A stretch of 64,000 nucleotides of DNA from an uncultured Clostridium sp. (lineage in GTDB: Bacteria > Bacillota > Clostridia > TANB77 > CAG-508), in contig CABUKD010000001.1 in the NCBI GenBank assembly GCA_902492105.1, positions 6,987 to 70,986 of the forward strand, written 5' to 3'. Made by a program: the position numbers and the translations under genes. This document shows positions 1 through 64,000 of the stretch, one piece after another (position 1 is the first letter of the stretch; every line of letters starts with the position of its first letter). The notes beneath the pieces were generated by a model that saw only the letters and a list, made by a program, of their open reading frames with translations, did not search any database and was not told where the DNA came from.

Positions 1-249
1 TCCACCATTCATTATACTATTTAATTCATTTACTAAATTTTGTATTTCTTCTTGTTCATTAGCAATAGCACCCTCCCATGTGTTTTTTGCTTCTTGTGCT
101 GTTCTTATAATTCCATCTTCTCCTAGTAACATATTGATTGTTACTCCTGATAAAATTAAAAGAATTACGATTGTTACTACTAAAGCAATTAAAGTAATAC
201 CTATCTCGTCTTTTCTATATTTTATGCCTGCTTTTTCTCTTCTTTGCAT
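1..249 (-). CDS. 5' part of a prepilin-type N-terminal domain protein. The gene continues off the left window edge. N-terminus MQRREKAGIKYRKDEIGITLIALVVTIVILLIL. Paralogue of the gene at 62422..63954.
   Basis: Reverse-complement translation starts at ATG 247-249. The hydrophobic GITLIALVV segment after a basic leader resembles a type IV prepilin or pseudopilin signal. It is near-identical at the N-terminus to the gene at the right window edge. Confidence 0.6.
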   Translation of the reverse strand, partial: MQRREKAGIKYRKDEIGITLIALVVTIVILLILSGVTINMLLGEDGIIRTAQEAKNTWEGAIANEQEEIQNLVNELNSIMNGG

Positions 250-606
250 TTTTTTCTTTTCTCCTTTCTCATTTGTTTTTATCGTCTACTTTTTCTTTAT
301 GCTTAATTTATATTTTCTCTTAATAATTATTGTTTGTTTAAAGCACATTTTATATATTCTCTTAAATTTATCTTTCTATTTTTTCTGTACTATTTACTTC
401 TTCTTTATTCAAACACTTTAAAAATTTTCTTTAAGAACCTTTAGCTGTATTTGTTCTATACTTTAGCATAAAATATATTCAATTTTCAAAGTGCTTGAAT
501 TGGTTTTAGTTAAACCATTTTTATTTTATACTAACTACTTTCTAATTGCAAGTATTTTTTATAGAATTTTTTCTACAATAAGGTAAAATATTTTTATCTC
601 AAAATT

Positions 607-918
607 CTATTTAACCATTTTTTCTAATTCGGTTTTTGGTGTTACACCTACTATTCTTGCAGTTTCACTGCCATTTTTTATTACAATAAATGTAGGTATA
701 CTCATTATTCCATATTTTTCTGCTAGTTCTGGGTTTTGGTCTATGTCTATTTTACATACTTTAACTGCCTCTCCCATGGTTTGTGCTAATTCTTCTACTA
801 CTGGTGCCATCATTCTACATGGTCCACACCATGTTGCCCAAAAATCAATCAATACTGGTGTATTGGATTGTAACACCTCTTTTTCAAAATTGTTATTATC
901 TACTGTAATAACTGCCAT
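607..918 (-). CDS. trxA: Thioredoxin
   Basis: 103 aa with the WCGPC active-site motif (FWATWCGPC). Confidence 0.95.
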   Translation of the reverse strand: MAVITVDNNNFEKEVLQSNTPVLIDFWATWCGPCRMMAPVVEELAQTMGEAVKVCKIDIDQNPELAEKYGIMSIPTFIVIKNGSETARIVGVTPKTELEKMVK

Positions 919-955
919 TTTTTCATCATCCTTTCTAATTTATTTTTAAATTTTT

Positions 956-1807
956 TTATGATTTCAACACTGCTAGCCCTGCTACTGCACCTTCATAAAC
1001 TGCTTTACTAATTTGTAATAATCCTCCTGTGCAATCTCCACAAGCAAATAGTCCAGGTACTGTTGTTTCCATATTTTCATTTACCACAATTCGATTGTTT
1101 TCTATTCTTGCTCCAATTTTTCTTGCTAAGTCATTACTAGAAGCAGTTCCTAATGCTACAAATACTCCTTGAACTGGTTTTATGGTATTATCTTCAAATT
1201 CTACTTCTTGTATTTTGCTATCTCCTCTAAATTCTCTAATTTTTTTGTTTTCTACTTTAATGTTTCCTATGTTTCTATTTTCTACAATAGGTTCTCCATT
1301 GGTTAGAATAGTAACCTCTTTTGCTACAGGCTTTAATTGTTCCATTTCGTGGATAGCATAGTTACCATTTCCTAAAACTGCTACTTCTTTATTTTCATAG
1401 AAAAAGGCGTCACATACTGCACAATAGCTTACCCCTTTTCCTTCGAATTCTTTGATTCCTTTAATTGGTGGCACCATTCTATTGGTTCCTGTTGCTAATA
1501 TTACAGATTTTGCTTGATAGTGGGAATTGACAGTTTCTACTTCATATTTTTCTTCTAGTTGAACAGAAACTACTTCATCTTCTAGTAATTCAATTTCCAA
1601 GTTTTTAGCTTGTGCCAAGCCATTTTCATAAAGTTCTTGCCCTGAAATTGCTCTTGCAAATCCATAATAGTTTTCTATTTTGTCGGTTTTAGCAAGCGCT
1701 CCATTTCCTTTTGAAATTACCAAAACAGACAATTTTCTTCTTTTGGCATAAATAGCAGCAGATATTCCGTGCGGGTCCACTTCCTACTACAATTACATCA
1801 TACATGA
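956..1807 (-). CDS. trxB: Thioredoxin-disulfide reductase, with an apparent frameshift near its 5' end.
   Basis: CAVCD redox motif, GDCTGG and NADPH/FAD motifs. The ATG at 1805-1807 gives MYDVIVVGSGPA in another frame. That frame joins the listed ORF (MDPHGISAAIYAKR) only after removing one base near 1778-1782. Confidence 0.85.
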
Positions 1808-1876
1808 ATTGATTCTCCTTTAATTTTTATTATATTCTAGCTTTTAATCTTCTATACATTTCTCTAGTTTCATTTT

Positions 1877-2767
1877 TTACAGAATATCATATAAATTATA
1901 AAAAGTATAGCCCTTTTCTTTTAAATAGCTAATAACGTCTGGCAAAGTTTTAGCTGTTAAGTCTTTGTTTGGTGCATCATGCATTAATATTACTACACTA
2001 TTTTGATTTCCACAAGTGTTTTTTAAGTTTTTCATAATTTCTTCTTTTGTACTTGCTCCATCAGCATCATAGGTAAGTGCATTCCAATCTAAGTATGCAA
2101 TATTATTTTCTGTAAAAACCTTTTTGGCTTTTTTCTTCATTTTATCGTAATAGCCTCCTACAGAACCTCCTGGAAAACGAAATACATTGGACTCATAATT
2201 TGGATTTTCTAAGGCATCTTGTATTAACTTATTTGTTTTTTTGTATTCTTCCAATGGTGCAGTTTCATTTTTATATATGTTTTTATAAATATGAGAATAT
2301 CCATGGTTTGCTATATAGTGTCCTTCTTCTGCTTCCCTTTTTAATATTTCTGGATTCGATTTTACCATAGTTCCTAATACAAAAAAGGTAGCCTTTACAT
2401 TTTCCTCTTTTAGAGTATCCAAAATTTTTGGTGTAACAGAAGAAGATGGTCCATCATCAAATGTTAGAAATGCTCTTTTTTCATCTGAATTATAAATATG
2501 GTTAATGGCTTGTATTTGTTCTTTAGTTAGTTTACCTACAGTTTGGCTCGTATTTTCTTCTTGCTGTTTTTCTTGCTGATTATTAATAGGAGAATTTATT
2601 TGTTCTTTCTCTTTTTGTGCCACATTTTTTTGATTGTTTAAATAATTAACTAACTGAATAGCACCAAAAATAGAAATTGCTATTACTAAAATAGCAATTA
2701 TAATAATTAAAATCCATTTTTTCTTGCTTTTCTTTTCATTTACGCTTTCTATTCCATATAACATCAT
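1877..2767 (-). CDS. Membrane-anchored polysaccharide deacetylase (NodB homology domain).
   Basis: N-terminal TM helix. FLTFDDGP catalytic motif and an HxxxH region typical of CE4 deacetylases. Confidence 0.85.
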   Translation of the reverse strand: MMLYGIESVNEKKSKKKWILIIIIAILVIAISIFGAIQLVNYLNNQKNVAQKEKEQINSPINNQQEKQQEENTSQTVGKLTKEQIQAINHIYNSDEKRAFLTFDDGPSSSVTPKILDTLKEENVKATFFVLGTMVKSNPEILKREAEEGHYIANHGYSHIYKNIYKNETAPLEEYKKTNKLIQDALENPNYESNVFRFPGGSVGGYYDKMKKKAKKVFTENNIAYLDWNALTYDADGASTKEEIMKNLKNTCGNQNSVVILMHDAPNKDLTAKTLPDVISYLKEKGYTFYNLYDIL

Positions 2768-2783
2768 AAGTTTGAATTATTAT

Positions 2784-5555
2784 TTACTCCTCTTTCGTTG
2801 TATTAATTTTAAGCAACTTAAATATTTCTACAATTACAACAGGCATTAATACTAAAATAACAATTTCAATAATATTCATTGCTGGCAATACTGGTATGCT
2901 GAAAATGTGTCTTAATGCTGGTACACATAAAATGATAATCATTAAAGCAGCAGATACAACGGTTGCTAAAATTAATTGTTTATTATTGAAAATTCCTGTT
3001 TTGAAAATTGATTTTTTGTTGTTTCTAATATTAAATACGTGCACTAGTTGTGATAAAGCAAGTACGGTAAATGCCATTGTTTGGCCTATTTCTACTCTTA
3101 CTTCTTCTTCAGAAAGAGTTTCTACAATTCCTTGGCTATTGGTTACTTCTACGACTGGTAATTGGTCAGTTGGTGTAGAAAGTCCAATGATAAATGCAAT
3201 TAAGGTAATTGCTCCTATCATAATTCCTTGGTAAATTACTCTCCATGTCATGCCTTTAGTGAAAACACTTTGTTTTGCTTTGTTTGGTTTTCTATCCATT
3301 ACATCTTTTTCTGCTGGATCGACTGCTAAAGCTAGTGCTGGCAAGGAGTCTGTTACCAAATTAATCCATAAAATATGAATTGGTAGTAATGGTACAATTA
3401 AGTTAACATCTTTAATTCCAAACCATTCGCTTAGTAGTGGAGTAATTAATATAGCAACAAATAATACAATAATTTCCCCTACATTGCTAGATAATAAAAA
3501 TTGAATTGCTTTTAAAATATTGTCATAAATTCTTCTACCTTCTTCTACTGCTGAAACAATGGTTGCAAAATTATCATCTGTTAAAATAACATCTGCTGCT
3601 TCTTTTGATACATCAGTTCCCACAATTCCCATTGCACAACCGATATCAGAAGTTTTAAGTGCCGGTGCATCATTAACACCATCTCCTGTCATAGCTACAA
3701 TTTCTCCATTTGCTTGCCATGCTTTTACAATTCTTACTTTATGTTCTGGTGATACTCTTGCATAAACACTATATTGTCTAATATTTTTCTTTAAATCTTC
3801 GTCAGACATTTGCTCTAATTCACTACCAGTGATTGCTTCATTATCATTTTCTAAAATCCCCAATGCTTTTGCAATAGCAATAGCAGTAATTTTATGATCT
3901 CCTGTAATCATTACTGTTTTAATTCCTGCTCTTTTACATTTTGCTACTGCATCTTTTACTTCTATTCTTGGTGGATCAATCATACCAACCATTCCCACAT
4001 AGGTTAATCCTTGTTCGATTGTATGCATTTCTTCATCTGTTGGTTCATGATCTAATTCTTTATATCCCATAGCAAGTACACGAAGTGCATTTTGTGCCAT
4101 TTCGTTATTTTGAGTTGCTATTACATTTTTATAACTTTCTAGGTCTTGTTTTATTTCCCCATTTACAACATAGCTGTTACATCTTTGTAATAACTCATCT
4201 ACTCCACCTTTGGTATATACCACATAATGGTCTTCTACTTTGTGAACTGTTGTCATTAATTTTCTTTCAGAATCAAATGGATATTCTTTTACTCTTGGAT
4301 ACTCTTCTAATATGTTCTGCTCAAAGTTCAAGTGGAATGCCATATCTATTAAAGCTGTTTCTGTTGGGTCACCTGTTAACGTTTTATCTGCCGCAATTTT
4401 TGTATCATTACAAAACATGCTAATATAAACAAGTCTTTGTAGTTCTTGTGGAATATTAGTAATATCTATTTTATCCATATCTACTAATTGGTTGTTATAA
4501 AATACTTTCTTTACTGTCATTTTATTTTGTGTTAGTGTTCCAGTTTTATCAGAACAAATAACAGTAGTACTTCCTAATGTTTCTACTGCTGGCAATTTTT
4601 TAACAATTGCATGTTTTTTTACCATTCTTTGTACACCAATTGCAAGTACAATGGTAGATACTGCTGCTAGTCCTTCTGGAATAGCTGCTACTGCTAAGCT
4701 AACTGCTGTCATAAACATATCAATTGGATCTTTTCCATATAATAAACCAACTACGAAAATAACAATACAGATTAAAATGGCAGCAATTCCTAATGTTTTT
4801 CCTAATTTGTTTAATTTTTGTTGTAATGGGGTTTGAGTATCTATTGTTTCATTTATCATGCCTGCTATTTTACCCACTTCTGTATTCATTCCTGTTTCTA
4901 CTACAATACCTTTACCTCTACCATAGGTAATTAAACTAGAAGAAAATACCATATTAGTTCTGTCCCCTAGTTCTACTTTTTCATCTTCTATGGTTGCTAC
5001 ATTTTTGTCTACTGGAACAGATTCTCCTGTTAAAGAAGCTTCTTGTGCTTTTAAGTTAACCGCTTCTATCAATCTTAAATCTGCTGGCACATAATCTCCA
5101 GTATCTAAAACGACAATATCCCCTGGCACTAATTCTTTGGATGGCACTACTTCTACATTGCCATTACGAACTACTTTTGCCACATGAGAACTTAATTTTT
5201 GGAGTGCTTCTAATGATTTTTCAGCTTTGCTTTCTTGTGCTACTCCAATAATAGCATTTACAATTACAACAATTAAAATAATAATAGAGTCTGTGATTCC
5301 TTCTCCTTTATAGTAGCCTACAATTCCTGAAATAATGGCTGCTATGATTAAAATAATAATCATAAAGTCTTTGAACTGTTCTAAAAATTTGACAAATAAG
5401 CTTTTTTTCTTTTTTGCAGCTAATTCATTAATTCCATAAGTTTGTCTATTTTTTTCTACTTGCTCTTTGGATAATCCTTTTGTTTCATCCACCCCAAAGT
5501 ATTTTTCTACTTCTTCTGTTGATTGATGAAACCATACATTTGATTTTTTCTCCAA
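2784..5555 (-). CDS. Calcium-transporting P-type ATPase (P2A/P2B type).
   Basis: 923 aa with DKTGTLT phosphorylation motif, TGDGVNDAPALK hinge and 10 TM pattern. Confidence 0.9.
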   Translation of the reverse strand: MEKKSNVWFHQSTEEVEKYFGVDETKGLSKEQVEKNRQTYGINELAAKKKKSLFVKFLEQFKDFMIIILIIAAIISGIVGYYKGEGITDSIIILIVVIVNAIIGVAQESKAEKSLEALQKLSSHVAKVVRNGNVEVVPSKELVPGDIVVLDTGDYVPADLRLIEAVNLKAQEASLTGESVPVDKNVATIEDEKVELGDRTNMVFSSSLITYGRGKGIVVETGMNTEVGKIAGMINETIDTQTPLQQKLNKLGKTLGIAAILICIVIFVVGLLYGKDPIDMFMTAVSLAVAAIPEGLAAVSTIVLAIGVQRMVKKHAIVKKLPAVETLGSTTVICSDKTGTLTQNKMTVKKVFYNNQLVDMDKIDITNIPQELQRLVYISMFCNDTKIAADKTLTGDPTETALIDMAFHLNFEQNILEEYPRVKEYPFDSERKLMTTVHKVEDHYVVYTKGGVDELLQRCNSYVVNGEIKQDLESYKNVIATQNNEMAQNALRVLAMGYKELDHEPTDEEMHTIEQGLTYVGMVGMIDPPRIEVKDAVAKCKRAGIKTVMITGDHKITAIAIAKALGILENDNEAITGSELEQMSDEDLKKNIRQYSVYARVSPEHKVRIVKAWQANGEIVAMTGDGVNDAPALKTSDIGCAMGIVGTDVSKEAADVILTDDNFATIVSAVEEGRRIYDNILKAIQFLLSSNVGEIIVLFVAILITPLLSEWFGIKDVNLIVPLLPIHILWINLVTDSLPALALAVDPAEKDVMDRKPNKAKQSVFTKGMTWRVIYQGIMIGAITLIAFIIGLSTPTDQLPVVEVTNSQGIVETLSEEEVRVEIGQTMAFTVLALSQLVHVFNIRNNKKSIFKTGIFNNKQLILATVVSAALMIIILCVPALRHIFSIPVLPAMNIIEIVILVLMPVVIVEIFKLLKINTTKEE

Positions 5556-5675
5556 TGTTCTTCTCTCCTTGTTCTTATTTTTCTCTTTTTCGTAAAAACT
5601 ATTCTTTTATTTTCTTTTTTGTTATTATACTTTAGTTGTTTTTATATAACAATTGTTTTTAGTAAAATTTTTTTA

Positions 5676-5987
5676 TTAATAACTTAGCTTTTTTTGGATA
5701 CCTAGCCCATCTCCATAGCAAATTAAAGTTTCTATTTTTTTATTTACTTTTTTTGGGATATTAGTTATTTTTAGAGATTGTTCAAAAATTTTTTTATTGT
5801 TTTGGTTTATGGTAAAATCAGATTGTTGTAATTTAGCTTCTTGTAAGTTTACTTCTGATATATTGGTTTCTTGTAACTTTAGATTTTGCAAGTTTAGTAC
5901 TTGTAGATTTTGGGCTTGTAATTGTTTTACCGGTTCTAGTCCAAATTTACTTTGAAACCAGGAAAAAATTCTTTTTATAATACTCAT
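5676..5987 (-). CDS. Pentapeptide-repeat protein.
   Basis: Runs of A(N/D)Lxx-like pentapeptides (LQAQNLQVLNLQNLKLQETNISEVNLQEAKLQQSDF). Its start overlaps the stop of the upstream gene by 4 nt. Confidence 0.6.
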   Translation of the reverse strand: MSIIKRIFSWFQSKFGLEPVKQLQAQNLQVLNLQNLKLQETNISEVNLQEAKLQQSDFTINQNNKKIFEQSLKITNIPKKVNKKIETLICYGDGLGIQKKLSY

Positions 5988-7570
5988 CTTTCTTCTCCCT
6001 TCTCACTTTTTTCTGAAGCGACGGAACTTCTAGATAAATCCACATCTTGTTTTTCTTGCTCTTCTAATTCCCATGGTCTAAATCCATTTGCTCTTTCCAA
6101 ATCTTCTTTATAACATTCAAATTGTTTTGTAAATTCTTCTTGTGGTAGTTCTATAAATTGTCCGGCTGTTTTATCTGCAAAGTAGAATTTTTTTCCTAAT
6201 TCATTTGAATTAAGATAAACATATAAAACTGGTCTTTTTTTCTCATCTTGTTTATGGTACACTCTATGAATAACACATTTGTTAAAGTTGAAGTTCTTAT
6301 CATTTAATAGGATATCTTTTAAAACACGCATAGTAGAATTTGGGCATGTAACAAATTCTGGACAAACTTGAGAAAGTAGTAAAAATTGCTTTTGAATATC
6401 TGTTTCTGGTTCATTTGCATAAAGTTCGTGTAGCATCTTTGATTTTTCTATTAAATCTTTAATAGGAAATTGCCCATCTTTATCTGCTAGCCCAACACTT
6501 GTAAATAATGCTCTTAAATTTTGTTCATTTAAGCTTAAAGTTATATTGCTTAATTGAGAATCATTTTTGTGACTATTGCTATCTTTTCCGTCTTCATCTA
6601 TATCTAATTTTCTTGCTTGTTCATAACTAATACAAAAATTATCTGGTATAGCATCAAATCTATGGCTTGTTAAATTCCATGTTGGGTCTATTATGGTATC
6701 ACCTTTTTGTAATTCTCCATTTTCATCTGGAAGTTCTATATCTTTCACTTTTAGAAATGCATGATTTTCACTTTGCACAATTTCACTTTCAATACCTATT
6801 CTTTGCAAAATATATTGTTCTACTGCTGCTATTCCATTACAAACACCATAACCAGAAGTAATAATTTTCCATAATGCCCTAGCATCTTTTGGGTTAAACA
6901 CTTCTGTCTCATAATCTGGAGTATAGCTTATTTTTTTACCAATAGCATGGTCAATAATCGCCATTTTTTGTAATTTAGAATAGCTAGGATCTAAGCTATT
7001 AACAAGGGAGCTTATCCATTGTTCTGCTTTTTTATATTCATTTGGAGTAGAAAAAAATTGTATCGCGTAAGCTATTTCATTGCTTACTTCCATATTAGGG
7101 CAAATATCACATAATTGTAAAAAATTTTTTCTTTGTTCTTCATCAAATCTTTCTGGATTAACTCTCATTATGGCATCTAGTCCACGATAATCTTCCAAAT
7201 TTCTTTCTAAGTTTAAAATAACACGCCCAGTATATACTGATGTTGGAATACTAAGTGCTGTTTTATATTCTTCTGGGAAATTAGTAGTATCAATTTCTCG
7301 CTTTACCTCTTCTTTCAACGTTGCCAAGATTTCCATTTTCTCATTTAGTGTTAAATTAAAATGTTCTAAATTTGCTACAAATTCTTTTTGTTGCTCAACA
7401 TTAAATTCACGTACAATTTCATATGGACGAATATCTATTGTACTACAAAATTGTTTACACTCTTGTAAAAATTGGTGTAAAGTTTCTATATCTAATAATG
7501 ATAGTATGTCTAATTTCTCATATTTTGTATGAGCTTTTTCTAATCTTTTTCTTAAAATTTGAATATCCAT
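5984..7570 (-). CDS. Transglutaminase-like superfamily protein (putative cysteine protease fold).
   Basis: 528 aa. Core GYGVCNGIA ... HAFLKV ... D(TIID) consistent with the Cys-His-Asp triad of transglutaminase-like domains. Confidence 0.5.
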   Translation of the reverse strand: MDIQILRKRLEKAHTKYEKLDILSLLDIETLHQFLQECKQFCSTIDIRPYEIVREFNVEQQKEFVANLEHFNLTLNEKMEILATLKEEVKREIDTTNFPEEYKTALSIPTSVYTGRVILNLERNLEDYRGLDAIMRVNPERFDEEQRKNFLQLCDICPNMEVSNEIAYAIQFFSTPNEYKKAEQWISSLVNSLDPSYSKLQKMAIIDHAIGKKISYTPDYETEVFNPKDARALWKIITSGYGVCNGIAAVEQYILQRIGIESEIVQSENHAFLKVKDIELPDENGELQKGDTIIDPTWNLTSHRFDAIPDNFCISYEQARKLDIDEDGKDSNSHKNDSQLSNITLSLNEQNLRALFTSVGLADKDGQFPIKDLIEKSKMLHELYANEPETDIQKQFLLLSQVCPEFVTCPNSTMRVLKDILLNDKNFNFNKCVIHRVYHKQDEKKRPVLYVYLNSNELGKKFYFADKTAGQFIELPQEEFTKQFECYKEDLERANGFRPWELEEQEKQDVDLSRSSVASEKSEKGEER

Positions 7571-7772
7571 TATTTCTCCTCTTTGGCTCTTTATCTCTTG
7601 TTTTGCATCTTTTCTTCCTTAAGTATTATTTTATAAAAATTGTTACGTTTTTTATTTATTATACATTATCTCTTGAAAAAATCAATATGGATATTGTAGA
7701 TTTGATTTTTTAAAACTTTTCTAATCTTAATTTTCTATGTTTTTCTTTATATAAAAAAATTTAGATCTCATG

Positions 7773-7797
7773 AAAAAAACTCCCTTTAGGGAGTTTT
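7773..7797 (-). terminator. Rho-independent terminator at the 3' end of the mod-res-orfA-orfB operon.
   Basis: Perfect hairpin AAACTCCC-TTTA-GGGAGTTT followed on the minus strand by a U7 tract. Confidence 0.7.
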
Positions 7798-7885
7798 AAT
7801 TAGTTGGAGCGAATAACATACAAGTTACGAACTATGTTCTCTTTCTAAAAATATTATATATCATTTTATAATTATATTCAATTAT

Positions 7886-8947
7886 TTAATTCAAATAAGC
7901 AGGAGTTCCATAGGAAAAAGATTCATTAAATAAATAATTTAGTACAAAGTTTGGGAATCTCCTTTTTACACATTCAATATATATCTTTATTATACTTACA
8001 ATTGCATCATTATTACCATTTAAAATTAAATTCCAATTATCTTGATGGTATCTTACTTGCTCACTTAATATGAAAAAGTTAATATAATCTATTAATATCT
8101 GTGGTAATAAGATATTTTTTTTCTTGTTATTATTATAAATGTCTACAGGAAAAACAAAATATCTTCCCCCTATAACAGTATTATAGTTATAGAAAAATTC
8201 AAAGTTAGAAAGAGGCAAGTTATCGTTTGAAATATATTGTGTAAATGTTGAACTGCCATGCATTGGTTGTTTTGTATATTTAGTGTTTATTTTGGGATTT
8301 TTTTTCTCTAATTTATTAGAGTCTGTTGTATAAATTCCAAATGCGATTTTTTCATTTTCTATTTTTAATTCGCTATAACAATAAATACAATTAGAATCAA
8401 ATATTTTTATTTTATCTATTAAATTTTTTAATTCCGGCACAGTAGAAATAGTATCTTTAAATTTTATAGTATCCTTTTTATCAAATGTTATATTAAAAGT
8501 TTTTGCAAGTTCTAAAAAAACACCATCATTAACATTTGCATATTCATTTAATAAATTCCAATTGTTTTTTTTGTTTTTTTGTATTTTCTGTTTTTCATTT
8601 ATTGGTCTGGTTGTAAGTCCATGATATTTTATATCATCTAAAAACAACTCTCTTGATGAATTTGAAATTATTATGGCTTTTGAAAATGAAAGCATACCGT
8701 AATAAATAAGCAACGGAGATATGGATATATCCGCTTTTTCTGAATTCTTAAAAAATTCAATTCCTTGTTTAATGCAAAAAGATATTTCTTTTGCTTTTTT
8801 TCTTTCAATAGATGAAATTTTTGAACTCATTATTTTTCTGTTTGATTTTATTTTTCCACATAATAATTTTTCACAATTTTTAGAATATGACAACATTTCT
8901 AAATGCTGAAAAATATCTTTTTTTGGATTTTCTGACCATGTATGCAT
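7886..8947 (-). CDS. Uncharacterised protein (orfB). It has a PLLIYYGMLSFSKAII motif reminiscent of YaaC-like proteins. Last gene of the Type III R-M operon.
   Basis: 353 aa, soluble, no recognisable catalytic motif. It follows orfA after a 13-nt gap and is terminated by the hairpin at 7773..7797. Confidence 0.5.
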   Translation of the reverse strand: MHTWSENPKKDIFQHLEMLSYSKNCEKLLCGKIKSNRKIMSSKISSIERKKAKEISFCIKQGIEFFKNSEKADISISPLLIYYGMLSFSKAIIISNSSRELFLDDIKYHGLTTRPINEKQKIQKNKKNNWNLLNEYANVNDGVFLELAKTFNITFDKKDTIKFKDTISTVPELKNLIDKIKIFDSNCIYCYSELKIENEKIAFGIYTTDSNKLEKKNPKINTKYTKQPMHGSSTFTQYISNDNLPLSNFEFFYNYNTVIGGRYFVFPVDIYNNNKKKNILLPQILIDYINFFILSEQVRYHQDNWNLILNGNNDAIVSIIKIYIECVKRRFPNFVLNYLFNESFSYGTPAYLN

Positions 8948-8960
8948 TTTTAACCTCCTT

Positions 8961-9815
8961 TTATCTGTAGATTGCTATTGGGGTTACAACAAAAGCTGGT
9001 CCTTTAATAGAGTCTTTTAATTCTTTTGGATTAGATAAATCTTTAGGCATTTTTCTTTTTTGTTCTCTATTTAAATTTAATTTTTTTACATTATCAAATA
9101 TTTCATCTAATTCAATGCTTTTTCCTTTTTCTACTTTTTTTTGTACTTTACAAAGAAGATAGCATTGTGATTTAATATTTTCTTCATCAGTTTTAAAAAA
9201 AGTAGTATTTAATTCTGCAATAAAAGGATATTTTTTATTTTCAAAATTAAATACACAAGATACCATTGAAGTATCATTTATTCTTGAAATTGTTTCAAAT
9301 CCAGATAGTGCTTCTTTTGTTTTACTATCAATCATATCATCACTCATATAAGGTTGAAATGCAGTAATTAAATTGTTTAAGTTTTTTGCCATATTAGATA
9401 TTTCTTTTATTTTTGAAAATCTAGGTGTTACTAATAATTCTAAAAAATCGTCTCTATAAATATCTTGCCATATATTTTCATCAATTTCTTCATAATATTT
9501 TAATTCATCTTCATTTTTTAGATATTTTATTACTTTATCTAATTTACTAGAATCAGTTATTCTAACATTTTTTGTAGTAGTATTAGTATTTTGCTTTCCT
9601 AAATTTGCTTCTGCTGTTAATTTTCCAAATCCTATACCAGCTTTTCCTCCTTTATCATCTACGTTATTACTAGTAATTATTTCTTCATCGTAAGTATATC
9701 CGTCTATTTGAGATATATAATCATTTATTGCCTCAATATCTAAGTATAAGATATTTCTCAATGCCATATTATCAAAACCTTTCTTATCTAAAATATTTTT
9801 TTCAATAAAATCCAA
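8961..9815 (-). CDS. Uncharacterised protein (orfA), translationally coupled to res.
   Basis: 284 aa. Its start overlaps the res stop by 28 nt. No known motif recognised. Confidence 0.5.
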   Translation of the reverse strand: MDFIEKNILDKKGFDNMALRNILYLDIEAINDYISQIDGYTYDEEIITSNNVDDKGGKAGIGFGKLTAEANLGKQNTNTTTKNVRITDSSKLDKVIKYLKNEDELKYYEEIDENIWQDIYRDDFLELLVTPRFSKIKEISNMAKNLNNLITAFQPYMSDDMIDSKTKEALSGFETISRINDTSMVSCVFNFENKKYPFIAELNTTFFKTDEENIKSQCYLLCKVQKKVEKGKSIELDEIFDNVKKLNLNREQKRKMPKDLSNPKELKDSIKGPAFVVTPIAIYR

Positions 9816-11986
9816 TTATCATTTTCCATATCTTCTGTATATTCTGTATTACATAAATATAATGAATCATTCTTATCGTAATCTCTAACAAATCCCCAAT
9901 TTACATTATACTTTTTAGCATATTCTTTTAATGCTTCAAACTTATTTTCTACTTTTATATCAATATTTTTTGATTCACCTTCAGCATTTTCTCCGCCTTT
10001 TGTTTCAATAATCCAAATTTTATTATCTTTATCGCAAACTATGAAATCAGGGTAGAAGTGCCACTTATGATTTACTGCATCTACATAAACTATGGAAAAA
10101 TAGTCACTAGATTTTTCTCCATTTTTATAAAACCACTTAATACTTTCGTTATTTTCACAAAAATATTCAAACATTCTTTCAGATTTTGATTTTATTGTGC
10201 TATTAGGATAATTTAAATATATTGATTTTTCATAAATAGTAGTATCTCTCATTTTAGGATCATATTTGATATAATCCATTTCTGGAAAATGCCAATCAAT
10301 CTCTTTTAATTCTTCAAATTTCATTTTTATTTGTCTTGCTTTTTGAGATACTGCTTCTTGAAAATCATGTTTTAATATATCTTCATTATTTATCACAAAA
10401 GCATAAAACTCAGTTAAAGTTAAATCTACAAATTTTTTAGTAAATAATTTTTGTTTCCAAAACATTCTTTCTAGCATTAATCTAGTTCTATCATAACGCA
10501 TACCAATTTTAGATGCTATTTCATTTATAGAATGTCTTAATTCAAAACCATTTTTATTTGTAGTTACAGTAGATTGTACTTTAATTCTATTAGCATTTTC
10601 TAGTTCATTGCTATTAATCCTAACAATTTTATCTTGAACTATGTAATTATCAATAGTATCTTTAAAAACATATCCATTAGCTTCTAAAATTGTTTTATTA
10701 TCTTTCTTTTTAGAAGTTAGTTTATATTTATCTATGTAAAATTTATGTAATATATTGAAAGTTTCTCTTTCATCAAATCCATCAAAATTATTATCAAAAG
10801 TTAATTTCTTTAAAGTAAAGTTTTTATATTCATTTTTTAAAAATATAACTTTTGTATCATAAGCGTTATTACCTAATTCTTGTTTAACAGATTGTTCATA
10901 TTTTTCATCAAAAGTATATAAATAACAATTATCAAGTAAAACATTATCATAGTGATGTCCTTGTGGCATTCTTCTAATTCTACCAATAGTTTGAGTTTCA
11001 AAATCTTCATTCATATTATCACGAAGTTTTACAAGTATTTTAGCACGTGGACAATCCCAACCAGTAGATATTGCTTGTTTCATAATAAGTATTGCTTGAT
11101 TTGATTCATTATCTTCAATATTATCTATATTTTCTTTTCTATCAGCAAGCCATATAGCAAGATTTTGTTTTATATAGTCATATCCTTTTTCTTCAAGAAT
11201 TTTTTCTATCATTTTTATCAAATCATCAGATTTGCTTGGTACTTGAATAATAATTAAAGGATTTACCTGAACACCTAATTTTAAATATTCATTTTTAATT
11301 GCTTTTCTTTTTTCTATTGCAAGGTCAAGCAAATATTCATGTTCATTGGAAAGAGCAGTATCATTTGATACATTTTCATTAATATAAAGTGCTCTTGTAA
11401 TTAAACCAGAATTTATAACTTCTAATTCATCGATAGCAATAAATTCTGCTTCTTTATTTGTTTTAGTAGTAGCACTAACTCTAATAATATAATTAGGATT
11501 CATATATTCAATAATACTTTCAGCTTTAACAGTTTTATTTAAATGTTCTTCATCAACGATTACAATAAATTTGTATCCTGAGTTATGTGCTTCATGTATT
11601 CTTTCATATAGATTTTTTCTTTCAGCATCTTTTAAAGCATTGTTGCCTTTTTTAGTAATCGTTTCCCAGTTAATAAATGCAGTAGATTTTTCTTCAAAAC
11701 CTTGAAGTAATACATCTTGAATATTTTGTGTTTTATGATGAGGTAAAAACTTTAACATTTTCTTTCTACTTTGTTCTTCTAAATCTCCTTTACCAGGAGT
11801 AAGCCATACAAATAAAACATTTTTATTTTCTTTAAAATATTCTTCAATATATGAAAGTAATATAATTGTTTTACCAGATCCAGTAGGTGCTTGTACTAAT
11901 ATTTCTTTTTTAGTACCAATACTTGTAGCATCTAATAATTTATTTACTGTATCAAGTTGAAATTTTTTTAATTTAATTCCTTGCAT
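9788..11986 (-). CDS. res: Type III restriction enzyme Res subunit (SF2 helicase plus C-terminal PD-(D/E)xK nuclease).
   Basis: Walker A VQAPTGSGKT, DEEH box (IVIVDEEH), and a C-terminal FYPDFIV...IIETKG PD-ExK-like motif. Lies immediately downstream of mod. At 732 aa it is shorter than many Res proteins. Confidence 0.8.
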   Translation of the reverse strand: MQGIKLKKFQLDTVNKLLDATSIGTKKEILVQAPTGSGKTIILLSYIEEYFKENKNVLFVWLTPGKGDLEEQSRKKMLKFLPHHKTQNIQDVLLQGFEEKSTAFINWETITKKGNNALKDAERKNLYERIHEAHNSGYKFIVIVDEEHLNKTVKAESIIEYMNPNYIIRVSATTKTNKEAEFIAIDELEVINSGLITRALYINENVSNDTALSNEHEYLLDLAIEKRKAIKNEYLKLGVQVNPLIIIQVPSKSDDLIKMIEKILEEKGYDYIKQNLAIWLADRKENIDNIEDNESNQAILIMKQAISTGWDCPRAKILVKLRDNMNEDFETQTIGRIRRMPQGHHYDNVLLDNCYLYTFDEKYEQSVKQELGNNAYDTKVIFLKNEYKNFTLKKLTFDNNFDGFDERETFNILHKFYIDKYKLTSKKKDNKTILEANGYVFKDTIDNYIVQDKIVRINSNELENANRIKVQSTVTTNKNGFELRHSINEIASKIGMRYDRTRLMLERMFWKQKLFTKKFVDLTLTEFYAFVINNEDILKHDFQEAVSQKARQIKMKFEELKEIDWHFPEMDYIKYDPKMRDTTIYEKSIYLNYPNSTIKSKSERMFEYFCENNESIKWFYKNGEKSSDYFSIVYVDAVNHKWHFYPDFIVCDKDNKIWIIETKGGENAEGESKNIDIKVENKFEALKEYAKKYNVNWGFVRDYDKNDSLYLCNTEYTEDMENDNWILLKKIF

Positions 11987-13741
11987 TTACATTACCTCCA
12001 TAATTTCATCTTCAAAATAATATTCTGGTATGATATATACTTCAATATTATTATTTTTAAATATAGATTCTTGCGTTGATGTTAAGAGTATATCTGAAGA
12101 TATATATACTTTTTCGCAGACATCTAATTCACTTTGATTTTTACTAAATTTATCTAATTCATCTTCGTCTAAATAAACTCTAATTTTATTGTCATCTATT
12201 TCAATACCGTTTTCTAATTGAATAAGATTTTTAATATTAATTAGTAAATTATTGTGAAGATTTTCATCTTCAGTATTAATTCTTGGTATATATGTGCATT
12301 TATAATATTTTAAATTTGCTTCTAATGGATTATATTTTCCATAACCTTCAATCACGTTTTTTATTCTCTTGTAAGTTATATTTTCACAAATTTGATTTTC
12401 ATTATTAGTACATAGAATAAAATGCCTTTGTCCGTTATCCTCGCTATTTAGTTCTAATACTGCTTGAGCAGTACTACCAGAACCTGCAAAAAAATCTAAA
12501 ATAGTAGCGTCTTTTTTTGTATGATAATTTATAAGTTCTTTCAGCATCTTGGCTGGCTTTTTTCCACTATTAAAAGGTATATTTCCTTCGTGGCGAATAT
12601 TACCAAAATCAGCTGCAAAATTCATTAAATTAGAAATAGGTACTTCCCTAAAAGAGCCATGTTGAGAGTTTATTTCTTCAACTCTAGATAATGGCATTCC
12701 AGAGTACATTTTGCACCTAGTAGAGCCTTTTTTTGCAGGTCCAACATAATATCTGTATCCTAATCCATCATCACCACGACCAATCACTTTATATAAGCAT
12801 CCTAGACCATCTATATTATATCTTGGTTCTATATATTTTCTAACGACTTGACCATATGACATTTTAGAATAAATTGTTCCTGAAACCCAAGTTTCTTTAA
12901 GTAAGTTAATATTTGATTGTTCTTTTTTTTCTATTATCCATTCGTTAGGCTTAAACACTTTAATTTCAGTATTATCTTTATGTTTAATGGTAGTTCCACT
13001 CGAAATTTCTTTAATTTCATAAATAAAACTAGCATCAGTATATTCTTCTTTTGGTAAATTTATTTTAAACTGACTGTAATCTTTAGCGTAGACTAATACA
13101 TATTCCATTACTGGTTTAACTGATTTTCCATCAGCTAAAGACTTTTCTGCATATCTAACTTGAATATGATGAATGGATATCCTATTAGTTTCATTAAAAA
13201 TATCATCACAAAGTAGTTTTAACTGTGCTATTTCATTATCATCTATCGAAATAAAAATTATACCTTTATCATTAAGTAATTCTTTTGCTATTCTTAGTCT
13301 TTTTTCCATAAAAGATAACCATTTAGAATGTTTGTATCCATCTTCATTATCAATAATTTTATCATTATAAATAAAATCATCGCTACCTGTATTATATGGA
13401 GGATCAATATAGATTACATCGATTAATCCTTTATGAGTTTTTTCTAATAGATATAAACTATGAAGATTATCTCCCTCTAATAAAAAATTAAACTTATCTT
13501 TTGGATTAGATACTATTTCTTTATCTTTTACTTCTTCAAAAGTAGGTATCTGAGTTTCTAACTCTTTATCAACTCTTTCTTCGTGTTCTTCCCATATAAG
13601 TCCATATTTCTTTTTAGTCAATTCATTTTCTATCATTGATAAATTAGTTAATGTTTCTTCATCAGTAATATTTTTTTTAATTTCGTTAATTGTATTTAAC
13701 ATTTTATTTCTTCTAATTTTTGATAGATTAGTAGTTTCCAT
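11987..13741 (-). CDS. mod: Type III R-M Mod subunit (beta-class N6-adenine/N4-cytosine DNA methyltransferase).
   Basis: IYIDPPYNTG (motif IV, DPPY) lies N-terminal to FFAGSGSTAQAV (motif I). That beta-class order is typical of Mod. Its stop abuts the res start. Confidence 0.85.
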   Translation of the reverse strand: METTNLSKIRRNKMLNTINEIKKNITDEETLTNLSMIENELTKKKYGLIWEEHEERVDKELETQIPTFEEVKDKEIVSNPKDKFNFLLEGDNLHSLYLLEKTHKGLIDVIYIDPPYNTGSDDFIYNDKIIDNEDGYKHSKWLSFMEKRLRIAKELLNDKGIIFISIDDNEIAQLKLLCDDIFNETNRISIHHIQVRYAEKSLADGKSVKPVMEYVLVYAKDYSQFKINLPKEEYTDASFIYEIKEISSGTTIKHKDNTEIKVFKPNEWIIEKKEQSNINLLKETWVSGTIYSKMSYGQVVRKYIEPRYNIDGLGCLYKVIGRGDDGLGYRYYVGPAKKGSTRCKMYSGMPLSRVEEINSQHGSFREVPISNLMNFAADFGNIRHEGNIPFNSGKKPAKMLKELINYHTKKDATILDFFAGSGSTAQAVLELNSEDNGQRHFILCTNNENQICENITYKRIKNVIEGYGKYNPLEANLKYYKCTYIPRINTEDENLHNNLLINIKNLIQLENGIEIDDNKIRVYLDEDELDKFSKNQSELDVCEKVYISSDILLTSTQESIFKNNNIEVYIIPEYYFEDEIMEVM

Positions 13742-13897
13742 TATTACAACTCCTTACGTTAAAACCATTTAATTATCTTAATTTTGATGTGCGTTTTTTT
13801 CTGTTAATATTATACTATATATTGCTTATATTTTCCATACTTCGACTAAAATTGCTAAAGAAAAAATCGGATATTTCTATCCAATTTTTTAAAAATA

Positions 13898-14224
13898 TTA
13901 TTCGATGTTTAAATTGAATTTTATATCGTCACATATATCATTCAACCAAGTTAAATAATGATTTAAATCATGTTCTTTAATATAACCATATCTATGTGCA
14001 TCCCTAGCAATAGTATTAAGTCCATTTCCAATCATTTTGAATTCATCACGATGTTTTTCTAGTATACTCATATCAGCTTTGATAGGAGTATATTCTTTAA
14101 TCAATTTTCTAATATAATCTGACTTACTTAAATTCAATTTTTTACATTTTTCTTCTAAAATTTTATTTTCTTCTTCAGATAAATACAATGTTTTTTCAAT
14201 CTTTCTTTTTCTCATCTTTTCCAC
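13898..14224 (-). CDS. MobC-family mobilisation (relaxosome accessory) protein with ribbon-helix-helix region.
   Basis: 108 aa. LSKSDYIRKLI RHH-like segment and the conserved GNGLNTIARDAH motif (MobC GNNLNQIAR consensus). Confidence 0.6.
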   Translation of the reverse strand: MEKMRKRKIEKTLYLSEEENKILEEKCKKLNLSKSDYIRKLIKEYTPIKADMSILEKHRDEFKMIGNGLNTIARDAHRYGYIKEHDLNHYLTWLNDICDDIKFNLNIE

Positions 14225-14331
14225 CTCCTTTCTTATGTAAGGGGATTGGGGATTTCCCCATATACGAATTTGTGCGAGTGTACAAATTCAGTGCTGGCTA
14301 GACAAAAAATTATATCTAGTACATACACTTT

Positions 14332-14691
14332 TTAAATAAATATTAATTCTTTTAAGATTATTTCTTCAGCCATATTTTTGTAATTGTTCATAAGTTTTGA
14401 CCATTCTATATGATTAATTTCTTTATTTTTTTCAGATAGTTTTTCATCTGAATTTTTGTAATTTTTCATTAATATTTGTAATCTATCTTCACTATTTTTA
14501 CTAACTGAAATAAGATGATTAGTAAGTTCATTAGTCATTAAAAGTGTAGTGTAAAGAGCTTTCTTATTTTCCTTTAAATAGTGTAATCTTAAATATCCAT
14601 ATTTGTTTATTCCTTTAGTATTTTGATTTTTTATAGTTAAATTTGGTAATAAATAATTTCCATTTCGTGTATAAATTAATTTCATTTTCAT
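14332..14691 (-). CDS. tnpV: TnpV-like protein (Tn4451/Tn4453 family transposon accessory protein).
   Basis: 119 aa. The MKxKxxYTxxGxYxLPNLT ... YGxxRLxYLKE ... LMNNxK ... EEIIL pattern matches Clostridial TnpV as remembered. It sits directly downstream of the large serine recombinase, as in Tn4451. Confidence 0.55.
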   Translation of the reverse strand: MKMKLIYTRNGNYLLPNLTIKNQNTKGINKYGYLRLHYLKENKKALYTTLLMTNELTNHLISVSKNSEDRLQILMKNYKNSDEKLSEKNKEINHIEWSKLMNNYKNMAEEIILKELIFI

Positions 14692-14707
14692 CTCTCCATT
14701 TCTTTAT

Positions 14708-16498
14708 TTAATTAGTGACTGCAATATCTTTTTTAGGTACTAATATTAAAATATCTTTTAGTTTGTTTTCTTCAACATAAGGACAGCTAATAATGCCATC
14801 AATATATAAATGTTCTCTTGATTTTGATATAAAATATTCTAAAAATTCATTTGAATATTTATTTGATTTCATTTTTTTAATAGATAAAATATCATAATCT
14901 ACTTCTATATTTTTTAATTTTTCTTTGTTAATTTCTTTATAAAATTTGATACCAATATTGTTGTTTTCCATAATTTTATTAAGATATTTTATATATTCTT
15001 TACTGCTTTTTGTTATTAGTTCATCTGTAAATTTTATATTTTTAACATCAATGTTATAGTTTTTATCTCTTGTTATTTCTATTTGAGATATAAGTCTATG
15101 AATTAAATCTCTTTTAGCTTTTCTTGTTAGTAAATCATAAAGAAAAGTAAATCCTATATTTTTAATATTTGTAAAAATTAATTTGTCGTTTTCTTCAATA
15201 CAGTCTAATTTTTTAACAAGTTCTATTGTATATTCTTTTGAAGAATTATCTGGATCAAGAGTTGTTTTCTTTTTATTTAATTTATCTATTTCTTTCTTTA
15301 TTACTTCATTTTTGTGATTAATTGTTTCTACATTCAAAGTAGAGCTTAAATATAAATCAACTAATCTTTTTTCCTGCATTTTTAATTTTTCAATAGCTTT
15401 TTCTATTTCTTTTACATCATTACTTTTAGTAGAATTACAAGTAATAATTTCATTATTCATAGAAAGCATAAATATTGTTAACTCTTCTAATATTTGTTTT
15501 AATTTTTCTTCTATCTTTTCTGTATTATAATGATATCCATAACCTTTACAATTAGTGTTTTTACATCTTAAGTGGTAATATACTTTTTGCTTTCCATTAG
15601 GATATTTAAATGATTCTGATGAACTCATAATTTCTCCACATAAAGGGCATTTAACTAATCCTGAAAATAAATGAATGTGCTCACCATAATTAGAATGTTT
15701 ATTTTTAACTAATACATTTCTAGTTGCATTCCAAGTATTTATATCAATAATTGGTTCACAATAATTTTCGACTCTTAAAATATCTTGAGGTTTTCTTTTA
15801 TACTTTCCATATTCAAATATTCCAATATAAATTGAATTAGTAAGTATTTTATAAACTCTATCTGATAACCATTTTCCTTGTTTTAAGTAAGCGTTATTAT
15901 CGTGCATAATAGTTGCTATATTTCTTGTGGAGTGTCCTTTTTTGCATAGTTCAAATATTTCTTTTACTACTTGTGATTCAATAGGTTCTATTTCTAAATG
16001 ACCAGTATTTTTATTTCTAACATAGCCATAAGGTGCTTTACTAGGGTGTATTTTTTCTAAAGCCATTTCTTCCATAGCTCTTTTTGTTCTTGCTCCAATT
16101 TCTTTTCTTTCTCGTTGACCAAATACTAAGTTCATTCCAAATATCATTTCACCATTAGCAGTAGATACATCATAAGGTTCTAATATTAATTCTATTTTAA
16201 CATAGTGTTCTTCACAGTAATTTAAAAGCCAAAATCCATCATAATTATTTCTTGTAAGTCTATCTACTTTAATAGCAATTAATTTGTCAATCTTTTTAGA
16301 TTTTATATCAGCAAGTAATCTTTGCATTTCTGGTCTCATTAAATCTTTTCCAGAATGTCCTGCATCATTGTAAACATCAACGATACTATAATCATTCTTT
16401 TCACAATACTCTTTAATCATTCTAAGTTGTGAATCAATAGAATAACCATTATCTCTTTGATCATCTGTACTAACTCTTACATAAACACCACATCTCAT
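14708..16498 (-). CDS. tnpX: Large serine recombinase (TnpX-like). Probable true start MRCGVYVRVSTDDQ at 16496-16498, with AGGAGG RBS at 16505-16510. The ORF track extends to 16558.
   Basis: N-terminal resolvase catalytic domain (YVRVSTDDQ, DRLTRN) plus long recombinase/zinc-ribbon C-terminal extension. About 597 aa. Confidence 0.85.
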   Translation of the reverse strand: MRCGVYVRVSTDDQRDNGYSIDSQLRMIKEYCEKNDYSIVDVYNDAGHSGKDLMRPEMQRLLADIKSKKIDKLIAIKVDRLTRNNYDGFWLLNYCEEHYVKIELILEPYDVSTANGEMIFGMNLVFGQRERKEIGARTKRAMEEMALEKIHPSKAPYGYVRNKNTGHLEIEPIESQVVKEIFELCKKGHSTRNIATIMHDNNAYLKQGKWLSDRVYKILTNSIYIGIFEYGKYKRKPQDILRVENYCEPIIDINTWNATRNVLVKNKHSNYGEHIHLFSGLVKCPLCGEIMSSSESFKYPNGKQKVYYHLRCKNTNCKGYGYHYNTEKIEEKLKQILEELTIFMLSMNNEIITCNSTKSNDVKEIEKAIEKLKMQEKRLVDLYLSSTLNVETINHKNEVIKKEIDKLNKKKTTLDPDNSSKEYTIELVKKLDCIEENDKLIFTNIKNIGFTFLYDLLTRKAKRDLIHRLISQIEITRDKNYNIDVKNIKFTDELITKSSKEYIKYLNKIMENNNIGIKFYKEINKEKLKNIEVDYDILSIKKMKSNKYSNEFLEYFISKSREHLYIDGIISCPYVEENKLKDILILVPKKDIAVTN

Positions 16499-16532
16499 AA
16501 AATTCCTCCTTTCTTCATTTTTGAGAAGGATT

Positions 16533-16687
16533 AATATTCCTCTCACTTGTTTCCTCACTTAAGTTTAAAATAGCAACCTAGATTTTTAAAAAAATTAATC
16601 TTCTCATATGTTTCCTAACTAAAACTCAAAAAAGCAGACTGAATTTGAAAAAAATTAATCCTCTCATATGTTTCCTCGCTAAAAGGC
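16533..16687. repeat. Three ~32-bp direct repeats, consensus ATTAAT(C)YTCTCAYWTGTTTCCTMRCTWAA, in the recombinase 5' UTR/promoter region.
   Basis: Copies at about 16533-16562, 16594-16625 and 16656-16687, spaced ~60 bp apart. The first copy sits just upstream of the RBS. Confidence 0.6.
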
Positions 16688-16717
16688 ACTTTTACGAAGT
16701 GTATTTTCAAAAAAAAT

Positions 16718-17002
16718 TTAATATTTGTATTTTTTTATAATATTTTCTATTTCTTTTAAGTTATATTTTGCTTTATGTTCTTTAATGTAAAATGGTTTAT
16801 TACTGATTTCATTTACTTTGTACTCAAGAATAGTAAGAGTAATAGGATGCGTAATTAGATATTCAGTTGGTTCTATAATTTGTAAATTAGTATGTAGAAG
16901 AACTTTGATTTTTCCTTTTTTAGTTTTGTAAGTGTAGTTTTTAATAAGTTCTATTATTTTTGGATTAGGTTTAAGTTCTTCTAAGATTTTAAATTCAAGC
17001 AT
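16718..17002 (-). CDS. Hypothetical protein, 94 aa.
   Basis: ORF only. No motif recognised. Confidence 0.35.
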   Translation of the reverse strand: MLEFKILEELKPNPKIIELIKNYTYKTKKGKIKVLLHTNLQIIEPTEYLITHPITLTILEYKVNEISNKPFYIKEHKAKYNLKEIENIIKKYKY

Positions 17003-17093
17003 AAAAAATGTCCTCCTTCCTAGAAAGAGAACATTAAAGTTTTATATAAAATAAAAACTTACGAGCCATTATAGTCCGTAAGTTGTATTCAAA

Positions 17094-17167
<74 letters not shown>

Positions 17168-17311
17168 ATTATTATTTAGTTTGTTCATTCTTTTTGCATG
17201 AACAAATAATATTATAAATGGTATTTCGTATTTTGTCAATCATTTTTATGAATTTTTTTTCATTTCTTGCATATTTTTTTATAAAATAAAGAAAGGGTAA
17301 ATGTACAAAAT

Positions 17312-18122
17312 ATGAAATTTCTTATTGATTATTGTAAAGGGATTTTAATTGGTAGTGGTGCAATTTTGCCAGGTATTAGTAGTGGTGTTTTTTGTGTTAT
17401 TCTTGGTATTTATGAAAAATTAATTGATAGTGTTCTAAACTTATTTCATGACTTTAAGAAAAATGTTATTTTTCTTCTTCCTATTGGTCTTGGTGGAATT
17501 ACAGGAGTGTTATTAGTAGGTAAATTGCTTAATTTTCTCTTTAATGAATACCCTATGCCAACTAAGTTTTGCTTTATCGGTCTTATTTTAGGTAGTATTC
17601 CTGTATTATTCAAGCAAGCAAATCAGAAAAACGGTTTTCGACTTTCCCATCTCATTTTTCTAGTAATTGCTTTTTTTATTGGTTTTCTTTCTGTTAAATT
17701 AGAGACTATATTGCCAAATCTCATTAACTTAGATTTAGGAGAAAACAACTTTTTCTATTTTATACTTTCTGGATTTCTTATGGCCATTGGTATTGTAGTT
17801 CCTGGCGTAAGTAGTAGTGTTATTTTAATGTGTTTACGGTGTTTATAACCTTTATTTAGGTGCTATTGCTAGCGTAAATTTATCTATACTAATTCCTATG
17901 GCAATTGGAGTTTTACTTGGAAGTCTCTTATTTTTAAAAATAATTCAATTTTTGTTAAACCATTATTATACACAAACTTTTTATGCCATTATTGGATTTG
18001 TATTAGGCTCTGTTCTTATTTTATATCCTGGCTTTAACTTTAGTTTAGAAGGTTTTATCTCTATTGGATTATTTATTTTAGGTTTTTATATTGGTTTAAA
18101 GTTTGAAAAAGTCAGCCAGTAG
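17312..18122 (+). CDS. DUF368-family membrane protein, split by a frameshift near 17828-17848.
   Basis: Duplicated ILPGISSGV / VVPGVSSSVIL half-repeats typical of DUF368. The ORF stops at 17848 but continues in the +1 frame (GVYNLYLGAIASVNL...) into the 17898 ORF. Confidence 0.7.
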
Positions 18123-18240
18123 GGACGGTCCTTTTTGACTGAAAATCGACCAACAGGGACACTCTTTTCTCTTTTTTAAATAAGTTAAAAAAGAACTGTC
18201 CCAAGTGGCCCCATTAGGGGCTACTCGGAACCGTCCCCAA
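18119..18240. repeat. GC-rich palindromic repeat element (~120 bp) with terminal inverted repeats AGGGACGGTCC / GGAACCGTCCC and nested inner IR. Its left ~55 nt are a homologue of the element at 47019-47080.
   Basis: The termini are inverted copies of each other. The TAG stop of the DUF368 gene lies inside the CAGTAGGGACGG end. Its base composition stands out from the AT-rich background. Confidence 0.65.
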
Positions 18241-18241
18241 C

Positions 18242-19633
18242 TTACTTGCCTCTTCTCAAAATCCAACCTTTTTCTGCTTGAATTGGTAGAGGCATAAGCA
18301 CTGTTTGTCCAGCTTTTCCTGGGTTTACTGTTGATATTTCTTCTCTTGTTTCTGTGTCCCATAGTTTTTCAATTTGGAAAGGAACTGTTTCTATTTGGTT
18401 TGGTATTAATATTTCCATTTTGTCACCAACAGTTAATTTATTTCTAATTTCTACTAAACAAATTTGATTCTTATTACTAAATACTATTCCTTCTTTTACA
18501 TTGTTTTCTGTGTTTTTACTATTTTCTTTGTTTTCACTATTTTCGTTATTTTCTTCTTTTTTTTCTTGTTTTGTTATATTTTCTTGTTTTGTTATATTTT
18601 CTTTTTTTATCATGATTTCATCTTTTTTTATATTGTTTACTAATACTTTTCCCCCAAATTCATAATTTGGATTATATTGTTTTCCTTCATATTCTTGAGA
18701 GTCTTTGTTGTTTCTATCATTAAAATAAAAAGTGGTTAGCCCTCTTGTTTTTGTTTTTTCTAACTCTTTTAAATATTTTGTTGCATCATAATTTTTTGTG
18801 TCTTTCATATAATCATCAATAGCATTGCGATAAGCATTTACAACAGATGCTAAATAATATTCTGTTTTTAGTCTTCCTTCTATTTTTAAACTATCGATTC
18901 CCATTTCTATAATTTCTGGAATTTCTTTTATTAAACATAAATCTTTAGATGAAAAAATATAGGTACCTTTTTCGTCATATTCTACTGGCATTAAATTGCC
19001 TGGATTATTATGTTCTTCTACATAAACATTATATGCCCATCTACAACTTTGCGCACAATCTCCTAAGTTGGCACTTCTTCCTGCCAAAAAGTCACTTAAA
19101 AAACATCTTCCAGAATAGCCAAAACAAATGGCACCATGAACAAATATTTCTACTTCTAAGTCTTTTTCTTTGTTGTTCATAATTTCTCTTATTTGTTCCT
19201 TATTTAATTCTCTTCCTAGAATAACCCTAGATGCTCCATTTTTATGCCAAAAGTTAGCTGTATGGTAACTTACAATATTTGCTTGTGTACTAACATGAAT
19301 ACCCACATCTGGTGCATATTGTTTTAAAATTTCCATTACTCCACCATCAGAGGCAATAATGGCATCTACTTTTAAGTCATTTAACATTTTGGCTTGTTTT
19401 TTTATTTCTTCATAATAGCTATCCCAAGCATAAATATTAATAGCGGCATACACTTTTTTTCCAATGCTATGGGCATATTCAATTGTTTTTGCTAGTTCGT
19501 CATTATCTACTTCTGCTCTACTTCTTAAAGATAATGTTCCTGTTCCGCAATAAACAGCATCTGCTCCATATAGAAATGCTGTTTTTGCTTTTTCAAAGGA
19601 TCCTGCTGGTGCTAATAATTCTGGTTTTTTCAT
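18242..19633 (-). CDS. Peptidase U32 family protein (TrhP/YrrO-like) with low-complexity insertion.
   Basis: N-terminal MKKPELLAPAGS...AVYCG U32 signature and conserved cysteines. Internal ENITKQENITKQ and N/E/K-rich insert encoded by tandem DNA repeats at ~18500-18610. Confidence 0.8.
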   Translation of the reverse strand: MKKPELLAPAGSFEKAKTAFLYGADAVYCGTGTLSLRSRAEVDNDELAKTIEYAHSIGKKVYAAINIYAWDSYYEEIKKQAKMLNDLKVDAIIASDGGVMEILKQYAPDVGIHVSTQANIVSYHTANFWHKNGASRVILGRELNKEQIREIMNNKEKDLEVEIFVHGAICFGYSGRCFLSDFLAGRSANLGDCAQSCRWAYNVYVEEHNNPGNLMPVEYDEKGTYIFSSKDLCLIKEIPEIIEMGIDSLKIEGRLKTEYYLASVVNAYRNAIDDYMKDTKNYDATKYLKELEKTKTRGLTTFYFNDRNNKDSQEYEGKQYNPNYEFGGKVLVNNIKKDEIMIKKENITKQENITKQEKKEENNENSENKENSKNTENNVKEGIVFSNKNQICLVEIRNKLTVGDKMEILIPNQIETVPFQIEKLWDTETREEISTVNPGKAGQTVLMPLPIQAEKGWILRRGK

Positions 19634-19792
19634 TTTTTATTTTTATCTCCTTGTTTTACTTTTTATCAATTTTTTCATTTATTTTTGTTTTTCATTCTAT
19701 ACTTATTACTTTTTTCATCTCATTTTATGTTATATCATAATCCAATATTTTGAAACATTTTTATTTCTTTTCATTTTTCTAGTACTATTAAA

Positions 19793-20587
19793 TTAAAATC
19801 CTATTTCTCCATAATTCATTTCTTCTTTTTGAGAATCATCATATTGATATTGTTCTAATACTCTTTGTTGTAAGTCTGCTATTCTTTCTTTTTCTGCCAA
19901 GTTTAAATTTGGATAAACTGGCTCTAATATTCTAGCATAGATACATTTCTTTTTCTTATATAAACTAAAAATACCTTCTGGTTCTTCAAATTGGTAGAAA
20001 ATAGGGACAATAGGCACATTTGCTTCTACTGCTAATTGAAACGCACCTTTTTTGAATTCCCTTATTTTTTCGTAATAAGGCCACAATGCTCCTTCTGGAT
20101 AGAAATGTACTGTTTTCCCTTCTTTTAGAGCTTGCTTAATTTCTTGTTTCCATCTAACTTTTTGTGATTGTTTATTTGGAATTGGTACTGCATATAAAAG
20201 TCTTATTAAATGTCTAATAACTGGTATTTTAAAATTACTTGCTAAACTAGTAAAGTAAGTTCTGCAAGGGAAGTTTACTAATGCATTCATGGTACAATCC
20301 ATTGGATGTATATGATTAGAAATGGTAATTTTACCATCTTCCACTTTTCGTATATTTTCTTTATCTTCTATTCTAAAACCAAATAAAACTTTATTTAGTA
20401 TCCATACAATAGGTGCAAAAAGATGAAATACCAAATTAGAAAACAAATTAAAAATGTTATTTTGACAAATAAATTGGTAATTATCTTTTATTTCAAATTT
20501 TAGAGGCTCCCACATATGAAAAACTTGGGTATCCCCTTTTAAATCATCATATTTTACTTCTTTCATTCCCTCATTTTCCTTTTCCAT
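19793..20587 (-). CDS. Lysophospholipid/1-acyl-glycerol-3-phosphate acyltransferase family protein.
   Basis: HxxxxD acyltransferase motif (NHIHPMDC) and downstream FPEG-like region. Confidence 0.7.
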   Translation of the reverse strand: MEKENEGMKEVKYDDLKGDTQVFHMWEPLKFEIKDNYQFICQNNIFNLFSNLVFHLFAPIVWILNKVLFGFRIEDKENIRKVEDGKITISNHIHPMDCTMNALVNFPCRTYFTSLASNFKIPVIRHLIRLLYAVPIPNKQSQKVRWKQEIKQALKEGKTVHFYPEGALWPYYEKIREFKKGAFQLAVEANVPIVPIFYQFEEPEGIFSLYKKKKCIYARILEPVYPNLNLAEKERIADLQQRVLEQYQYDDSQKEEMNYGEIGF

Positions 20588-20628
20588 TTTATATTTTTTT
20601 CTTTTGCCCTTTTTCCTTCTTTTATTTT

Positions 20629-21759
20629 TTATTCACTTCGTTCTTCTATTTCCTCTTGAAACATTTCTTCCATCTTTTTCATGCTTTTTTCTATTTTAAA
20701 GTTTTCTGCAAATTTTGCATACTCTTTTTCTTGTTTTTTCTTTTCTTCTACATTATCTAGCCAATAATCAATTTTTTGCGTTAAATCTGTGCTATTTCCT
20801 GCTTCAAAAAGACTTCTTTCATCTAAAGCAAATTGTTTAGTTGCAGATTGGTCACTTTTAGCAATAACAGGCACTAATCCAGTAGCTATAGCTTCTATAC
20901 ATGAAATTGCTTCTATTTCTGCGTCTGAAGTGTGTACATATAAGTCAGTATAGCTTAGCAATTTCTTTAGTTCTTCTTTGGTATAAAATGCCATAATAGG
21001 TTTATTTTGTAGTGTTTCGCTTAATTTAGCATAATGCTTTTTCATTGGTCCATTACCTGCAAAAACAAGTTGTATTTTATCTGCATATTTAGATTGTTTA
21101 GCAGCTTCTATTAATAAATCTTGTCTCTTTTCACCAGATAGTCTTCCTACCATAGTAATGACAATTTTATCTTTTAACTCTTCTGGTTTTTCTGATTTTT
21201 TATAAACCCAGTCTGATTCAATTCCATTAGAAATCACATGCATTTTGGCTGTGTAACCATGTTTGATTAATTCATCTGCAATTAGCTTACTAGGACAATG
21301 AATATGATGAAATCTATTAAAAAATTTATCTCTAAATAAAAAATAAATTTGATCATTAATTTTAGTTTGTTTGCCTAGACCAATAGAATAAGTAATATTT
21401 TCTGGCTGTACATGGAACGCAGTAGTTCTTGGTTTATTTAGTTCTTCACATATCTTAAGTCCTTTACTAGATAATAAAAAAGGCATATAAAAATGTACTA
21501 CTTCTGCCCATTCTATTGCTTTTCTTAACTTTTCTTCATCTGGCTTAGCAAATTCCATTCCTTGTGATTTTACAATCCTATTAGCAATAGGTGGTAATTT
21601 GAATTCTTTTACTGCATATTTATCCTTTTCTTCTTTGCCTGTACTAATAACTCTTACTTCATTTCCGTCTTTTCTTAAGTTTTCTACAAATCTTCTTGCT
21701 GAAATGGTAGTTCCATTATTTGCTCCATCATACTGGTCTATTACAACTAGTATTTTCAT
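20629..21759 (-). CDS. GT4 (GT-B) glycosyltransferase, likely a diacylglycerol or glycolipid glycosyltransferase.
   Basis: C-terminal EAIATGLVPV E-x7-E-like GT4 motif. It lies next to an acyltransferase gene. Confidence 0.7.
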   Translation of the reverse strand: MKILVVIDQYDGANNGTTISARRFVENLRKDGNEVRVISTGKEEKDKYAVKEFKLPPIANRIVKSQGMEFAKPDEEKLRKAIEWAEVVHFYMPFLLSSKGLKICEELNKPRTTAFHVQPENITYSIGLGKQTKINDQIYFLFRDKFFNRFHHIHCPSKLIADELIKHGYTAKMHVISNGIESDWVYKKSEKPEELKDKIVITMVGRLSGEKRQDLLIEAAKQSKYADKIQLVFAGNGPMKKHYAKLSETLQNKPIMAFYTKEELKKLLSYTDLYVHTSDAEIEAISCIEAIATGLVPVIAKSDQSATKQFALDERSLFEAGNSTDLTQKIDYWLDNVEEKKKQEKEYAKFAENFKIEKSMKKMEEMFQEEIEERSE

Positions 21760-21887
21760 TTTATTTTCAATTCCTTTCCATAACTATATTTCGTAAGGCT
21801 TTCACTTATGTAAAAAGTTTTGTAGTTTTGTTTTCTATAAAATTATATCATATTTTTATTATTTTGACTACTATTTTTTCAGGAGTT

Positions 21888-21989
21888 GTGTCAATGGGGA
21901 CGGAGAATTTTGACAACTTTTAAAAAAAATATTTATTTTTGTTAAATCTTAATTCAAAAGTTGTCAAAATTCTCCGTCCCCATTGACAC
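21888..21989. repeat. Perfect 34-bp inverted repeat (GTGTCAATGGGGACGGAGAATTTTGACAACTTTT ... reverse complement) with 34-nt AT-rich spacer.
   Basis: Arms at 21888-21921 and 21956-21989. It sits in the divergent intergenic region between the GT4 gene and a membrane-protein gene. It contains the same GGGACGG core as the other repeat loci, plus TTGACA boxes. Confidence 0.8.
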
Positions 21990-22085
21990 TTTCTTAAGAC
22001 TCTCTTAAGAAGTAAAGTTATATATTTACTTTTTTTTCATAATTTGATAAGATATGTTCTAGAAAAAAAATGAGGGTGTTTATAT

Positions 22086-22724
22086 ATGTTAGATTCTATA
22101 GGTAATAAAAATTTAAATAGTGAAAGTTTAAAAAATGAAGAAGTATTAGATAATATGATAGTAACAGATCCAACTGAAATTTCTAAAAACAAAAAAAAGC
22201 TTAAATTAAATAGAATTCAGCTTTTTACCTTATACTTTTTCTTATTTGCCTTTATTGGTTGGCTAATGGAAACTGTATATGCTATTTTTACTTTAGGGCA
22301 TTTTGTAAAAAGAGGTTTTCTATTTGGTCCTATTTGTCCTATTTATGGCTATGGTGCTTTAATGCTTATTTATTTTTTAGGTAGATATAGAAAAAATAAT
22401 TTGAAGTTATTCTTTTATGCTGCTATTCTTTTTTCTGCTTTTGAGTATGTAACAAGTTATGTGTTAGATGCGCTTTTTGGTATGCATTGGTGGGATTATT
22501 CTAATGATTACTTTAATTTAAATGGTCGTATTACTCTTTCTTTTTCTATTGCTTGGGGCATTATTGCTATTTTATTTGTTAACCATGTATATCCGTTCTT
22601 TAAAAAGAAATTAAATATTATATTAGCCAAAATTTCTTACAAAGTAAAAACTTGCATAATTTATATACTTTCCTCTGTTTTTGTAATTGATACCATTGCT
22701 TCTTGTATTAAGTATTTATTATAG
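22086..22724 (+). CDS. Integral membrane protein, possibly of the putative ABC-transporter type IV (CmpB-like) family.
   Basis: LFGPICPIYGYGALML ... HWWDYS motifs. About 6 TM segments. Confidence 0.45.
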   Translation: MLDSIGNKNLNSESLKNEEVLDNMIVTDPTEISKNKKKLKLNRIQLFTLYFFLFAFIGWLMETVYAIFTLGHFVKRGFLFGPICPIYGYGALMLIYFLGRYRKNNLKLFFYAAILFSAFEYVTSYVLDALFGMHWWDYSNDYFNLNGRITLSFSIAWGIIAILFVNHVYPFFKKKLNIILAKISYKVKTCIIYILSSVFVIDTIASCIKYLL

Positions 22725-22857
22725 ATTTTTTCATACTTTCTATAAATATGTTTTATTGCTTTTTTCATCAATATTTTTTGCTTATTCCTTTTTGACTTTT
22801 ATGTTAACATATGCTATACTATAACTATTCTTTATTTTATTTAGGAGGATTAGAAAG

Positions 22858-23583
22858 ATGGTATCTATTCGGGGAACTCGCATCCTAAAAGATGGTGGTG
22901 TTTCTATTTCTACTTATGAACGCACTGTAGAATCTCGGTATGATGGAAAACAAATTATTACTTATTTTACAGAGCATCAGAAAACAGGCTCATACTGCTT
23001 TAACATTTTTACATTTAAACATTGCCTAATTCGTGTATTCTTATGTATTGCTTTAATAGTATTGTTAACCAATTTTACTGATTTAGAAACTACTTGGACA
23101 ACTACAACAAAGATTTATGCTTCTTTTTGTATGTATACTTTTGTAACACTTTTCCCTATTTGGTTATGTTCACAGTTCCATAATAGAAATAAATATCATG
23201 CTGCATTGCATATGGTTAAAAATGCGTATGAATCATTACAAAGAATTCCTACGGTAGAAGAATGTAAGAAGTTTTCTTTCTATGATAGAGATTGCACTTT
23301 AACAGTTTCTTTGATGCTTTTTGTTTGCTATATTTCTGGTTTTACTTTTTCTTTTATTCCTATAGATAACTCTACTCTGCTTTATCCCTTTTTATGTTTA
23401 TTGGTTATTTTGTTATTTGTAGTAGTAGTTTCAAAATGGAAATTAGATAAGTATCTATTAAGACCGTTTTTATCTAGACCAACAAATATTGAATTAACTG
23501 CTGTAATTGAGTGCCTTACTTTATTAGAAGGACCTCGTACCAAAACCATTTTTTATACGATTCCTTCTTCCTTTGATAATTAA
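22858..23583 (+). CDS. Hypothetical membrane protein.
   Basis: 241 aa with several hydrophobic segments. No motif recognised. Confidence 0.4.
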   Translation: MVSIRGTRILKDGGVSISTYERTVESRYDGKQIITYFTEHQKTGSYCFNIFTFKHCLIRVFLCIALIVLLTNFTDLETTWTTTTKIYASFCMYTFVTLFPIWLCSQFHNRNKYHAALHMVKNAYESLQRIPTVEECKKFSFYDRDCTLTVSLMLFVCYISGFTFSFIPIDNSTLLYPFLCLLVILLFVVVVSKWKLDKYLLRPFLSRPTNIELTAVIECLTLLEGPRTKTIFYTIPSSFDN

Positions 23584-23596
23584 AAAGGAGTCTAAA

Positions 23597-23643
23597 ACAG
23601 CAGTCTGAAGCAGTAATTACTACTTCAGGCTGCTGTTTTTTTA
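23597..23643. terminator. Bidirectional rho-independent terminator between convergent genes.
   Basis: 14-bp stem ACAGCAGTCTGAAG / CTTCAGGCTGCTGT followed by a T7 run. Confidence 0.7.
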
Positions 23644-23672
23644 TGTTACTTTTTATTTGTTTTCCCACTTTT

Positions 23673-24263
23673 TTATTTTATAATTTTTGAAATTGCAAGG
23701 CCATCTCCTACTTCTAATATCTGTGTTTCAAGATTTGGATTTTGTGTAATTTCTGCAATATATTCTCGTAAATTTCTTACTGCAGTACGTTGTTTATGTT
23801 TATTATAGTCACTCATTACATATCCTTTATACAAGACATTATCTGCAATAATAGTTCCACCTGTTTTTATCATTCTTAAAGCCTCTTGCAAAAAGAAAGG
23901 GTATTTTCCTTTTGCAGCATCTATAAACACCACATCATATTGTTCTTGTAAAGTAGGTAATATTTCTACTGCATCCCCTTCATAGATTTGGATTTTATCT
24001 TCCACTTCTACTTTTTTGATATTTTCTCTTGCTTCAGATGCTCTAGCAGAATCTCGTTCAATAGTATCTATTTTTCCATCATTTGCTAAATAGCTTGAAA
24101 AGCAGATGGCTGAATAGCCAACTGCCGTTCCTATTTCTAAAATTCTTTTCGGTTTTATTTTACTTAAAATATTTGCCACTACTTCTAGAGTGTCATCCAT
24201 AATAATAGGAATATGTTCTTCTAAAGCTTTTTGCTTTATTTTTTCTAGTTCTATTACATTCAT
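23673..24263 (-). CDS. Class I SAM-dependent O-methyltransferase (TrmR/YrrM-like, caffeoyl-CoA OMT family).
   Basis: EIGTAVGYSAICF SAM-binding motif. About 196 aa, typical of family 3 O-MTases. Confidence 0.75.
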   Translation of the reverse strand: MNVIELEKIKQKALEEHIPIIMDDTLEVVANILSKIKPKRILEIGTAVGYSAICFSSYLANDGKIDTIERDSARASEARENIKKVEVEDKIQIYEGDAVEILPTLQEQYDVVFIDAAKGKYPFFLQEALRMIKTGGTIIADNVLYKGYVMSDYNKHKQRTAVRNLREYIAEITQNPNLETQILEVGDGLAISKIIK

Positions 24264-24359
24264 GTGTATTTGTTCACTTTCTTATTTTTTATTTTATGTC
24301 TGTTTCTTACTTTTCTACTATTTTATTTAGTTTTTTATAATTACACATTTATTTCTTTT

Positions 24360-24743
24360 TTATCTTTCTTCATCTTCCTTTGTTTTTTGTGTTATTGGTA
24401 TAGTAGTCCAAGGAGATTTGTTATGATTTTCTCTATAATCATTTTCTACCCATGTTTTAAAATATGGAGAATATCGTTTAAATTCTGGCATTTTGCTCAA
24501 AGCAAAGATAACTTCAAGCTTAGATTTTCCTTGTTCTTTCATTTGTTTAATAACTTCATGTATCTGTTGCCTTAATTTTGCATCTTGAAGCACTAATGCT
24601 TCTTTAAAAGATTTTTGCCTTTTTCTTTTATCTTCTTGGTCTGCACAAATCTGTACATTCCATCCGCTTCTTTTTGTAGATGAATGTACCTGTTTTTTTA
24701 TCCATTGATTCGTATGTTCATTATCTTCAAAAGCTTTTGCCAT
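24360..24743 (-). CDS. Conserved hypothetical protein.
   Basis: 127 aa, basic. No motif confidently recognised. Confidence 0.4.
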   Translation of the reverse strand: MAKAFEDNEHTNQWIKKQVHSSTKRSGWNVQICADQEDKRKRQKSFKEALVLQDAKLRQQIHEVIKQMKEQGKSKLEVIFALSKMPEFKRYSPYFKTWVENDYRENHNKSPWTTIPITQKTKEDEER

Positions 24744-24778
24744 TTACTCTTAACACTCTCCTTTCTTATTTAAATTTA

Positions 24779-26608
24779 TTACTCAGTAGTAGCTCTTCTT
24801 GCCATTCTTTCTCTTGTTTTGTTATCTAATATTTTCTTTCTTAAACGAATATTTTTTGGAGTTACTTCTACAAGTTCATCTTCTGCAATAAATTCTATTG
24901 CTTTTTCTAATGACATTTGAATTGGTGGTACTAAGCGAAGTGCATCATCTGAACCAGAAGCTCTTGTATTTGTTAAATGTTTTTCTTTACATACATTAAT
25001 AGAAATATCTTCATTTCTAGAATTGATTCCAACAATCATTCCTTCATATACTTCTACACCTGGACCTATTAAAAGTTCTCCTCTTTCTTGTGCATTATAT
25101 AATCCATAAGTAATAGAAGTTCCTTGTTCAAAAGCTACTAATACACCTCTTGTTCTAGATTGAATTTCTCCTTTATATGGTTCATAGGAATCGAAAATAC
25201 TATTCATAGTACCTTCACCTTTGGTATCTGTTAAAAATTCGGTACGATAGCCTATTAATCCTCTTGCAGGTATTTTAAACTCTACTTTTGTATGTCCTAC
25301 TTCTGCAGGTTCCATATTAATCATTTCTGCTTTTCTTCTGCCTAGTTTTTCAATAACATTGCCAATGCAATCATCTGGTACATTTACTACTAATCTTTCC
25401 ATTGGCTCACATTTTACACCATCTATTTCTTTAAAAATAACCTTTGGACGAGAAACTAAAAGTTCAAAACCTTCTCTTCTCATTGTTTCAATTAAAATAG
25501 ATAAGTGTAATTCTCCACGTCCAGAAACTTCAAAACTATCTGGAGTATCGGTTTCTTTTACACGTAAACTTACATTTCTTTCTAGTTCTTTAAATAATCT
25601 GTCTCTAATATGTCTAGATGTAACAAACTGTCCTTCTCTACCTGCAAATGGTCCATTATTTACACTAAATGTCATAGATACAGTAGGCTCATCTATATCC
25701 ACAAATTCTATTTTTTCTGGATTGTTTGGATCACAAACAGTTTCACCTATATTAATATCAGAAATACCAGAAATACAAACAATATCTCCTGCTCCTACTT
25801 CTTCTACTTCTACTCTTTTTAGTCCTTGATAAGTAAATAATTTTGCTATTTTTCCTTGTACAATTTTATCGTCTTTTTTACAAACTGCTACATTCATGCC
25901 AGAAGTAATTTTTCCACGTTCAATTCTACCAATGGCAATCCTTCCTAAATAATCATCATAATCAATATTAGAAACTAATAATTGCATGGTTCCATCCATA
26001 TCACATTTTGGTGGCTGAATGGTGTTAATAATCGTATCAAAAATACAAGTTACATTATCGCTTTCTTCTTCTAAGTTCATTTTAGCAATTCCATTTTTAG
26101 CAGATGCATAAATAACTGGAAAATCTAGTTGGTCATCATTTGCATTTAGCTCAATAAATAGCTCTAGTACTTGGTCTACTACTTTTAATGGATTTGCACC
26201 TGGTCTATCTATTTTATTAATAACAACAATTGGTTTTAAATTTAAGGCTAGCGATTTTTTTAATACTTCTCTGGTTTGAGGCATTGGTCCTTCAAAAGCA
26301 TCAACTAATAAAAGAACACCATCTACCATTTTAAGTACACGTTCTACTTCTCCACCAAAGTCTGCGTGACCTGGTGTATCTACAATATTAATTTTAATGC
26401 CATTATACATAACAGAGGTATTTTTAGAAAGAATGGTAATTCCTCTTTCTTTTTCAATATCTCCTGAGTCCATAATTCGTTCAGATACTTGTTCATTTTC
26501 TCTAAATACATGACTTTGTTTTAATAGTGCATCTACTAGTGTTGTTTTTCCATGGTCAACGTGTGCAATAATTGCTATGTTTCTAATGTTTTGATTATTC
26601 ATTTTCAT
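24779..26608 (-). CDS. typA: Translational GTPase TypA/BipA.
   Basis: AIIAHVDHGKTTL, DTPGHADF and NKIDR G-motifs. About 609 aa. Confidence 0.95.
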   Translation of the reverse strand: MKMNNQNIRNIAIIAHVDHGKTTLVDALLKQSHVFRENEQVSERIMDSGDIEKERGITILSKNTSVMYNGIKINIVDTPGHADFGGEVERVLKMVDGVLLLVDAFEGPMPQTREVLKKSLALNLKPIVVINKIDRPGANPLKVVDQVLELFIELNANDDQLDFPVIYASAKNGIAKMNLEEESDNVTCIFDTIINTIQPPKCDMDGTMQLLVSNIDYDDYLGRIAIGRIERGKITSGMNVAVCKKDDKIVQGKIAKLFTYQGLKRVEVEEVGAGDIVCISGISDINIGETVCDPNNPEKIEFVDIDEPTVSMTFSVNNGPFAGREGQFVTSRHIRDRLFKELERNVSLRVKETDTPDSFEVSGRGELHLSILIETMRREGFELLVSRPKVIFKEIDGVKCEPMERLVVNVPDDCIGNVIEKLGRRKAEMINMEPAEVGHTKVEFKIPARGLIGYRTEFLTDTKGEGTMNSIFDSYEPYKGEIQSRTRGVLVAFEQGTSITYGLYNAQERGELLIGPGVEVYEGMIVGINSRNEDISINVCKEKHLTNTRASGSDDALRLVPPIQMSLEKAIEFIAEDELVEVTPKNIRLRKKILDNKTRERMARRATTE

Positions 26609-26759
26609 TACCCCTTGTTTCTATTTTATTATACTATTTACTGCAAAAAATATAGTGAAAAGTTAAATAGTCACTATATTTTTTATCTTGATGATAATTT
26701 TATAAGTTATCATTTTTTTGAAATTTGGTATTCTATTAATTTAACATTATAATTATACT

Positions 26760-27347
26760 CTATATTTTTTCCTTTGTCAACATAATAATATTGTCCATAA
26801 TCTCTTTACTTACCTTATCTAATAACTCTTTTTCTGGTTTGTTCGTTTGATATTTGCTAAAATCTAAAGGTTTTCCATAATTTAATTTTACTTTATGAAA
26901 TGGCTTCATTTCTCCTTGTATTCCTACTGGTATAACAGGTACTCCTGTTCTCAGAGCTAAAAAGGCAGCTCCATTTTGGGCTTTTCCATTTTTTTCTAGT
27001 CCATGTCTTGTACCTTCTGGAAATAGCATTAGAATCTGTCCTTCTTTTAGAATTTTTAAAGAAAACTTCATAGATTCTATATCCATTTTTCCTCTTTTTA
27101 CAGGAAATACTGCACATTTTTTAGCAAACCACCTAATAAAATTGTTTTTAAATAGTTCTTCTTTTGCCATAATATAAAGTACCCTTTTGGTAGAAGCTAC
27201 TAGAATTGGTGGATCCCAGTTGGATTGATGATTAGCACACATGATGTAGGCACCTTCTTTTTTGATATTTTCTTCTCCTACTTTTTTTACTCTAAATACA
27301 ATTTTGCAAAAGATATTAATTAAAAATTTAACAATTGGTCTTATCAT
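26760..27347 (-). CDS. plsC: 1-acyl-sn-glycerol-3-phosphate acyltransferase.
   Basis: CANHQSNWDP (HxxxxD) and FPEGTR motifs. Confidence 0.85.
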   Translation of the reverse strand: MIRPIVKFLINIFCKIVFRVKKVGEENIKKEGAYIMCANHQSNWDPPILVASTKRVLYIMAKEELFKNNFIRWFAKKCAVFPVKRGKMDIESMKFSLKILKEGQILMLFPEGTRHGLEKNGKAQNGAAFLALRTGVPVIPVGIQGEMKPFHKVKLNYGKPLDFSKYQTNKPEKELLDKVSKEIMDNIIMLTKEKI

Positions 27348-27548
27348 TTATTTTTTTATCGAGATAGTTTCTTCTCGACTGACTCCTTTTTCTTAATTTT
27401 TTAGATTATATCATAGTAATTAATAATTTTGTAGTAGTATATTTAATTTTTTTAATTTTCTCAATTTATATTGTTATTTAATATTTTTATAAAAATCAAC
27501 TTAAAATTGTTGCTATCATAGCAAAATTATTACCAATATTTTTGACAT

Positions 27549-27608
27549 AAAATGGAACTTAGATATCTAATCTGCCATATAGCAAATCACATAACTAAGT
27601 TCCATTTT
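27549..27608 (-). terminator. 14-bp perfect inverted repeat with 32-nt loop downstream of the coiled-coil gene. Possible terminator or regulatory hairpin.
   Basis: AAAATGGAACTTAG ... CTAAGTTCCATTTT at 27549-27562 and 27595-27608. Confidence 0.4.
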
Positions 27609-27639
27609 CCTGTTATAGGGTATTATTTTGTGAAATACG

Positions 27640-28104
27640 TCAAGAATTTTCTTCGACTTTCATCTCCAAAGATGTAATACGTAAAGAATGATATTCTGTT
27701 ACTTCTTCTAATTTTTTAATTCTTCCTTCATCTCTGTCAAATCTGTCATCTTGCCAACTTGTTTTGTCAAATAGAGCCGGAATTCTGTTAGTAACAGCAT
27801 CTTCAATGATAATAAGGTATTTTTCTATGCTATCAATTCTGTTTTCATGATTTTCAATAATTTCTCTATTTTTCGCTATTTCTTTTCTATTTTCTTCTAT
27901 TGCTTTTTTGTTTTCTTCAATCGCTTTTCTATTCTTTGCTATCTCTTTTCTGTTTTCCTCAATTGCTTCTCTATTCTTTGCTATTTCTAGGGTGTTTTGA
28001 GCAATTAGTTCCGCATTTCTATCTACCTTTTCTGAAAGTCTTCCTAGCATTACTGCATTTTGCGTGACGATTTCTAGAATTTTTTCTTCCATCTCTTCTT
28101 TCAC
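27640..28104 (-). CDS. Coiled-coil repeat protein.
   Basis: Tandem 11-residue units (AIEENRKEIAKNR x about 4), encoded by ~33-bp DNA tandem repeats at ~27850-28010. Confidence 0.5.
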   Translation of the reverse strand: MKEEMEEKILEIVTQNAVMLGRLSEKVDRNAELIAQNTLEIAKNREAIEENRKEIAKNRKAIEENKKAIEENRKEIAKNREIIENHENRIDSIEKYLIIIEDAVTNRIPALFDKTSWQDDRFDRDEGRIKKLEEVTEYHSLRITSLEMKVEENS

Positions 28105-28218
28105 CTCCTATCCTATAAATAAAATTCACTAGTTATTTTTCTAGTGAATTTTATTATAGCATATAGAATAAAATATGAAAATAGTTTTTGTAAAATTTTA
28201 TAAAATAGTTAATTTTAG

Positions 28219-28746
28219 CTACTCTTCCATAGCATTGCGACTAATTTCTTTTTTTAATATTCTATTTTTCCTATCTCCCACTAATGCTTTATAGACAGAA
28301 ATAGCAATAAGCACCATTAAAATTCCTGCAAATACACCTGCAGTATCAATTCCTACATCCAATATACTTGGACCTCTTCCAATCACAAAGCTTTGATGAT
28401 ATTCATCAGATATTGCATAAAGAAGGCCAACACCTAGACTTACCAATAATTTTTGATATAGCCTAATAGAAAATGTACTCATAAAAGACATAATAAAAAT
28501 GCCAACTAACCCATAGATTGAAAAATGCGCTAATTTTCTTAAAATTGGTTCTCCATGCTCTATTAATTTTAGTTTAGTTGCTATACTTAAATCTTTTGTA
28601 TATGGAAATACATTAATAAATTTTGTCATTATTTTATTACTTAAACTTCCCGATTCATCTCCATTTTGAGAAGAAAAGCGAAAAATTGCAAAAAAAGTAC
28701 TACATAATAATAATAGAAATAAAATTCTTAAAAATAGTGTTTTCAT
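28219..28746 (-). CDS. VanZ-like family membrane protein.
   Basis: Four TM segments with RKLAHFSIYGLVG and SDEYHQSF motifs typical of VanZ-like proteins. Confidence 0.65.
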   Translation of the reverse strand: MKTLFLRILFLLLLCSTFFAIFRFSSQNGDESGSLSNKIMTKFINVFPYTKDLSIATKLKLIEHGEPILRKLAHFSIYGLVGIFIMSFMSTFSIRLYQKLLVSLGVGLLYAISDEYHQSFVIGRGPSILDVGIDTAGVFAGILMVLIAISVYKALVGDRKNRILKKEISRNAMEE

Positions 28747-28838
28747 TTTTCTCCTTGTTTTAATAATTGGTTCAAAATAAATATATTTTTAACCAATTAT
28801 TAAAACTTTATTTTTATTGTTTTATAAATATAATCTCA

Positions 28839-30362
28839 TTACTCTCCCATGACCTCTTGAATCTCTTCTTTTGCTGCATCTACTGAATTTGAATCTGGAA
28901 TCATAACATATGCATAACTACTTCCTAAAGAATAGGTTGTTCTTGAAGCACCTGTTCCAGTAAGTGCATTTGTTTTAATTGTCCATGAAGACATATTGTT
29001 TAGTTGATCTTTTACTAAACTACTAATTTCACTTTGTTCTATATTAGTTTGGAAGGTTCCTTCTAAAGCATTTAAAATACTAGTATATTTAGTCAAAATA
29101 GTTGTACTATTTAATACTTTTTTCATAATTGCTTCAATTACAGCTTGTTGGTTTTTCACTCTTTGATTATCTCCACTAGCAAAAGCATGTCTTTCTCTAC
29201 TAAATTGTAGTGCTGCTGCACCATCCAAATGATTATATCCTTGGTTATAATGATATCCATAACTTGAAAATTCATATTCTGAATATACATCAATTCCACC
29301 CAAAGTATCCACTAGCGTTTTTACTGTTGTAAAATTAACTCTTACATAATAATTAATGTCAATATCTAATAAATCTTCTACTGTTGTTACCGTTTCATTA
29401 ATACCATAAATTCCAGAATGTGTTAACTTATCTTTTGCTTGTTTTCCATGTAGTGTAACATAGTAATCTCTTGGAATAGAAGTTAATAGTACTTCATGTG
29501 TTTTTGTGTTAACTGTTACTATAATATTTGCATCACTTCTTCTACTATTTTTGTCATTTCCACTAATATAAACATTAAAAACTCCACCATTAATTGTATG
29601 TTTAGAATTTTCTGTTTCCATACTACCAATAGATTTTATCTCACGTTTTAAAGTATTCAATATTTTTACATCATTTTCAAAATCTTCAATTTCTTCTGTT
29701 AAAATATCATATTGTGAAGCACTAATATAAATAATATCAATTTCTCCATCTATCAACTCTTCTCCCATTTTTATCAGATCGTCACTATTTTGAAAATTGA
29801 CTTCTACCTGTTCTGTTAGTTGATTACTTTCTTCTTCTGTAAGTTGGAATAGATAAACATCTTCATTTTGAATATCTTCTATTTGTTCATAGTTTGAATT
29901 CTTTCTAACTACCACATAATACTCTTCTGTTTCTATAACATCTTGAAATACATTTCCTAAAAAATCTGTTGTTGCATTTGTATAATTTGTAACATAAATA
30001 TATACTCCTGAAAGAAGTAATACTATTATCATACAAAAAATATTTAACTTATAAGTTTTATGTTTTTTACCTAGCCCCACAACCATTGCTAAAGTAAATA
30101 TAATTTCCGCAATTGTTAAAACAATAATATATGTAGTTGGCAAGAGGTTCATTCGTAATACAGAAATATAAAACAGAGCTGTTATTATAACATAAATAAA
30201 AGCTATAATTTTAAAAAAGATATTTAATTTATTATTTGACTTTTTCTTTTTTTGTCCTTTCATTGTTGTACTTTCACTTCCTTTTTTTGATTTTGTTTTA
30301 TAATACTGCGAATGATTAATTCTAAAATTTTGTTCTTGGTCTTTTGAGTGCTTCCCTGCCAT
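28839..30362 (-). CDS. LytR-CpsA-Psr (LCP) family cell-wall polymer transferase.
   Basis: N-terminal TM segments and LLTSIPRDYYV LCP signature. Confidence 0.85.
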   Translation of the reverse strand: MAGKHSKDQEQNFRINHSQYYKTKSKKGSESTTMKGQKKKKSNNKLNIFFKIIAFIYVIITALFYISVLRMNLLPTTYIIVLTIAEIIFTLAMVVGLGKKHKTYKLNIFCMIIVLLLSGVYIYVTNYTNATTDFLGNVFQDVIETEEYYVVVRKNSNYEQIEDIQNEDVYLFQLTEEESNQLTEQVEVNFQNSDDLIKMGEELIDGEIDIIYISASQYDILTEEIEDFENDVKILNTLKREIKSIGSMETENSKHTINGGVFNVYISGNDKNSRRSDANIIVTVNTKTHEVLLTSIPRDYYVTLHGKQAKDKLTHSGIYGINETVTTVEDLLDIDINYYVRVNFTTVKTLVDTLGGIDVYSEYEFSSYGYHYNQGYNHLDGAAALQFSRERHAFASGDNQRVKNQQAVIEAIMKKVLNSTTILTKYTSILNALEGTFQTNIEQSEISSLVKDQLNNMSSWTIKTNALTGTGASRTTYSLGSSYAYVMIPDSNSVDAAKEEIQEVMGE

Positions 30363-30597
30363 CTCTTCCTCCTAATTATTATTAAATATTGCTTCATAAT
30401 CGTAATTTACTATCCAAAAAGTTAACTAAAATAGTATTTAATCTAAAGGTAAAAAAGGTTTGAATAACCATAAAACCATAAAAATACTTTCACAAGTTTT
30501 GGTTTATTTGATGCTAAATCCCCTAGTACAGCTATTTGTAAAAATACAAAATTAGAATATATAAATTAAATAACCATTATCTTCTTACCTTTATTTT

Positions 30598-31899
30598 TTA
30601 ATTATTTGATTGCTTTTCTGTTTTAACTGCAGCTTCTTCTATTTCTTCTTTTTTTCCTGTTTCTATTGACTTATTTTGAAAATATTTTCTTGTATCCACA
30701 TAAGCTATAGAAAGGAAATAAAAGAATGTGAGCTGTGTTACATCCATAATTTGAATAGTAATACCAGAAATAATAATTATTAATTGTATCACTATACAAA
30801 ATGTTAAAACTATATCTTCTTTATTTTTCAAATATGATTTAAAGGCTTTTATTAAGTTATATATAAAAAATGTTACTAACATTATACAACCTATAATTCC
30901 ATAATAATATAAATATTGAACAAACACATTATCAAATATTAATTGTACATTTTTAATAATTCCATTTCCAATAAACCAATGGTTTGATATGTCAGTACTA
31001 AATTTTTCCCAAATGAGAGTCCTGTCATTTAAAGTTGCTAAGTCTTCAAATAGTTCTCCTAGTCTAACAGAATATAGCAAGTCTTTATTAATTAGCATCA
31101 CTAAAATTACAGCCAACAATATAATTCCTATAATAATTAATTGCTGTTTTAATAATTTTTTATTTTTTTCTGCAATCAATTTTGTAATAATGATAATAAT
31201 ATATACTAATACTGTTGCAATTAATGCTGTTCTAGAACCAGTATAGTATAGGAAAAATACTGACAATATAATAAGTGGTATTTTCTTTTTGTTTTCCATT
31301 CTAGAAATTAATAATATAATACTAATCATGGATAGAAATACACCAAACATATTTGGATTTTTAAATGTTCCAGATATTCTATTAAAGAATTGAAAAATAT
31401 TACCCGATTTTCCCATTTCATATATATTTTTTAAAATACCATCTTTTAATACTGGTATATCGAATAATTCAATAGTAGATATCACACTAATTCCAATCAT
31501 AACTATAAAAATAACTTTATATAGTATTTTTTCTACATTCTTTGTTTCAATTTCTTTTAAAGTTTGATATAGATAATGGTACATAATAAACCACTCTATC
31601 ATTCTAATAATCTCTGCAAATTGTCTAATTCCCCAAAAATTTGTCCTAAAGATAGCAAGAATAGTCGCTATAATATTTAAAATAATAAATGCAATTAAAA
31701 ATTTATTTACTACATTATTTTCAGGTTTGTATTTATTTTTTATGGCGAGCAAAAATAAAGTTCCTATTAGTACCGCATCTGAAATATATAATGCAGCACT
31801 ATAGCCAATCCATTTAGATGGAAATGGCCAAAAGCATACAATTAGAACTGGAATTAAAATTGCTAAATATTGTTTTCTATGTTCTATTTTATTTTCCAC
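30598..31899 (-). CDS. O-antigen ligase/polymerase (Wzy-like) membrane protein.
   Basis: About 10 TM segments. YYTGSRTALIA motif characteristic of the O-antigen ligase domain. Confidence 0.7.
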   Translation of the reverse strand: MENKIEHRKQYLAILIPVLIVCFWPFPSKWIGYSAALYISDAVLIGTLFLLAIKNKYKPENNVVNKFLIAFIILNIIATILAIFRTNFWGIRQFAEIIRMIEWFIMYHYLYQTLKEIETKNVEKILYKVIFIVMIGISVISTIELFDIPVLKDGILKNIYEMGKSGNIFQFFNRISGTFKNPNMFGVFLSMISIILLISRMENKKKIPLIILSVFFLYYTGSRTALIATVLVYIIIIITKLIAEKNKKLLKQQLIIIGIILLAVILVMLINKDLLYSVRLGELFEDLATLNDRTLIWEKFSTDISNHWFIGNGIIKNVQLIFDNVFVQYLYYYGIIGCIMLVTFFIYNLIKAFKSYLKNKEDIVLTFCIVIQLIIIISGITIQIMDVTQLTFFYFLSIAYVDTRKYFQNKSIETGKKEEIEEAAVKTEKQSNN

Positions 31900-33085
31900 T
31901 ATTTAAAACTCCTTTAATTTGTAAGTAATGATTTTTCCAATTAAATTTTTGTGTAACATATTGATTTCTATCATTGCTATATTTTTCACTTGTATTCATA
32001 CAAAACTGGATTGCCTCTAGTATTTCTACTTTATTATTGTAAGCCACCACTTTACCTAGCTTATCTGATGTAATAATTTCTGAACTTGCTGTTATCGTTT
32101 CTGGTGGATTAGATTTTGCTGCAATGCAAGGAAGCCCACAAGCCAAAGCTTCTAAGTAGACATGTCCAAATCCCTCATATTTACTAGGCAAGATAAATAC
32201 ATCTGAAGCTTTATAATAATCTTCTACATTTGTTTTTTCTCCTAATAACTTAACTTGATTTTGTAGATTTCTTTCTTCTATTTTTTGTTGTAACAATTGT
32301 CTATTATCACCATCACCTACAAAGTATAAACTATAATTTTGTTCTTTTAGATTTTCCATACAATCAATAACAATTTCTTGGTTTTTCTCAGCTTCTAATC
32401 TAGCTACACAAAGCAAAATTTTTTCTTGTTCCTTAAAGCCTAATTTTTTTCTCAATTGTATTTTTTCTTCTTTACTTACTAAATTAAAACGCCTTTCATC
32501 AATTCCTGGATAAAAAACATCTACTTTTTTACTTTCAATATGATATTCTTTTTCCACTTCTTCTTTTTTAGATTTACTTAAAACTCCTATTATGGTAGAT
32601 TTACGAATAGCCATCCTATCTAATATATTAATTTGCGGAATAACCAGATAAGAATAGATTTTCTTAAAAATATTTTTTACTTTTTTAGCTTCTATTTTTT
32701 GCAATTTAGCTGCCACTAGAGGAGTAATAAAAATATGTTTTACCTCCTTATTTAAGCTTTCTATTGCTGCTGCAAAGGAATAAAATCTTGAAATAACAAT
32801 ATCATCTTTTCCAAATTTTATTTTTTTCAAAAATTTTTTATTTCTTTTATAGTAAATAATTGGTGAAAATATTTTTAATAGTTTAGGTATTCCGGAATAA
32901 TCAATTCTACTTACTTTAACACCATCGATTATTTCCACAGGTAATAATTCTTTCTTTTTTAAATTAGATGTAATAATTTCTACTTCATCTTCAGTATCTA
33001 AAATAGCTTTAGCAATATTTTTAGCATATGATACCAATCCACCTTTTTCTGGAATATATGCATTTGTTAAAATCCAAACTTTCAT
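31889..33085 (-). CDS. GT4 glycosyltransferase.
   Basis: EGFGHVYLEALACGLPCIA GT4 signature. Confidence 0.85.
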   Translation of the reverse strand: MKVWILTNAYIPEKGGLVSYAKNIAKAILDTEDEVEIITSNLKKKELLPVEIIDGVKVSRIDYSGIPKLLKIFSPIIYYKRNKKFLKKIKFGKDDIVISRFYSFAAAIESLNKEVKHIFITPLVAAKLQKIEAKKVKNIFKKIYSYLVIPQINILDRMAIRKSTIIGVLSKSKKEEVEKEYHIESKKVDVFYPGIDERRFNLVSKEEKIQLRKKLGFKEQEKILLCVARLEAEKNQEIVIDCMENLKEQNYSLYFVGDGDNRQLLQQKIEERNLQNQVKLLGEKTNVEDYYKASDVFILPSKYEGFGHVYLEALACGLPCIAAKSNPPETITASSEIITSDKLGKVVAYNNKVEILEAIQFCMNTSEKYSNDRNQYVTQKFNWKNHYLQIKGVLNSGK

Positions 33086-33097
33086 CTTTTTTCCTCA

Positions 33098-34258
33098 TTA
33101 TTTATTTCTATTTTTCAAAATTCTTACTATGTTTGAAAAAATCATTTTTCTAAATGTATATACATGATTTTCTAATCCTCTATAATTAATATTTTCTAGT
33201 TTATCTAATCCTTTTTCTACTATTTCATATACTTCTTGCTTATTCTCTTCTAATAGTAAATATTCAGATAGACTATGTAATAGCCATGCATCTGATCTTG
33301 GATAATATTGTTTATTAATAATTTCCCCTGTATTTTTAATGATTGGAGCAAAATGATCTTCTACAATCATATTTTTCATAATGTAATCTAAAATTTTAGA
33401 AGTCATTTGTTTATCTTTCCATTGTAAAGCACATAATAGTAAAGAACAATATCCCCAAGAATGAATATCTGTTGTTACCTTTTCTCCTATTTCTATATAT
33501 GGAACTGCAATACCTTGTTCTAATTTATCTTGTAAATAATTAGTAACTAATTTAATAATATCTTGATTATCTTTATTTTCAAAATAATTATTTAATAAAA
33601 TATGATAATATAGTTGTTGAGCTATGTGATAATTATCTACTTTTATATAACTTTTTTGGCTCATTAAAGATTTTTCAAAATAATTCCAATATCCCTTATT
33701 ATCTTTAATAATTAATTCGCTTTTTAAGTATTTTAGCATATCTGCACAAATTGGTTTTACTGTATTATCATTAAAAAGATAAGAATAATAACCTAATGCA
33801 GCTACAGTAAAAGAAATAGCATTTGTAATATGTACTTGATGATAAGAACATGGTGCATATGGAATTACATAAAGATTATCTTCATTTTTATAGGATTTTT
33901 CTTTAATCCAATTAACAGCTTTATTAATGTTTGGTACAATATTTTCATTTTTAAAAATTTCATAATATTTTAATAGTGCAAAAAGAGAAACAATTTCTGG
34001 TGTAGTAGATTCTTGTTCGCTCTTTTTAGTCATGTTATCTCCAAATGAAAAATTATATCCAATATCAAAACCTCCGTCTGCCAATTGTGTTCTAGCAATT
34101 AAGTTTGCAACATCATGACACCTTTTTTCATGTTTTTTTTCATGATATGCTAAGTACATATTTATATTAGCAAATAAGGCTTCATATAATGTTTGCGAAC
34201 TTAAAATATTATCTACAGGTTTATTTACAAATTCTAAAATTCTATCTTTTAATTTCAT
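33098..34258 (-). CDS. Hypothetical protein within the polysaccharide locus.
   Basis: 386 aa. No motif recognised. Soluble. Confidence 0.4.
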   Translation of the reverse strand: MKLKDRILEFVNKPVDNILSSQTLYEALFANINMYLAYHEKKHEKRCHDVANLIARTQLADGGFDIGYNFSFGDNMTKKSEQESTTPEIVSLFALLKYYEIFKNENIVPNINKAVNWIKEKSYKNEDNLYVIPYAPCSYHQVHITNAISFTVAALGYYSYLFNDNTVKPICADMLKYLKSELIIKDNKGYWNYFEKSLMSQKSYIKVDNYHIAQQLYYHILLNNYFENKDNQDIIKLVTNYLQDKLEQGIAVPYIEIGEKVTTDIHSWGYCSLLLCALQWKDKQMTSKILDYIMKNMIVEDHFAPIIKNTGEIINKQYYPRSDAWLLHSLSEYLLLEENKQEVYEIVEKGLDKLENINYRGLENHVYTFRKMIFSNIVRILKNRNK

Positions 34259-34259
34259 A

Positions 34260-35597
34260 TTATTTCACCTTATTAATAATAAATTTATATTTTCCATTTG
34301 GTTGTCTAGGAATACTATCTACAATATGAAATTGTATTTTTATAGTGTTTCCAATTAGTTTTTTTAACTCTTTCTCAAAATTTTGCAATGTCTTTTCTGT
34401 AAAATTAATATCTGGTACAATGTTAATATGTAAGTTTTGCAAATCTTCTTGTATATATTGACATTCTACTATCTCTTGATTAGAATATTTCATTGGCTGA
34501 TTTAAACTACCTGCAGCAATTCTAGTTCCATCTGGTAATTGTATAATGTCATCAATTCTTCCTTGAAAATGAATAATCCTTTTATGTTCATCCCCACATT
34601 TGCAAACTTCTTTTGTAATTTGACCTATATCTCCAATTTCATATCTGATTAATGGCATTGCATAATTATATAAATTAGTTCCTATTAATTTTCCTACTTG
34701 ATTTTTTATAACTTTATTAGTATTAATATCCACAGTTTCTATATAACAAGATTCTTCATGTATATGATATCCATTATGTATATCACATTCTGTAGATGCT
34801 ACACAGTCTTCATTTTGACCATAATGATCAAATATTTTGCAATGAAAGACTTCTTCTATTGCTTTTCTATATTCTTCAAATAATGTGTCTGAAGATGTTA
34901 AAATAGATTTTATAGAAATGCCTTTTGTATCTATTTTTTCTTTTCTAATAGTACTTGCCAGTATATAAACTGCCGAAGCATAGCCTTGTATATAAACTGG
35001 TTGAAATTTTTTCATTTCTTCTACTATTTGTTTTACATTTTCTACAGATAGCTTATTAGAAGCGATTTCTAAAATATTTCCTGTATATCTCCAAGCTACA
35101 TCAGAGCCAAGAATTCTTCCAATATAGCAAAATTTATCATACTTATAGTCAACATGACTTCTTTTTTTCCAAATTGCCCAATTACCTTGTCGTACATATT
35201 TACTCTGATTTGAAAAATAAAATTCTAATGGAGTTCCTGTTGTTCCGCCTGTAGTAATTTTATTCAATTTTTTATTTTTAAACTGCTTAGAAATCATTTT
35301 TTCTTTATTGCTAGCAATATCTTTTTTGGTCAAAATTGGAATTTTCTCCATATCATTTAGATTTTGAAATTCATATGGAATAAATTTAACATTGTCAAAT
35401 CTTTCTTTATAGAATTGGACATTTTCATAAGCATAAATAAGTAATTTCTTTAAGTGTTCTATAGTATAAGTATCTAACTGATTTCTATTTGCTTTTTCAT
35501 ATTTTTTTATGGTTTTCATATATCTCTTAAAATATGGATTTTGATATTTATATTGAATATATAAATAGTTAATTAACGGATTGTTAAAAATGCTCAT
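34260..35597 (-). CDS. CapK/PaaK-like adenylate-forming enzyme (phenylacetate-CoA ligase / F390 synthetase family).
   Basis: TTGGTTGTPLEFYF AMP-binding motif, typical of CapK-type proteins in capsule loci. Confidence 0.75.
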   Translation of the reverse strand: MSIFNNPLINYLYIQYKYQNPYFKRYMKTIKKYEKANRNQLDTYTIEHLKKLLIYAYENVQFYKERFDNVKFIPYEFQNLNDMEKIPILTKKDIASNKEKMISKQFKNKKLNKITTGGTTGTPLEFYFSNQSKYVRQGNWAIWKKRSHVDYKYDKFCYIGRILGSDVAWRYTGNILEIASNKLSVENVKQIVEEMKKFQPVYIQGYASAVYILASTIRKEKIDTKGISIKSILTSSDTLFEEYRKAIEEVFHCKIFDHYGQNEDCVASTECDIHNGYHIHEESCYIETVDINTNKVIKNQVGKLIGTNLYNYAMPLIRYEIGDIGQITKEVCKCGDEHKRIIHFQGRIDDIIQLPDGTRIAAGSLNQPMKYSNQEIVECQYIQEDLQNLHINIVPDINFTEKTLQNFEKELKKLIGNTIKIQFHIVDSIPRQPNGKYKFIINKVK

Positions 35598-37051
35598 TTT
35601 TTCTCCTCTTCATTTTCATTTTTTTCTAGTATATTTATTTTATGTTTTGGCAATAAATTTAATAAATATTCTCTATTTTTAAAGACAAATATACTTAATA
35701 ATACAATAGTTACAACAACATAAACAATGTTTGAAAATTTAAGTATATTAGTAACTATTAATAATAAAATGGTAATAGCACTATCTATATAATAATTTTT
35801 GTCTAACTTCATTTTATAACCCATTTTGTTCAATCCTATCATGCAAAGTAATAATATTAATAAAGTACTTGCTCCCCTAGCTATTACTACAATAATTAGT
35901 CCAAATTTATCTATCAGAGCTGTAATTAAAATTACTTGTAGCATAACAGATAGAAAGCTAATTATAAAATATTTTTTAGAATCACCTACTGCATATAAAA
36001 AATTATTTAGTATTTGTGTTGGTGATGAAAACAAAACAATACTAGTTAATATTTGTAAAATAACACTATAAGACAAGTATTCTGTCCCAAATAATATACT
36101 AATAATAAGGTTACTGTTTAATACTACTATAATAGTAAGTGGATAAATAAACATTAAATTTTTATTTAAAATATGGTTTAATATAAAATTTGCATTTTCT
36201 TTTTTTAATGTTTTACAAATATATGGATAAAACGTAGAATTATATATATTTGGTAGCAACTTTACCATATTTACTACTTTTACTACTAAATAATATCCTC
36301 CCAAAATAGATAATCCTAATTTATTTACTACAATAATTTGATCTATTTTATCATATACAAATACTAATATCATAGAAAGGTATAAGAAAAATAAATATTT
36401 AAACATTGTTAAATCTATTTTTCCATGTTTTTGTATATTTACTTTTGAAAATATTTTTTCTTTTATGATAATATAGATTACATTAATTAATTGTAGGAGT
36501 CCCATAAAAACAAGTAAAATATTCTGTATATTACTATCTTTTGCAATGAAAAATACATAAAGTACCGCTATCAAATTTCCTATATTAAATAACTTAATTC
36601 CAATTGCATAATGAATAAATTTTTCACTTTCCTTAATATAGGCTAATAAAATATTATTCATAATTACAAATAATGCCGCAAAATACATTAAATAGGATGT
36701 AGATTCCTCTTGTCCTGTTATCATCTGTATAATATCAATATTAAATATTCGTAATCCCAAAGTGAGTACTAAGAAGAAAAGAATACATACAATCATGTAT
36801 TTAATAATAAAAATTTTTTTCTTATCAGTTTCTCCTTTATTGGTGAGTAACTTAATAATTCCTGTTTCTCCACCTAACATAAAGAAAGCAATAACTCCAT
36901 TATAAAAAATTTCTAACAAGCCTAGTGTTCCTGATGCTTCAGATGATATTCTACTAATTAAAGCAGTAGTTATTAATTGCATTGGAATAGCTAATATAGA
37001 AATGAAAAGTACAATTTTGGCGCCCCTATTGTATTTCCTTTCAATATCCAT
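35594..37051 (-). CDS. wzx: Wzx-type polysaccharide flippase (MOP superfamily).
   Basis: 485 aa, about 12-14 TM segments. It sits within the glycosyltransferase locus. Confidence 0.7.
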   Translation of the reverse strand: MDIERKYNRGAKIVLFISILAIPMQLITTALISRISSEASGTLGLLEIFYNGVIAFFMLGGETGIIKLLTNKGETDKKKIFIIKYMIVCILFFLVLTLGLRIFNIDIIQMITGQEESTSYLMYFAALFVIMNNILLAYIKESEKFIHYAIGIKLFNIGNLIAVLYVFFIAKDSNIQNILLVFMGLLQLINVIYIIIKEKIFSKVNIQKHGKIDLTMFKYLFFLYLSMILVFVYDKIDQIIVVNKLGLSILGGYYLVVKVVNMVKLLPNIYNSTFYPYICKTLKKENANFILNHILNKNLMFIYPLTIIVVLNSNLIISILFGTEYLSYSVILQILTSIVLFSSPTQILNNFLYAVGDSKKYFIISFLSVMLQVILITALIDKFGLIIVVIARGASTLLILLLCMIGLNKMGYKMKLDKNYYIDSAITILLLIVTNILKFSNIVYVVVTIVLLSIFVFKNREYLLNLLPKHKINILEKNENEEEKK

Positions 37052-38025
37052 TATTTCCTCCTAAAGTATATTATAAAAGCCAAATATAATAAAAAATCCA
37101 AATGAAATGTAATAATTTTTAAAATTATTTGATATCTTTTAGCAATATAATGGCAGTTTATATTTTGTAGATTTTTTCTAATTGCTTTACAAGTTTTTTT
37201 AAATATTTTATATTGTTTTGTGTTTGTTGTTTGCCTTAGTAAGTCTATTTGAAAAACAACTATATAATTATAAATCACAGTTTGATAAACAGTATTCTCG
37301 AATTTTTGCTTTAATTTAGCGACCATAAAGTTTACAGTATTTTTACTTAATTCTAAATTTATCTTAGTAGAAAGAGAATCTTTTCTTTTTAAATATTGAT
37401 AAACTATTTTATCAAAAAAGAAAATTTTATTACTATTTTCTAAAACTTGAATAGTAAAAAATAATTCTTCTGAATTTTTTACTTGTTCATCAAAATAAAT
37501 ATTATTCTCCTTTATAATCCTGCTTTCTATAATTTTAAATTGTCCCCATGGTAAGTTCCATGAAATAGTATTTTTAATTAGTTCTTCTTTACTTAGTTCT
37601 TTAAATTTTTCTAATCGGTAGGTATTATAAACTTGTCCATTTGGCAAAATTTGTTCAAAATTATAATAAATTACATCATACTGTTTATATTTTAAATATT
37701 TATCTATTAATTCGCATAAATTCTCTGTTTTAATTTTATCATCCGAGTCCAAAAACATAATATAATCTCCAGTAGCCATTTCTATTCCCTTATTTCTAGC
37801 AGCTCCTGGTCCCTTATTGTTTTGATACTCATATTTTATATTTTTATAATCTTCTAAATATTTTTTTATAATTGTATGTGTATTATCAGTTGAACCATCA
37901 TTAATTAATATTATTTCAATATTTTGAATATCTATAATTGTGCTCAATGTACATTCAATTGTTTCTTCACTATTATAACAAGGAATAACAATTGTTAAAA
38001 TTGGTTTCAATATTATAACCTCCAA
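37051..38025 (-). CDS. GT2 glycosyltransferase.
   Basis: IVIPCYN, INDGSTDNT and LDSDD motifs. Confidence 0.85.
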   Translation of the reverse strand: MEVIILKPILTIVIPCYNSEETIECTLSTIIDIQNIEIILINDGSTDNTHTIIKKYLEDYKNIKYEYQNNKGPGAARNKGIEMATGDYIMFLDSDDKIKTENLCELIDKYLKYKQYDVIYYNFEQILPNGQVYNTYRLEKFKELSKEELIKNTISWNLPWGQFKIIESRIIKENNIYFDEQVKNSEELFFTIQVLENSNKIFFFDKIVYQYLKRKDSLSTKINLELSKNTVNFMVAKLKQKFENTVYQTVIYNYIVVFQIDLLRQTTNTKQYKIFKKTCKAIRKNLQNINCHYIAKRYQIILKIITFHLDFLLYLAFIIYFRRK

Positions 38026-39332
38026 TATGCATATCCGTCATTCAATACTTTTTCTTTATCTAATATTCCTTTAATATCAACAATGATATTTTTATTTTCT
38101 TCTTTTTGTGGGAAAAATGCTTTTATTTGCTCTTTCGTTAATTCTTTAAATTGTTGATGTGCTACTGCAATTACAAGACAGTCAATATCTTTTATTTTTT
38201 CCATACTTGTTAACTTAATTCCATATTCTTTTTCTGTTTCTTCTTTATCTGCTAATGGATCTATTACGATTGGTTCAATATTATATTCTCTTAATTTATG
38301 AATAATATCTACTACTCTTGTATTTCTAATATCTGGACAATTTTCTTTAAAAGTAAGTCCTAAAATAGCAACTTTTGCTTTACTTACTGTTTTATCAGCT
38401 AAGATTAGTTCTTTAATAATTCCTTCTGCTACAAAATCACTCATCAAATTGTTAATTTTTCTAGCTGATGCTATAATTTGAGAGTTATAACCCAATTTTT
38501 CAGCTTCATAAATAAAGTAATATGGGTCTACTCCAATACAATGTCCACCAACAAGACCTGGATAAAACCCTAATGCATTCCATTTTGTATTCATTGCTTC
38601 AATTACTTCTTTTGTATCAATATTCATTTTATGTAATACAATAGATACTTCATTCATAAATGCAATATTAATATCTCTTTGACTATTTTCCAATACTTTA
38701 GTAGCTTCTGCTACTTTAATACTACTTGCTCTATGTACTCCTGCATCAATAACTAATTCATAAACATTGGCAATTTCTTCTAATGCTTCTTTGTCCATTC
38801 CTGAAACTACTTTTTTAATATTATTTAATCTATGAACTTTATCTCCTGGATTAATTCTTTCTGGAGAATAACCAATTTTAAAATCCACACCACATTTTAA
38901 TCCAGATTTTTCTTCTAGAATAGGTATACAGATATCTTCTGTAACCCCTGGATATACAGTAGATTCATAAACAACTACAGAACCTTTTGTTAAGTTTCTT
39001 CCTAGTATTTCACTAGCCCCTATTACTGGTGCTAAATCTGGAGTTTTATCTGCATTAATAGGAGTAGGTACTGCAACAATATGAAATTTTGCTTTTTGAA
39101 TATCTTCTTCCCTACTTGTAAATTGTACTTTACATTTTTTTACTTCTTCGTCTCCTACTTCACTAGTTGGGTCTATACCTTTTTTATACTTTTCTATTTT
39201 TATATTGTTAATATCATAACCAATTACATCTACTTTTTTAGAAAAAGCAACTGCTAGTGGCATTCCTACATAGCCAAGCCCTACCACACAAAGTTTTTCT
39301 TTTTTATTTAATAAATCTTGATACAATGACAT
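38013..39332 (-). CDS. UDP-sugar dehydrogenase (UDP-N-acetyl-D-mannosamine / UDP-GlcNAc 6-dehydrogenase family).
   Basis: N-terminal GLGYVGMPLAVAF Rossmann motif and catalytic-Cys region GGHCIGVDP. Confidence 0.85.
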   Translation of the reverse strand: MSLYQDLLNKKEKLCVVGLGYVGMPLAVAFSKKVDVIGYDINNIKIEKYKKGIDPTSEVGDEEVKKCKVQFTSREEDIQKAKFHIVAVPTPINADKTPDLAPVIGASEILGRNLTKGSVVVYESTVYPGVTEDICIPILEEKSGLKCGVDFKIGYSPERINPGDKVHRLNNIKKVVSGMDKEALEEIANVYELVIDAGVHRASSIKVAEATKVLENSQRDINIAFMNEVSIVLHKMNIDTKEVIEAMNTKWNALGFYPGLVGGHCIGVDPYYFIYEAEKLGYNSQIIASARKINNLMSDFVAEGIIKELILADKTVSKAKVAILGLTFKENCPDIRNTRVVDIIHKLREYNIEPIVIDPLADKEETEKEYGIKLTSMEKIKDIDCLVIAVAHQQFKELTKEQIKAFFPQKEENKNIIVDIKGILDKEKVLNDGYAYWRL

Positions 39333-39411
39333 TTTTTATTCTCCTTTTCTATTTTTATTTTTTTATTAATTCTTCATACTATTTCAATTCTTTATTTTAT
39401 TAAATACTAAC

Positions 39412-40536
39412 TTACTTTTTCATTTGATAAATATCTCTCATCTTCTTTTCAATTTCTTCTTTCTCAAATTCTTTAGTACTTAACTTGTCCATTTTTCTTT
39501 TAGATACTAATTCTAAAATTCTTTTAATCAATAATTGTTCATCTTTTACAATGTAACCATTAACACCATCTGTTATTAAATCTCTATTGCCCCTACAATC
39601 AGTTACAATAACAGGAAGCCCTGCAATTAATCCTTCCATAATATTAACAGGCAGTCCTTCTTGCTTTGAAGTAGATACTAATAAGTCAGATATTTTCAAT
39701 AATTGAGGAATATCTTTTCGATATCCTAGAAATTGAACATTATTTTCCAGTTGATTTTCTTTACAAAATTTTTGTAATTTTCCATCCAAAGAATCTTTTC
39801 CTACTAGTAATAATTTGATTTTCTTATTTTGTTTTATTAGTTTTGTCATAGCATTTAATAGCATCTCTTGGTTTTTTCTAACACTAAGTTCAGCCACATA
39901 AATCATTACGAAGTCATCTTCTTTTAGTTTAAGTTTTTCTCTTAGTTGTTTTCTTTCTTCCTTTGACATTTCAAAATCAAATCTATTTTTGTCTACTCCT
40001 ATTCCGTGCACTAATTGTATATTTTTAGCCTTAAACTTCTTTTTGGCTATTTCATAATCTTCTTTATTAATGGTAATTAAAATATCTGTATATTTTGATA
40101 GCCATTTTTCTATAGGATAAAACATTAACCAATATTTTAAAGGAGCTCCTTTAAAAAAGTGAAAACCATGAGCAGTATAAATAACTTTTGCATTAGTTTT
40201 TCTTGCAGCCAATCTCCCCAATACACTTCCTACTGGAGAATGTACATGGATTAATTCATAATTCTCTTCTTTTATTAGTTTTTTTATTAATCGATATGCT
40301 TTTATATTTTTTACAGAAAATGGACTTCTTTCAAAAGGTATGTCTATATATTTAATTTTCTTTTCATCTAATTCTTTTTTAAATTCTTCTAGTCTATTAT
40401 GATCTAAGGTTCCTCCATCTGTAAAATTGGCTGCTACTTCTACTTCATATCCTAATTGTTGAAGAATTTTTATGTTGTTCATATTGAATTGTTCTATCAT
40501 AGATGCTACTGAGGCTAACATCAATGCCTTTTTCAT
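39412..40536 (-). CDS. GT4 glycosyltransferase.
   Basis: GT-B fold motifs EGLPVNIMEGLIAGLPVI. Confidence 0.8.
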   Translation of the reverse strand: MKKALMLASVASMIEQFNMNNIKILQQLGYEVEVAANFTDGGTLDHNRLEEFKKELDEKKIKYIDIPFERSPFSVKNIKAYRLIKKLIKEENYELIHVHSPVGSVLGRLAARKTNAKVIYTAHGFHFFKGAPLKYWLMFYPIEKWLSKYTDILITINKEDYEIAKKKFKAKNIQLVHGIGVDKNRFDFEMSKEERKQLREKLKLKEDDFVMIYVAELSVRKNQEMLLNAMTKLIKQNKKIKLLLVGKDSLDGKLQKFCKENQLENNVQFLGYRKDIPQLLKISDLLVSTSKQEGLPVNIMEGLIAGLPVIVTDCRGNRDLITDGVNGYIVKDEQLLIKRILELVSKRKMDKLSTKEFEKEEIEKKMRDIYQMKK

Positions 40537-41579
40537 ATAGTCCTCCTATTACTTTTTTTATGAATATAATTCCAAGAATCTCTACACATATCTTCTAAAT
40601 TTTTATTTGCTACCCATCCTAATTCATTTTTAGCTTTTGTAGCATCAGCATAGTATATTGGTAAGTCTCCTTCTCTTCTTGCTGTATATTGATAAGGAAC
40701 TTGTACTTTATTTACTCTCATAAAGGTATCTACCATTTCTTGAACCGTATAAGGTTTACCTGTTCCTAAATTATATATATAAATGCCTGATTTTTCTTTT
40801 TCTAATTTTTCTAAGGCTTTAATATGACCTTTTGCTAAATCTACAACATGTAGAAAATCTCTAGCACCTGTACCATCTTTTGTTTCTTTGTAATCATTTC
40901 CAAAAATATTAAGATGGTCTAGTTCTTTATTGGCTACTTTCATGATAAATGGCATTAAGTTGTTAGGAATTCCTTGTGGATTTTCTCCAATTAACCCACT
41001 TTCATGTGCTCCTACTGGATTAAAATATCTTAGAATTGCAATATCCCATTCCTTATCTGAATTATAAAGGTCTTCTAAGATTGTTTCTATCATAGATTTA
41101 GTAGTTCCATAAGGATTGGTAGTTTCTCCTCTTTTCATTTCTTCTGTATACTGTATTTCTTTTCTTTCCCCATAAACAGTTGCAGATGAACTAAATACAA
41201 AACTCTTCACATTATATTTTTGCATAGTCTGTAATAACATAATTGCACCTGAAACATTATTATAATAATATTTTAATGGTTCTTTAACAGATTCTCCTAC
41301 AGCTTTGAATCCTGCAAAATTCATAACAGCTTCAATCTCATTTTCTTCAAAAATTTTTTCTAAAGATTCTCTATCTAAATAATTTACTTCATAGAATTTT
41401 ACCTCTTTTCCAGTTATCTTTTTTATACTTTGCAATACATCTGGTTTACTATTAGAAAAATCATCTAAGATAACTACTTCTTTTCCAATATTTAATAATT
41501 CTACTACTGTATGACTACCTATGTAACCCGTCCCACCAGTTACTAATATTGACATACTCTCCTCCTTTATACAAAACAT
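40533..41579 (-). CDS. galE: UDP-glucose 4-epimerase.
   Basis: ILVTGGTGYIGSH NAD-binding motif, YxxxK region (YGTTK). About 340 aa. Confidence 0.9.
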   Translation of the reverse strand: MFCIKEESMSILVTGGTGYIGSHTVVELLNIGKEVVILDDFSNSKPDVLQSIKKITGKEVKFYEVNYLDRESLEKIFEENEIEAVMNFAGFKAVGESVKEPLKYYYNNVSGAIMLLQTMQKYNVKSFVFSSSATVYGERKEIQYTEEMKRGETTNPYGTTKSMIETILEDLYNSDKEWDIAILRYFNPVGAHESGLIGENPQGIPNNLMPFIMKVANKELDHLNIFGNDYKETKDGTGARDFLHVVDLAKGHIKALEKLEKEKSGIYIYNLGTGKPYTVQEMVDTFMRVNKVQVPYQYTARREGDLPIYYADATKAKNELGWVANKNLEDMCRDSWNYIHKKSNRRTI

Positions 41580-41628
41580 ATTTATTTTTTATTATTTTAT
41601 ACTATCAATCTACAAAAAGCAACCTATT

Positions 41629-42307
41629 TTATCTTTTTTCTAAAATAATTTCTTTTACCTTTTCCTTAACTTGTCCAATACTTATATGTGTAGTGTCTAT
41701 TACTATTGCATCTCCAGCTATTTTTAAGGCTCCTACTGGTTTATGCATGTCATTATAATCTCTTTTTTTCATATCTTCTAAAGTTTCTTCATAGGTTGCT
41801 ACAATTCCCTTTTCTTGGTTTTCTAAAAATCTTCTTTTTGCTCTTTCTTCTACATCTGCATCTAAGTAGATTTTGACATCTGCATTTGGAAATACTACTG
41901 TGGTAATATCTCTTCCTTCCATAATAACATCCTGATTTTCTGCCATTTTTCTTTGCAAGTCTACCATAATTTCACGTACTTCTCCGGATAGAAGATACAG
42001 GAGATACAAAATTACTTACTTCTTTGGTTCTTATTTGCTTACTTACATCTTCTCCATTTAAATATACTGTAATTTCTCCATTTATATTTTGCATTTGAAT
42101 ATTAATATTTTTGGCAATTTCTATAATTTTTTCTTTTTCTTCTGTAGATTCAATAGAATTAATTCCTTTTCTTAAACATTCTAATGCTACACATCGATAC
42201 ATTGCTCCTGTGTCTATATTAAGTAGATTTAATTCCTGTGCTATTAATTTTGTAATGGTTCCTTTTCCGGTTCCTGCTGGTCCATCTATTGCTACAATAA
42301 ACGACAT
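41629..42307 (-). CDS. cmk: Cytidylate kinase, split by a frameshift at ~41972-42009.
   Basis: N-terminal IVAIDGPAGTGKGT P-loop in ORF 41972..42307. The C-terminal half (EVREIMVDLQRKMA...) is in ORF 41629..42009. The combined length is ~225 aa. Confidence 0.8.
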
Positions 42308-42318
42308 TTTTTCTCCTC

Positions 42319-43296
42319 CTATTCATTTTCTCCTTTATTTTGGCTTTCTTGCTTTTCTGTTTTTTCTTTCTTTTCTTCTAAAGTTTGCACATTTTCTTGT
42401 TCTTGCTGTATATTTTTTTCTTCTATTTTTTGCAATTCTTCTGGCTCTAGCATATGTATTCCTTTTGCTACAATGGTTACTTGTTGCACATTCATAGTAG
42501 TTAATTTTTCTATCTCTTTTTTTATTTTTTGTTTGAACTCTCTTAAAGTTTCCAAAATGTTAAACCCATAATTAATAGAAACCTCCATATAAATGTTAGG
42601 TCCTTCTGGTGTACTTTCTACTCTAGTTCTCATAACTTTGTAAATGGCATCTGTTTTCTTTGCTAAATATTCTGCAATTTGGCGAAAGACTGTATCGGAA
42701 ATAGTAAAATTTCCTAAATAACTAAAGGTTGGCCTAATAATTGATTTTTCTGCCATATAAGGGTCATTTCCTTTACCTTTGAATTTAAAAATTTGTAATG
42801 GGTCTAAAATATAGCCTGAAAAGTCTTTTTTGATTTCAAAGGTTGGTACAGGAATAACATGTTTTCCTTGTGTAGTACGAATTCTTTTGGCTGTTTCCAT
42901 TTCTGTTTCTGTTGCGACATCTTGAATATAAATTCTTTTTTCTGGTTTGGAAAGTCCCAAATTTTCTGCAATTTTATCTACCATTCCATCTGAAGTACCC
43001 AGAATTAAAATAGATTCTGGTTTTAGTCTTCTAATTGCCTTTTTCATTTCGTTTCTATCTTTTTCATTTACAAAGATTGCCTTTTTTACAGTTTCTACTT
43101 TGGTAGGTGCTTTTTTAGCAGAAGTTCCTGCTACTACATTATTATCATGAATTAACAATCCATCATCAATAATATAGTGGATTTTATTTTCATTTGCTAC
43201 CATTTGGGCACGATAACTTTTCCCTGTTCCAGATGGTCCTACAAAGGCATATACTTTTATTTCTTCATTAGAAATTAAATTATTAAAAAGTTGCAA
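42319..43296 (-). CDS. Hypothetical protein with P-loop (GPSGTGKS) N-terminus, an Asp23/Gls24-like C-terminal region and a K/E-rich tail.
   Basis: Walker A-like motif YAFVGPSGTGKSY. The C-terminal segment resembles the Asp23 fold. Low-complexity acidic tail. Confidence 0.4.
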   Translation of the reverse strand: MQLFNNLISNEEIKVYAFVGPSGTGKSYRAQMVANENKIHYIIDDGLLIHDNNVVAGTSAKKAPTKVETVKKAIFVNEKDRNEMKKAIRRLKPESILILGTSDGMVDKIAENLGLSKPEKRIYIQDVATETEMETAKRIRTTQGKHVIPVPTFEIKKDFSGYILDPLQIFKFKGKGNDPYMAEKSIIRPTFSYLGNFTISDTVFRQIAEYLAKKTDAIYKVMRTRVESTPEGPNIYMEVSINYGFNILETLREFKQKIKKEIEKLTTMNVQQVTIVAKGIHMLEPEELQKIEEKNIQQEQENVQTLEEKKEKTEKQESQNKGENE

Positions 43297-43312
43297 TTTA
43301 GTTTCTTCCTTT

Positions 43313-44930
43313 CTACTCTTTTTCTACAGTAATAATTTGATATACAAATCCTCTATATTTTGGTCTAATTTTCTTTCTTGCTATTTCTTTTAAATCATAT
43401 TTTTCTGCCATTTCATTGTACCACTCTAATCCTTCATGGTCAATTAAAATCATTCTGCCATGATAATCATCTAAAAAATCTTCCTCAAAAGTAATTTTTA
43501 GTGGTGGACTATAGTTTTCAAAAGGTGTTACATCATGGTTTGGATCTATGTGATATAAATACCAATTATATTCTGGCATCTGTACAAAAATATTACTTGC
43601 ATGGAAATAATCCTGATATAAAATCATATCTCCTTCTTTATATTGTTCTTGAATATAGCGAACTTCTTCTCCATTAGTAGAATCATAATTTTCTTCTATA
43701 ATAATGCTATTATTATATATACTCAAACCTAGAATAATCATTACTACAATACTAGAAATAATTTTCTGGTGTTTGGTGGAATTGCTAAATAAGAAATAGG
43801 CAAATGGGAAAAGAATAATTCCACTTGTAATTAACATATAACGATAATACATAATTGGTCTTATAAATATAGTAACAATTAACATAGAAAAAAACAAGAT
43901 ATAATGTACTAATAAGCAATACCAAATAATAGTTAAATTCTTTTTTTGTTTTTTATGGCAAATAATCTGGTAAATTAAGTAGCTGTACATAATAATTGTA
44001 AAAATGGTACTAATAGTAACACTTAATCTTCCATTAAATTGTACTCCTAAAGGTGCTGCTATAGAATCTGTCCAGTTAAATGGAATCCAATAAGACTGAC
44101 TTACTTTTCCGTGCTTGTGTTAGAAATACAAATAGCCATGGTAGATAGCCTATAATTTCTATAATTGCTGTAAATAAAAATCTAAAAATATATTTCTTTT
44201 TTAACTTTTTCTTTTGTATTAGAAAATCTTCATAAGAAGTATAGTATGGTATTTTTTCTTCATACATTTTTTGTGAAAATAAAATATGTAGTAATAATAA
44301 AGCATTAATAATAGCAACTGCTACTAGTCCATAATAGTGGCAGTGGGCAGCACATAAGCTAGCTATAGCAAACAAAAGCCAATTTCTCTTTTTTTCTTGT
44401 TTGATACTTCTGTAAGCATATATGCCAGATAAAGTAGTAAATAGCATAGTCCAACTATACATTCTAATTTCCATTCCATACATTGCCATAAAAGGAAGGA
44501 ATAGCATTAAAAAGGAGAAAGCTAGCCCTACTTTTGGTCCAAAATCTTTACGAATATGCGTAAATCCTAAAATTCCTATTAAAATCCCTGCTGATACAGA
44601 AAATAGCCTAGCTATTAAAATAGAGTTTCCAAAAATACAAGTAACTGCTTTTAATAATAAATAATATAAAACAGGATGAACATCATTGCTATCGATACGA
44701 ATAATTTCACTAATATCATGGGAAACTAGAGCTATGGTATAACTTTCATCAAACCATACCTCTGTGTGAAATGCTCCCAATAGAATAAAGATGCTACCTA
44801 ATATGATAATTAAAATATGGAACCATTTTGATACTATAATATTTTCTATTTTACTTTTGTTATTACTTTGTTGTTTTTGTGTAGCTTCTTCTTTTTGCTT
44901 TCTTTTTGCTAGCTTTTCTTCTTTCTTCAT
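43313..44930 (-). pseudogene. Disrupted paralogue of the downstream GT-C (GT39/ArnT-like) membrane glycosyltransferase.
   Basis: The two ORFs (44076..44930 and 43313..43990) are collinear with the N- and C-terminal parts of the 558-aa protein at 45055..46731. Shared motifs WFDESY ... NDVHPVLYY ... THIRKDFG ... EIRMY and DDYHGR. An in-frame stop at 44076 is followed by a short stretch lacking an intact ORF (about 43991-44075); coding resumes at 43990. Confidence 0.6.
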
Positions 44931-45054
44931 TATTTTCCCCTTATTTTTTGTTACTATGTTTTCTATTTGTGTTGTTCTTCTATGGTATTGTTTTTATTTT
45001 ATTTTTTTAACTTTTTACTTTTTTACCTTTTTATCTTTCTACTTTTTTATCTTT

Positions 45055-46731
45055 CTACTTTTTCTCTACTAAACTAATATAATATTGATAGCCATGATAT
45101 TCTGTGGAAAAGTGGTCTTGCTTAATTAATTTAAGGTTTTCTCCATAACGTTCTGACATTTCTCTATAAATGTTATAATTTCCTCCATCAATAACCCAAA
45201 TTCTGCCATAATAGTCATCTAAACCCTCTAATGTTTTTATGGTTTTCATATTTTTACCAAAAGCTTGGTAAGCAGGTTCTACATTCCAATAATCTCCATC
45301 AAAAAAGCAGTTTGCAATATCTGGTAATTGCATACTAAGTACAAATCCATTACCTGTATTGCCAAATAAAAGAAGGTCATCTTGTTGTAAATCTTGTTTC
45401 ACATATTCTAAAGGCTTGCTATTAGTTGGTCCATAATTCATGGTACTTACATTGTAATTTACAAAAATTGCTGTAATTAAGGTAAGAATACAAATAAGAA
45501 TGGTTAATATTTTCTTGCCACCTTTTATCATAAAAAATGCCATAAAGAATATGAAGATTCCTGTTAAATTTAAGAAATATCTAGCATATAAAATAGGTAC
45601 TTTTAAAGAAATAATGAAAATACAAATAATCACAATGGCATATACACCAATGGCAAATAATCCTGGTTTGTTACTTTTTCTATGTTTTACTATTGCATAA
45701 ATCATAGTGCCAATTGCATAAACAAGTAAAATAATACTAAAAGTAAGTGCTAACTCTTGTTTTAAAAATATAGTATCTAGATTTCCTGTAAATTGAAAAG
45801 TTAAAATTTGTAGCCATACTTCTATAGAAGGAGTTTGTATCCAAAATCCTTTTGATACAGTTTGGAATTGTGCTAATAAATAAATGAGCCATGGTAAATA
45901 TAAAGCTATTTGTATAATAGCAGAAGCAATAAAACATTTTAAGTTTAAAATATTGAATTTGCTTTTTTCTGTTATGGTTTTGTTTTCAGATTGTTTTTTA
46001 TGTATTTTTATTTGATTTATAATGAAATAGATAAATAATGCTAAATTAATAATTCCTGCAGTTGCTAGACCATAATAATGGGTATAACTAGCTGTTAAGC
46101 TAAAAACGGCAAATAAAACCCAATTTTTATAAAATCCCTTTGGCTTAGTTATTTTCTTTTTCTCTTTTTCTGTTTGATTATTTTGAGCTTTTGTTTTTTC
46201 TTCTTCTGTTAGTTTTTCTTGTGGTTGAAGGCTATTTTTATAAATTCTATAAGCATAAATTGCCATTAAGCTTACAAGTAACATTGCCCAAGTGTACATT
46301 CTAATTTCTCCTGAATATACACACATAATTGGCAAAAAAAACACGAAAAAGGAAAAAAGTAAGCCTACTTTTTCTCCAAAATCTTTTCTAATATGAGTAT
46401 AGCCCAATATTCCTAATATAGCAATTGGAATCATGGATAATATTCTATAAATATAAATATTAGGTCCAAATAATAAATAAACAATATGTAAAATCCAATA
46501 ATATAGCACAGGATGAACATCATTGCTTCCTATTGACCAAATATCAGCAAAGCTCTTATTGGCCATTCCAACAGAATAGCTTTCATCAAACCATAAGTTT
46601 TGGTGAAAGATAGGAATACTAATAAAAATAATACCTAATAAAATAATAGCAATATGAATATATTTTAAATTTTTTTCTTGCTTTAAATTATATTCTTTAT
46701 TTGGTATTTCTGTTACTTTACCTTTTTTCAT
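45055..46731 (-). CDS. GT-C fold membrane glycosyltransferase (GT39/PMT/ArnT-like) with C-terminal soluble domain.
   Basis: 558 aa. DE motif in first extracytoplasmic loop (WFDESY). About 11 TM segments. K/E-rich internal linker. Confidence 0.55.
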   Translation of the reverse strand: MKKGKVTEIPNKEYNLKQEKNLKYIHIAIILLGIIFISIPIFHQNLWFDESYSVGMANKSFADIWSIGSNDVHPVLYYWILHIVYLLFGPNIYIYRILSMIPIAILGILGYTHIRKDFGEKVGLLFSFFVFFLPIMCVYSGEIRMYTWAMLLVSLMAIYAYRIYKNSLQPQEKLTEEEKTKAQNNQTEKEKKKITKPKGFYKNWVLFAVFSLTASYTHYYGLATAGIINLALFIYFIINQIKIHKKQSENKTITEKSKFNILNLKCFIASAIIQIALYLPWLIYLLAQFQTVSKGFWIQTPSIEVWLQILTFQFTGNLDTIFLKQELALTFSIILLVYAIGTMIYAIVKHRKSNKPGLFAIGVYAIVIICIFIISLKVPILYARYFLNLTGIFIFFMAFFMIKGGKKILTILICILTLITAIFVNYNVSTMNYGPTNSKPLEYVKQDLQQDDLLLFGNTGNGFVLSMQLPDIANCFFDGDYWNVEPAYQAFGKNMKTIKTLEGLDDYYGRIWVIDGGNYNIYREMSERYGENLKLIKQDHFSTEYHGYQYYISLVEKK

Positions 46732-47018
46732 GTAAAAAATTCTCCTCTTTTTATTTTTTATTTTTTGTATTTTATATGTTTTTTCATTTATTTATATATT
46801 TTTATATTTTATACTTTCATATTTTCTGCATGTTTTTTATTCTTTTGCATTATATCATTATTATATTCTATTGTCTAGATTCTTTTAGGATGAAAATAAT
46901 TGGATAGATGCATTTTTGAATAGAAAATGGTTGAAATATGTATTTCATAAAAATAACACTCCTTTGCAAATACGTTTTATAAAGAGGATGAAATCTCTTA
47001 TAAACGTTTCTGTAAAGG

Positions 47019-47080
47019 AGTGTCCCTGTTGGCTGATTTTCAACCAATAAGTACCGTCCCTATTGGCTGATTTCACGAAT
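47019..47080. repeat. Second copy of the GC-rich repeat unit, about 85 percent identical over ~55 nt to the reverse complement of 18119-18170. It overlaps the stop codon of the GT2 gene.
   Basis: Two direct half-units GTCCCTGTTGGCTGATTTTCAAC and GTCCCTATTGGCTGATTTCAC. The TAG stop is embedded in CAATAGGGACGG, as at the 18 kb locus. Confidence 0.65.
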
Positions 47081-48292
47081 AGCAATTTTTCTAACATGCT
47101 CGATTTTATCCCAACTAGTATCACGTTTAAATAAACATTTAAAGTTAATTGCAAGCCATGAGCCTAAGAATAAAGGATAACATAATAGTCCTTTTATCAT
47201 TGGTTTAATTGGTCTTTTATCTAACAACATAATTAAAACTGCTGTTCCTATTGGTAAGAGGAATGTTGGTATTACATATCTCAAAATATTTAAAGTTAAC
47301 TCTGCACTTGTCATTCCTTGTCCTGCATACATAACAAAATTTAAAAATAGTAATACTAATGTTGCCACAAACATTGGAATACTTCCAATAATGTACAAGA
47401 ATCCATCAAAATTCATCATAGTTTTGTGTTCTTTAATTGCTAAGGCTAATGGTTTTGTGTATTCTTTGATACATTGTATATGACCAACTGTCCATCTTGT
47501 TCTTTGTTTCCAACTTTGTTTAAATCCTAATGGTTGTTCATCATAAACAATCGCATCTGCTGCCCAACCTAATTTTTTTCCTTTTATAATTCTTTTTAAA
47601 GAAAATTCAATATCTTCTGTTAATGTTTTTGTATTCCAACCTTCTGGTTTAATTACATCAAATTTTACCATGAATCCAGTACCATTAATAAGTGGTGATA
47701 ATCCTACATTGTATCTAGCTAAATGGTAGAAACGGTTCATAGTCCAATAGAAAATAGTATATCCTGCTGTAATCCAGTTATCTGTTGGATTTTTGATATC
47801 TCTATATCCTTGTACTACATCTTCCCCTTGGCAAAGTTTTTTATTCATGTTTTTAATAAAATCTTCATGTACAATATTATCTGCATCAAAAATGCAAAAT
47901 GCATCATAAGGTGCATCTTCTTCAATTTTTTGTGCTAAAAACCAGTTTAAAGCATAACCTTTTGTTTTCTTTTCTGGGTCAAATCTTTCATACACAATAG
48001 CACCTGCATTTCTTGCTACTTCTGCAGTACGGTCTGTACAATTATCTGCAATAACATAAATATCTAGTAATTCCTTTGGATAGTTTTGCTTTTTTAAACT
48101 TTCTATTAATTCTGTTACAACATTTTCTTCGTTATGTGCTGGAATAATTGCCATAAAACGATGATTTTTTTCTACTAATAATGGCTTATCTTTTAGTTTT
48201 ACTAATGAACAAATACTAATTGCTAATTGGTATAACCAAAATATAGTAATAATCCACACTAAAGCTTGTTGTAGAATGTATAGATATTCCAT
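47060..48292 (-). CDS. Processive GT2 membrane glycosyltransferase (cellulose-synthase / poly-beta-hexosamine / glycolipid synthase-like).
   Basis: N-terminal TM, DxD region (FDADN), QRTRWTVG (QxxRW) motif, and C-terminal TM bundle. Confidence 0.8.
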   Translation of the reverse strand: MEYLYILQQALVWIITIFWLYQLAISICSLVKLKDKPLLVEKNHRFMAIIPAHNEENVVTELIESLKKQNYPKELLDIYVIADNCTDRTAEVARNAGAIVYERFDPEKKTKGYALNWFLAQKIEEDAPYDAFCIFDADNIVHEDFIKNMNKKLCQGEDVVQGYRDIKNPTDNWITAGYTIFYWTMNRFYHLARYNVGLSPLINGTGFMVKFDVIKPEGWNTKTLTEDIEFSLKRIIKGKKLGWAADAIVYDEQPLGFKQSWKQRTRWTVGHIQCIKEYTKPLALAIKEHKTMMNFDGFLYIIGSIPMFVATLVLLFLNFVMYAGQGMTSAELTLNILRYVIPTFLLPIGTAVLIMLLDKRPIKPMIKGLLCYPLFLGSWLAINFKCLFKRDTSWDKIEHVRKIAIREISQ

Positions 48293-48417
48293 TTCTTCTC
48301 TCCTTTTTTAATTCCTTTACTTTTCTATTGTATGCTTGTTTTCTTCACAATATTAATTATACTATTTCCTTTTCTTTTTTGCAACTATTATTTTTAACTT
48401 CATAAAATCTTAATGTC

Positions 48418-50538
48418 TTAATTTTCACTTGTAGTAGAAACCTCTAAATCCCTCATATTTAAATTAATTCTGCCTTGGTCATCAATATCTGAAACTTTAA
48501 CTGTTACTTCGTCTCCAATAGAAAGTACATCTTCTACCTTTTCCACTCTTTTATGAGAAATTTTAGAAATGTGTAATAATCCTTCATTTCCACCACCTAA
48601 GTCAATAAATGCTCCAAATGGCATAATTCTGGTAACAGTTCCCTCATAAATTCCGCCTACTTCAATTACTTTAGCAACTTCTAAAATCATATCCATTGCT
48701 TTTTGAGCATTAGCTGTATCTGTAGAGTAAACAAATACTTTTCCATCTTCTTCGATGTCAATTTTTACACCAGTTTCTTCAATAATTTTATTAATCATTT
48801 TTCCACCAGGTCCAATAACATCCTTAATTTTTTCTGTATGAATCGTTGTGGTCATAATTTTTGGTGCATATTTTGAAATTTCTGCTCTTGGTTTACTAAT
48901 AACTGGTAGCATTACATTGTCTAAAATATAGTCTCTTGCTACTTTTGTTCTTTCAAAAGCTTCTTTAATAATGTCATAAGTTAGACCATCTATTTTAATA
49001 TCTACTTGAATAGCAGTAATACCATCTTTGGTTCCACCTACTTTAAAGTCCATATCTCCAAAGAAGTCTTCAATTCCTTGAATATCTGTAAGCATAATAT
49101 ATCTATTTGGATCATTTTTATCTGTTATAAGTCCTGTTGAGATACCTGCTACTGGCTTTTTAATAGGTACACCGGCATCCATTAAGGCAAGTGTGCTTCC
49201 ACAAATACTTGCCTGTGAAGTTGAACCATTAGAAGATAATACTTCAGATACTACACGAATAGCATATGGAAATTCTTCTTCTGAAGGAAGTACTGGTACT
49301 AAAGCTTTTTCTGCTAAAGCTCCATGTCCTATTTCTCTTCTACCTGGACCTCTTGAAGGTCTTGCTTCTCCTACGCTATAGGATGGGAAGTTATATTGAT
49401 GCATATATCTTTTTTCTGTTTCTTCGTCTAAACCATCTAGCATTTGTTCTTCACTTTTCATGCCAAGTGTTACTACAGACATAACTTGGGTTTGTCCTCT
49501 TGTAAAAATAGCACTTCCATGCACTCTTGGTAGAACAGCTACTTCACAAGATAATGGTCTTATTTCGTCTATTTTTCTACCGTCTGGACGTTTATGTTCT
49601 TCTAGAATCATTTCTCTTACACAAGCTTTTTCTAAGTCATGAATGCTATCTGCTATATCTGTTTTCTTTTCTTCGGTAGCTTCTTCTCCATATTTTTCTA
49701 CAAAATAGTTTGTAATATCTTCTGTAATTTTTTCAATATTTTCATCTCTTACGGTTTTGTCAGTAGCTTGTACATCTTGGTACATTCTTTCTTTAAAGTT
49801 TTCTTCAATTTCTTTGTATACTTCTGGATCTGTAGCAAAAGATTTGTATTCAAATTTTGGTTTGCCTATTTCGTCTTTCATGTTTTGTATAAAATGGCAA
49901 ATCTTTTTTATTTCTTCGTGTGCTTTTTTAATCGCTTCTAGCATAGTTTCATTTGGTATTTCATCAGCACCAGCTTCAATCATAGTAATTTTATCTAAAG
50001 TTCCTGCTACTGTTAAAGTTAGTCTGCTCTTTTCTCTTTGTGCTAATGTAGGATTTATAACAATTTCATTATCTACATATCCTACATTTACTGCTGCTGT
50101 TGGGCCTCCAAATGGAATGTCAGAAATAGAAAGTGCAGCTGATGCACCAATCATGGCACATACTTCTGGGCTATTATCTGGTTCTACTGATAATACAGTA
50201 GCAACTACACAAGTATCATTTCTAAAATCTTTTGGGAATAATGGTCTTAATGGTCTGTCGATTGCTCTTGAAGTTAAAATTGCTTTGTCTGTTGGCTTTC
50301 CTTCCCTTTTGGTAAAGCTTCCTGGGATTTTACCTACTGCATATAGTTTCTCTTCGTAGTCTACAGATAATGGGAAAAAGTCTATTCCCTCTTTTGGTTC
50401 TTTTGCTGCTGTTACATTTACCATAACAACAGTATCTCCGTAGCGTACTATTACACTACCATTGGCAAGTTCTGCAATTTTGCCTGTTTCAATACTTAGT
50501 TTTCTTCCTGCTAGTTCTGTTTCATAAATTTTAAACAT
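48418..50538 (-). CDS. pnp: Polyribonucleotide nucleotidyltransferase (PNPase).
   Basis: 706 aa. Two RNase PH-like domains, KH and S1 region. Lies downstream of rpsO. Confidence 0.95.
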   Translation of the reverse strand: MFKIYETELAGRKLSIETGKIAELANGSVIVRYGDTVVMVNVTAAKEPKEGIDFFPLSVDYEEKLYAVGKIPGSFTKREGKPTDKAILTSRAIDRPLRPLFPKDFRNDTCVVATVLSVEPDNSPEVCAMIGASAALSISDIPFGGPTAAVNVGYVDNEIVINPTLAQREKSRLTLTVAGTLDKITMIEAGADEIPNETMLEAIKKAHEEIKKICHFIQNMKDEIGKPKFEYKSFATDPEVYKEIEENFKERMYQDVQATDKTVRDENIEKITEDITNYFVEKYGEEATEEKKTDIADSIHDLEKACVREMILEEHKRPDGRKIDEIRPLSCEVAVLPRVHGSAIFTRGQTQVMSVVTLGMKSEEQMLDGLDEETEKRYMHQYNFPSYSVGEARPSRGPGRREIGHGALAEKALVPVLPSEEEFPYAIRVVSEVLSSNGSTSQASICGSTLALMDAGVPIKKPVAGISTGLITDKNDPNRYIMLTDIQGIEDFFGDMDFKVGGTKDGITAIQVDIKIDGLTYDIIKEAFERTKVARDYILDNVMLPVISKPRAEISKYAPKIMTTTIHTEKIKDVIGPGGKMINKIIEETGVKIDIEEDGKVFVYSTDTANAQKAMDMILEVAKVIEVGGIYEGTVTRIMPFGAFIDLGGGNEGLLHISKISHKRVEKVEDVLSIGDEVTVKVSDIDDQGRINLNMRDLEVSTTSEN

Positions 50539-50891
50539 GATAAATTCTTCCTTTCTTTTTACGTAAACATTATTTTTATTACCTATAGCAAAGTCATTTT
50601 TCTTGTCTTAAATGTTTACAAAATTTATATTGAAACAATACCAAATTAGTGTAACCTCTATTATATGTTAAAATTTTCTTAACACATAATACAAGCTACT
50701 ATCTAATTTTAGGTATTGTTTAAATATCTTTTGAAATTTTAAAATATTAATATCAATATTAGTACAAATACAATTATCAATATTTAATGTTGAATATATT
50801 ATCTTTGTAAATAGTATTTGAATTTTTTCTAAAAAATATCCTTTTTTCGTTTAAAAAAGTGCATTTTTTGACAAGTCAATTTATAAATTTA

Positions 50892-50917
50892 GACGTTTGG
50901 CTATCATGCTAAACGTC
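50892..50917 (-). promoter_or_regulatory. Stem-loop in the rpsO-pnp intergenic region. Candidate rpsO terminator or RNase III-processed pnp leader hairpin.
   Basis: 7-bp stem GACGTTT / AAACGTC with 12-nt loop immediately 3' of rpsO. Confidence 0.35.
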
Positions 50918-50929
50918 CAAATTTTATAA

Positions 50930-51202
50930 TTATTTTCTTAAGCCTAATTTTTCAACGATATCTCTATATCTTTGAACATCTTTTTTAGCTAAGTAATTTA
51001 GTAAGTTTCTTCTAGAACCTACCATTTTTAAAAGTCCTCTTCTTGAATGGTTATCTTTTACATGAACTTTTAAATGAGCTGTTAATTCATTAATTCTTTC
51101 TGTTAAAAGAGCGATTTGAACTTCTGGTGAACCAGTATCATTTTCTTCTCTTTTATAAGTATTAATGATTTCTTGTTTTCTTTCTTTTGTCATGTTTAGC
51201 AC
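50930..51202 (-). CDS. rpsO: 30S ribosomal protein S15.
   Basis: 90 aa. Conserved S15 sequence ([36 protein letters not shown]). Confidence 0.95.
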
Positions 51203-51377
51203 CTCCTATATTTTTATTTGCCTTAAACTGAGTAAAAGTGGAGTTTTTTTCCTTTTGCTAAGTATAAGGTAATTGGTATTTTTTAACACCATTCATATGA
51301 TAGCATATTTTTTTCAAAAAATCAACGTTTTTCATTAAATTTGCTCTTACTCACCTTGGCATAATTCTGTCACATGT

Positions 51378-52370
51378 TTATTCTGGTATATTTATTTTCC
51401 AAATTCCTTTTTTGGTAGAGCCTACTCTTTCAATAATGCCTTTTTCTTTTAGTGCTTTTATATTATATGATATACCATCTCTTGTTAAGTCAAGTGTTTT
51501 AGCCATTTCAATCTGTGTAATGCTTGGATTTTTTTTAATTAAATTTATTATTTTTTCTTGTGTAGTTTTTTGTGTAGTTTCTTGTGTAGTTTCTTGGTTA
51601 GAAGTTAAAATCATTCCATCTACAGCTTCATCTATAATTTTTAGCATAAACTCAATAAATTCATTAGAATTTCCTGCATTATTACAATTTTGAATAGCCG
51701 TATAGTATTCTTCTTGATATTTTTTTATTATAGTTTCTATGGGAATATATTTAAATAGTTCTTTCCAATGTGCAAGTATTGCAGTTTGCCATAGTCTAGC
51801 AGTTCTTCCATTTCCATCCGAAAAAGGGTGTATAAATACAAATTCATAATGAAATATGGAAGATAAAATTAATGGATTAACATTTTCTTTTGCTTGATTC
51901 ATCCATTTAAATAAATTATCCATTAATGTTGGAACCATTTTATGAGGTGGAGCCATAAAAATTTGGATATTACCATCATAAACAGCTTCTCCATGATTTC
52001 TAAACTGTCCACTATCATCTTCAATAGCAAAAGTTAATATTCCATGTATTTTCTTTAAATCTTTTACTGAATATGGATTAATATTATCAATTTGTTCATA
52101 GGCTTTATATGCATTTTTAACTTCTTGAATATCTTTTTGTTCGCCGATAACTGCTTTTCCATTTATTACTGCTTCAACTTGAAACAATGATAATTGATTA
52201 TTTTCAATAGCTAAAGAAGAATGTATTGACTTTATTCTTGTCTTTCTTCTTAGCTCTGGAAATCTGTTCAAACTTTCAAAATAATTTGCTTCTCCAATTT
52301 TTTCCATTATAGTTGTTGCTAAATTTAACATTTTATCAGTTATTGTATATGGTGGGGAATTTATTTCCAT
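51378..52370 (-). CDS. Fic/Fido-domain protein with C-terminal winged-helix and an in-cis inhibitory motif.
   Basis: HPFSDGNGRTARLW Fic motif. A SLAIEN ([S/T]xxxE[G/N]) motif near the N-terminus. ETTQETTQKTTQ linker encoded by 15-bp tandem repeats at ~51545-51600. Confidence 0.85.
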   Translation of the reverse strand: MEINSPPYTITDKMLNLATTIMEKIGEANYFESLNRFPELRRKTRIKSIHSSLAIENNQLSLFQVEAVINGKAVIGEQKDIQEVKNAYKAYEQIDNINPYSVKDLKKIHGILTFAIEDDSGQFRNHGEAVYDGNIQIFMAPPHKMVPTLMDNLFKWMNQAKENVNPLILSSIFHYEFVFIHPFSDGNGRTARLWQTAILAHWKELFKYIPIETIIKKYQEEYYTAIQNCNNAGNSNEFIEFMLKIIDEAVDGMILTSNQETTQETTQKTTQEKIINLIKKNPSITQIEMAKTLDLTRDGISYNIKALKEKGIIERVGSTKKGIWKINIPE

Positions 52371-52468
52371 TTGAAACCTCCATTTAACTTTTTTACATTA
52401 ATTTCTAATACTGATATCATACCATAAAAATAAAAGATTATCAATTTTTTATGATAATCTTTTAAAAA

Positions 52469-52544
52469 TGGTGCCTCGAAGTGGAATCGAACCACTGACA
52501 CAGGGATTTTCAGTCCCTTGCTCTACCGACTGAGCTATCGAGGC
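52469..52544 (-). tRNA. tRNA-Phe (GAA).
   Basis: Reverse complement GCCTCGATAGCTCAGTCGGTAGAGCAAGGGACTGAAAATCCC...GGTTCGATTCCACTTCGAGGCACCA. Confidence 0.9.
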
Positions 52545-52557
52545 AAATATAAAAAAA

Positions 52558-52634
52558 TGGCGACCTGGAACGGGCTCGAACCGTCGACCTCTAGCGTGAC
52601 AGGCTAGCGTTCTAACCAACTGAACTACCAGGCC
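52558..52634 (-). tRNA. tRNA-Asp (GUC).
   Basis: Reverse complement GGCCTGGTAGTTCAGTTGGTTAGAACGCTAGCCTGTCACGCTAGAGGTCGACGGTTCGAGCCCGTTCCAGGTCGCCA. Confidence 0.9.
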
Positions 52635-52642
52635 GTAAAAAA

Positions 52643-52719
52643 ATGGTGGGCGCAATAGGGCTCGAACCTATGACCTCCTGCTTGTAAGGCAGATGCTCTC
52701 CCAGCTGAGCTATGCGCCC
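52643..52719 (-). tRNA. tRNA-Val (UAC).
   Basis: Reverse complement GGGCGCATAGCTCAGCTGGGAGAGCATCTGCCTTACAAGCAGGAGGTCATAGGTTCGAGCCCTATTGCGCCCACCA. Confidence 0.9.
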
Positions 52720-53031
52720 GGTTTTTCCTGACTTGTTTAGTATACTAAATTTTAAAAAGATTGTCAATACATATTCTAAAAAAAATCAGATTTTTTTGTA
52801 AAATTATTACACTAAAAAAGCCTTCCTAAAATAAAACTAAATTTATTGAATAAAAAGTATTAGAATTGTCTTTTGAAATTTTTAAAGCCTTGCGTGGGCG
52901 ACCATTGTGACAGCTGTTCGAGGAATTTATTCCGAGTTACAGCTATCCAAAAGGGGAAAGGTTTTTAAAATTGAAAAAGACAATTCTAATGCTTTAGTTA
53001 TATATTATAATCTTGTAAAGACAATTGCTTC

Positions 53032-54246
53032 TTATTCTTCATTTAGCACTTCAATTGCTTTTTGTAATTGCGTATCATCTTCTTCTGGTAATTCTAACTG
53101 TGCTTTAGCTTCATCTGATAATTCTACTTCTATATCTGGCTCAATTCCTATTTCATGAATAGCATTATGATTTGGTGTAAAATATTCATTGGTTGTAATT
53201 TTAAGTCCACTGCCATCTGATAATTGATGTAGTTCTTGAATAATTCCTTTTCCATAAGTTGTTGTTCCTACTAAGGTAGCTTTACCATTTTCTTTTAAAG
53301 CTGCTGCTAAAATTTCAGAAGCGCTTGCTGAATATTCATTTGTTAAAAGTACAATAGGCATATTGATAATTGGATCTGATGTAGATTTTGTAACATCTTC
53401 TTTTTCGTTTTTATCTGTGGTAATTAGTAAGGTAGAGCCCTTATCTGTTATCATTTCTGCAATTTCTAGTGCTTCATCTACAATACCTCCACCATTATCA
53501 CGAATATCTATAATTAGTTTGGTAATTCCTTGTTTTTCTAATTCTAAATATTTTTCTCTAAATTCATCAGCACAACCACCTTCAAAGTCCGATATTGCAA
53601 TATATCCAATATTGTTTTCTAATACTTTTGTAGTAATATGGCTAATTAATACGGTTCTTCTTTCTATTTCAAAAGTTTTGGTTTCTTCTCCTCTTAGAAT
53701 TTCTAAAGTAACTTTCGTTCCCTCTTTTCCTTTTATTTTATTAGAAGCTTCATCTAATTGGTCACCAGTATAGCTTACACCATCTACTTTTGTAATAATA
53801 TCTCCTGGCATTAATCCTGCTTCTTCTGCAGGAGAATTTTCTATTGGACTAAGAACAAGTATAGCATTTTTTTCTGTATCTAATGTCATATAAATTCCAA
53901 TTCCTACATAATTACCATTGGTTTCTTGCATAATGTCGTCCATTTCTTCTTTTGTATAATATACGGTATATGGATCTCCAAGACCTGCTACATAGCCTTT
54001 AATTGCTCCTTCAATTAGGTCTTCATCATTGATTTCTCCTATGTATTTTCTTTCTAGTTCGCTTCTAAATTGGGAAAGAGTATATTCTAAGCCAGATAAA
54101 GAACTATTCGTTTTACCTATTCCAATTCCATTTGAACTAGTTAAATATTGGTAAGTTAAAAATGCGGTAATTAATGATGTAACAATAATGACAATTAAAA
54201 CAAGCATTATTATTTTATAAACTTTTTGTGTGTTGTTCTTTTCCAT
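53032..54246 (-). CDS. ctpA: Carboxy-terminal processing protease (S41 family) with PDZ domain.
   Basis: N-terminal TM, PDZ region, and S41 catalytic region (NEYSASASEILAAALKE, GTTTYGKG). Confidence 0.9.
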   Translation of the reverse strand: MEKNNTQKVYKIIMLVLIVIIVTSLITAFLTYQYLTSSNGIGIGKTNSSLSGLEYTLSQFRSELERKYIGEINDEDLIEGAIKGYVAGLGDPYTVYYTKEEMDDIMQETNGNYVGIGIYMTLDTEKNAILVLSPIENSPAEEAGLMPGDIITKVDGVSYTGDQLDEASNKIKGKEGTKVTLEILRGEETKTFEIERRTVLISHITTKVLENNIGYIAISDFEGGCADEFREKYLELEKQGITKLIIDIRDNGGGIVDEALEIAEMITDKGSTLLITTDKNEKEDVTKSTSDPIINMPIVLLTNEYSASASEILAAALKENGKATLVGTTTYGKGIIQELHQLSDGSGLKITTNEYFTPNHNAIHEIGIEPDIEVELSDEAKAQLELPEEDDTQLQKAIEVLNEE

Positions 54247-54540
54247 TTATATTTCTCGTATAATGACTCTATTTCATTATACGAATCTCCTTTCCATTTT
54301 AAATTTTCTTTTATTTGTTTTATTTTTTGCTATTATTTATTATTTCAAGTGTTGTTATATTTTTTAGTTTTTCTTTATTTAAGCTTTATTCTATACTTAT
54401 TCTATTTTTACTAAAATTATGTTAGTACTATTTGTTGCTTTTGTATAACCACAAAAAATATAGTGAATTTATTATTTTGTAGTGATAACAGTAGATTTTC
54501 ATCACTATATTTTTTACTTATTCTTTTATAATATTTTTTC

Positions 54541-55809
54541 CTATGGCTCTTTTACATAGTTTAATGGATTTGTAGTGCTTCCATTTATTCTAATTTCAAA
54601 ATGTAAGTGTGGACCTGTAGAGTTTCCTGTAGAACCTGTTTCCATAATGATGTCTCCTTGTTTTACTTCTGCTCCATTTTGCGTTAATACTTGTTGTCCA
54701 TGTCCATATAAAGTAGTAATACCATCTCCGTGGTAAACCATAACACAATTTCCATAGGAGCCAAGCCATCCTGCATAGGTAACTACACCATCTGCTACTG
54801 CTACCACAGGGGCTCCATATCCAGTGTTTCCAATGTCAATACCTTGATGGAAACGGACTACTCCTGCTATTGGATGTTCTCTGCTACCATAATAAGATGT
54901 AATTCCTGTACCAGAAATAGCAACAGGCCATATCATGGTTCCCCCCGTATACTGAATATTAAATTCTTGATTTTGGTTTGCAATTTCTAAAATTTTAGCT
55001 TCTATTCTAGCTGTGTCATCCTTATATTGCTGAATTTCTTCATTTAGCTTTTTCTCATCTTCTGATAATTTTTCTATGTATCCTTGTTGTAATGTTTTTG
55101 TGTTTTTTAAAACAACTTCTGTTTGCTCTGCTTTTGCCTTTAATATTTTTACTTCCGCTGTTTCATTTTCTAATTTTCTTTTTGCTAAGTCTATTTCATC
55201 TTTTTGTTGTTCTACTTTATCAATTAGTTGGTTATCATATTCTGCTATTTCAATCATAGCATAGTAAAGAGATAAAAAGTCTGATAAACTATTAGCTGAT
55301 AAAAGAACATCCAAATAAGCAATATCTCCTGCTTCATATAATGCTACTAATCTATCTTCTAATTGTTTTGATTTCTTTTCGTATTCTTGTGTAACTGTTT
55401 CTAATTTTTCCGTTGTTTCTGTTATAGAAGTTTCTAATTCTTGCAATTTAGATAATAAATCTGTATTTTCTTGTTCATATTGTCTAATTTTATCATCTAG
55501 CTCTTGAATTTGTACTAATGTATTGGACATTTCGGTTTGTACATATTCTAATTGTGAATTTGCTTCTTCTAATTTTTCTTGTGTTTCTTCTTTTTGTTGG
55601 TTCAAATTTTCTAATGGATCATTACTAGTTTGCTGATTGTTATTATCTTGATTAGTATTATCTTGAGTTTGTTCATTTTGGTTTTGTTGTGATTGATTAT
55701 TTTGTATTTGATTGTTTAAAGTGCCTGTATTACTTGCAAAAGAAGAGATTGAAATTCCACATATTAAAATAAAAACAAGGAGAATACATAGTATTTTTTG
55801 TTTTACCAT
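54541..55809 (-). CDS. Coiled-coil M23 family metallopeptidase (EnvC/PcsB-like murein hydrolase or activator).
   Basis: Signal peptide, long coiled coil, and C-terminal M23 motifs HQGIDIG ... HLHFE. Confidence 0.85.
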   Translation of the reverse strand: MVKQKILCILLVFILICGISISSFASNTGTLNNQIQNNQSQQNQNEQTQDNTNQDNNNQQTSNDPLENLNQQKEETQEKLEEANSQLEYVQTEMSNTLVQIQELDDKIRQYEQENTDLLSKLQELETSITETTEKLETVTQEYEKKSKQLEDRLVALYEAGDIAYLDVLLSANSLSDFLSLYYAMIEIAEYDNQLIDKVEQQKDEIDLAKRKLENETAEVKILKAKAEQTEVVLKNTKTLQQGYIEKLSEDEKKLNEEIQQYKDDTARIEAKILEIANQNQEFNIQYTGGTMIWPVAISGTGITSYYGSREHPIAGVVRFHQGIDIGNTGYGAPVVAVADGVVTYAGWLGSYGNCVMVYHGDGITTLYGHGQQVLTQNGAEVKQGDIIMETGSTGNSTGPHLHFEIRINGSTTNPLNYVKEP

Positions 55810-55932
55810 TGCGTTCTCCCCTCCTTTAATTTATTAATTTTGTACTTATATTCTTTTTTTTAAAATACTATACTGAATACTATTTTTAAGTAAATATTAT
55901 TTTATAAAAGATTTTTATTTTTCTCTTTTATT

Positions 55933-57096
55933 TTACCAATGTGTATAGTTAAGTGGATTTACTTCGCTTCCATAGTATGGACTTGTACGTACTTCAAAGT
56001 GTAAGTGTGGTCCTGATCCAATACCCGAATTTCCACTTCTTGCAATTTGTTGTCCTCTTGATACAGTTTGTCCTTGTGAAACAAGGATAGAACTTAAGTG
56101 TTGATAGAAAGTATATAAGTTATCTGCATGTTTTACCATAACATAATATCCTCTAACACTTGAATAACCTTTTGTCATAACATAACCATCTTCTGCAGAA
56201 TATACAGGTGTTCCAATAGGTACCCCTATGTCAATAGCTCTGTGGTTAGTACTTGCTCCTGCTACTGGTTGTTCCCTATTTCCAAAATAAGAAGTTATAT
56301 AATTGTAGTAAGGAGTATCACTACTTGATAATGGCCAAGCTAACACTCCATTGAAATTGCCATTATAATGACCGTTGGACTCTTGAGCTGCTTTTCTAAT
56401 TTCTTCTTCTATTCTATCTATTTCTTCATTATATTCTTCAATGTCTGCCTGCAATTGTTTTTGTTCTGCGGTTAAATTTGACATTTTACTTTCTTTTGAA
56501 GCTTTTGCTGTTTCTAATTGTTCTTTTTTAGATTCTGCTTGTTTTTTAGAAGAGTCTAATTTTGTTTTTTCTTCTTCTAAATCATTCTTTGCTTTTTCTA
56601 CTTCTTGTCTTTTATTTTCTACTTCTTCCATTTGCTGATTATCTGCAATAGCTAATTCTTGTACTCTGGAACTCATAGAAATGTAGTCCCAAATATTATC
56701 TGAAGATAAAAGAGCATCTAGGAAAGTAATTTGACCTTCTTCATAAATTGCAACAAGTCTATCTTCTAATAATTGTGCTTTTTCTTCATAATCTTTTTCT
56801 AATTCTTTAATTTCTGTACTTTTTTCTTCTATGCTATTTTCTAAGTCATCAATTTCTGAATTTAATTTTGCTAACTCAGATTCATATTCTGAAATAGAAT
56901 CTTCCAATTCAGAAATTTCGTTAACAATATCATCTTTTTCTGCTATAATATCATTTTTTCTTTGTGTTGCTTCCTCTACTTTATCTTGTATATCACTTTT
57001 TTGGTCTTCTAAACTTGCTGCAATTACCTGTGTTACCATTACTTGCAACATGACTAAAATAACAAATATAGAAATAATTTTTCTTTTCATATGCAA
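55933..57096 (-). CDS. Coiled-coil M23 family metallopeptidase (paralogue).
   Basis: Signal peptide, coiled coil, and M23 motifs HRAIDIG ... GPHLHFEV. Confidence 0.85.
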   Translation of the reverse strand: MHMKRKIISIFVILVMLQVMVTQVIAASLEDQKSDIQDKVEEATQRKNDIIAEKDDIVNEISELEDSISEYESELAKLNSEIDDLENSIEEKSTEIKELEKDYEEKAQLLEDRLVAIYEEGQITFLDALLSSDNIWDYISMSSRVQELAIADNQQMEEVENKRQEVEKAKNDLEEEKTKLDSSKKQAESKKEQLETAKASKESKMSNLTAEQKQLQADIEEYNEEIDRIEEEIRKAAQESNGHYNGNFNGVLAWPLSSSDTPYYNYITSYFGNREQPVAGASTNHRAIDIGVPIGTPVYSAEDGYVMTKGYSSVRGYYVMVKHADNLYTFYQHLSSILVSQGQTVSRGQQIARSGNSGIGSGPHLHFEVRTSPYYGSEVNPLNYTHW

Positions 57097-57209
57097 CTTT
57101 TCTCCTTTTATAAAAGTTCTTTTTTTGCTTTTTTCTTTGTAATACGTTTTTTGTATTTTTTATAGTTCTTATCATTCTTATAAATTTCTATCAAATACTT
57201 TTTTAGCTT

Positions 57210-58139
57210 TTATACTTCTAAGTATTTTCTCATGGAAATTGCACTACCTAAAGCACCAATTCCAAGACCTAATACTAGGTATACAATAATTAAGGTACCA
57301 AACATGTCTGACATTGGTAATAGTAAAACATCTGCTCCTCTTAGACTAACTAATGCTTGCTCTATTTCATTAGATACTACATTATAAGCTCCACCTAATA
57401 ATAGCATAGAAATAATAGCAGAAATAAGCCCTATTATCATACCCTCTACCATAAATGGCCATCTAATAAAACCATTTGTTGCTCCTACATATTTCATAAT
57501 AGAAATTTCTTTTCTTCTGGCATGTACAGTTAGCTTAATGGTATTTGTAATAATAAAAATAGAAATTAAAATTAATATTACTAAGATGATAATGGATATT
57601 AATTTAATACCATCTGCAATCTGAATTAAAGCATTTACAGTGTCTGGTCTAGTTTGAATATTTGCTACAATAGGAGATTGTTCAATTTGATTTTGCACTT
57701 CTTCTAATTTTGTTAAATCTGTTAGTGTTACTACATACGAAGCTTTAAAAGGGTTTCCTTCTCCTTCATAGGTTTCCAAATAGCCTTTTTTGTCTTTGAA
57801 CATTCTCTTCATCTGGTCTAATGCTTCTTCTTTTGTTTTATAGGTAACTGTATTTACATAGTTCATACTTCTAATTTGATTGCCAAGTTCCGTAGTTTGA
57901 GTTTCTGTTGCTTCATCATAAATAAATACTTCCATTCCTTGTTGTTCTTCAATGGTTTTTGTAATATGGTTCACATTTTCTCCTACTAAAAAGAAAATAC
58001 CAAACACAAACATAGTTGCACACATAATAATGATAGAAGCAATTGTGGATTTTTTATTTTTAAATACATTTCTAAAACCTTCTCCAATTAAATAACCAAA
58101 AACACTATATCTCACCGTCATACCCACCTTTTTTATCAT
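57210..58139 (-). CDS. ftsX: Cell-division ABC transporter permease FtsX.
   Basis: Four TM topology with a large extracytoplasmic loop. It lies directly downstream of ftsE. Confidence 0.85.
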   Translation of the reverse strand: MIKKVGMTVRYSVFGYLIGEGFRNVFKNKKSTIASIIIMCATMFVFGIFFLVGENVNHITKTIEEQQGMEVFIYDEATETQTTELGNQIRSMNYVNTVTYKTKEEALDQMKRMFKDKKGYLETYEGEGNPFKASYVVTLTDLTKLEEVQNQIEQSPIVANIQTRPDTVNALIQIADGIKLISIIILVILILISIFIITNTIKLTVHARRKEISIMKYVGATNGFIRWPFMVEGMIIGLISAIISMLLLGGAYNVVSNEIEQALVSLRGADVLLLPMSDMFGTLIIVYLVLGLGIGALGSAISMRKYLEV

Positions 58140-58812
58140 CTCTAATGATATTACCTTCTTCTATTTGAATAACTCTTTTTTTCATTCTATCTACAATATC
58201 TTTTGCATGTGTTGCAACTACTACAGTAGTTCCTCTGTTATTAATATCATTTAAAAGAGTCATAATATCCCATGCTGTTTCAGGGTCTAAGTTTCCAGTT
58301 GGCTCATCTGCGATTAACATAGAAGGATTATTTACTAAAGCTCTTGCTAGTGCCACCCTTTGTTGTTCTCCTCCTGATAATTCATTTGGGTACATTTTAG
58401 CTTTATTGCTTAACCCTACTAAAGATAATACCATAGGTACTTGTCTTCTTATATGTCTTGGAGTTGCTCTTACAATATACATAGCATAAGCTACATTGTC
58501 GTAAACGGTTCTATCTGGTAATAACCTAAAGTCTTGAAAAACAACTCCCATACTTCTTCTTAAATAAGGAATTCTTTTTGGTTTTAGAAAAGTAGTATCT
58601 TTTCCATTAATAATAATATTTCCTTTGGTTGGTTCTTCTTCTTTTAGAATGAGCTTAATTAGTGTGGATTTTCCTGATCCAGAACTTCCTACTAAGAAAG
58701 CAAACTCACCTTTATCAATCACAAAATTAGCATTATGAACTGCTTCTGTACCAGTATCATATGTTTTGCTAACATTTCTAAATTCTATCATCTTGTAACT
58801 CCTTAATATCAA
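58105..58812 (-). CDS. ftsE: Cell-division ABC transporter ATP-binding protein FtsE.
   Basis: Walker A VGSSGSGKSTL, ABC signature LSGGEQQRVALARAL, Walker B LIADEPTGNLD. Confidence 0.9.
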   Translation of the reverse strand: MILRSYKMIEFRNVSKTYDTGTEAVHNANFVIDKGEFAFLVGSSGSGKSTLIKLILKEEEPTKGNIIINGKDTTFLKPKRIPYLRRSMGVVFQDFRLLPDRTVYDNVAYAMYIVRATPRHIRRQVPMVLSLVGLSNKAKMYPNELSGGEQQRVALARALVNNPSMLIADEPTGNLDPETAWDIMTLLNDINNRGTTVVVATHAKDIVDRMKKRVIQIEEGNIIRDDKKGGYDGEI

Positions 58813-59054
58813 TTTCGATATTTTTCTAGTTATTATTTTTTATTCTTCTTTATCATAACAATAAATTACATTATTTGCAATACTTTTTTGCAGAAAAAAA
58901 TAGAATAAAATCGCTTTTAAACGGCTTTATTTCTATTTTTCTCTTTATTTCTTTTATTTTTAAAATTCACAAAAAATTTACAATTTATATTTTATTTTTA
59001 GATGTTATTTTTTATATGTCTTCTACTTAAGTTTTATTTTTTCATACTTACTTT

Positions 59055-64000: not shown

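Follow-up and report, generated by a model that had tools for sequence, protein, structure and literature searches.

A probable site-specific integrative cassette with a large serine recombinase at the 3' end of a tRNA-Gly gene in an uncultured Clostridium

Background

TnpX, the recombinase of Tn4451 and Tn4453, has a loose target, a GA dinucleotide, and these clostridial mobilisable transposons also encode TnpW and a Mob/Pre relaxase of their own, TnpZ, with an RS_A site. Like Tn6104, they are small elements in which TnpV follows the recombinase and accessory cargo is carried, and all of these have short direct terminal repeats (PMC3158075); DUF4368 is common in the TnpX/TndX clade (PMC10083194). 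SCC/SCCmec and the Enterococcus cassette chromosome, which use CcrAB or CcrC, are cassettes located at a conserved gene's 3' end (rlmH in the case of SCC); their cargo can be exchanged, and they form tandem composites. The Dehalococcoides ssrA islands (PMC3146451) have a serine-recombinase module, with the CcrB-like DsiB, beside attL; they enter a gene for an essential structured RNA in its 3' portion, leave a direct repeat, and form tandem arrays with variable cargo and no conjugation machinery. The tycheposons of Prochlorococcus carry cargo, target tRNAs and build up tandem arrays within streamlined genomes, 27 of 937 having a large serine recombinase (bioRxiv 10.1101/2020.12.28.424599).

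The locus described here lies in a 64,000-nucleotide stretch of DNA from an uncultured Clostridium sp. (the window; positions are counted from its first letter), of which 7811-17099 is very probably a 9,289-bp site-specific integrative cassette, inserted at a tRNA-Gly gene by a large serine recombinase (LSR) and composed of a conserved module and exchangeable cargo. Its closest analogues are the SCC cassettes and the ssrA islands, which, recombinase and target apart, it resembles in the points given above. It differs from SCC in its single recombinase, which is not a Ccr orthologue, and in its tRNA target. The ssrA islands insert in the T-loop of tmRNA with a 20-bp repeat, whereas the cassette inserts at the CCA end of tRNA-Gly or tRNA-Thr with a 6-bp repeat; it lacks their DsiA, ParB and Mom, possesses TnpV and a protein termed p94, and resides in different hosts. 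Tycheposons, unlike the cassette, mostly use tyrosine recombinases, leave partial tRNA copies and in many cases carry replication genes, and their gene modules and hosts are unrelated to those of the cassette. With Tn4451/Tn4453 and Tn6104 the cassette has in common a TnpV homologue behind the LSR, small size, accessory cargo and short direct terminal repeats, but it departs from Tn4451/Tn4453 in its recombinase clade, in the absence of TnpZ and TnpW, in its target, a tRNA 3' end with a 6-bp core, and in the extra end gene p94.

Results and discussion

Boundaries and target of the insertion

Comparison with three metagenome contigs of the same chromosome (L014, L015 and L017), which have the flanking genes of the window without the element, delimits the 9,289-bp insertion at 7811-17099. 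The empty site reads TTAATTAGT, TGGAGC and AGGTGATGGG in direct succession, while the element is bounded at both ends by the 6-bp direct repeat TGGAGC (7805-7810 and 17094-17099). On the left side the match to the empty site extends as far as 7810, and in comparisons of unrelated contexts the shared sequence starts precisely at GCTCCA. The features of the two ends are:

7776..7797, minus strand: native tRNA-Gly terminator hairpin, outside the element, adjoining the tRNA in the empty sites L014 and L015
7805..7810, no strand: distal core TGGAGC (minus strand GCTCCA), the attR junction, from the empty-site comparison
7811..7840, minus strand: distal terminal arm (P arm) AGAACATAGTTCGTAACTTGTATGTTATTC, found at the distal end of at least 30 family elements, with 4 or fewer mismatches
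17071..17093, minus strand: tRNA-proximal terminal arm (P' arm) TTTGAATACAACTTACGGACTAT, kept in 78 junctions
17094..17099, no strand: proximal core TGGAGC at the attL junction, which makes up the final 6 nt of tRNA-Gly (GCUCCA), from empty sites and the junction survey
17094-17167, minus strand: target tRNA-Gly(UCC), intact after insertion (ARAGORN; Rfam tRNA, 70.5 bits)
17211..17239, minus strand: tRNA promoter TTGACA-17-TATAAT, outside the element and directed into it, 12/12 consensus match

The P arm is an imperfect inverted repeat of the P' arm, which is itself the exact start of identity among unrelated contexts. The terminator hairpin (-11.4 kcal/mol, z -4.0, with a U-run behind it) has been displaced 9.3 kb from its tRNA through the insertion. 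An integrated mobile element with a large serine recombinase had been proposed in a sequence-only reading of this DNA, along with a comparison to an empty site; the element-free variants in the three contigs and the multiple contexts bear the proposal out. Its placement of the left end in the gap 7571-7885 was correct, and its right end, at 16500-16720, fell about 400-600 bp short of the actual one because the conserved 94-aa gene (p94) is also borne by the element. Since the relatives are all drawn from metagenome contigs and metagenome-assembled genomes, assembly errors at the repeated ends are possible.

Across the family, the core GCTCCA is found in 74 of 78 left junctions. The 78 junctions abut tRNA-Gly (40), tRNA-Thr (7), tRNA-Cys (1) and tRNA-His (1), and the remaining 29, in which no tRNA was called, mostly follow another element's end, with a few likely adjoining an uncalled tRNA. 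In the attB half-site conservation is at least 93% for the core and for T-arm bases -24 to -16, and the distal flanks are unrelated; with attB conserved on its tRNA side alone, the family is able to use several tRNAs ending in U73-CCA. The exchange is resolved to the 6-bp core, whose six bases are shared, so that the crossover dinucleotide is not placed within it; the core TGGAGC includes GA.

Gene content and putative control elements

All eight ORFs of the window element, like both its ends, are intact, and all its genes, from p94 to the YaaC-like gene, lie on the minus strand:

17007..17035, minus strand: 13-bp hairpin over the p94 ribosome-binding site, then a U-run; terminator-like match
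16718-17002, minus strand: p94, 94 aa, first gene of the element; identical protein in at least 8 unrelated contexts, ahead of the recombinase
16535..16684, minus strand: three direct repeats between p94 and the recombinase, 60-61 nt spacing, each with an AGYGAGGAAAC box
14708-16498, minus strand: large serine recombinase, 596 aa from ATG (Pfam Resolvase, Recombinase, Zn_ribbon_recom)
14332-14691, minus strand: TnpV homologue, 117-119 aa (PF14198, E=3e-29)
14236..14303, minus strand: oriT-like cis element after tnpV, with the invariant motif TAGCCAGCACTGAA, a covarying hairpin and the palindrome GGGGAAATCCCC
13898-14224, minus strand: NikA-like ribbon-helix-helix protein, 105-108 aa (PF21983, E=4e-11; RHH_1)
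11987-13741, minus strand: Type III methyltransferase (Mod), 584 aa (PF01555, E=4e-36; PADLOC MTase_III, E=1.8e-118)
9788-11986, minus strand: Type III restriction subunit (Res), 732 aa (Pfam ResIII, Helicase_C; PADLOC REase_III, E=7e-14)
8961-9815, minus strand: DUF6414 protein, 284 aa (PF19952, E=4e-36)
7886-8947, minus strand: YaaC-like protein, 353 aa (PF14175, E=1e-36)

The domain content of the recombinase and its catalytic Ser10, situated within the motif YVRVSTDDQ, mark it as being of the large serine type, in agreement with the sequence-only reading. That reading had also recognized the small TnpV-like protein directly downstream: the tnpV gene starts 16 nt behind the recombinase gene, and its product, which might serve in excision or as a directionality factor, has 46% identity with TnpV from a Tn4451-like element of Enterobacteriaceae plasmids. 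The homologues of p94 form 2,624 clusters; nothing matched it in Pfam, NCBIfam, PHROG or PADLOC, and its structure model (pLDDT 50) was unusable. The AGYGAGGAAAC boxes are conserved family-wide and have no matches in the element beyond these three, and the repeats that contain them are probably regulatory. The hairpin at the start of p94 (-14.9 kcal/mol, z -4.7) contains the outer inverted repeat ATGTTCTCTTTCTA. Position and conservation suggest that expression may be controlled by the GAGGAAAC boxes together with this hairpin, and that TnpV or p94 is probably the directionality factor which excision would require.

The cargo begins with the adjacent Mod and Res, whose genes abut and which on the Pfam and PADLOC matches represent a Type III restriction-modification system, as had been proposed earlier. 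The Mod match is to Pfam N6_N4_Mtase, and the C-terminus of Res shows a weak match to a TnsA-like nuclease (Pfam). Two further cargo genes had been correctly counted, but described as unknown; Pfam identifies them as DUF6414 and YaaC-like. The gene for the former and the end of res have 28 nt in common. In the Dodola defence system DUF6414 constitutes the DolA domain (bioRxiv 10.1101/2024.10.26.620412), and such a system was rejected here, as the neighbour is YaaC-like rather than the ClpB-like DolB, and PADLOC had no match for either protein. Homologues of the YaaC-like protein elsewhere are solo genes carried by mobile elements.

A putative transfer origin

The hairpin of the oriT-like element, with arms GAATTTGT and ACAAATTC, occurs once per element in at least 70 loci. 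It is paired in 87.8% of cells, and 57 cells are changed on both sides, as against 21.5 in shuffles, none of 500 shuffles being as high; nothing in Rfam matched 14236..14303. An inverted repeat with AGTGC..CT behind it gives the element a layout similar to the Gram-positive oriT consensus (quoted in PMC10333310); the nick-site resemblance is weak, at about 7/12 bases of a published consensus. The NikA-like gene, present in about half of the family elements, then lies directly downstream of the hairpin. Its product, previously assigned to the MobC family, is indeed a small ribbon-helix-helix protein, but Pfam places it with NikA-like PF21983 and not with MobC (PF05713); NCBIfam gives a weak match to MbpA. 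No relaxase was found among the eight ORFs (Pfam, NCBIfam), and the only one within 10 kb across 80 loci lies outside the element. In terms of an IME, the element has its own integration/excision module (recombinase, conserved ends, empty site, multiple contexts); of the transfer features, the covarying oriT-like hairpin and the NikA-like protein are seen and a relaxase is absent. Mobilisation in trans is possible.

There is a real, if lesser, chance that the hairpin is instead a terminator, attenuator, small RNA or protein operator, with transformation or transduction in place of mobilisation as the means of spread. The relaxase survey just given, the presence of a few relatives in IMG/VR contigs and the placement of the hairpin between two co-directional genes would all be in keeping with this. 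A terminator nevertheless fits poorly with the invariant single-stranded flanks (TAGCCAGCACTGAA) and with the lack of a T-run, and the retention of the cis element by derivatives without an LSR and by neighbouring element families, together with the position of the NikA-like gene and the consensus-like layout, argues for the oriT interpretation.

Distribution, mobility and decay of the family

Relatives are found in at least 315 species-representative genomes of uncultured gut Bacilli and Clostridia, and the family is very common in uncultured gut bacteria and apparently undescribed. It is unified by a module of p94, LSR and TnpV, often followed by the oriT-like site and the NikA-like protein, and by conserved ends; the cargo is variable, and sizes range from 3.9 to 11.3 kb. 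At the same chromosomal site L019 carries a different family member (flank 99% identical, element 78%). In L005 the window element recurs with 99.9% identity over 7,755 bp between unrelated flanks, a copy that by this measure marks recent mobility.

A formerly mobile island that has become fixed, with the recombinase module as a relic, would explain why the circular joint or excision product was not found, the sole attP-like joint in JGI metagenomes being a tandem junction. It would also agree with the decay seen in relatives, namely a deletion fusing mod and res (L056), loss of the distal core (L086) and loss of the LSR (L055, L118). Such fixation is unlikely for the window element, given its intact ORFs and ends, its near-identical copy in another context, and the empty and alternatively occupied versions of the site in close relatives.

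Relationship to Tn4451 and to phages

The sequence-only reading had placed the element in the Tn4451/Tn4453 family, that is, among mobilisable transposons that a TnpX-type recombinase excises and inserts at GA and that their own Mob system transfers. The TnpV homologue directly behind the LSR, its 46% identity, the GA central in the core TGGAGC and the ribbon-helix-helix protein resembling a relaxosome accessory factor are all points in favour, yet this membership appears very unlikely. DUF4368 was not found in the LSR (Pfam, E<=0.01), whereas the TnpX-like recombinases adjoining TnpV in L108 and L107 carry it (E about 1e-24), and identity to TnpX-like enzymes is 23-25%, confined to the N-terminal ~320 residues. 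Among PDB matches the TP901-1 integrase (9e-20) far exceeds TnpX itself (2mhc; 1e-6). The best NCBIfam match is CcrB (1e-43; 149.7 bits against a model cut-off of 900), and CcrC scores 118 against 900; as both scores are far under the cut-off, a Ccr orthologue was ruled out. By these comparisons the LSR is nearer to TP901-1 and CcrB than to TnpX, and belongs to another clade. Of the earlier assignment of the 119-aa and 597-aa proteins to TnpV and TnpX types, only the former stands.

Neither a Mob/Pre relaxase (TnpZ) nor TnpW is among the eight ORFs (Pfam, NCBIfam), while both are present in the Tn4451-like comparator L106. The strict specificity for tRNA ends (74/78 junctions) also differs from the Tn4451 mode, and at the tRNA-His junction GCCCCA the exchange falls 3' of the T rather than at TC/GA (n=1). 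The recombinase does lie near the end next to tRNA-Gly, as previously stated, but is the second gene, with p94 separating it from the extreme end. A recombinase promoter formed across the circular joint, as had been suggested, is contradicted by the intervening p94; no promoter was called there, and at -35 distance from the sole TATAAT in the end lies the shared core, so that attL and attP are alike in this respect and none could be formed across the joint. Judged by gene content and sequence, the cassette falls outside the Tn4451 family, with only TnpV common to both.

A remnant of a prophage or phage satellite with a serine integrase is extremely improbable: the best PHROG match of the LSR is a phage integrase family (E=5e-103) and 15 IMG/VR contigs carry relatives, but these copies are mostly at contig edges, three of them beside a tRNA, and structural, replication and packaging genes are absent both here and in 28 complete members (3.9-11.3 kb).

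Proposed mechanism and implications

In the site-specific cassette reading, the LSR joined the attP of the element, two imperfect inverted arms flanking the GCTCCA core, to an attB that tRNA-Gly(UCC) provides with its T-arm and acceptor end. Exchange took place inside the last six tRNA bases, GCUCCA, the encoded CCA included, leaving the tRNA intact and the six bases duplicated at the far end. Further copies can insert between the tRNA and the resident element, giving rise to tandem arrays, and transfer between cells might proceed via the oriT-like hairpin, using a relaxase provided in trans.

There is somewhat less than an even chance that the cassette is the founding member of a very abundant, undescribed superfamily of cassettes that use serine recombinases and inhabit uncultured gut Bacilli with small genomes. 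If so, the encoded CCA end (GCUCCA) would be an exchange site common to several tRNAs, and different element families would use one 6-bp core and stack in tandem by the tRNA. Such cassettes would shuttle defence and other accessory genes, and would spread by means of a shared relaxase-less oriT.

Boundaries and gene content of the element

Looking up the VCA0040-like protein encoded beside tRNA-Gly(UCC) recovered three comparison loci (L014, L015 and L017) in which the tRNA-Gly stands between a 528-aa gene and the VCA0040-like gene with no element present, thereby supplying the empty sites in related genomes that the initial sequence-only reading had proposed as a check. Base-by-base comparison with the window gives the empty site as ...GGGAGTTTTAATTAGT/TGGAGC/AGGTGATGGG..., which the window matches up to 7810 on one side and down to 17094 on the other. 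The inserted DNA amounts to 9,289 bp, with the core TGGAGC (GCTCCA on the minus strand) at both borders (7805-7810 and 17094-17099). The left junction falls in the interval anticipated by the sequence-only reading; the right end had been misplaced at 16500-16720, since identity to the empty site sets it at 17094-17099. The tRNA-Gly is intact after insertion, with its native terminator hairpin now 9.3 kb off (7776-7797) and its promoter, a perfect consensus (17239-17211), directed into the element. GC content is 0.20-0.27 within the element, against about 0.29-0.32 in its flanks. Nine features, all on the minus strand and arranged head to tail, lie between 7886 and 17167:

7886-8947, minus strand: YaaC-like protein (PF14175)
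8961-9815, minus strand: DUF6414 protein (PF19952)
9788-11986, minus strand: Type III restriction subunit, Res (Pfam, PADLOC)
11987-13741, minus strand: Type III modification subunit, Mod (PADLOC MTase_III, 1.8e-118)
13898-14224, minus strand: NikA-like ribbon-helix-helix protein (PF21983, 4e-11)
14332-14691, minus strand: TnpV (PF14198, 3e-29)
14708-16498, minus strand: large serine recombinase (LSR), 596 aa (Resolvase, Recombinase and Zn_ribbon_recom domains; motif YVRVSTDDQ)
16718-17002, minus strand: p94, a 94-aa ORF without a family match
17094-17167, minus strand: tRNA-Gly(UCC) (ARAGORN)

Pfam and PADLOC bear out the gene inventory of the sequence-only reading, apart from the small protein taken for MobC, which is NikA-like (PF21983) and not Pfam MobC. 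PADLOC and NCBIfam returned no match for the DUF6414, YaaC-like, p94 and TnpV proteins, and modelling p94 with AlphaFold2 from 35 homologues gave too poor a structure (mean pLDDT 50) for a fold search. Ahead of this LSR-TnpV module, an identical p94 is encoded in no fewer than eight unrelated gene neighborhoods, and in the aligned DNA 5' of p94 identity begins sharply at GCTCCA, in nearly all cases the last six bases of a tRNA gene; p94 therefore lies within the element.

The minus-strand sequence is GCTCCA/TTTGAATACAACTTACGGACTAT at the end next to the tRNA and AGTTCGTAACTTGTATGTTATTC/GCTCCA at the far end; the attB joint is ...CACCTGCTCCAACTAATTAAAAC... and the attP joint ...GTATGTTATTCGCTCCATTTGAATACAAC.... 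The two terminal arms form an imperfect inverted repeat (AGTyCGTAAsTTGTAT), with another inverted pair further inward (ATGTTCTCTTTCTA and TAGAAAGAGAACAT), and the reconstructed attP would show dyad symmetry, as a serine-integrase site should.

In the distal flank (5676-7570), the gene for the 528-aa protein, which has no family match, and that for a 103-aa pentapeptide-repeat protein overlap at their stop and start codons; both are chromosomal, as they are present at empty sites. On the tRNA side the VCA0040-like gene (PF04018) is split into ORFs of 178 aa (17312-17848) and 74 aa (17898-18122). The same split in L022, a locus from other samples, rules out an assembly error here, and it may represent a pseudogene or a two-part gene. 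Outside the window on the same contig, just past the window start and some 9 kb beyond the gene for the 528-aa protein, is a diversity-generating retroelement-like cluster comprising a MutS_I-domain protein, bAvd and a reverse transcriptase (18811-20628 of locus L001).

Relationship to the Tn4451 family

The sequence-only reading correctly recognized a mobile element, as the empty sites and several insertion contexts demonstrate. Its assignment to the Tn4451 family draws support from the TnpV homologue alone, and is contradicted by the LSR, the lack of a relaxase and the gene order. The TnpV is a solid Pfam member, 46% identical to the TnpV of Enterobacteriaceae plasmids, where the order TnpV, cargo, Pre/Mob relaxase, TnpW and DUF4368 recombinase constitutes the Tn4451 layout. 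This protein is, however, the sole link: DUF4368, the mark of the TndX-like multi-targeting clade (PMC10083194), is present in TnpX-like enzymes and absent from the window's LSR, which aligns with them over its first 320 residues only, at 23-25% identity. Among solved structures the LSR matches the TP901-1 integrase at 9e-20 versus 1e-6 for TnpX itself (2mhc), and its best NCBIfam matches (CcrB, XisF and CcrC) are all far under their cut-offs. Neither a relaxase nor TnpW was found among the element's proteins with Pfam and NCBIfam. The recombinase had also been taken for the terminal gene, a place held by p94, in keeping with a family whose tnpX promoter is rebuilt across the circular joint; no joint-dependent promoter was found here, and none can form. 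The corrected annotation implies that a TnpV beside a serine recombinase is by itself no proof of kinship with Tn4451.

Phyletic distribution and target choice

More than 1,100 close LSR clusters and 2,624 p94 clusters are present in the protein collection, and a scan of one genome per species recovered relatives in 315 genomes, the best 80 of which have LSRs 76-97% identical. Nearly all of these genomes were assembled from metagenomes and represent uncultured gut Bacilli, 'Tenericutes/Mollicutes' and Clostridia (for example Ca. Faecisoma, CAG:354 and CAG:571). Both terminal arms are conserved throughout the family, and complete elements span 3.9-11.3 kb.

The core GCTCCA occurs at 74 of 78 left junctions. 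The neighboring gene is predominantly a tRNA-Gly (UCC at 31 junctions, GCC at 8, CCC at 1), and less frequently tRNA-Thr (CGU at 5, GGU at 2), tRNA-Cys (1) or tRNA-His (1). No tRNA was called at the other 29, most of which follow the distal end of another element and represent tandem arrays; a few look like tRNA ends missed by ARAGORN. In a comparison of 40 distinct tRNA junctions, conservation is 93% or higher at T-arm positions -24 to -16 (GTTCGATTC) and in the core, and beyond the distal core the sequence is unrelated from site to site. The simplest reading is that recognition is limited to the tRNA half-site and the core, in which case a newcomer could enter between the tRNA and an element already in place. 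The same core recurs in these arrays in further element families, whose arms differ and whose LSR is 29% identical. At tandem junctions in three loci (L055 13346-13563, L118 700-950 and L064 11214-11220) a far end, the GCTCCA core and the next near end are directly joined; in the first two the next unit is a non-autonomous derivative lacking p94, recombinase and TnpV and retaining the oriT-like site described below.

Modular cargo

The cargo of 28 complete elements comprises 73 protein clusters, including ABC transporters, two-component systems, flavodoxins, methyltransferases, and GNAT and NUDIX enzymes. The cargo also includes defense genes, most often that for the YhcG-type nuclease PDC-S02, as well as AbiE, AbiJ and a CBASS cyclase accompanied by a 4TM effector. 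The cargo of the window's element is itself modular. In L026 (Ca. Faecisoma merdavium) the same element retains mod-res at 98%, with DUF6414 and YaaC replaced by a 1,037-aa PIN-domain protein (7043-10156; PF20698, of the TPR-GreAB-C-PIN system). Conversely, a diverged member with the same cargo (L056) has lost most of mod-res through a deletion joining the N-terminal 85 aa of Mod to the C-terminal 237-266 aa of Res (12649-15551), and keeps DUF6414 (70%) and YaaC (79%) at full length, suggesting that their retention does not depend on the R-M system.

In the Dodola system, DUF6414 is the domain of DolA (bioRxiv 10.1101/2024.10.26.620412); the element encodes no ClpB-like partner, and its DUF6414 protein gave no PADLOC match. 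A fixed DUF6414-YaaC two-gene system was considered and rejected, as three more distant YaaC homologues stand alone on other mobile elements. The YaaC-like homologues (loci L109-L117; 33-53% identical) are single genes, found in a Type I R-M island with DUF5655 and DpnD-PcfM, in a T4SS conjugative element and in a small Rep-encoding element. Judged from these settings, the protein would fit an accessory or defense-related role on mobile DNA; literature searches for YaaC and defense returned irrelevant matches only.

Conserved non-coding elements

Three direct repeats of 60-61 nt (16535-16684) lie 5' of the LSR, each with an AGYGAGGAAAC box. The element has no such boxes beyond these three, and members across the family have 2-4 before the recombinase; they are probably operator sites. 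Each repeat also has the potential to code for a short peptide (MRGLIFFK..., MRRLIFLK... and VRGILILLK...), the third in frame with the recombinase. The ribosome-binding site of p94 lies within a 13-bp hairpin (17007-17035; -14.9 kcal/mol, z -4.7) with a U-run after it; this hairpin could both stop read-through from the tRNA promoter and keep p94 off.

Following tnpV is an oriT-like element of about 70 nt (14236-14303), in which a hairpin showing compensatory changes is accompanied by an invariant motif (TAGCCAGCACTGAA) and a palindrome (GGGAAATCCC). Pairing in the hairpin holds in 87.8% of cells against 18-46% in slid controls, and 57 cells changed on both sides versus 21.5 in shuffles, with none of 500 shuffles as high. 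The site occurs once per element in constant orientation, and also in neighboring families and LSR-less derivatives; Rfam yielded no RNA family match anywhere in the element, this site included. On the other strand an inverted repeat precedes CAGTGCTGGCTAGAC, which loosely resembles the Gram-positive oriT consensus NcgtNtaAgtGCGCcCTta (as quoted in PMC10333310). As the NikA-like gene lies directly downstream, our best guess is a predicted origin of transfer served by a relaxase in trans.

Near the 80 loci a single relaxase was found, outside the element. In L057 a MobA/VirD2-type relaxase (19116-20423; PF03432, 2.6e-36) directly follows a TnpV homologue 3 kb past the family element, and this neighbor is possibly a helper or a relaxase-bearing relative. 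A 22-kb stretch of locus L036 bears four oriT-like sites in the same orientation (2583, 7603, 12191 and 16199), which indicates that four or more cassettes of different families are arrayed there.

Recent movement and the site of exchange

In L005 the same element (99.9% identity over 7,755 bp) adjoins a slightly different tRNA-Gly(UCC) amid unrelated flanks. Conversely, L019 preserves the window's chromosomal flank at 99%, with the same tRNA occupied by a different family member (78% identity). Together with the empty contigs, L019 establishes three states of the site: empty, holding this element, and holding another. An exact search of JGI metagenomes for the attP joint of the circular form gave none, the single match being a tandem junction with an LSR-less derivative. 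Breaks in Logan contigs near the ends were rejected as evidence of excision, being explained by sequence common to related elements and tRNAs.

The core contains GA, yet the crossover cannot be placed within it because its six bases are common to both sides. Variant-core junctions at tRNA-Cys and tRNA-His would put the crossover 3' of position 3, and the one tRNA-His junction (GCCCCA) suggests exchange within CCA, though weakly, as the corresponding far end, in locus L086, has decayed. The mechanism of integration is well supported, and we infer the control of excision and the route of transfer.

Relationship to known systems and significance

In its likely workings the element most resembles the Dehalococcoides ssrA islands and SCC-type cassettes. 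The former, which have a CcrB-like recombinase and insert in the 3' part of the tmRNA gene (PMC3146451), share with it a serine recombinase beside attL, insertion into the 3' part of an RNA gene, tandem arrays and variable cargo. Tycheposons further provide a precedent for cargo elements that target tRNA genes by means of a serine recombinase (bioRxiv 10.1101/2020.12.28.424599). What appears to be new is the combination of a 6-bp core at the encoded CCA end, several tRNA species as targets, the p94-LSR-TnpV module, the shared oriT-like site and the host range; no paper on this cassette family was found in the incomplete collection of literature searched.

An LSR that reads the T-arm and acceptor end of a tRNA and tolerates any sequence opposite makes an unusual choice of target, which could interest engineers of these enzymes. 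Gene exchange is little known in the hosts, which are small-genome, uncultured lineages of gut Bacilli and 'Tenericutes'. A compact cassette present in hundreds of their species, carrying interchangeable genes for defense and transport, would be a main avenue of gene flow among them.

Follow-up and report, generated by a model that had tools for sequence, protein, structure and literature searches.

Type III R-M systems of the EcoP15I/EcoP1I type encode a Mod subunit immediately upstream of Res, which joins an SF2 helicase to a C-terminal PD-ExK nuclease and in EcoP15I is 970 aa long. Restriction systems can also be linked to anticodon nucleases (PrrC, RloC), of which PrrC has a HEPN-fold nuclease domain. 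Transposons of the Tn4451/Tn4453 family encode a large serine recombinase followed by TnpV, with variable cargo between the backbone genes. The two-gene Dodola system (DolA/DolB) of Firmicutes has validated anti-phage activity, and a DUF6414 protein is part of it according to one review (bioRxiv 10.1101/2024.10.26.620412). The locus described here bears on all of these. It lies in a window of 64,000 nt, the whole stretch of DNA that was analysed, and all coordinates are positions within this window.

Results

The four genes mod, res, orfA and orfB are genuine, closely packed and on one strand (-). A sequence-only reading of this DNA had located them correctly, except for the orfA start, and had placed them on a mobile element; genes for a TnpX-like recombinase, TnpV and a NikA-like ribbon-helix-helix (RHH) protein directly upstream of the cassette bear this out. 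The features are as follows.

7795..17173 (-): TnpX/TnpV-type serine-recombinase mobile element, ~9.4 kb (blastn against L001, L018, L068, L072 and L077; approximate ends)
16718..17002 (-): 94-aa ORF conserved at the left ends of elements in this family (66-79% identity in L001, L018 and L072)
14708..16558 (-): TnpX-like large serine recombinase (Pfam Resolvase 1e-31, Recombinase 1.5e-16, Zn_ribbon_recom)
14332..14691 (-): TnpV (Pfam TnpV 3.2e-29)
13898..14224 (-): NikA-like RHH protein (Pfam NikA-like 4.3e-11, RHH_1)
11987..13741 (-): mod, predicted Type III N6-adenine DNA methyltransferase, 584 aa (PADLOC, Pfam, PDB matches, motif order)
9788..11986 (-): res, short SF2-helicase and PD-ExK nuclease subunit of Type III architecture, divergent lineage, 732 aa (Pfam, PADLOC, motifs)
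8961..9767 (-): orfA, DUF6414 protein, 268 aa (ATG start at 9767; translation is unlikely to begin at the TTG at 9815)
7886..8947 (-): orfB, YaaC-family protein, 353 aa, with a beta-rich insert dividing a putatively HEPN-like helical core; last gene of the element
7773..7797 (-): terminator-like hairpin and U-run, right end of the element (sequence, folding and coincidence with the end of inter-element homology)

The ends of the element were set where homology to sister elements is lost, with a precision of about 10-15 nt. In blastn comparisons with the five loci listed above, homology extends from window position ~17173 to ~7791-7805, and the block is low in GC (0.22-0.26). The combination of a large serine recombinase with TnpV, on a backbone common to the same five loci, makes the element Tn4451-like, and it shares with the Tn4451/Tn4453 mobilisable transposons the order of these two genes and the variability of the cargo. 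Here, however, the cargo consists of defence-type genes rather than chloramphenicol resistance, and the element has only the NikA-like RHH protein where those transposons have a Mob_Pre relaxase gene; a search of the ORF list and Pfam found no relaxase ORF in the element. The 94-aa ORF was without a match in a Pfam scan.

At the upstream junction of the cassette, mod and res abut (11986/11987), and at the downstream one orfB follows orfA after 13 nt, a distance already given in the sequence-only reading, with an AAGGAGG ribosome-binding site in the gap. The same reading had orfA encode 284 aa and overlap res by 28 nt, which needs the upstream TTG at 9815. The homologues of the orfA product are 267-271 aa long, the ATG at 9767 is preceded by a AAGAAAGG ribosome-binding site 10 nt upstream, and in relatives orfA starts 4-10 nt after res, so that ATG 9767 is the most likely start, giving 268 aa and a gap of 20 nt from res, which is close operon spacing and not overlap coupling. 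An extended or truncated orfA overlapping res was rejected on the homologue lengths and the ribosome-binding site. The hairpin AAAACUCCC-UAAA-GGGAGUUUU with its U-run (7797-7773), earlier proposed as the first terminator after orfB, was missed by a consensus terminator scan and verified by folding (-12.4 kcal/mol, z = -3.3). The cargo modules are probably read as one transcript.

Its sequence features clearly place Mod in the Type III class, as a predicted beta-class N6-adenine methyltransferase. It matches PADLOC MTase_III (1.8e-118), Pfam N6_N4_Mtase (4e-36) and, in the PDB, the Mod subunits of EcoP15I (2e-31) and H. pylori (2e-37), to which it is homologous, and motif IV DPPY (IYIDPPYNTG) precedes motif I FxGxG (DFFAGSGST), as had been noted. 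Directly after mod, as in EcoP15I/EcoP1I-type systems, comes a Res with the SF2 helicase motifs TGSGKT, DEEH (145-148), SAT and QTIGRIRR followed by a C-terminal PD-(D/E)xK (PD at 646-647, ETK at 661-663). The helicase and PD...ExK residues are invariant in an alignment spanning 37-99% identity, QTxGRxRR being the conserved form, and the earlier description of res as a DEEH helicase with a C-terminal PD-ExK forming a Type III pair with mod stands. Pfam recognizes ResIII (9e-18) and Helicase_C, and PADLOC gives a partial REase_III match (7e-14) to the helicase core only (residues 140-372). Unlike its EcoP15I counterpart, this Res is ~240 aa shorter and has no detectable match to it: EcoP15I Res was not found in the PDB by single-sequence or profile search. 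One homologue is labelled 'type III restriction enzyme' in JGI.

The sequence-only reading was right that this Res is short for a Type III enzyme, but the length is the norm of its lineage (732-744 aa) and not an oddity of the locus. The lineage has 6627 matches, and its more than 120 clusters at at least 88% identity are all 732-734 aa long; plasmid homologues are 734-744 aa, and on four kinds of plasmid, including staphylococcal and enterococcal ones, mod-res is a stand-alone two-gene unit. This short-Res lineage is very abundant and common in gut Firmicutes, and is usually a self-contained mod-res pair. What is documented is therefore a very abundant Type III lineage whose Res the standard Type III Res models barely detect. 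The idea that Res is a truncation offset by orfA and orfB was rejected, because its length is conserved in thousands of homologues, stand-alone pairs included.

Neither orfA nor orfB had been given an assignable motif in the sequence-only reading; Pfam supplies one for each. The orfA product belongs to DUF6414 (PF19952; 4e-36, 125.5 bits against a cut-off of 25, profile positions 1-283, full length) and that of orfB to YaaC (PF14175; 1e-36, 127 bits against a cut-off of 27, profile positions 27-307), both of them named families that are functionally uncharacterised. Scans with PADLOC, NCBIfam and PHROGs matched neither, and Pfam shows no recombination or replication domain in either. In phage and plasmid collections, tblastn of the two proteins and megablast of the region yielded only a weak orfA-like ORF, without a partner gene, on a B. 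tropicus plasmid; scans of IMG/VR yielded no DUF6414 and two weak YaaC-like matches. A profile of the orfA family had no match in the PDB. Since orfA lacks any catalytic motif and its resemblance to an OB-like fold is weak, a role in binding or sensing is more likely for it than an enzymatic one.

The helical core of orfB is putatively HEPN-like, recalling a fold known from RNA-cutting proteins of defence and toxin systems. Residues H109, R299, R329 and N333 are invariant, and the Rx4-6H motif of HEPN proteins is absent; Foldseek and sequence-profile searches of the PDB with orfB gave nothing significant. When the YaaC profile was compared by hhalign with DUF3644 (PDC-S19) and with a RiboL-PSP HEPN protein, no relation to either was found, and a conserved module of DUF6414 with a HEPN partner was for that reason dropped from consideration.

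A DUF6414 gene typically comes last after a restriction or other defence operon, of many different kinds, at the margin of a mobile element. Such genes lie repeatedly behind Type II R-M genes, AbiL/PARIS-like ATPase-Toprim pairs, HEPN genes and PDC-S19, with DpnII and XamI R-M, AAA_21 with RloB, HEPN_RiboL-PSP, PDC-S19 and a DUF262-like/HNH gene among their neighbours, and a TIR fusion occurs in one family member. PADLOC recorded 293 families near DUF6414 as against 100 in same-locus controls, a semi-quantitative comparison in which families and not genes are counted. Often the DUF6414 gene at an element edge adjoins a serine recombinase or follows directly after a guaA or rumA integration hot spot. 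YaaC was present in one of 49 DUF6414 genome loci. Relatives of YaaC, in turn, are found beside a Type I R-M system and a GmrSD-like gene, away from any recombinase; others belong to a conjugative T4SS element or a small Rep plasmid. Not every member of the family is mobile or tied to defence, as the YaaC of B. subtilis type is a core chromosomal gene (L017).

The order of all four genes is found in three close lineages only, on the same backbone (L001-3, L068-71, L077, L078 and L018), and their linkage is limited to close relatives, with Res at 87-88% and orfB at at least 75% identity. Within the wider element family the modules come apart. One element with the same backbone (L072; TnpX 81%, TnpV 72%) carries HTH-HTH-YaaC only, without mod, res or DUF6414, and a sister lineage (L110-112) has Res (87%), an unrelated 132-aa TM/coiled-coil gene in the DUF6414 slot, and then YaaC. 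At 63% identity or less, YaaC is always without DUF6414. The more than 120 clusters of the Res lineage (at least 88% identity) compare with 28 orfB-like clusters and, as the lineage has thousands of members, most of these cannot have an orfB. The terminal position of orfB, by the conserved right end, is the same in the R-M-carrying elements and in L072. In L018, mod (aa 1-84) is fused to res (aa 467-732), and in L078 res has an in-frame stop; orfA and orfB are intact in both. These two loci come from metagenome assemblies, in which such decay may reflect recent events or assembly errors.

The survey divides what had been proposed for orfA and orfB. That they are linked to defence genes agrees with the contexts of their families, but linkage to mod and res is confined to close relatives, and L072, L110-112, L018 and L078 argue against their working with the Type III enzyme itself. 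The suggestion that they are extra subunits modifying Type III activity is not supported either, in view of the facultative linkage and of a Res lineage that exists mostly as a stand-alone pair.

Discussion

The observed gene structure, family memberships, element boundaries and separability of the modules lead us to favour, as the probable though by no means certain reading, a TnpX/TnpV element whose cargo is a stack of three separable and probably defence-related modules, not a four-component system. Since orfA and orfB occur separately elsewhere, this reading takes them as genes lying beside the restriction enzyme rather than as components of it. By analogy with Type III enzymes that have been characterised, our working hypothesis is that Mod would methylate host sites and that the Res-Mod complex, driven by ATP, would locate and cleave DNA lacking the modification. 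The DUF6414 protein may serve as a binder or sensor at the tail of a defence operon, and orfB would probably act on its own, possibly as a second-line factor of the abortive-infection type; anti-phage activity and the biochemical activities of both proteins are putative. Within this lineage the genes may still cooperate functionally, given their tight spacing and an order kept in three lineages. Serine-recombinase transposons of gut Firmicutes shuffle small defence modules, the slot for these extending from TnpV to the terminal YaaC gene. The restriction system itself is ordinary; the narrower yield is DUF6414 and a mobile YaaC clade, candidate stand-alone defence or element-fitness genes absent from PADLOC.

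It is tempting to speculate further, although the proposal as a whole is doubtful, that DUF6414 genes are portable 'tail genes' for unrelated operons (Type II/III R-M, AbiL/PARIS-like, HEPN), supplying a generic second-layer sensor or adaptor, and that YaaC proteins are uncatalogued HEPN-like single-gene Abi effectors with a non-canonical His/Arg/Arg/Asn site, both of which would, in this cassette, back up a Type III enzyme that has been evaded.

Among the alternatives, orfA and orfB might form a two-gene Dodola-like pair of their own, parked behind the R-M genes, in which a YaaC/HEPN-like protein replaces the ClpB-like partner. Their 13-nt gap with its strong ribosome-binding site, their joint persistence where mod and res decay (L018, L078), the attribution of a DUF6414 protein to Dodola (bioRxiv 10.1101/2024.10.26.620412) and the analogous L025 layout, with a ~345-aa DUF3644/PDC-S19 protein after R-M and DUF6414, are consistent with such a pair. 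However, the adjacency is not conserved: it occurs in one narrow clade, in one of the 49 DUF6414 loci and in none of the YaaC loci at 63% identity or less, and YaaC is without DUF6414 in L110-112 and L072. Nor does the partner here have the AAA+/Clp domain expected of a ClpB-like protein, and YaaC is unrelated by hhalign to the DUF3644 protein of L025. The PADLOC DolA/DolB models gave no match to orfA or orfB at E<=1, nor to five close or 70 distant DUF6414 proteins; an equation of DolA with DUF6414 was thus not confirmed on 75 family members. We regard the pair as unlikely.

The position of orfB by the right end, in elements with and without R-M genes, would also suit a backbone or maintenance gene with a role in regulation, stabilisation or addiction, and the same might apply to orfA, given the frequent location of DUF6414 at element edges, by serine recombinases or after guaA/rumA hot spots. 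The YaaC relatives on the T4SS element and the Rep plasmid, and the core chromosomal YaaC of B. subtilis type, point the same way. Other YaaC relatives, though, lie away from any recombinase beside Type I R-M and GmrSD-like genes, DUF6414 neighbourhoods are enriched for defence models, one DUF6414 protein is a TIR fusion, and the domains that recombination or replication would call for are missing from both proteins, all of which makes a non-defence role quite unlikely.

Least probable is an integrated four-gene system in which orfA, orfB or both stand guard over the Type III enzyme or extend it, orfB for instance being a latent PrrC-like HEPN effector that Mod-Res keeps inactive until a phage anti-restriction protein inhibits the enzyme, and orfA an adaptor or sensor. 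All four genes face the same way at short spacing, no terminator precedes the end of orfB, their order is kept in three lineages, the putatively HEPN-like fold of orfB recalls the nuclease domain of PrrC, and YaaC relatives adjoin Type I R-M and GmrSD-like enzymes. Yet a guard model predicts that orfB would be toxic or lost where most of mod and res is deleted (L018) or res carries a nonsense mutation (L078), and there orfA and orfB are intact; YaaC occurs without any R-M on the same transposon (L072), an unrelated gene replaces DUF6414 in L110-112, and most members of the Res lineage can have no orfB. The analogy with PrrC drawn in the sequence-only reading survives as a loose resemblance, a HEPN-like fold encoded on the same strand beside R-M genes. 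In contrast to PrrC/RloC proteins with their N-terminal ABC-type ATPase, orfB has no ATPase domain in Pfam and no Rx4-6H motif; the gene follows a Type III pair, to which it is facultatively and not obligately linked, instead of being embedded in a Type I locus.

A stand-alone role for orfB, as the favoured reading of separable modules has it, finds a likeness in the single-gene HEPN Abi proteins and PDC-S19 (DUF3644). The latter have no detectable sequence relation to YaaC, which is absent from PADLOC, but like them orfB is a stand-alone protein of ~350 aa on a mobile element, and in L025 the PDC-S19 gene after DUF6414 occupies the very position that orfB has here.

The cassette and its mobile element

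The best-supported reading of the minus-strand cassette is that a transposon carries it as a stack of three modules, which are separable and probably co-transcribed: an ordinary, if divergent, Type III restriction-modification (R-M) pair would form the first, a DUF6414 'tail gene' the second and a terminal YaaC/HEPN-like gene the third. All four ORFs are present where the sequence-only reading had placed them:

11987-13741, minus strand: mod, ORF of 584 aa
9788-11986, minus strand: res, ORF of 732 aa
ending at 8961, likely start ATG at 9767, minus strand: orfA, 268 aa
7886-8947, minus strand: orfB, ORF of 353 aa
7797-7773: terminator-like hairpin with U-run, 9-bp stem, fold of -12.4 kcal/mol

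The 13-nt gap between orfA and orfB was also found, with an AAGGAGG ribosome-binding site inside it, and the hairpin proposed after orfB is borne out by folding, as none of 200 shuffles folded as well; a simple terminator scan missed this hairpin. The 28-nt overlap of res and orfA that had been claimed requires TTG at 9815 as the orfA start. Since orfA homologues are nearly all 267-271 aa long, since AAGAAAGG precedes the ATG at 9767, and since in relatives the orfA homologue begins 4-10 nt past res, the TTG is probably not the start, and orfA is most likely a protein of 268 aa whose start lies 20 nt past the res stop. The res-orfA junction is one of operon-like spacing and not of overlap coupling.

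Genes for a NikA-like RHH protein, TnpV and a TnpX-like large serine recombinase lie directly upstream of mod, in agreement with the mobile-element setting first suggested. Nucleotide homology with the sister elements L001, L018, L068, L072 and L077 extends from ~17173 to 7791-7805 and then ends, a block that coincides with one of low GC. Given these limits and the recombinase genes, the four genes are cargo of a ~9.4-kb element, of which orfB is the last gene; the hairpin lies at its end. Just beyond the left end, a VCA0040-like (DUF368) membrane-protein gene (17312-18122, plus strand) is apparently split into ORFs of 178 and 74 aa, which may reflect a frameshift or disruption. Immediately beyond the right end, two ORFs that overlap by 4 nt (5676-7570, minus strand) lie upstream of a gene for a P-type cation ATPase: one of 528 aa, which matches nothing in Pfam, and one of 103 aa with pentapeptide repeats. 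Elsewhere in the window, 30000-38000 has a GC content of 0.22-0.23 against 0.27-0.30 in its flanks and carries a run of same-strand ORFs.

The Type III pair

The motifs named in the sequence-only reading can be read in the translations: IYIDPPYNTG well before DFFAGSGST in Mod, and QAPTGSGKT, VDEEH, SAT and QTIGRIRR followed by a C-terminal PDF...IETKG in Res, whose motif residues are all invariant in an alignment spanning 37-99% identity. From its matches in PADLOC (MTase_III, 1.8e-118) and in the PDB (Helicobacter pylori Mod, 2e-37; EcoP15I Mod, 2e-31), Mod is identified as a Type III methyltransferase. Res matches ResIII and Helicase_C in Pfam, and REase_III in PADLOC (7e-14) over the helicase core only; the EcoP15I Res in the PDB was not found with either the Res sequence or a nine-member profile. 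Res has the architecture of Type III but is divergent. Its length had been noted correctly as short, but this is typical of an abundant lineage and not peculiar to the locus: a search at E<=1e-10 returned at least 6627 proteins, and among the matches listed the clusters at >=88% identity, more than 120 in number, were all of 732-734 aa. Pairs of mod and res homologues are also carried by plasmids of Mammaliicoccus sciuri, Staphylococcus aureus, S. epidermidis and Enterococcus faecium (Res of 734-744 aa, 37-47% identity over the full length), and these pairs are self-contained, with no co-directional gene after res.

Separability of the modules

Three close lineages share both the backbone and the order mod, res, DUF6414, YaaC; they are 87-88% identical to the window in Res, 75-80% in orfB, 63-70% in orfA and 56-85% in Mod. 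Beyond these lineages the parts separate in every direction tested. The element L072 shares the backbone (94-aa ORF 79%, TnpX 81%, TnpV 72%) and carries two HTH genes and YaaC (63%), with mod, res and DUF6414 absent, while at L110-112 an unrelated 132-aa protein is encoded between Res (87%) and, downstream, YaaC (71%). In L018 (6977-7997) the loss of ~2.9 kb has joined mod residues 1-84 to res residues 467-732, and L078 (2102-4306) has an in-frame stop in res and a mod that is internally diverged; both loci retain intact orfA and orfB. YaaC homologues of <=63% identity never have DUF6414 upstream and are found after Type I R-M and DUF5655, after a GmrSD-like HNH gene, in a conjugative T4SS element, on a small Rep plasmid and in a B. 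subtilis-type core locus. Among the 49 DUF6414 loci from reference genomes, YaaC is present at one (L018). The database has 28 clusters like orfB and 261 like orfA, whereas members of the Res lineage number in the thousands. Together, these results speak against the view that the Type III enzyme has orfA and orfB as subunits or obligate partners, and also against orfA and orfB forming an obligate pair.

It had been proposed that the two proteins work with the restriction system, either as a PrrC-style guard or as extra subunits. Homologues of both do have defence neighbours, but linkage to mod and res is conserved only in close relatives. Either role may apply within that narrow lineage, but both are disfavoured, because mod and res have decayed beside intact orfA and orfB and because the parts reassort freely among loci. 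That orfA and orfB are instead candidate independent defence or element-fitness genes is plausible but unproven, the case for defence coming from genomic context. The observation holds up, though most of it is ordinary; what it still offers is two candidate families, uncharacterised but testable.

The 132-aa protein that replaces DUF6414 between res and YaaC (L112:1218-1616; also L110 and L111) has a transmembrane helix at its N-terminus, along with a charged coiled-coil.

The YaaC-like and DUF6414 families

Neither orfA nor orfB had been assigned a motif, but both match Pfam families, orfA over the full length of DUF6414 (PF19952, 4e-36) and orfB as YaaC-like (PF14175, 1e-36); neither has a match in PADLOC, NCBIfam or PHROGs. 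In the confidently predicted structure of orfB (pLDDT 92, pTM 0.92), two helices near the N-terminus (46-96) pack with helices at the C-terminus (283-340) into a bundle, which a beta-rich insert of ~180 residues interrupts. Evidence that this bundle resembles the HEPN fold is moderate, since the likeness was not reproduced by Foldseek against the PDB or by sequence-profile searches. Across 45 aligned YaaC-family sequences, down to 17% identity, H109 and R299 are invariant and R329 and N333 occur in 43; the canonical Rx4-6H motif is absent from them.

The DUF6414 family is small: among 1.84 billion representatives it accounts for 591 clusters at 50% identity. Conservation among its distant members is almost nil, with only R4, L79, E110, P257 and A265 invariant, which points to a binding or adaptor function more than to an enzyme. 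Family members are typically the last gene, often 2-35 nt behind very different operons: DpnII or XamI Type II R-M, AAA_21 and RloB pairs, a RiboL-PSP HEPN gene or Ntn-hydrolase-like proteins. Elsewhere, DUF3644 (PADLOC candidate PDC-S19) or a 652-aa HD/HD_4/AAA_28 protein lies downstream. In a rough control at PADLOC E<=1e-5, counted as families matched, 144 genes within two positions of DUF6414 matched 293 families, whereas 137 genes from those loci lying beyond 4.5 kb matched 100. One protein of Dodola, an experimentally validated defence system, is DUF6414 according to a review (bioRxiv 10.1101/2024.10.26.620412), but this link was not reproduced with the PADLOC DolA and DolB models, which matched neither orfA nor five close and 70 distant relatives.

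Several arrangements of the family were seen besides. P0260 (381 aa) joins in a single ORF an N-terminal TIR_2 domain (ThsB-like in PADLOC) and the C-terminal two-thirds of DUF6414, and P0293 and P0294 have N-terminal HTH-like extensions. In four Bacilli gut MAGs (L020:8004-10810, L021, L023, L026), a DUF6414 protein 55-57% identical to orfA is followed after ~40 nt by a conserved 652-662-aa protein with HD, HD_4 (RelA/SpoT-type hydrolase) and AAA_28 domains; both genes lack PADLOC matches, and this recurrent two-gene pair could be an undescribed system. At L025:5113-8641 (also L019), DUF6414 lies 4 nt past a DpnII-type R-M, and next comes a DUF3644 protein (PDC-S19) of 345 aa that contains an RNKVEH motif, a layout like that of the window although the R-M type and third gene differ; DUF3644 has no detectable sequence relation to YaaC. 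Proteins of 236-424 aa that tightly adjoin DUF6414 (L040:4417-5127, L052:8204-8926, L033:6689-7963) have no Pfam or PADLOC match, and their N-terminus looks like Ntn-hydrolase/proteasome-beta.

DUF6414 often adjoins serine recombinases, or directly follows guaA or rumA, which are classical island integration sites. It begins 13-15 nt past guaA in L039 (6438-8819), a similar gene in L047 (6429-8819) and, in L050 (2018-4194), a 448-aa gene whose product looks, by eye, similar to RumA-type RNA methyltransferases; in all three DUF6414 appears to open an island that was inserted at a housekeeping gene's 3' end.

Follow-up and report, generated by a model that had tools for sequence, protein, structure and literature searches.

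A nested palindrome between convergent genes of an uncultured Clostridium sp. as a probable member of a RayT-associated, REPIN-like repeat family

Results

In this uncultured Clostridium sp., the convergent genes for a DUF368 protein and a U32 peptidase are separated by a nested palindrome, here called element A, that occupies the entire gap between their stop codons (18113-18241; positions are those of the window, the whole 64-kb stretch of DNA that was analysed). Element A is probably a REPIN-like doublet of REP-like hairpin units that belongs to a widespread, non-autonomous repeat family. We read it as a RayT-associated repeat on the basis of its family membership, the architecture that it shares with other members, and the finding that the RayT transposase gene is flanked by these repeats elsewhere; because the same repeats flank RayT in other genomes, we take the element to be selfish, non-coding mobile DNA. 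This RayT-associated family has no description in Rfam or in the literature searched, and a literature search on the core sequence returned primers and shRNAs only.

The two ends of element A, AGGGACGGTCC on the left (18121-18131) and GGAACCGTCCC on the right (18227-18237), are inverted copies of each other apart from a single extra T. Between them lie an inner inverted pair, GGGACA (18156-18161) and TGTCCC (18197-18202), and an inner hairpin, GCCCCATTAGGGGC (18209-18222), and the sequence at 18121-18237 bears out the GC-rich palindrome with terminal and inner inverted repeats that was described in the original prediction. The extent given there captured a real unit but began it about 10 nt too late and missed a third copy, at 21888-21989; with the stem arm CAGCCAGTA included, element A starts at about 18108-18113, and it ends at the U32 stop codon (18242-18244). 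RNA folding, proposed with the prediction as a check, indicated stable structures on both strands (minimum-free-energy z = -4.2 and -4.3 against shuffles).

Each arm of the element carries two direct GGGAC motifs, 34-35 nt apart. The left REP-like unit (18113-18141, plus strand), delimited from the sequence, the ORF end and the covariance model R1, consists of the stem arm, the core GGGACGGTCC (18122-18131) and the return arm TTTTGACTG; its R1 match ranked fourth in the window (16.5 bits, E = 0.02). Within it lies the TAG stop (18120-18122) of the distal DUF368 ORF (17898-18122), which ends in SQ. The element does supply this stop codon, as was predicted, but the DUF368 gene is frameshifted at about 17848, so the TAG closes only a 74-codon distal ORF. 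A second, partial left unit (18146-18165, plus strand), TCGACCAACA followed by GGGACAC, was recognised by alignment of the arms with copy B (described below) and loci L012 and L009. It is a direct repeat of the stem arm and GGGAC without the return arm, and its GGGACA is the one that pairs with TGTCCC at 18197-18202. The centre, at 18163-18196, forms an A+T-rich hairpin and loop (CTCTTTTTTAA...TTAAAAAAGA) in the minimum-free-energy fold of either strand. The right arm (18196-18241, minus strand), defined from the sequence and the arm alignment, reads GTTGGGGACGGTTCC, a hairpin GCCCCTAATGGGGC and then CTTGGGACAG. Its core, GGGACGGTTC, whose complement lies at 18228-18237, forms pairs with that of the left unit; the arm lacks a local stem and went undetected by R1 in the scan of the 64-kb window. 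It stops 1 nt before the U32 peptidase gene (18242-19633 in the ORF list, minus strand), whose TAA stop codon directly abuts the element.

The longest inverted repeat of the window joins element A to a second locus (18109-18168 against 47014-47073, 60 nt at 85%), in agreement with the predicted similarity of the left arm to an inverted copy near 47019-47075. This second locus, copy B, contains a solo REP-like unit (47041-47069, minus strand) composed of TCAGCCAATA, GGGACGGTAC, T and TATTGGTTGA, which was the top R1 match in the window (23.9 bits, E = 7e-5) and which holds the TAG stop (47060-47062) of a GT2 glycosyltransferase gene (ORF 47060-48292). Both the ORF upstream of the left unit of A and the ORF upstream of copy B have this TAG within CA(G/A)TAGGGACGG and encode C-termini that end in SQ, as originally noted. 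The remainder of copy B (46957-47040, minus strand) holds a partial unit, TCAGCCAACA with GGGACAC, then a distal hairpin, ACACTCCTTT...AAAGGAGTGT, and a terminator-like T-run, TATTTTTAT. Copy C (21888-21989) consists of two head-to-head units (GTGTCAATG, GGGACGGAGA, ATTTTGACAAC) that together form a near-perfect palindrome of 102 nt between divergent genes; its 37-nt arms are 97% complementary and both were matched by R1 (E = 0.0075). C-type copies were also found in L009 and in the IMG/VR contigs L172-L174.

The window thus holds three repeat loci comprising five units. GGGACGG was its most enriched 7-mer (18-fold), with six occurrences against 0.31 expected, a count reached by 0 of 100 shuffles; the occurrence at 41528 is a coincidental match within coding sequence for a GxGxxG motif. 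Model R1 was built from foreign units only, taken from metagenomes and viruses, and its four best matches in the 64 kb were copy B, both arms of copy C and the left unit of A (E = 7e-5 to 0.02), followed by a match at E = 0.71.

The search for further copies that the original prediction had called for, extended over the window, close relatives and metagenomes, found many. The basic unit is a hairpin of 29-35 nt with a stem that is specific to the lineage yet always pairs, and the conserved core displayed in its loop is GGGACGGTTC(T), with the variants GGGACGGTCC, GGGACGGTAC and GGGACGGAGA (consensus GGGACGG(T)(T/C)C). While this core of 10-11 nt is invariant across very different hosts, the stems of different lineages are unrelated, for example TCAGCCAATA/TATTGGTTGA, GGAACAG/TTGTTCC, GATGCATG/CATGCATC and GTGGAATGAG/CTCATTCCAC. 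At least six of seven flank positions formed Watson-Crick pairs in 215 of 402 distinct units, compared with 27 of 402 after shuffling (among the matches listed), and in L018 substitutions in the stem restore pairing (TCAGCCA/TGGCTGA). In the seed alignment all nine stem pairs were changed on both sides, an illustrative result only, as the seeds were pre-selected for pairing. Units are usually arranged as head-to-head inverted pairs, of which 148 distinct examples were present among the viral and metagenome matches listed, the search pattern itself having required doublets; single units with their own hairpin also occur (copy B, L016, L030).

Viral contigs (14) and metagenome contigs (at least 120) showed the same architecture, as did Neobacillus and Clostridia MAGs, and the host GC content of repeat-bearing contigs spanned 27-72% (among the matches listed). 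Local density can be high, with at least five copies in 8 kb of Neobacillus rhizophilus and 5-10 copies per 6-7 kb in some contigs. One subfamily has A-run/T-run stem arms, so that the dimer resembles a bidirectional intrinsic terminator (e.g., L048, L086, L111). A pattern scan of genomes gave 14 matches, about half of them chance-like, and yielded L009, L012, L016, L003 and L006. A BLAST search of a plasmid database with element A and a Neobacillus copy as queries returned chance short matches only.

Among the matches listed, dimers lay mostly between tandem (51) or convergent (22) genes and seldom between divergent genes (6), with the core a median 26 nt away from the stop codon upstream of it; about 30% were inside long ORFs. 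Copies therefore tend to sit just downstream of stops and are depleted between divergent genes, which upholds the suggestion that the family inserts at the 3' ends of genes. In the low-GC subfamily, 4 of 4 junctions between gene and arm had the TAG of TAGGGACGG as their in-frame stop. Across the whole family it was the stop codon in only 7 of 42, and this use of the repeat is not general but confined to the low-GC subfamily.

RayT is a Y1 (HUH) transposase of 263 aa, and these repeats flank its gene in four independent loci. One of them, L141, was found via the element: it encodes a Y1_Tnp protein (PF01797, E = 1.7e-11) with GGGACGGTTC dimers on both sides. Homologues found via the protein had repeats on both sides in L161 (60% identity) and L175 (57%), and in L166 a repeat unit lies directly downstream of the gene. 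The loci with the exact GGGACGGTTC core appear Bacteroidota-like, as judged from neighbouring genes. On two low-GC contigs (L165 and L167, GC 0.30) RayT is flanked by GGGACAGG and GGGACAC units; the core is GGGACAC in L167 and GGGACAG in L165, and GGGACGG occurs just once. Repeats with the same stem-core-stem layout but another core, GGGGTCAG(A/G)C, flank the more distant homologues in L158 and L169, and this change of core with RayT divergence is as expected if enzyme and repeat co-evolve. All homologues aligned share the HUH motif and the catalytic Tyr. These proteins, of about 263-280 aa with a C-terminal extension, carry the JGI label 'REP element-mobilizing transposase RayT' and match NCBIfam REP_Tyr_transpos below its cutoff (59 bits against 80). 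No RayT gene was found in the 64-kb window, and in 1.09 Mb of other element-bearing loci the only one was that of L141.

Comparison with orthologous loci, also proposed originally, identified a more distant relative, L021 (U32 79% identical), in which element A is absent and the same gap holds a terminator-like hairpin, AAAGCTGAAA...TTTCAGCTTT, an ordinary bidirectional terminator. Homologues share the U32 C-terminus, GWILRR(G/K)K, whether or not the element is present. The right arm of element A is identical in L017 and L018, and the element is degenerate in L019; copy C is likewise present in L017 and L018, and one degenerate arm of it is kept in L019. Element A has thus persisted and decayed in place among relatives with about 86% identical U32. 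At the B locus of L009, the distal ~85 nt of copy B are replaced by a C-type dimer that is missing from this locus in the window. In these comparisons about 85-130 nt were replaced, with no clean insertion, and the junctions of A, B and C showed no target-site duplication, their flanks being inverted (the stem arms) rather than direct. A terminator scan of 18100-18250 detected no canonical intrinsic terminator and no U-tract beside a GC stem.

Discussion

On the REPIN-like reading of element A, two inverted head-to-head units together with partial GGGACA(C/G) units would make up the nested palindrome. The parallel with REP/RAYT systems and the gene linkage in other genomes suggest that the units are recognised as single-stranded DNA hairpins by a single-copy RayT, which would act in trans to cut them and re-join them at new sites. 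Such a RayT would be expected in the source genome as the enzyme that mobilises these copies. Element A itself, which shows persistence and decay in place, would be mobile on this account. Judged by L021, element A appears to have replaced an ancestral A/T-flanked bidirectional terminator hairpin between DUF368 and U32, and also the last codons of DUF368, so that it now supplies VSQ and the TAG. It probably serves passively as the 3'-end hairpin of both transcripts, where it may contribute to transcription termination or affect translation.

The placement of the family also invites a different reading, in which the units are cis-acting structured RNAs of the 3' UTR (a terminator, a block to 3' exonucleases, or a stop-proximal structure that modulates termination or trans-translation, with the GGGACGGUUC loop binding an RNA-binding factor) and their repeat character is secondary. 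The proximity to upstream stops and the depletion between divergent genes would fit such a role, as would the in-frame TAG at every low-GC junction, the very stable fold on both strands, the terminator-like dimers of the A-run/T-run subfamily and the replacement of an ordinary terminator hairpin at the A site, where no canonical terminator is left. Liang, Rudd and Deutscher reportedly found in 2015 that REPs of E. coli reduce translation via ribosome stalling when they are no more than about 15 nt from a stop codon. Nevertheless, we regard this reading as unlikely: a match in Rfam is absent, the excess of G-T over A-C mismatches in the stems was not significant (79 vs 58, p = 0.087), copy C lies between divergent genes and a sizeable minority of listed dimers lie within long ORFs, and an RNA role does not explain repeats that bracket a transposase gene. 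A pure RNA-element reading is not needed to explain element A, and an RNA role is compatible with the REPIN-like reading as a secondary, co-opted one.

The small size, intergenic location and terminal inverted repeats of the element also recall a classical MITE, that is, a deletion derivative of a DDE-type IS with termini GGGACGGTxC...GxACCGTCCC, moved by cut-and-paste with target-site duplication, and the two direct GGGAC motifs of each arm resemble multiple transposase-binding sites. We give this account very little credence, since the junctions lack target-site duplications and have inverted flanks, single units occur alone with their own hairpins, and the sole linked enzyme is the Y1/HUH transposase RayT. 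Beside about 150 loci there was no recurrent transposase: all-versus-all clustering of 2465 ORFs from element-bearing loci recovered only histidine kinases, ABC transporters and shared phage genes as recurring neighbours, and in about 1.1 Mb of such loci no transposase-encoding IS with matching termini was found that could be the parent. Of the REP/MITE-like family that was originally proposed, the REP-like part therefore stands (by its copies, stop-proximal position and RayT linkage), whereas the MITE part lacks support, given the missing target duplication and the replacement in place of clean insertion. A non-mobile set of binding sites for a host factor, uptake-signal-like or nucleoid-organising and placed as inverted pairs in terminators, would account for a core that is invariant across very different hosts and for inverted pairs downstream of genes, a placement similar to that of the DNA uptake sequences of Neisseria and Haemophilus. 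This is the explanation to which we assign the least weight: a factor that binds duplex DNA leaves the lineage-specific pairing flanks at every core unexplained, RayT relatives have a different core in the same architecture, and presence or absence differs between orthologous sites.

REP/REPIN-RAYT systems are known from E. coli, Pseudomonas and Stenotrophomonas (PMC3116915, PMC3337134, PMC3479197, PMC3733652). The present family resembles them in its short imperfect palindromes, with copies that are probably numerous and extragenic and are mostly head-to-head doublets that can form a long hairpin, in its enrichment after convergent and tandem genes, in the lack of a linked transposase for most copies, in the Y1/HUH transposase gene bracketed by repeats, and in the joint change of enzyme clade and repeat sequence. 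It differs in its conserved block: classical REPs are tagged by GTAG at the hairpin's 5' foot, whereas here a 10-11 nt core, GGGACGGTTCT, lies between the stem arms; a conserved block inside the hairpin loop is a geometry undescribed for RAYT-REP recognition. GTAG is not a feature of this family: the left unit of A and L012 read GTAG-GGACGG, copy B has ATAG, and in most units the core is preceded by G, TG, GG, AAG or similar. The hosts, which include Bacillota, Bacteroidota-like and other anaerobe lineages, are also unlike the classical ones, and a survey of REPs lists none in those lineages (PMC3733652). REPs have been tied solely to RAYT groups 2 and 3 (PMC5581495), and the sub-cutoff REP_Tyr_transpos score and the C-terminal extension set this RayT apart from classical RAYTs. 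Rickettsia palindromic elements and CGTC-tagged REPs (PMC3733652) are similar in that they may lie in or overlap coding sequence and add codons, in having CGTC, which is within the core here (GAACCGTCCC), and in that most copies have no adjacent dedicated transposase. In CGTC REPs the stem is 8-9 bp and the loop 4-5 nt long, and the terminal tag is unpaired (PMC3733652), whereas in this family the conserved block is the loop and RayT linkage exists.

Like a bidirectional intrinsic terminator, element A lies between convergent genes, and such a hairpin fills the same gap in L021, but element A has no U-tract beside its GC stem and belongs to a sequence family rather than being locus-specific. 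Correia, BOX, RUP and other MITE-like repeats of Neisseria and Streptococcus are small intergenic palindromes that alter the 3' ends of transcripts and may overlap gene ends; their structure is either bounded by defined TIRs and accompanied by target duplications, or modular (boxA/B/C), and to our knowledge neither a GGGACGG core nor a Y1 transposase partner occurs in any of Correia, BOX and RUP. Several other candidates were considered and rejected. At the Rfam gathering threshold only tRNAs passed in the window and related loci, and at a permissive threshold snoR97 and BTnc231 matched weakly with the conserved core unaligned. A tRNA- or tmRNA-like fold was dismissed when ARAGORN reported only the neighbouring tRNA-Gly. 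The resemblance of GGG-ACGG-UCC to an ACGR loop suggested a guanidine-II (mini-ykkC) hairpin, which was discarded in view of the position of the elements downstream of genes, their pairing as inverted copies, the failure of the C-type core to fit, and the lack of an Rfam match. Integron attC sites carry R''/R' core sites, RYYYAAC ... GTTRRRY, at the palindrome ends; neither of the ends, CAGTAGGGAC and GTCCCCAAC (GTTGGGG on the other strand), fits this consensus, and there was no cassette array and no integrase nearby. An ECF or sigma-70 promoter or a LexA box, suggested by GGAAC or TTGACA stem arms, was set aside because the stem sequence varies freely between lineages.

Together, these observations raise a broader proposal, which we put forward tentatively as possible: that this is a REPIN-RayT system undescribed in the sources searched, spread across Bacillota, Bacteroidota-like lineages and possibly Chloroflexota and Omnitrophota, in which RayT would recognise a loop core of 10-11 nt and not GTAG, and that the copies in low-GC Clostridia may have been co-opted as 3' hairpins in which the stop codon is embedded, taking the place of intrinsic terminators and perhaps tuning how translation of the gene upstream terminates. 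What is known of REP/REPIN-RAYT systems comes almost entirely from Proteobacteria, and the presence, in gut and other anaerobe lineages, of a family whose loop core is invariant would, if true, extend REP-RAYT to major phyla of the microbiome. Model R1 would then be a ready signature for annotating thousands of unexplained intergenic palindromes, and contig breaks around RayT genes in metagenome assemblies would be explained. The hairpin with its 10-nt core offers a simple substrate for asking how this RayT clade recognises DNA. For annotation, it means that the last codons and stop of several genes come from a repeat, and that a gene's usual terminator can be replaced by one.

Element A fills the gap between two convergent genes

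The palindrome between the DUF368 and U32 peptidase genes (element A) was confirmed. Across 18108-18244, its left part reads ...AAAGTCAGCCAG TAG GGACGGTCC TTTTTGACTG AAAATCGACCAACA GGGACAC TC... and runs into an A/T hairpin, and its right part reads ...AACT GTCCC AAGTG GCCCCATTAGGGGC TACTC GGAACCGTCCC CAAC TTA. The outer pair (GGGACGGTCC / GGAACCGTCCC), the inner pair (GGGACA / TGTCCC) and the small hairpin (GCCCCATTAGGGGC) of the original prediction are all present, and the stop codon of the DUF368 gene does lie inside A: TAG at 18120-18122 closes the ORF at 17898-18122 (...EKVSQ). On the minus strand, the U32 peptidase gene stops at TAA (TTA at 18242-18244), and A therefore occupies the entire gap between two convergent stops. 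The region 18100-18250 folded about 4 sd better than shuffles on both strands. The right arm of A carries the core (GGGGACGGTTCC) with no local stem and pairs with the left arm instead.

The proposed second copy also held up: 18109-18168 and 47014-47073 form the longest inverted repeat of the window (60 nt, 85%), and a TAG again closes the gene at this site, a GT2 glycosyltransferase ending ...REISQ (copy B, a solo unit at 47041-47069, minus strand). In a window of ~28% GC, GGGACGG is the most enriched 7-mer, with 6 occurrences vs 0.31 expected. One of these, at 41528, is a chance occurrence in a coding GxGxxG motif, while two of the six lie inside a near-perfect 102-nt palindrome at 21888-21989 (copy C) that the original prediction had not listed. 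A human-gut metagenome contig matches the window.

The GGGACGG unit is a core between pairing arms

We aligned the arms from the window, the Clostridia/Bacillota MAGs L012 and L009, and the close relatives L018 and L019. The layout in this low-GC alignment is X - (TA) - GGGACGGTCC - TTTT - X' - GAAAAT - X - (CA) - GGGACAC, with X' complementary to X and X lineage-dependent (TCAGCCA(A/G) in the window, GGAACAG in L012), which places a conserved core between two arms able to pair. In Neobacillus rhizophilus, where X is GATGCATG and the core is GGGACGGTTC, at least 5 copies lie within 8 kb.

Scans for doublets (head-to-head inverted unit pairs; GGGACGGTTC-N20-50-GAACCGTCCC) returned 14 loci from IMG/VR, several with 3-10 copies in 6-13 kb, and at least 120 loci from metagenomes, with 148 distinct doublets among the matches listed; the pattern admitted only head-to-head pairs with exact cores, which partly builds in both core invariance and the predominance of doublets. 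Among the matches listed, the metagenome hosts ranged from 27 to 72% GC and came from termite gut, rumen, digesters and sediments. The doublets listed everywhere followed the layout X - core - X' - loop - X - core' - X', with X differing from genome to genome and X' always its complement. Named taxa were few because the genome-collection scan used one narrow pattern: the carriers were Neobacillus and Clostridia and Bacillota MAGs, and one Chloroflexota and one Omnitrophota MAG had a single copy each.

The unbiased evidence for the stem comes from the flanks of the core. Without pre-selection, 215 of the 402 distinct units among the matches listed showed Watson-Crick pairing at 6 or more of the 7 positions immediately next to the core, against 27/402 after shuffling of the 3' flank. 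The preferred register leaves 0-3 nt on the 5' side of the core and one more on the 3' side, mostly T first, so that the conserved block becomes GGGACGGTTCT. Core positions 1-7 are the most constant and positions 8-10 are variable (TCC, TAC, AGA, TTT).

A covariance model of the unit (R1) was built from 32 units of metagenome and viral loci only and run on the 64-kb window with filters off; its seed alignment was picked for good pairing, which makes its covariation statistics illustrative only. Copy B ranked first (47041-47069, E = 7e-5), followed by both arms of C (E = 0.0075) and the left arm of A (18113-18141, E = 0.02), and the next match in the window had E = 0.71. The right arm of A, which has no local stem, was not among the top four. 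Judged by sequence and modelled pairing, copies A, B and C belong to the metagenome and viral GGGACGG family.

At 1783-1907 of locus L023 (the same sequence as L022 9012-9090), a 39-nt unit stands in three head-to-tail copies ahead of a doublet, and extra short X-GGGGAC(G) repeats flank many doublets (e.g., L074, L130, L145), indicating that units can be tandemly amplified. A low-GC IMG/VR contig (L174) holds a C-type doublet in two direct copies 656 nt apart (6560-6710 and 7260-7360), the first directly 3' of a tRNA 3'-end-like sequence (GGTTCGATTCTCGCTACCCGCTCCA); a prophage attachment site may lie close by.

Element A was gained and is decaying among relatives

Orthologous loci were retrieved via the U32 peptidase. 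Element A is identical in L017 (97% U32 identity); at 86% identity it is present in L018, with substitutions that improve X/X' pairing (TCAGCCA/TGGCTGA), and degenerate and rearranged in L019 and L020 (GGGACGG to AGGTCGT); in L021 (79%) it is absent. The gap in L021 holds an ordinary A/T-flanked hairpin (AAAGCTGAAA...TTTCAGCTTT), and its DUF368 frame ends ...GLKFENLETN* vs ...GLKFEKVSQ* in the window; A has therefore replaced the terminator together with the last DUF368 codons. The states in L017-L021 indicate vertical inheritance since then, with decay. At the C site, L019 retains one degenerate arm, and a C-type doublet stands at the B site of the MAG L009 in place of ~85 nt of other sequence in the window. 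No target-site duplication was found at the compared A, B and C junctions, and no canonical terminator between the DUF368 and U32 genes in the window.

Units lie just after genes

Among the matches listed, the neighbouring genes were tandem for 51 doublets, convergent for 22 and divergent for only 6; 34 further doublets fell within long ORFs, some of them surely spurious ORFs in high-GC DNA. The median distance from the core, among these matches, was 26 nt to the upstream stop codon and 93 nt to the downstream start. All 4 independent gene-arm junctions of the low-GC subfamily use the TAG of X-TAG-GGACGG as the in-frame stop: the left arm of A, B, and both sides of L012, where the left gene encodes a TPP-enzyme subunit (...LEQ*) and the right ORF is 64 aa long, with a CxxCxxCxxxCP ferredoxin motif and the C-terminus ...VEEQ*. 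The chance of this is about 1% if the three phases are equally likely. An in-frame TAG is not a rule across the whole GGGACGG family (7/42 cases).

RayT genes are bracketed by the repeats

All-against-all clustering of 2465 ORFs from element-bearing loci gave no linked protein family. A second search, for ORFs with repeat units on both sides, led to L141:4653-5444, which encodes a 263-aa protein with a Y1_Tnp domain (PF01797, E = 1.7e-11). Doublets of GGGACGGTTC lie 10 nt past its stop and 78 nt ahead of its start. Its best NCBIfam match was 'REP-associated tyrosine transposase' (59 bits, below the cutoff of 80), and several of its more than 4200 homologues (E <= 1e-10) are named 'REP element-mobilizing transposase RayT' by JGI. 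The HUH motif (NHVHLL) and the RYIHQNP tyrosine are invariant. Many of the homologues sit on contigs of ~0.9-2 kb that scarcely exceed the gene in length, which would be expected if repeats on either side interrupted assembly.

Repeats at other RayT loci vary with the enzyme. Doublets of GGGACGGTTCC flank the gene on both sides in L161 and L175 (60% and 57% RayT identity), and in L175 the doublet supplies the last 12 residues and the stop of the RayT gene. Other loci carry a unit GATGCATCAGAACCGTCCC directly past the gene (L166, 38%), GGACAAG-GGGACAGGTTT-ATCGTCC units with a GGGACGG/CCTGTCCC hairpin (L165, 40%, GC 0.30), or tandem GAACAATG-TGGGACACATAAG units upstream (L167, 38%, GC 0.30); the GGGACAG and GGGACAC cores of L165 and L167 are the inner motifs of element A. 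L158 and L169 (53% and 58%) combine the X-core-X' layout with another core, GGGGTCAG(A/G)C, which makes these repeats a sister REP family. The GGGGTCAG(A/G)C(C) repeats lie at 2850-3000 and 3795-3870 in L158 and at 2900-3000 and 3798-3840 in L169, for example CACATTG-GGGTCAGACC-CCTTTGTGTCAT. The kinds of genes nearby, together with a single source label, tentatively place L141, L161 and L175 in Bacteroidota.

In known systems, a RAYT gene has its own REPs on either side and the repeat diverges along with the enzyme (PMC3116915, PMC3337134, PMC3733652); the RayT loci here share both traits. In 1.09 Mb of element loci, L141 was the only RayT found, with none in the window; this scarcity fits a single-copy enzyme acting in trans, the window genome's own enzyme being putative.

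Other features of the window

A ~9-kb island at 7886-17002, adjoining tRNA-Gly (17094-17167), is missing from the close relatives L017-L020, where a 528-aa gene comes directly after the DUF368 gene. It encodes a large serine recombinase (14708-16558), TnpV, a NikA-like protein, an N6/N4 DNA methyltransferase, a ResIII/DEAD helicase, DUF6414 and YaaC, and is probably an integrated mobilisable element with a restriction or defence module. Just within its recombinase end, two direct 44-nt repeats (16581-16684; 89% identical, 60 nt apart) may be recombinase binding or att-related sites.

A 1-nt insertion at ~17840 (TTACGGTG vs expected TTAGGTG) breaks the DUF368/VCA0040-like gene (17312-18122) into two ORFs, of 178 and 74 aa. 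The same 178-aa call recurs in five assemblies (L001, L017-L020); the split is no sequencing error but either a fixed pseudogene or a programmed frameshift. Near the 3' end, L021 carries another 1-nt shift, at low coverage. Cytidylate kinase (41629-42307) is apparently a second split gene, with two adjoining ORFs of 111 and 97-126 aa that both match PF02224. The U32 peptidase gene contains a low-complexity insert at 18500-18700 (ENITKQENITKQEKKEENNENSENKENSKNTENN, 18-nt tandem repeats) whose length varies among relatives (proteins of 406-469 aa). A 21-nt repeat stands in five tandem copies at 27857-27984 inside the minus-strand ORF 27640-28104, and a 207-nt direct repeat (82% identical) lies at the window ends, 63.7 kb apart (8-214 and 63731-63937).

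Proposed mechanism and significance

In this family, the hairpin stem covaries around a conserved loop core, units are joined in inverted doublets, copies are numerous and sit after genes, relatives differ by gain and loss, and RayT genes are bracketed by the repeats. By analogy with HUH/Y1 transposases, among them those of IS200/IS605, and with REP-RAYT pairs (PMC3479197), RayT would bind the unit hairpin in single-stranded DNA, e.g., at a replication fork, its tyrosine would cut the DNA adjoining the hairpin, and the doublet would be moved without target duplication. Sequence specificity would come from the conserved core, and the variable stem would act as the structural determinant. Classical REPs have another geometry, with GTAG at the hairpin foot, whereas the GGGACGG core lies between the stem arms.

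At its present site, A most likely serves as a 3'-end hairpin for both convergent transcripts, DUF368 and U32. E. coli REPs close to stop codons have been reported to slow termination; because the stop codon lies inside the stem, A could by analogy slow translation termination at the DUF368 stop. Stem mismatches gave no significant sign of strand-specific (RNA) selection (79 G-T vs 58 A-C, p = 0.087).

REP/REPIN-RAYT systems are an already known kind, but the GGGACGG family appears not to be. No Rfam model matches the repeats, and a full-text literature search, whose coverage leaves out most subscription journals, found no mention of the core in a comparable context. A broad REP survey described GTAG and CGTC families in eight phyla, without Firmicutes or Bacteroidetes (PMC3733652), and in a RAYT classification, groups 2 and 3 were the only ones linked to abundant flanking repeats (PMC5581495). 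Taken alone, element A is one copy of a selfish palindromic repeat and biologically ordinary; the interest rests in the family.

Follow-up and report, generated by a model that had tools for sequence, protein, structure and literature searches.

Between two divergently transcribed genes of an uncultured Clostridium species lies a perfect inverted repeat with arms of 34 nt. The question it raises is whether the repeat serves these genes, as an operator or as a structural element, or whether it is a piece of mobile DNA that has settled between them. A preliminary description of the locus, made from the letters of the window (the whole 64-kb stretch of DNA that was analysed), had allowed for both. 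The left arm (21888-21921, GTGTCAATGGGGACGGAGAATTTTGACAACTTTT) and its exact reverse complement (21956-21989) pair perfectly over 34 nt and are separated by a spacer of 34 AT-rich nucleotides (21922-21955), just as had been described. When one mismatch was allowed, the repeat finder extended the arms to 37 nt (97% complementary) around a loop of 28 nt. These two sites were the only matches to the 34-mer in the window with up to three mismatches, and none was found in 100 shuffled sequences, which bears out the view that such a palindrome is improbable by chance. Folded as single-stranded DNA, the palindrome formed a single hairpin of -42.4 kcal/mol, compared with -10.0 ± 2.5 kcal/mol for shuffled sequences (z = -13.2).

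The whole inverted repeat, delimited by repeat search and folding, spans 21888-21989 (no strand assigned). The element proper is slightly shorter (21889-21988, 100 bp), as the outermost G/C pair lengthens the palindrome of the window by one base by chance, and it consists of a head-to-head doublet of two 27-nt units. According to the unit consensus, the left unit (21889-21915, plus strand) reads TGTCAA-TGGGGACGGAGAATT-TTGACA, in which a mini-palindrome of 6 bp encloses a conserved core of 15 nt, and the right unit (21962-21988, minus strand) is the exact reverse complement of the left. The inner part (21916-21961, no strand assigned) adds six more paired bases on each side (ACTTTT and AAAAGT) to the 34-nt spacer. 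Among members of the repeat family described below, this inner part differs in both sequence and length, with doublets of 44-163 bp. Two inverted units, a short spacer and one long hairpin are also the layout of a REPIN.

The locus, its promoter and its strains

The repeat has a GT4/GT1 glycosyltransferase gene as its left neighbour (20629-21759, minus strand) and a gene for a CmpB-like membrane protein as its right neighbour (22086-22724, plus strand). The two genes are the divergent pair named in the preliminary description, and their intergenic region measures 326 bp. The best promoter-like site of this region is a candidate GT4 promoter on the minus strand (TAGTCA-17-TGaTATAAT, 21842-21870), identified by a consensus scan and by its conservation in a sister species. 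It lies between the repeat and the gene, outside the element, and the repeat ends 17 nt upstream of its -35 box. Promoter-like sites as such were no commoner in the region than expected by chance (3 versus 2.8 in shuffled sequences). The TTGACA boxes that had been described for the arms are indeed present on the plus strand, one per arm (21910-21915 and 21983-21988). They are the 3' halves of the internal palindrome of the unit (TGTCAA/TTGACA), which is conserved in all copies, and at this locus they form no promoter that is better than chance.

The window has a GC content of 28%, which together with a weak match in a plasmid database had raised the idea of an origin from Fusobacterium; this was rejected, as conserved genes matched gut MAGs labelled Clostridia at approximately 74% nucleotide identity and proteins identical to those of the window were found in human-gut metagenomes. 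An identical GT4 is encoded on nine full metagenome contigs, and the repeat was found at the same site in all nine, so that no movement was seen within the window species. One strain carries a G-to-T change in one arm that is not compensated in the other, and two further contigs of the window species stop inside the repeat. Presence/absence polymorphism was not observed, as this repeat and a second, related type (family B, see below) were present in every strain whose contigs span them. In a sister species with a GT4 that is 87% identical, the gene order is shared (BipA, methyltransferase, CmpB, GT4, acyltransferase and U32), the intergenic region measures 216 bp versus 326 bp in the window species, and no copy of the 27-nt unit was found in this orthologous region. 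The block that could be aligned between both species, TAG(T/C)CAAAAT..TAAAAATATGATATAATTTT, corresponds to the GT4 promoter (TAGyCA-17-TGaTATAAT); the sister region is alignable over this promoter only, and the insertion point is not definable to the base. Since synteny and promoter are both retained in the sister species and the repeat is not present there, the repeat appears to be a lineage-specific insertion, added approximately 17 bp upstream of the conserved GT4 -35 box.

These observations bear directly on the earlier suggestion that the palindrome is an operator for a dimeric regulator, i.e., a regulatory site for a dimeric transcription factor of the GT4 and CmpB promoters, or that it has been exapted as one. 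The setting in a divergent region just upstream of a good -35/-10 pair would be appropriate for such a site, the symmetry is perfect, and a centre-to-centre distance of 21 bp for the TGTCAA-N15-TTGACA half-sites would be right for an HTH protein that binds as a dimer. However, the same sequence was found at unrelated loci of dozens of genomes and in every type of intergenic context, namely tandem (23), convergent (9) and divergent (4), of which the divergent context of the window copy is the rarest. It is also missing from the sister-species region despite the conserved promoter, the G-to-T change in one arm went uncompensated, and promoter-like sites in the region occur at chance frequency. 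With copies in all contexts and none at the sister promoter, the operator reading is unsupported, and we regard it as distinctly improbable. The preliminary description had itself named many copies at unrelated intergenic sites as evidence against a regulatory role, and such copies are what was found.

The fold of the palindrome raises another option, in which the host keeps the repeat as an RNA or DNA structure, for example to block or insulate transcription, to stabilise an mRNA by means of a hairpin or to provide a site for RNase III. The computed fold is very stable, and for many family members the distance from a preceding stop codon is 0-10 nt. For REPs, roles in termination and mRNA stabilisation have been hypothesised in those passages of Di Nocera 2013 (PMC3733652) that place REPs mostly downstream of genes and consider many of them probably transcribed. 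In contrast, the window copy is positioned between two gene starts and upstream of the likely GT4 promoter, which means that it is probably contained in neither mRNA. In the same region there are no terminator-like sites (0) and no T-run after the repeat, and no Rfam family matched the repeat at its threshold. Matches at relaxed Rfam thresholds were mostly to eukaryotic miRNA-precursor models and to a few sRNA models, many of them on both strands, and are generic, since any long hairpin gives such matches. A host-kept structure is therefore a reading that we consider unlikely. The cruciform or hairpin that had been proposed for this locus is physically plausible given the computed folding energy, but it is not specific to the locus because all members of the family share the potential to form a hairpin.

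A dispersed repeat family in gut Clostridia

The distribution of the unit was assessed by scanning one genome per species with its 17-mer core (TGTCAATGGGGACGGAG), which identified at least 115 blocks in at least 55 assemblies. At least 48 of these assemblies are labelled Clostridia, Clostridium, Clostridiales, Eubacteriales or Bacillota, and one more is labelled Bacilli; the Clostridia-type carriers are MAGs of gut origin, with humans, rabbits, chickens and ruminants as hosts. Six matches outside the Firmicutes lack the rest of the unit and stem from DNA with a GC content of 45-62%, as expected for chance matches. Among the loci listed, 76 head-to-head pairs were counted, and approximately 60 of these are doublets of 44-163 bp that are built like the window element, with the unit TGTCAA-N15-TTGACA, a variable AT-rich spacer and the unit in reverse complement. 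The suggestion that the palindrome is a MITE-like member of a family of repeats with a GGGACGG core was thus essentially right, in that the family is large and dispersed and related repeats are present in the window.

The consensus over 229 distinct units is TGTCAATGGGGACGGAGatTTTtGACA, with positions 1-17 nearly invariant. The element starts sharply at T1, and its flanks show neither a consensus nor a conserved target tetranucleotide. The unit stem TGTCAA/TTGACA is fully paired (6/6) in 147 of 206 units, and a few of the variants are compensatory (TGCCAA/TTGGCA and TGTCAG/CTGACA). At positions 18-30, the arms are more alike within an element than between elements (identity of 0.90 versus 0.60), indicating that both arms of an element derive from one lineage-specific variant; selection for pairing is not thereby proven. 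In one case a family member was located inside an ORF. Nested and truncated units also occur, and partial units of 9-11, 16-18 or 22-24 nt each precede a precise TGTCAATGG start. The 64-kb window contains only one copy of this family, referred to here as family A.

One further copy of the core had been placed at 18225-18237. The sequence CAATGGGGACGG is absent from that site, and with up to one mismatch it was found in the window only at 21892, 21974 and 47054. What does recur is the shorter motif GGGACGG, which is present at 18231-18237 (context GTTGGGGACGG) and occurs at six sites in the window, compared with 0.31 expected. The related repeats in the window form family B, in which GTAG is found before GGGACGG. 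In its composite doublet (18109-18241, no strand assigned), a GTAGGGACGG/GTTGGGGACGG unit forms the outer part of each arm and a GGGACA(C) motif the inner part. The doublet extends across the stop codon of an ORF at 17898-18122 (plus strand) and adjoins the end of the U32 peptidase gene (stop at 18242, minus strand). A solo arm (47014-47073, no strand assigned), which is 85% complementary to 18109-18168, contributes the final codons and the stop codon (TAG) to a GT2 gene (47060-48292, minus strand). The doublet at 18109-18241 is identical in all strains; the U32 protein differs in length among strains (430, 457 or 463 aa), and this difference does not lie at the family-B element. Neither GGGACGG nor GGGACAC was found in the sister-species loci retrieved.

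The same two-motif layout was identified in doublets of 125-126 bp at three other loci (L032, L041 and L068), in which the outer unit is the family-A unit. Judged by these motifs, family B would be a two-motif sub-type, and its kinship with the window repeat appears to hold at the superfamily level. Two further ideas about family B were rejected. The first was that its copies are the ends of a larger transposon within the window, where the adjacent ORFs are the GT2 gene and a VCA0040-like fragment and not transposases. The second was that its partner is the divergent RAYT of locus L099, the flanks of which carry a short inverted repeat of another kind (GGGCCAGG/CCTGGCCC) and no GGGAC motif.

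The associated Y1 transposase and a candidate cognate enzyme

Nine distinct head-to-head pairs of units are spaced 846-937 bp apart, and each encloses a single ORF of 225-239 aa. This ORF was found by tblastn in 12 loci of the genome scan, and the metagenome scan provided a further gene-carrying copy (L142). The geometry was measured at 12 loci, comprising 11 from the genome scan and L142. At these loci the left repeat begins 135-198 nt before the ATG, and in 10 of the 12 both repeats are close to the ORF, with the right repeat ending 36-82 nt past it. The genes outside the transposase elements vary between genomes. The ORF matched the Pfam model Y1_Tnp (6.6e-13) and encodes a C-terminal HTH domain, for which matches were obtained with HTH_11, HTH_DeoR and HTH_38 and not with Bac_DnaA_C, HTH_23 or HTH_28. 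Scores against the NCBIfam model REP_Tyr_transpos reached 76.8-79.1 bits and narrowly missed the cut-off of 80, and scores against the IS200 model were 19-23 bits versus a cut-off of 55. All 12 sequences of an alignment share the HxH motif (H60xH62), Y120 and N124 without variation. When the profile of this alignment was compared with the PDB, the best solved relative was E. coli TnpA_REP (4ER8, E = 3e-4, residues 1-143), and ISDra2 TnpA was matched at E = 0.38 in the same search; a single-sequence PDB search with the transposase returned nothing, and the profile was needed to reach 4ER8. Overall, these matches place the Y1 gene closer to RAYTs than to IS200 transposases.

The Y1 proteins of the carrier genomes are 57-66% identical to one another, and 2,193 clusters (at 90% identity) were matched at E <= 1e-20, with many members on contigs of element size. 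Doublets of 95-110 bp have a subterminal sequence (ACATAAAAAATGRAATRATAGATAAATTT...) in common with the gene-carrying copy L142, which is the relation expected of an autonomous element and its internal-deletion derivatives. Gene and doublet can also be found in one and the same MAG: CANRMR01 contains the gene (L008) together with a doublet (L054), and CAWVJY01 contains the gene (L080) together with at least seven further blocks.

The terminal inverted repeats of 27-35 nt with TG...CA ends, the length of approximately 100 bp and the lack of coding capacity would equally be found in a classical MITE of a DDE-transposase insertion sequence, for which the Y1 gene would be a mere passenger or frequent neighbour. 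Such an origin is at odds with the flanks, since target-site duplications are absent (short matches of 2-4 nt at 3 of 48 doublets, which is chance level), as they also are from the gene-carrying elements. It is likewise at odds with the cargo: no DDE gene was found between any pair, and the only recurrent cargo is the Y1 gene, which keeps a fixed distance from both ends while the encoded proteins have diverged to the identities given above. We consider a DDE-type MITE very improbable.

Copies in viral sequence collections suggested yet another function. The arm 20-mer was found in three IMG/VR contigs. Each of these contains the element twice, complete and in a 95-bp version, and the two copies are direct repeats at a distance of 656 bp with a small ORF between them. 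One IMG/VR copy abuts the 3' end of a tRNA gene beside phage tail and lysis genes. Both arrangements would be compatible with a site for site-specific recombination, be it a phage att, dif-like or integron attC-like site. However, no integrase was found with the copies examined, the tRNA-side copies may be host DNA flanking a prophage, and the recurrent partner of the repeat is the Y1 HUH gene, of which none was found in the viral contigs scanned for the transposase. On inspection, the unit does not fit the R'/R'' consensus of attC either. A recombination site is accordingly an explanation to which we give almost no weight. Integron attC sites and IS21/Tn7-like multi-site ends were also rejected as models for the repeat, being unsupported by its sequence or by the associated gene.

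No RAYT is encoded in the 64-kb window itself. A candidate for the cognate enzyme is P0158, a protein of 226 aa for which the collection lists 79 blocks. The right terminal repeat at its gene matches the window arm over 33 of 33 nt (TGTCAATGGGGACGGAGAATTTTGACAACTTTT), and the left one over 28 of 28 nt. Three of the nine listed places of P0158 share samples with contigs that encode the exact GT4 of the window (ERZ27242442, ERZ918203 and ERZ24773488), and in ERZ24773488 (BRZ_PI) the coverages of the P0158 contig and the window-species contig are similar (6.51 and 6.32). A control RAYT, P0166, had no sample in common with the window species. The P0158 locus has the same neighbours in seven of the nine places and is 96-97% identical to the MAG CAWVJY01; such constant neighbours fit a stable, probably single-copy gene. 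Four units are present at this presumed RAYT locus of the window species. Stretches shared between the window and CAWVJY01 were confined to paralogous pilin-like N-termini and another small palindrome. Circumstantial evidence, consisting of sample co-occurrence and one coverage match between separate contigs, thus makes P0158 the probable cognate enzyme in the genome of the window species.

Following this reasoning, the palindrome of the window is likely a non-autonomous, REPIN-like mobile element linked to a Y1 transposase of the RAYT/TIRYT type. The doublet would correspond to the transposase element of 846-937 bp minus its gene, with the same 27-nt terminal units, and an enzyme encoded elsewhere in the genome would move or copy it in trans. 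This enzyme may see the unit or the whole doublet as a single-stranded DNA hairpin, as a duplex via its HTH domain, or as both, and would cut precisely 5' of T1 and rejoin the DNA without target duplication. In an ancestor of the window species, insertion approximately 17 bp upstream of the GT4 -35 box would have left the promoter intact, and the copy would then have become fixed. E. coli TnpA_REP reportedly binds and cleaves REP DNA, and it is from such known HUH Y1 enzymes, together with the single-stranded intermediates of IS200/IS605 elements, that we infer the mechanism of transposition itself.

With ends that are shared with a tyrosine (HUH) transposase gene and a spread over many gut Clostridia, the palindrome is most probably selfish DNA that inserted a short distance upstream of a promoter, and not a site built for regulation. 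The local effect of the window copy is probably neutral, and no sign of regulation of GT4 or CmpB was seen, though it may have side effects on the adjacent promoters through a cruciform, a spurious -35 box or an exapted role. Annotations should not list the palindrome as an operator or promoter element of the genes for the glycosyltransferase and the membrane protein.

Significance and comparison with known systems

On a larger scale, we tentatively suggest that the window copy could be part of a large REPIN-like system of gut Clostridia, for which no account was found in the literature searched and in which new copies appear to be inserted in or next to old ones at fixed positions. Such a system would encompass at least 48 species and the 2,193 clusters of the Y1 and HTH enzyme, with a unit that is almost invariant. 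If the junctions mark sites of cleavage and joining, they would constitute a natural record of repeat processing by a TIRYT-type HUH enzyme, and the nested junctions lead to testable predictions for the cut sites of such enzymes. We know of no TIRYT that has been shown to be active and of no experimental demonstration of repeat processing by a TIRYT-type HUH enzyme. Most studies of REPIN-RAYT and TIRYT systems concern Proteobacteria, and the relevant passages of PMC5581495 and PMC6006769 mention Clostridia only in passing. The family described here is abundant in low-GC gut Clostridia, for which metagenomes are the main source of data. Metagenome assemblies probably break at its repeats, as two contigs of the window species stop within the repeat and the size of many RAYT contigs is approximately that of the element.

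The insertion sequences IS608 and ISDra2 produce no target duplication and act on single-stranded DNA hairpins, and the ends of IS200/IS605 elements are asymmetric subterminal hairpins and not terminal inverted repeats. The window family is similar to IS200/IS605 in its Y1 HUH transposase, its lack of target duplication and its hairpin potential. Unlike IS200/IS605, it has terminal inverted repeats, no conserved target tetranucleotide and a transposase that scores below the cut-off of the IS200 model. Single-stranded intermediates, with recognition via subterminal secondary structures, are described for IS200/IS605 in the corresponding sections of PMC6006769. DDE-type bacterial MITEs such as RUP, NEMIS/Correia and ERIC, as presented in passages of PMC3733652, are likewise non-coding elements of approximately 100 bp with terminal inverted repeats and strong hairpins, often found beside genes, and the window family resembles them in all of these respects. 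It differs from DDE-type MITEs in the absence of target duplication and in having a tyrosine HUH enzyme as its partner.

Inverted units that form a hairpin in non-coding, intergenic DNA are shared with the REPIN-RAYT systems of Pseudomonas and Enterobacteria, among them E. coli BIME/TnpA_REP, as covered in parts of PMC3116915, PMC3333891 and PMC5581495. As in those systems, units flank a RAYT-type gene, the locus appears to be stable, and the best solved relative of the enzyme is TnpA_REP (4ER8). In functional terms, the doublet is a REPIN in the sense of the relevant passages of PMC3116915 and PMC3337134. A specific REP family for each tnpA_REP gene is described in portions of Ton-Hoang 2012 (PMC3333891) and Quentin 2018 (PMC6006769), and the evidence for RAYT-type mobilisation, in the portions of the literature available, comes from REP binding and cleavage in vitro and from population sequencing in Pseudomonas. 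Group 1 RAYTs are found in Clostridia, with large repeat populations reported for Groups 2 and 3 only (Bertels 2017, PMC5581495). Classical REPs, as outlined in passages of PMC3733652, have an unpaired GTAG or CGTC tag at one end of a stem that is 5-13 bp long and closed by a small loop. The family-A unit does not conform to this definition: its stem measures 6 bp and its loop 15 nt, it lacks a GTAG head or terminal tag, and CGTC occurs only inside its loop, on the complementary strand. The window family also differs from REPIN-RAYT systems in that its enzyme carries an additional HTH domain and falls slightly short of the NCBIfam RAYT cut-off, and in that its 17-nt core is identical in at least 48 species while the enzymes are only approximately 60% identical.

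The closest description of the window family is the TIRtron/TIRYT class, in which RAYT-like genes have long flanking inverted repeats that also occur as dimers and clusters, according to the TIRYT passages of Di Nocera 2013 (PMC3733652). This class is equated with TnpA_Y1 subclass 2.1, which has C-terminal HTH domains, in the pertinent section of Quentin 2018 (PMC6006769). The window family corresponds to it in its Y1/HUH gene between long inverted repeats, in the presence of these repeats elsewhere as dimers and clusters, and in the C-terminal HTH domain. The published examples, in contrast, are mostly from Proteobacteria and Acidobacteria and form 'moderately abundant' families, as stated in those passages of PMC3733652, in which Clostridia and Firmicutes have no occurrence (0). 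A further difference lies in the C-terminal domain, which in the window family matched HTH_11, HTH_DeoR and HTH_38 and none of Bac_DnaA_C, HTH_23 and HTH_28. Some TIRYT repeats share the motif GGGG[AT][CG]A[CG] (passages of PMC3733652); the core GGGGACGG fits this motif at seven of eight positions, and the inner GGGACAC of family B, also present in L032, L041 and L068, fits its last seven positions. A full-text literature search for the motif of the window family returned only unrelated primer-type matches. We rate the window repeat as a new member of the known kind of REPIN-like repeats that are linked to RAYT/TIRYT genes.

Partial units and a contig junction within the unit

Partial copies of the 27-nt unit were often found directly before full units, and 50 such cases were collected. 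The partial copies were 9-11 nt long in 29 of the 50, reading TGTCAATGG(G)(T), and measured 13-14, 16-18 or 22-24 nt in the rest. Every one of them was followed by the precise TGTCAATGG start of the next unit, and the pattern was often mirrored at the opposite side of the doublet, i.e., of two units arranged head-to-head. Examples among the compared loci are L085:4320-4580, L108:7250-7400, L021:2290-2403, L065:2110-2193 and L080:4230-4300, and a further partial unit lies around position 1030 of L164, in the left repeat of P0158, the probable cognate cluster of RAYT (Y1/HUH transposase) genes. This arrangement looks as though new copies had repeatedly inserted into existing ones, at their loop or centre, or as though the HUH enzyme had cut and joined the DNA at fixed positions.

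In L128 (1-70), a metagenome contig from the window species, the sequence turned into unrelated DNA at a point precisely within the unit nearer to GT4, which is the left unit in window coordinates (~21889-21900). The switch fell after TGTCAATGGG, with ...CAGA directly followed by CCCATTGACAC, and the contig ended 55 nt beyond this point. No match to the foreign stretch was obtained among the sequences retrieved for comparison. A rearrangement at that same position 10 junction could explain the switch, as could an artefact of assembly.

Genes enclosed by doublets and units

A 120-aa ORF of unknown function was observed to lie between two directly repeated copies of a 95-bp doublet, set 656 bp apart (L001:1399-2149; L003:6540-7365; L161:3138-3888). 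One copy of this doublet begins 1 nt past the 3' end of a tRNA, which itself comes after genes for phage tail, tail-fibre, endolysin and MazF-like proteins. Rather than in the phage, the copies may be located in host DNA bordering a prophage. Ordinary single genes were also enclosed by inverted units at two loci, namely a Dxr-like ORF of 381 aa (L006:3394-4677) and a RecN-like ORF of 540 aa (L016:4706-6503), both named by eye from their N-terminal sequences. Inverted unit pairs of this kind could in principle mobilise host genes; those around the Dxr-like and RecN-like ORFs are probably just neighbouring intergenic insertions.

Family-B repeats and variable genes in the window

Each of the two repeats of the related family B (18109-18241 and 47014-47073) extends over the 3' end of an ORF and provides its last codons and TAG stop (..AGC CAG TAG GGACGG at 18114-18128; ..GCC AAT TAG at 47068-47060 on the minus strand). 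Neither GGGACGG nor GGGACAC occurred in the sister-species loci retrieved. The first repeat sits between a fragment of a VCA0040-like (undecaprenyl-phosphate translocase-like) gene and the stop of a U32 peptidase gene. The VCA0040-like gene is divided into two ORFs, one (17312-17848) spanning profile positions 1-166 and the other (17898-18122) positions 188-231. The split, which may reflect a pseudogene or a frameshift, is apparently fixed, as the 178-aa call was seen again in other strains. The U32 peptidase ORF (18242-19633), which contains an 18-nt tandem repeat at 18547-18617, is called at 430, 457 or 463 aa depending on the strain, whereas the sister-species call is 410 aa. The downstream family-B element was ruled out as the source of these length differences because it is identical in all strains.

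A 948-bp segment (22731-23678) carrying a DUF1385 gene (22858-23583) was absent from L152, a contig of the same species whose identity on either side of the gap is 99.2%. With the sister species lacking the gene as well, the segment represents an indel polymorphism directly beside the CmpB gene.

Two other repeats were observed in the window. Upstream of the tRNA-Val/Asp/Phe cluster there is an unrelated second palindrome (52854-52995), whose 38-nt arms are 87% complementary and separated by a 66-nt spacer. Given its 89.5% identity to a segment of MAG CAWVJY01 (L064:6129-6269), it may represent a further family of small repeats or a conserved leader of the tRNA operon. A 207-nt direct repeat present at both window ends (8-214 and 63731-63937, 82% identical) was rejected as a mobile element, since both copies encode the N-terminus of pilin-like proteins (MVVTIVILLILSGVTINMLLGEDGIIRTAQKAKN...) and hence belong to paralogous genes.

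Probable effect on metagenome assembly

Many RAYT clusters (e.g., P0121, P0126, P0172, P0206 and P0232) are known solely from contigs of 821-1100 bp, which is approximately as long as the element itself. In addition, two window-species contigs terminate within the repeat. The repeat family is probably a cause of fragmentation in metagenome assemblies of these Clostridia.
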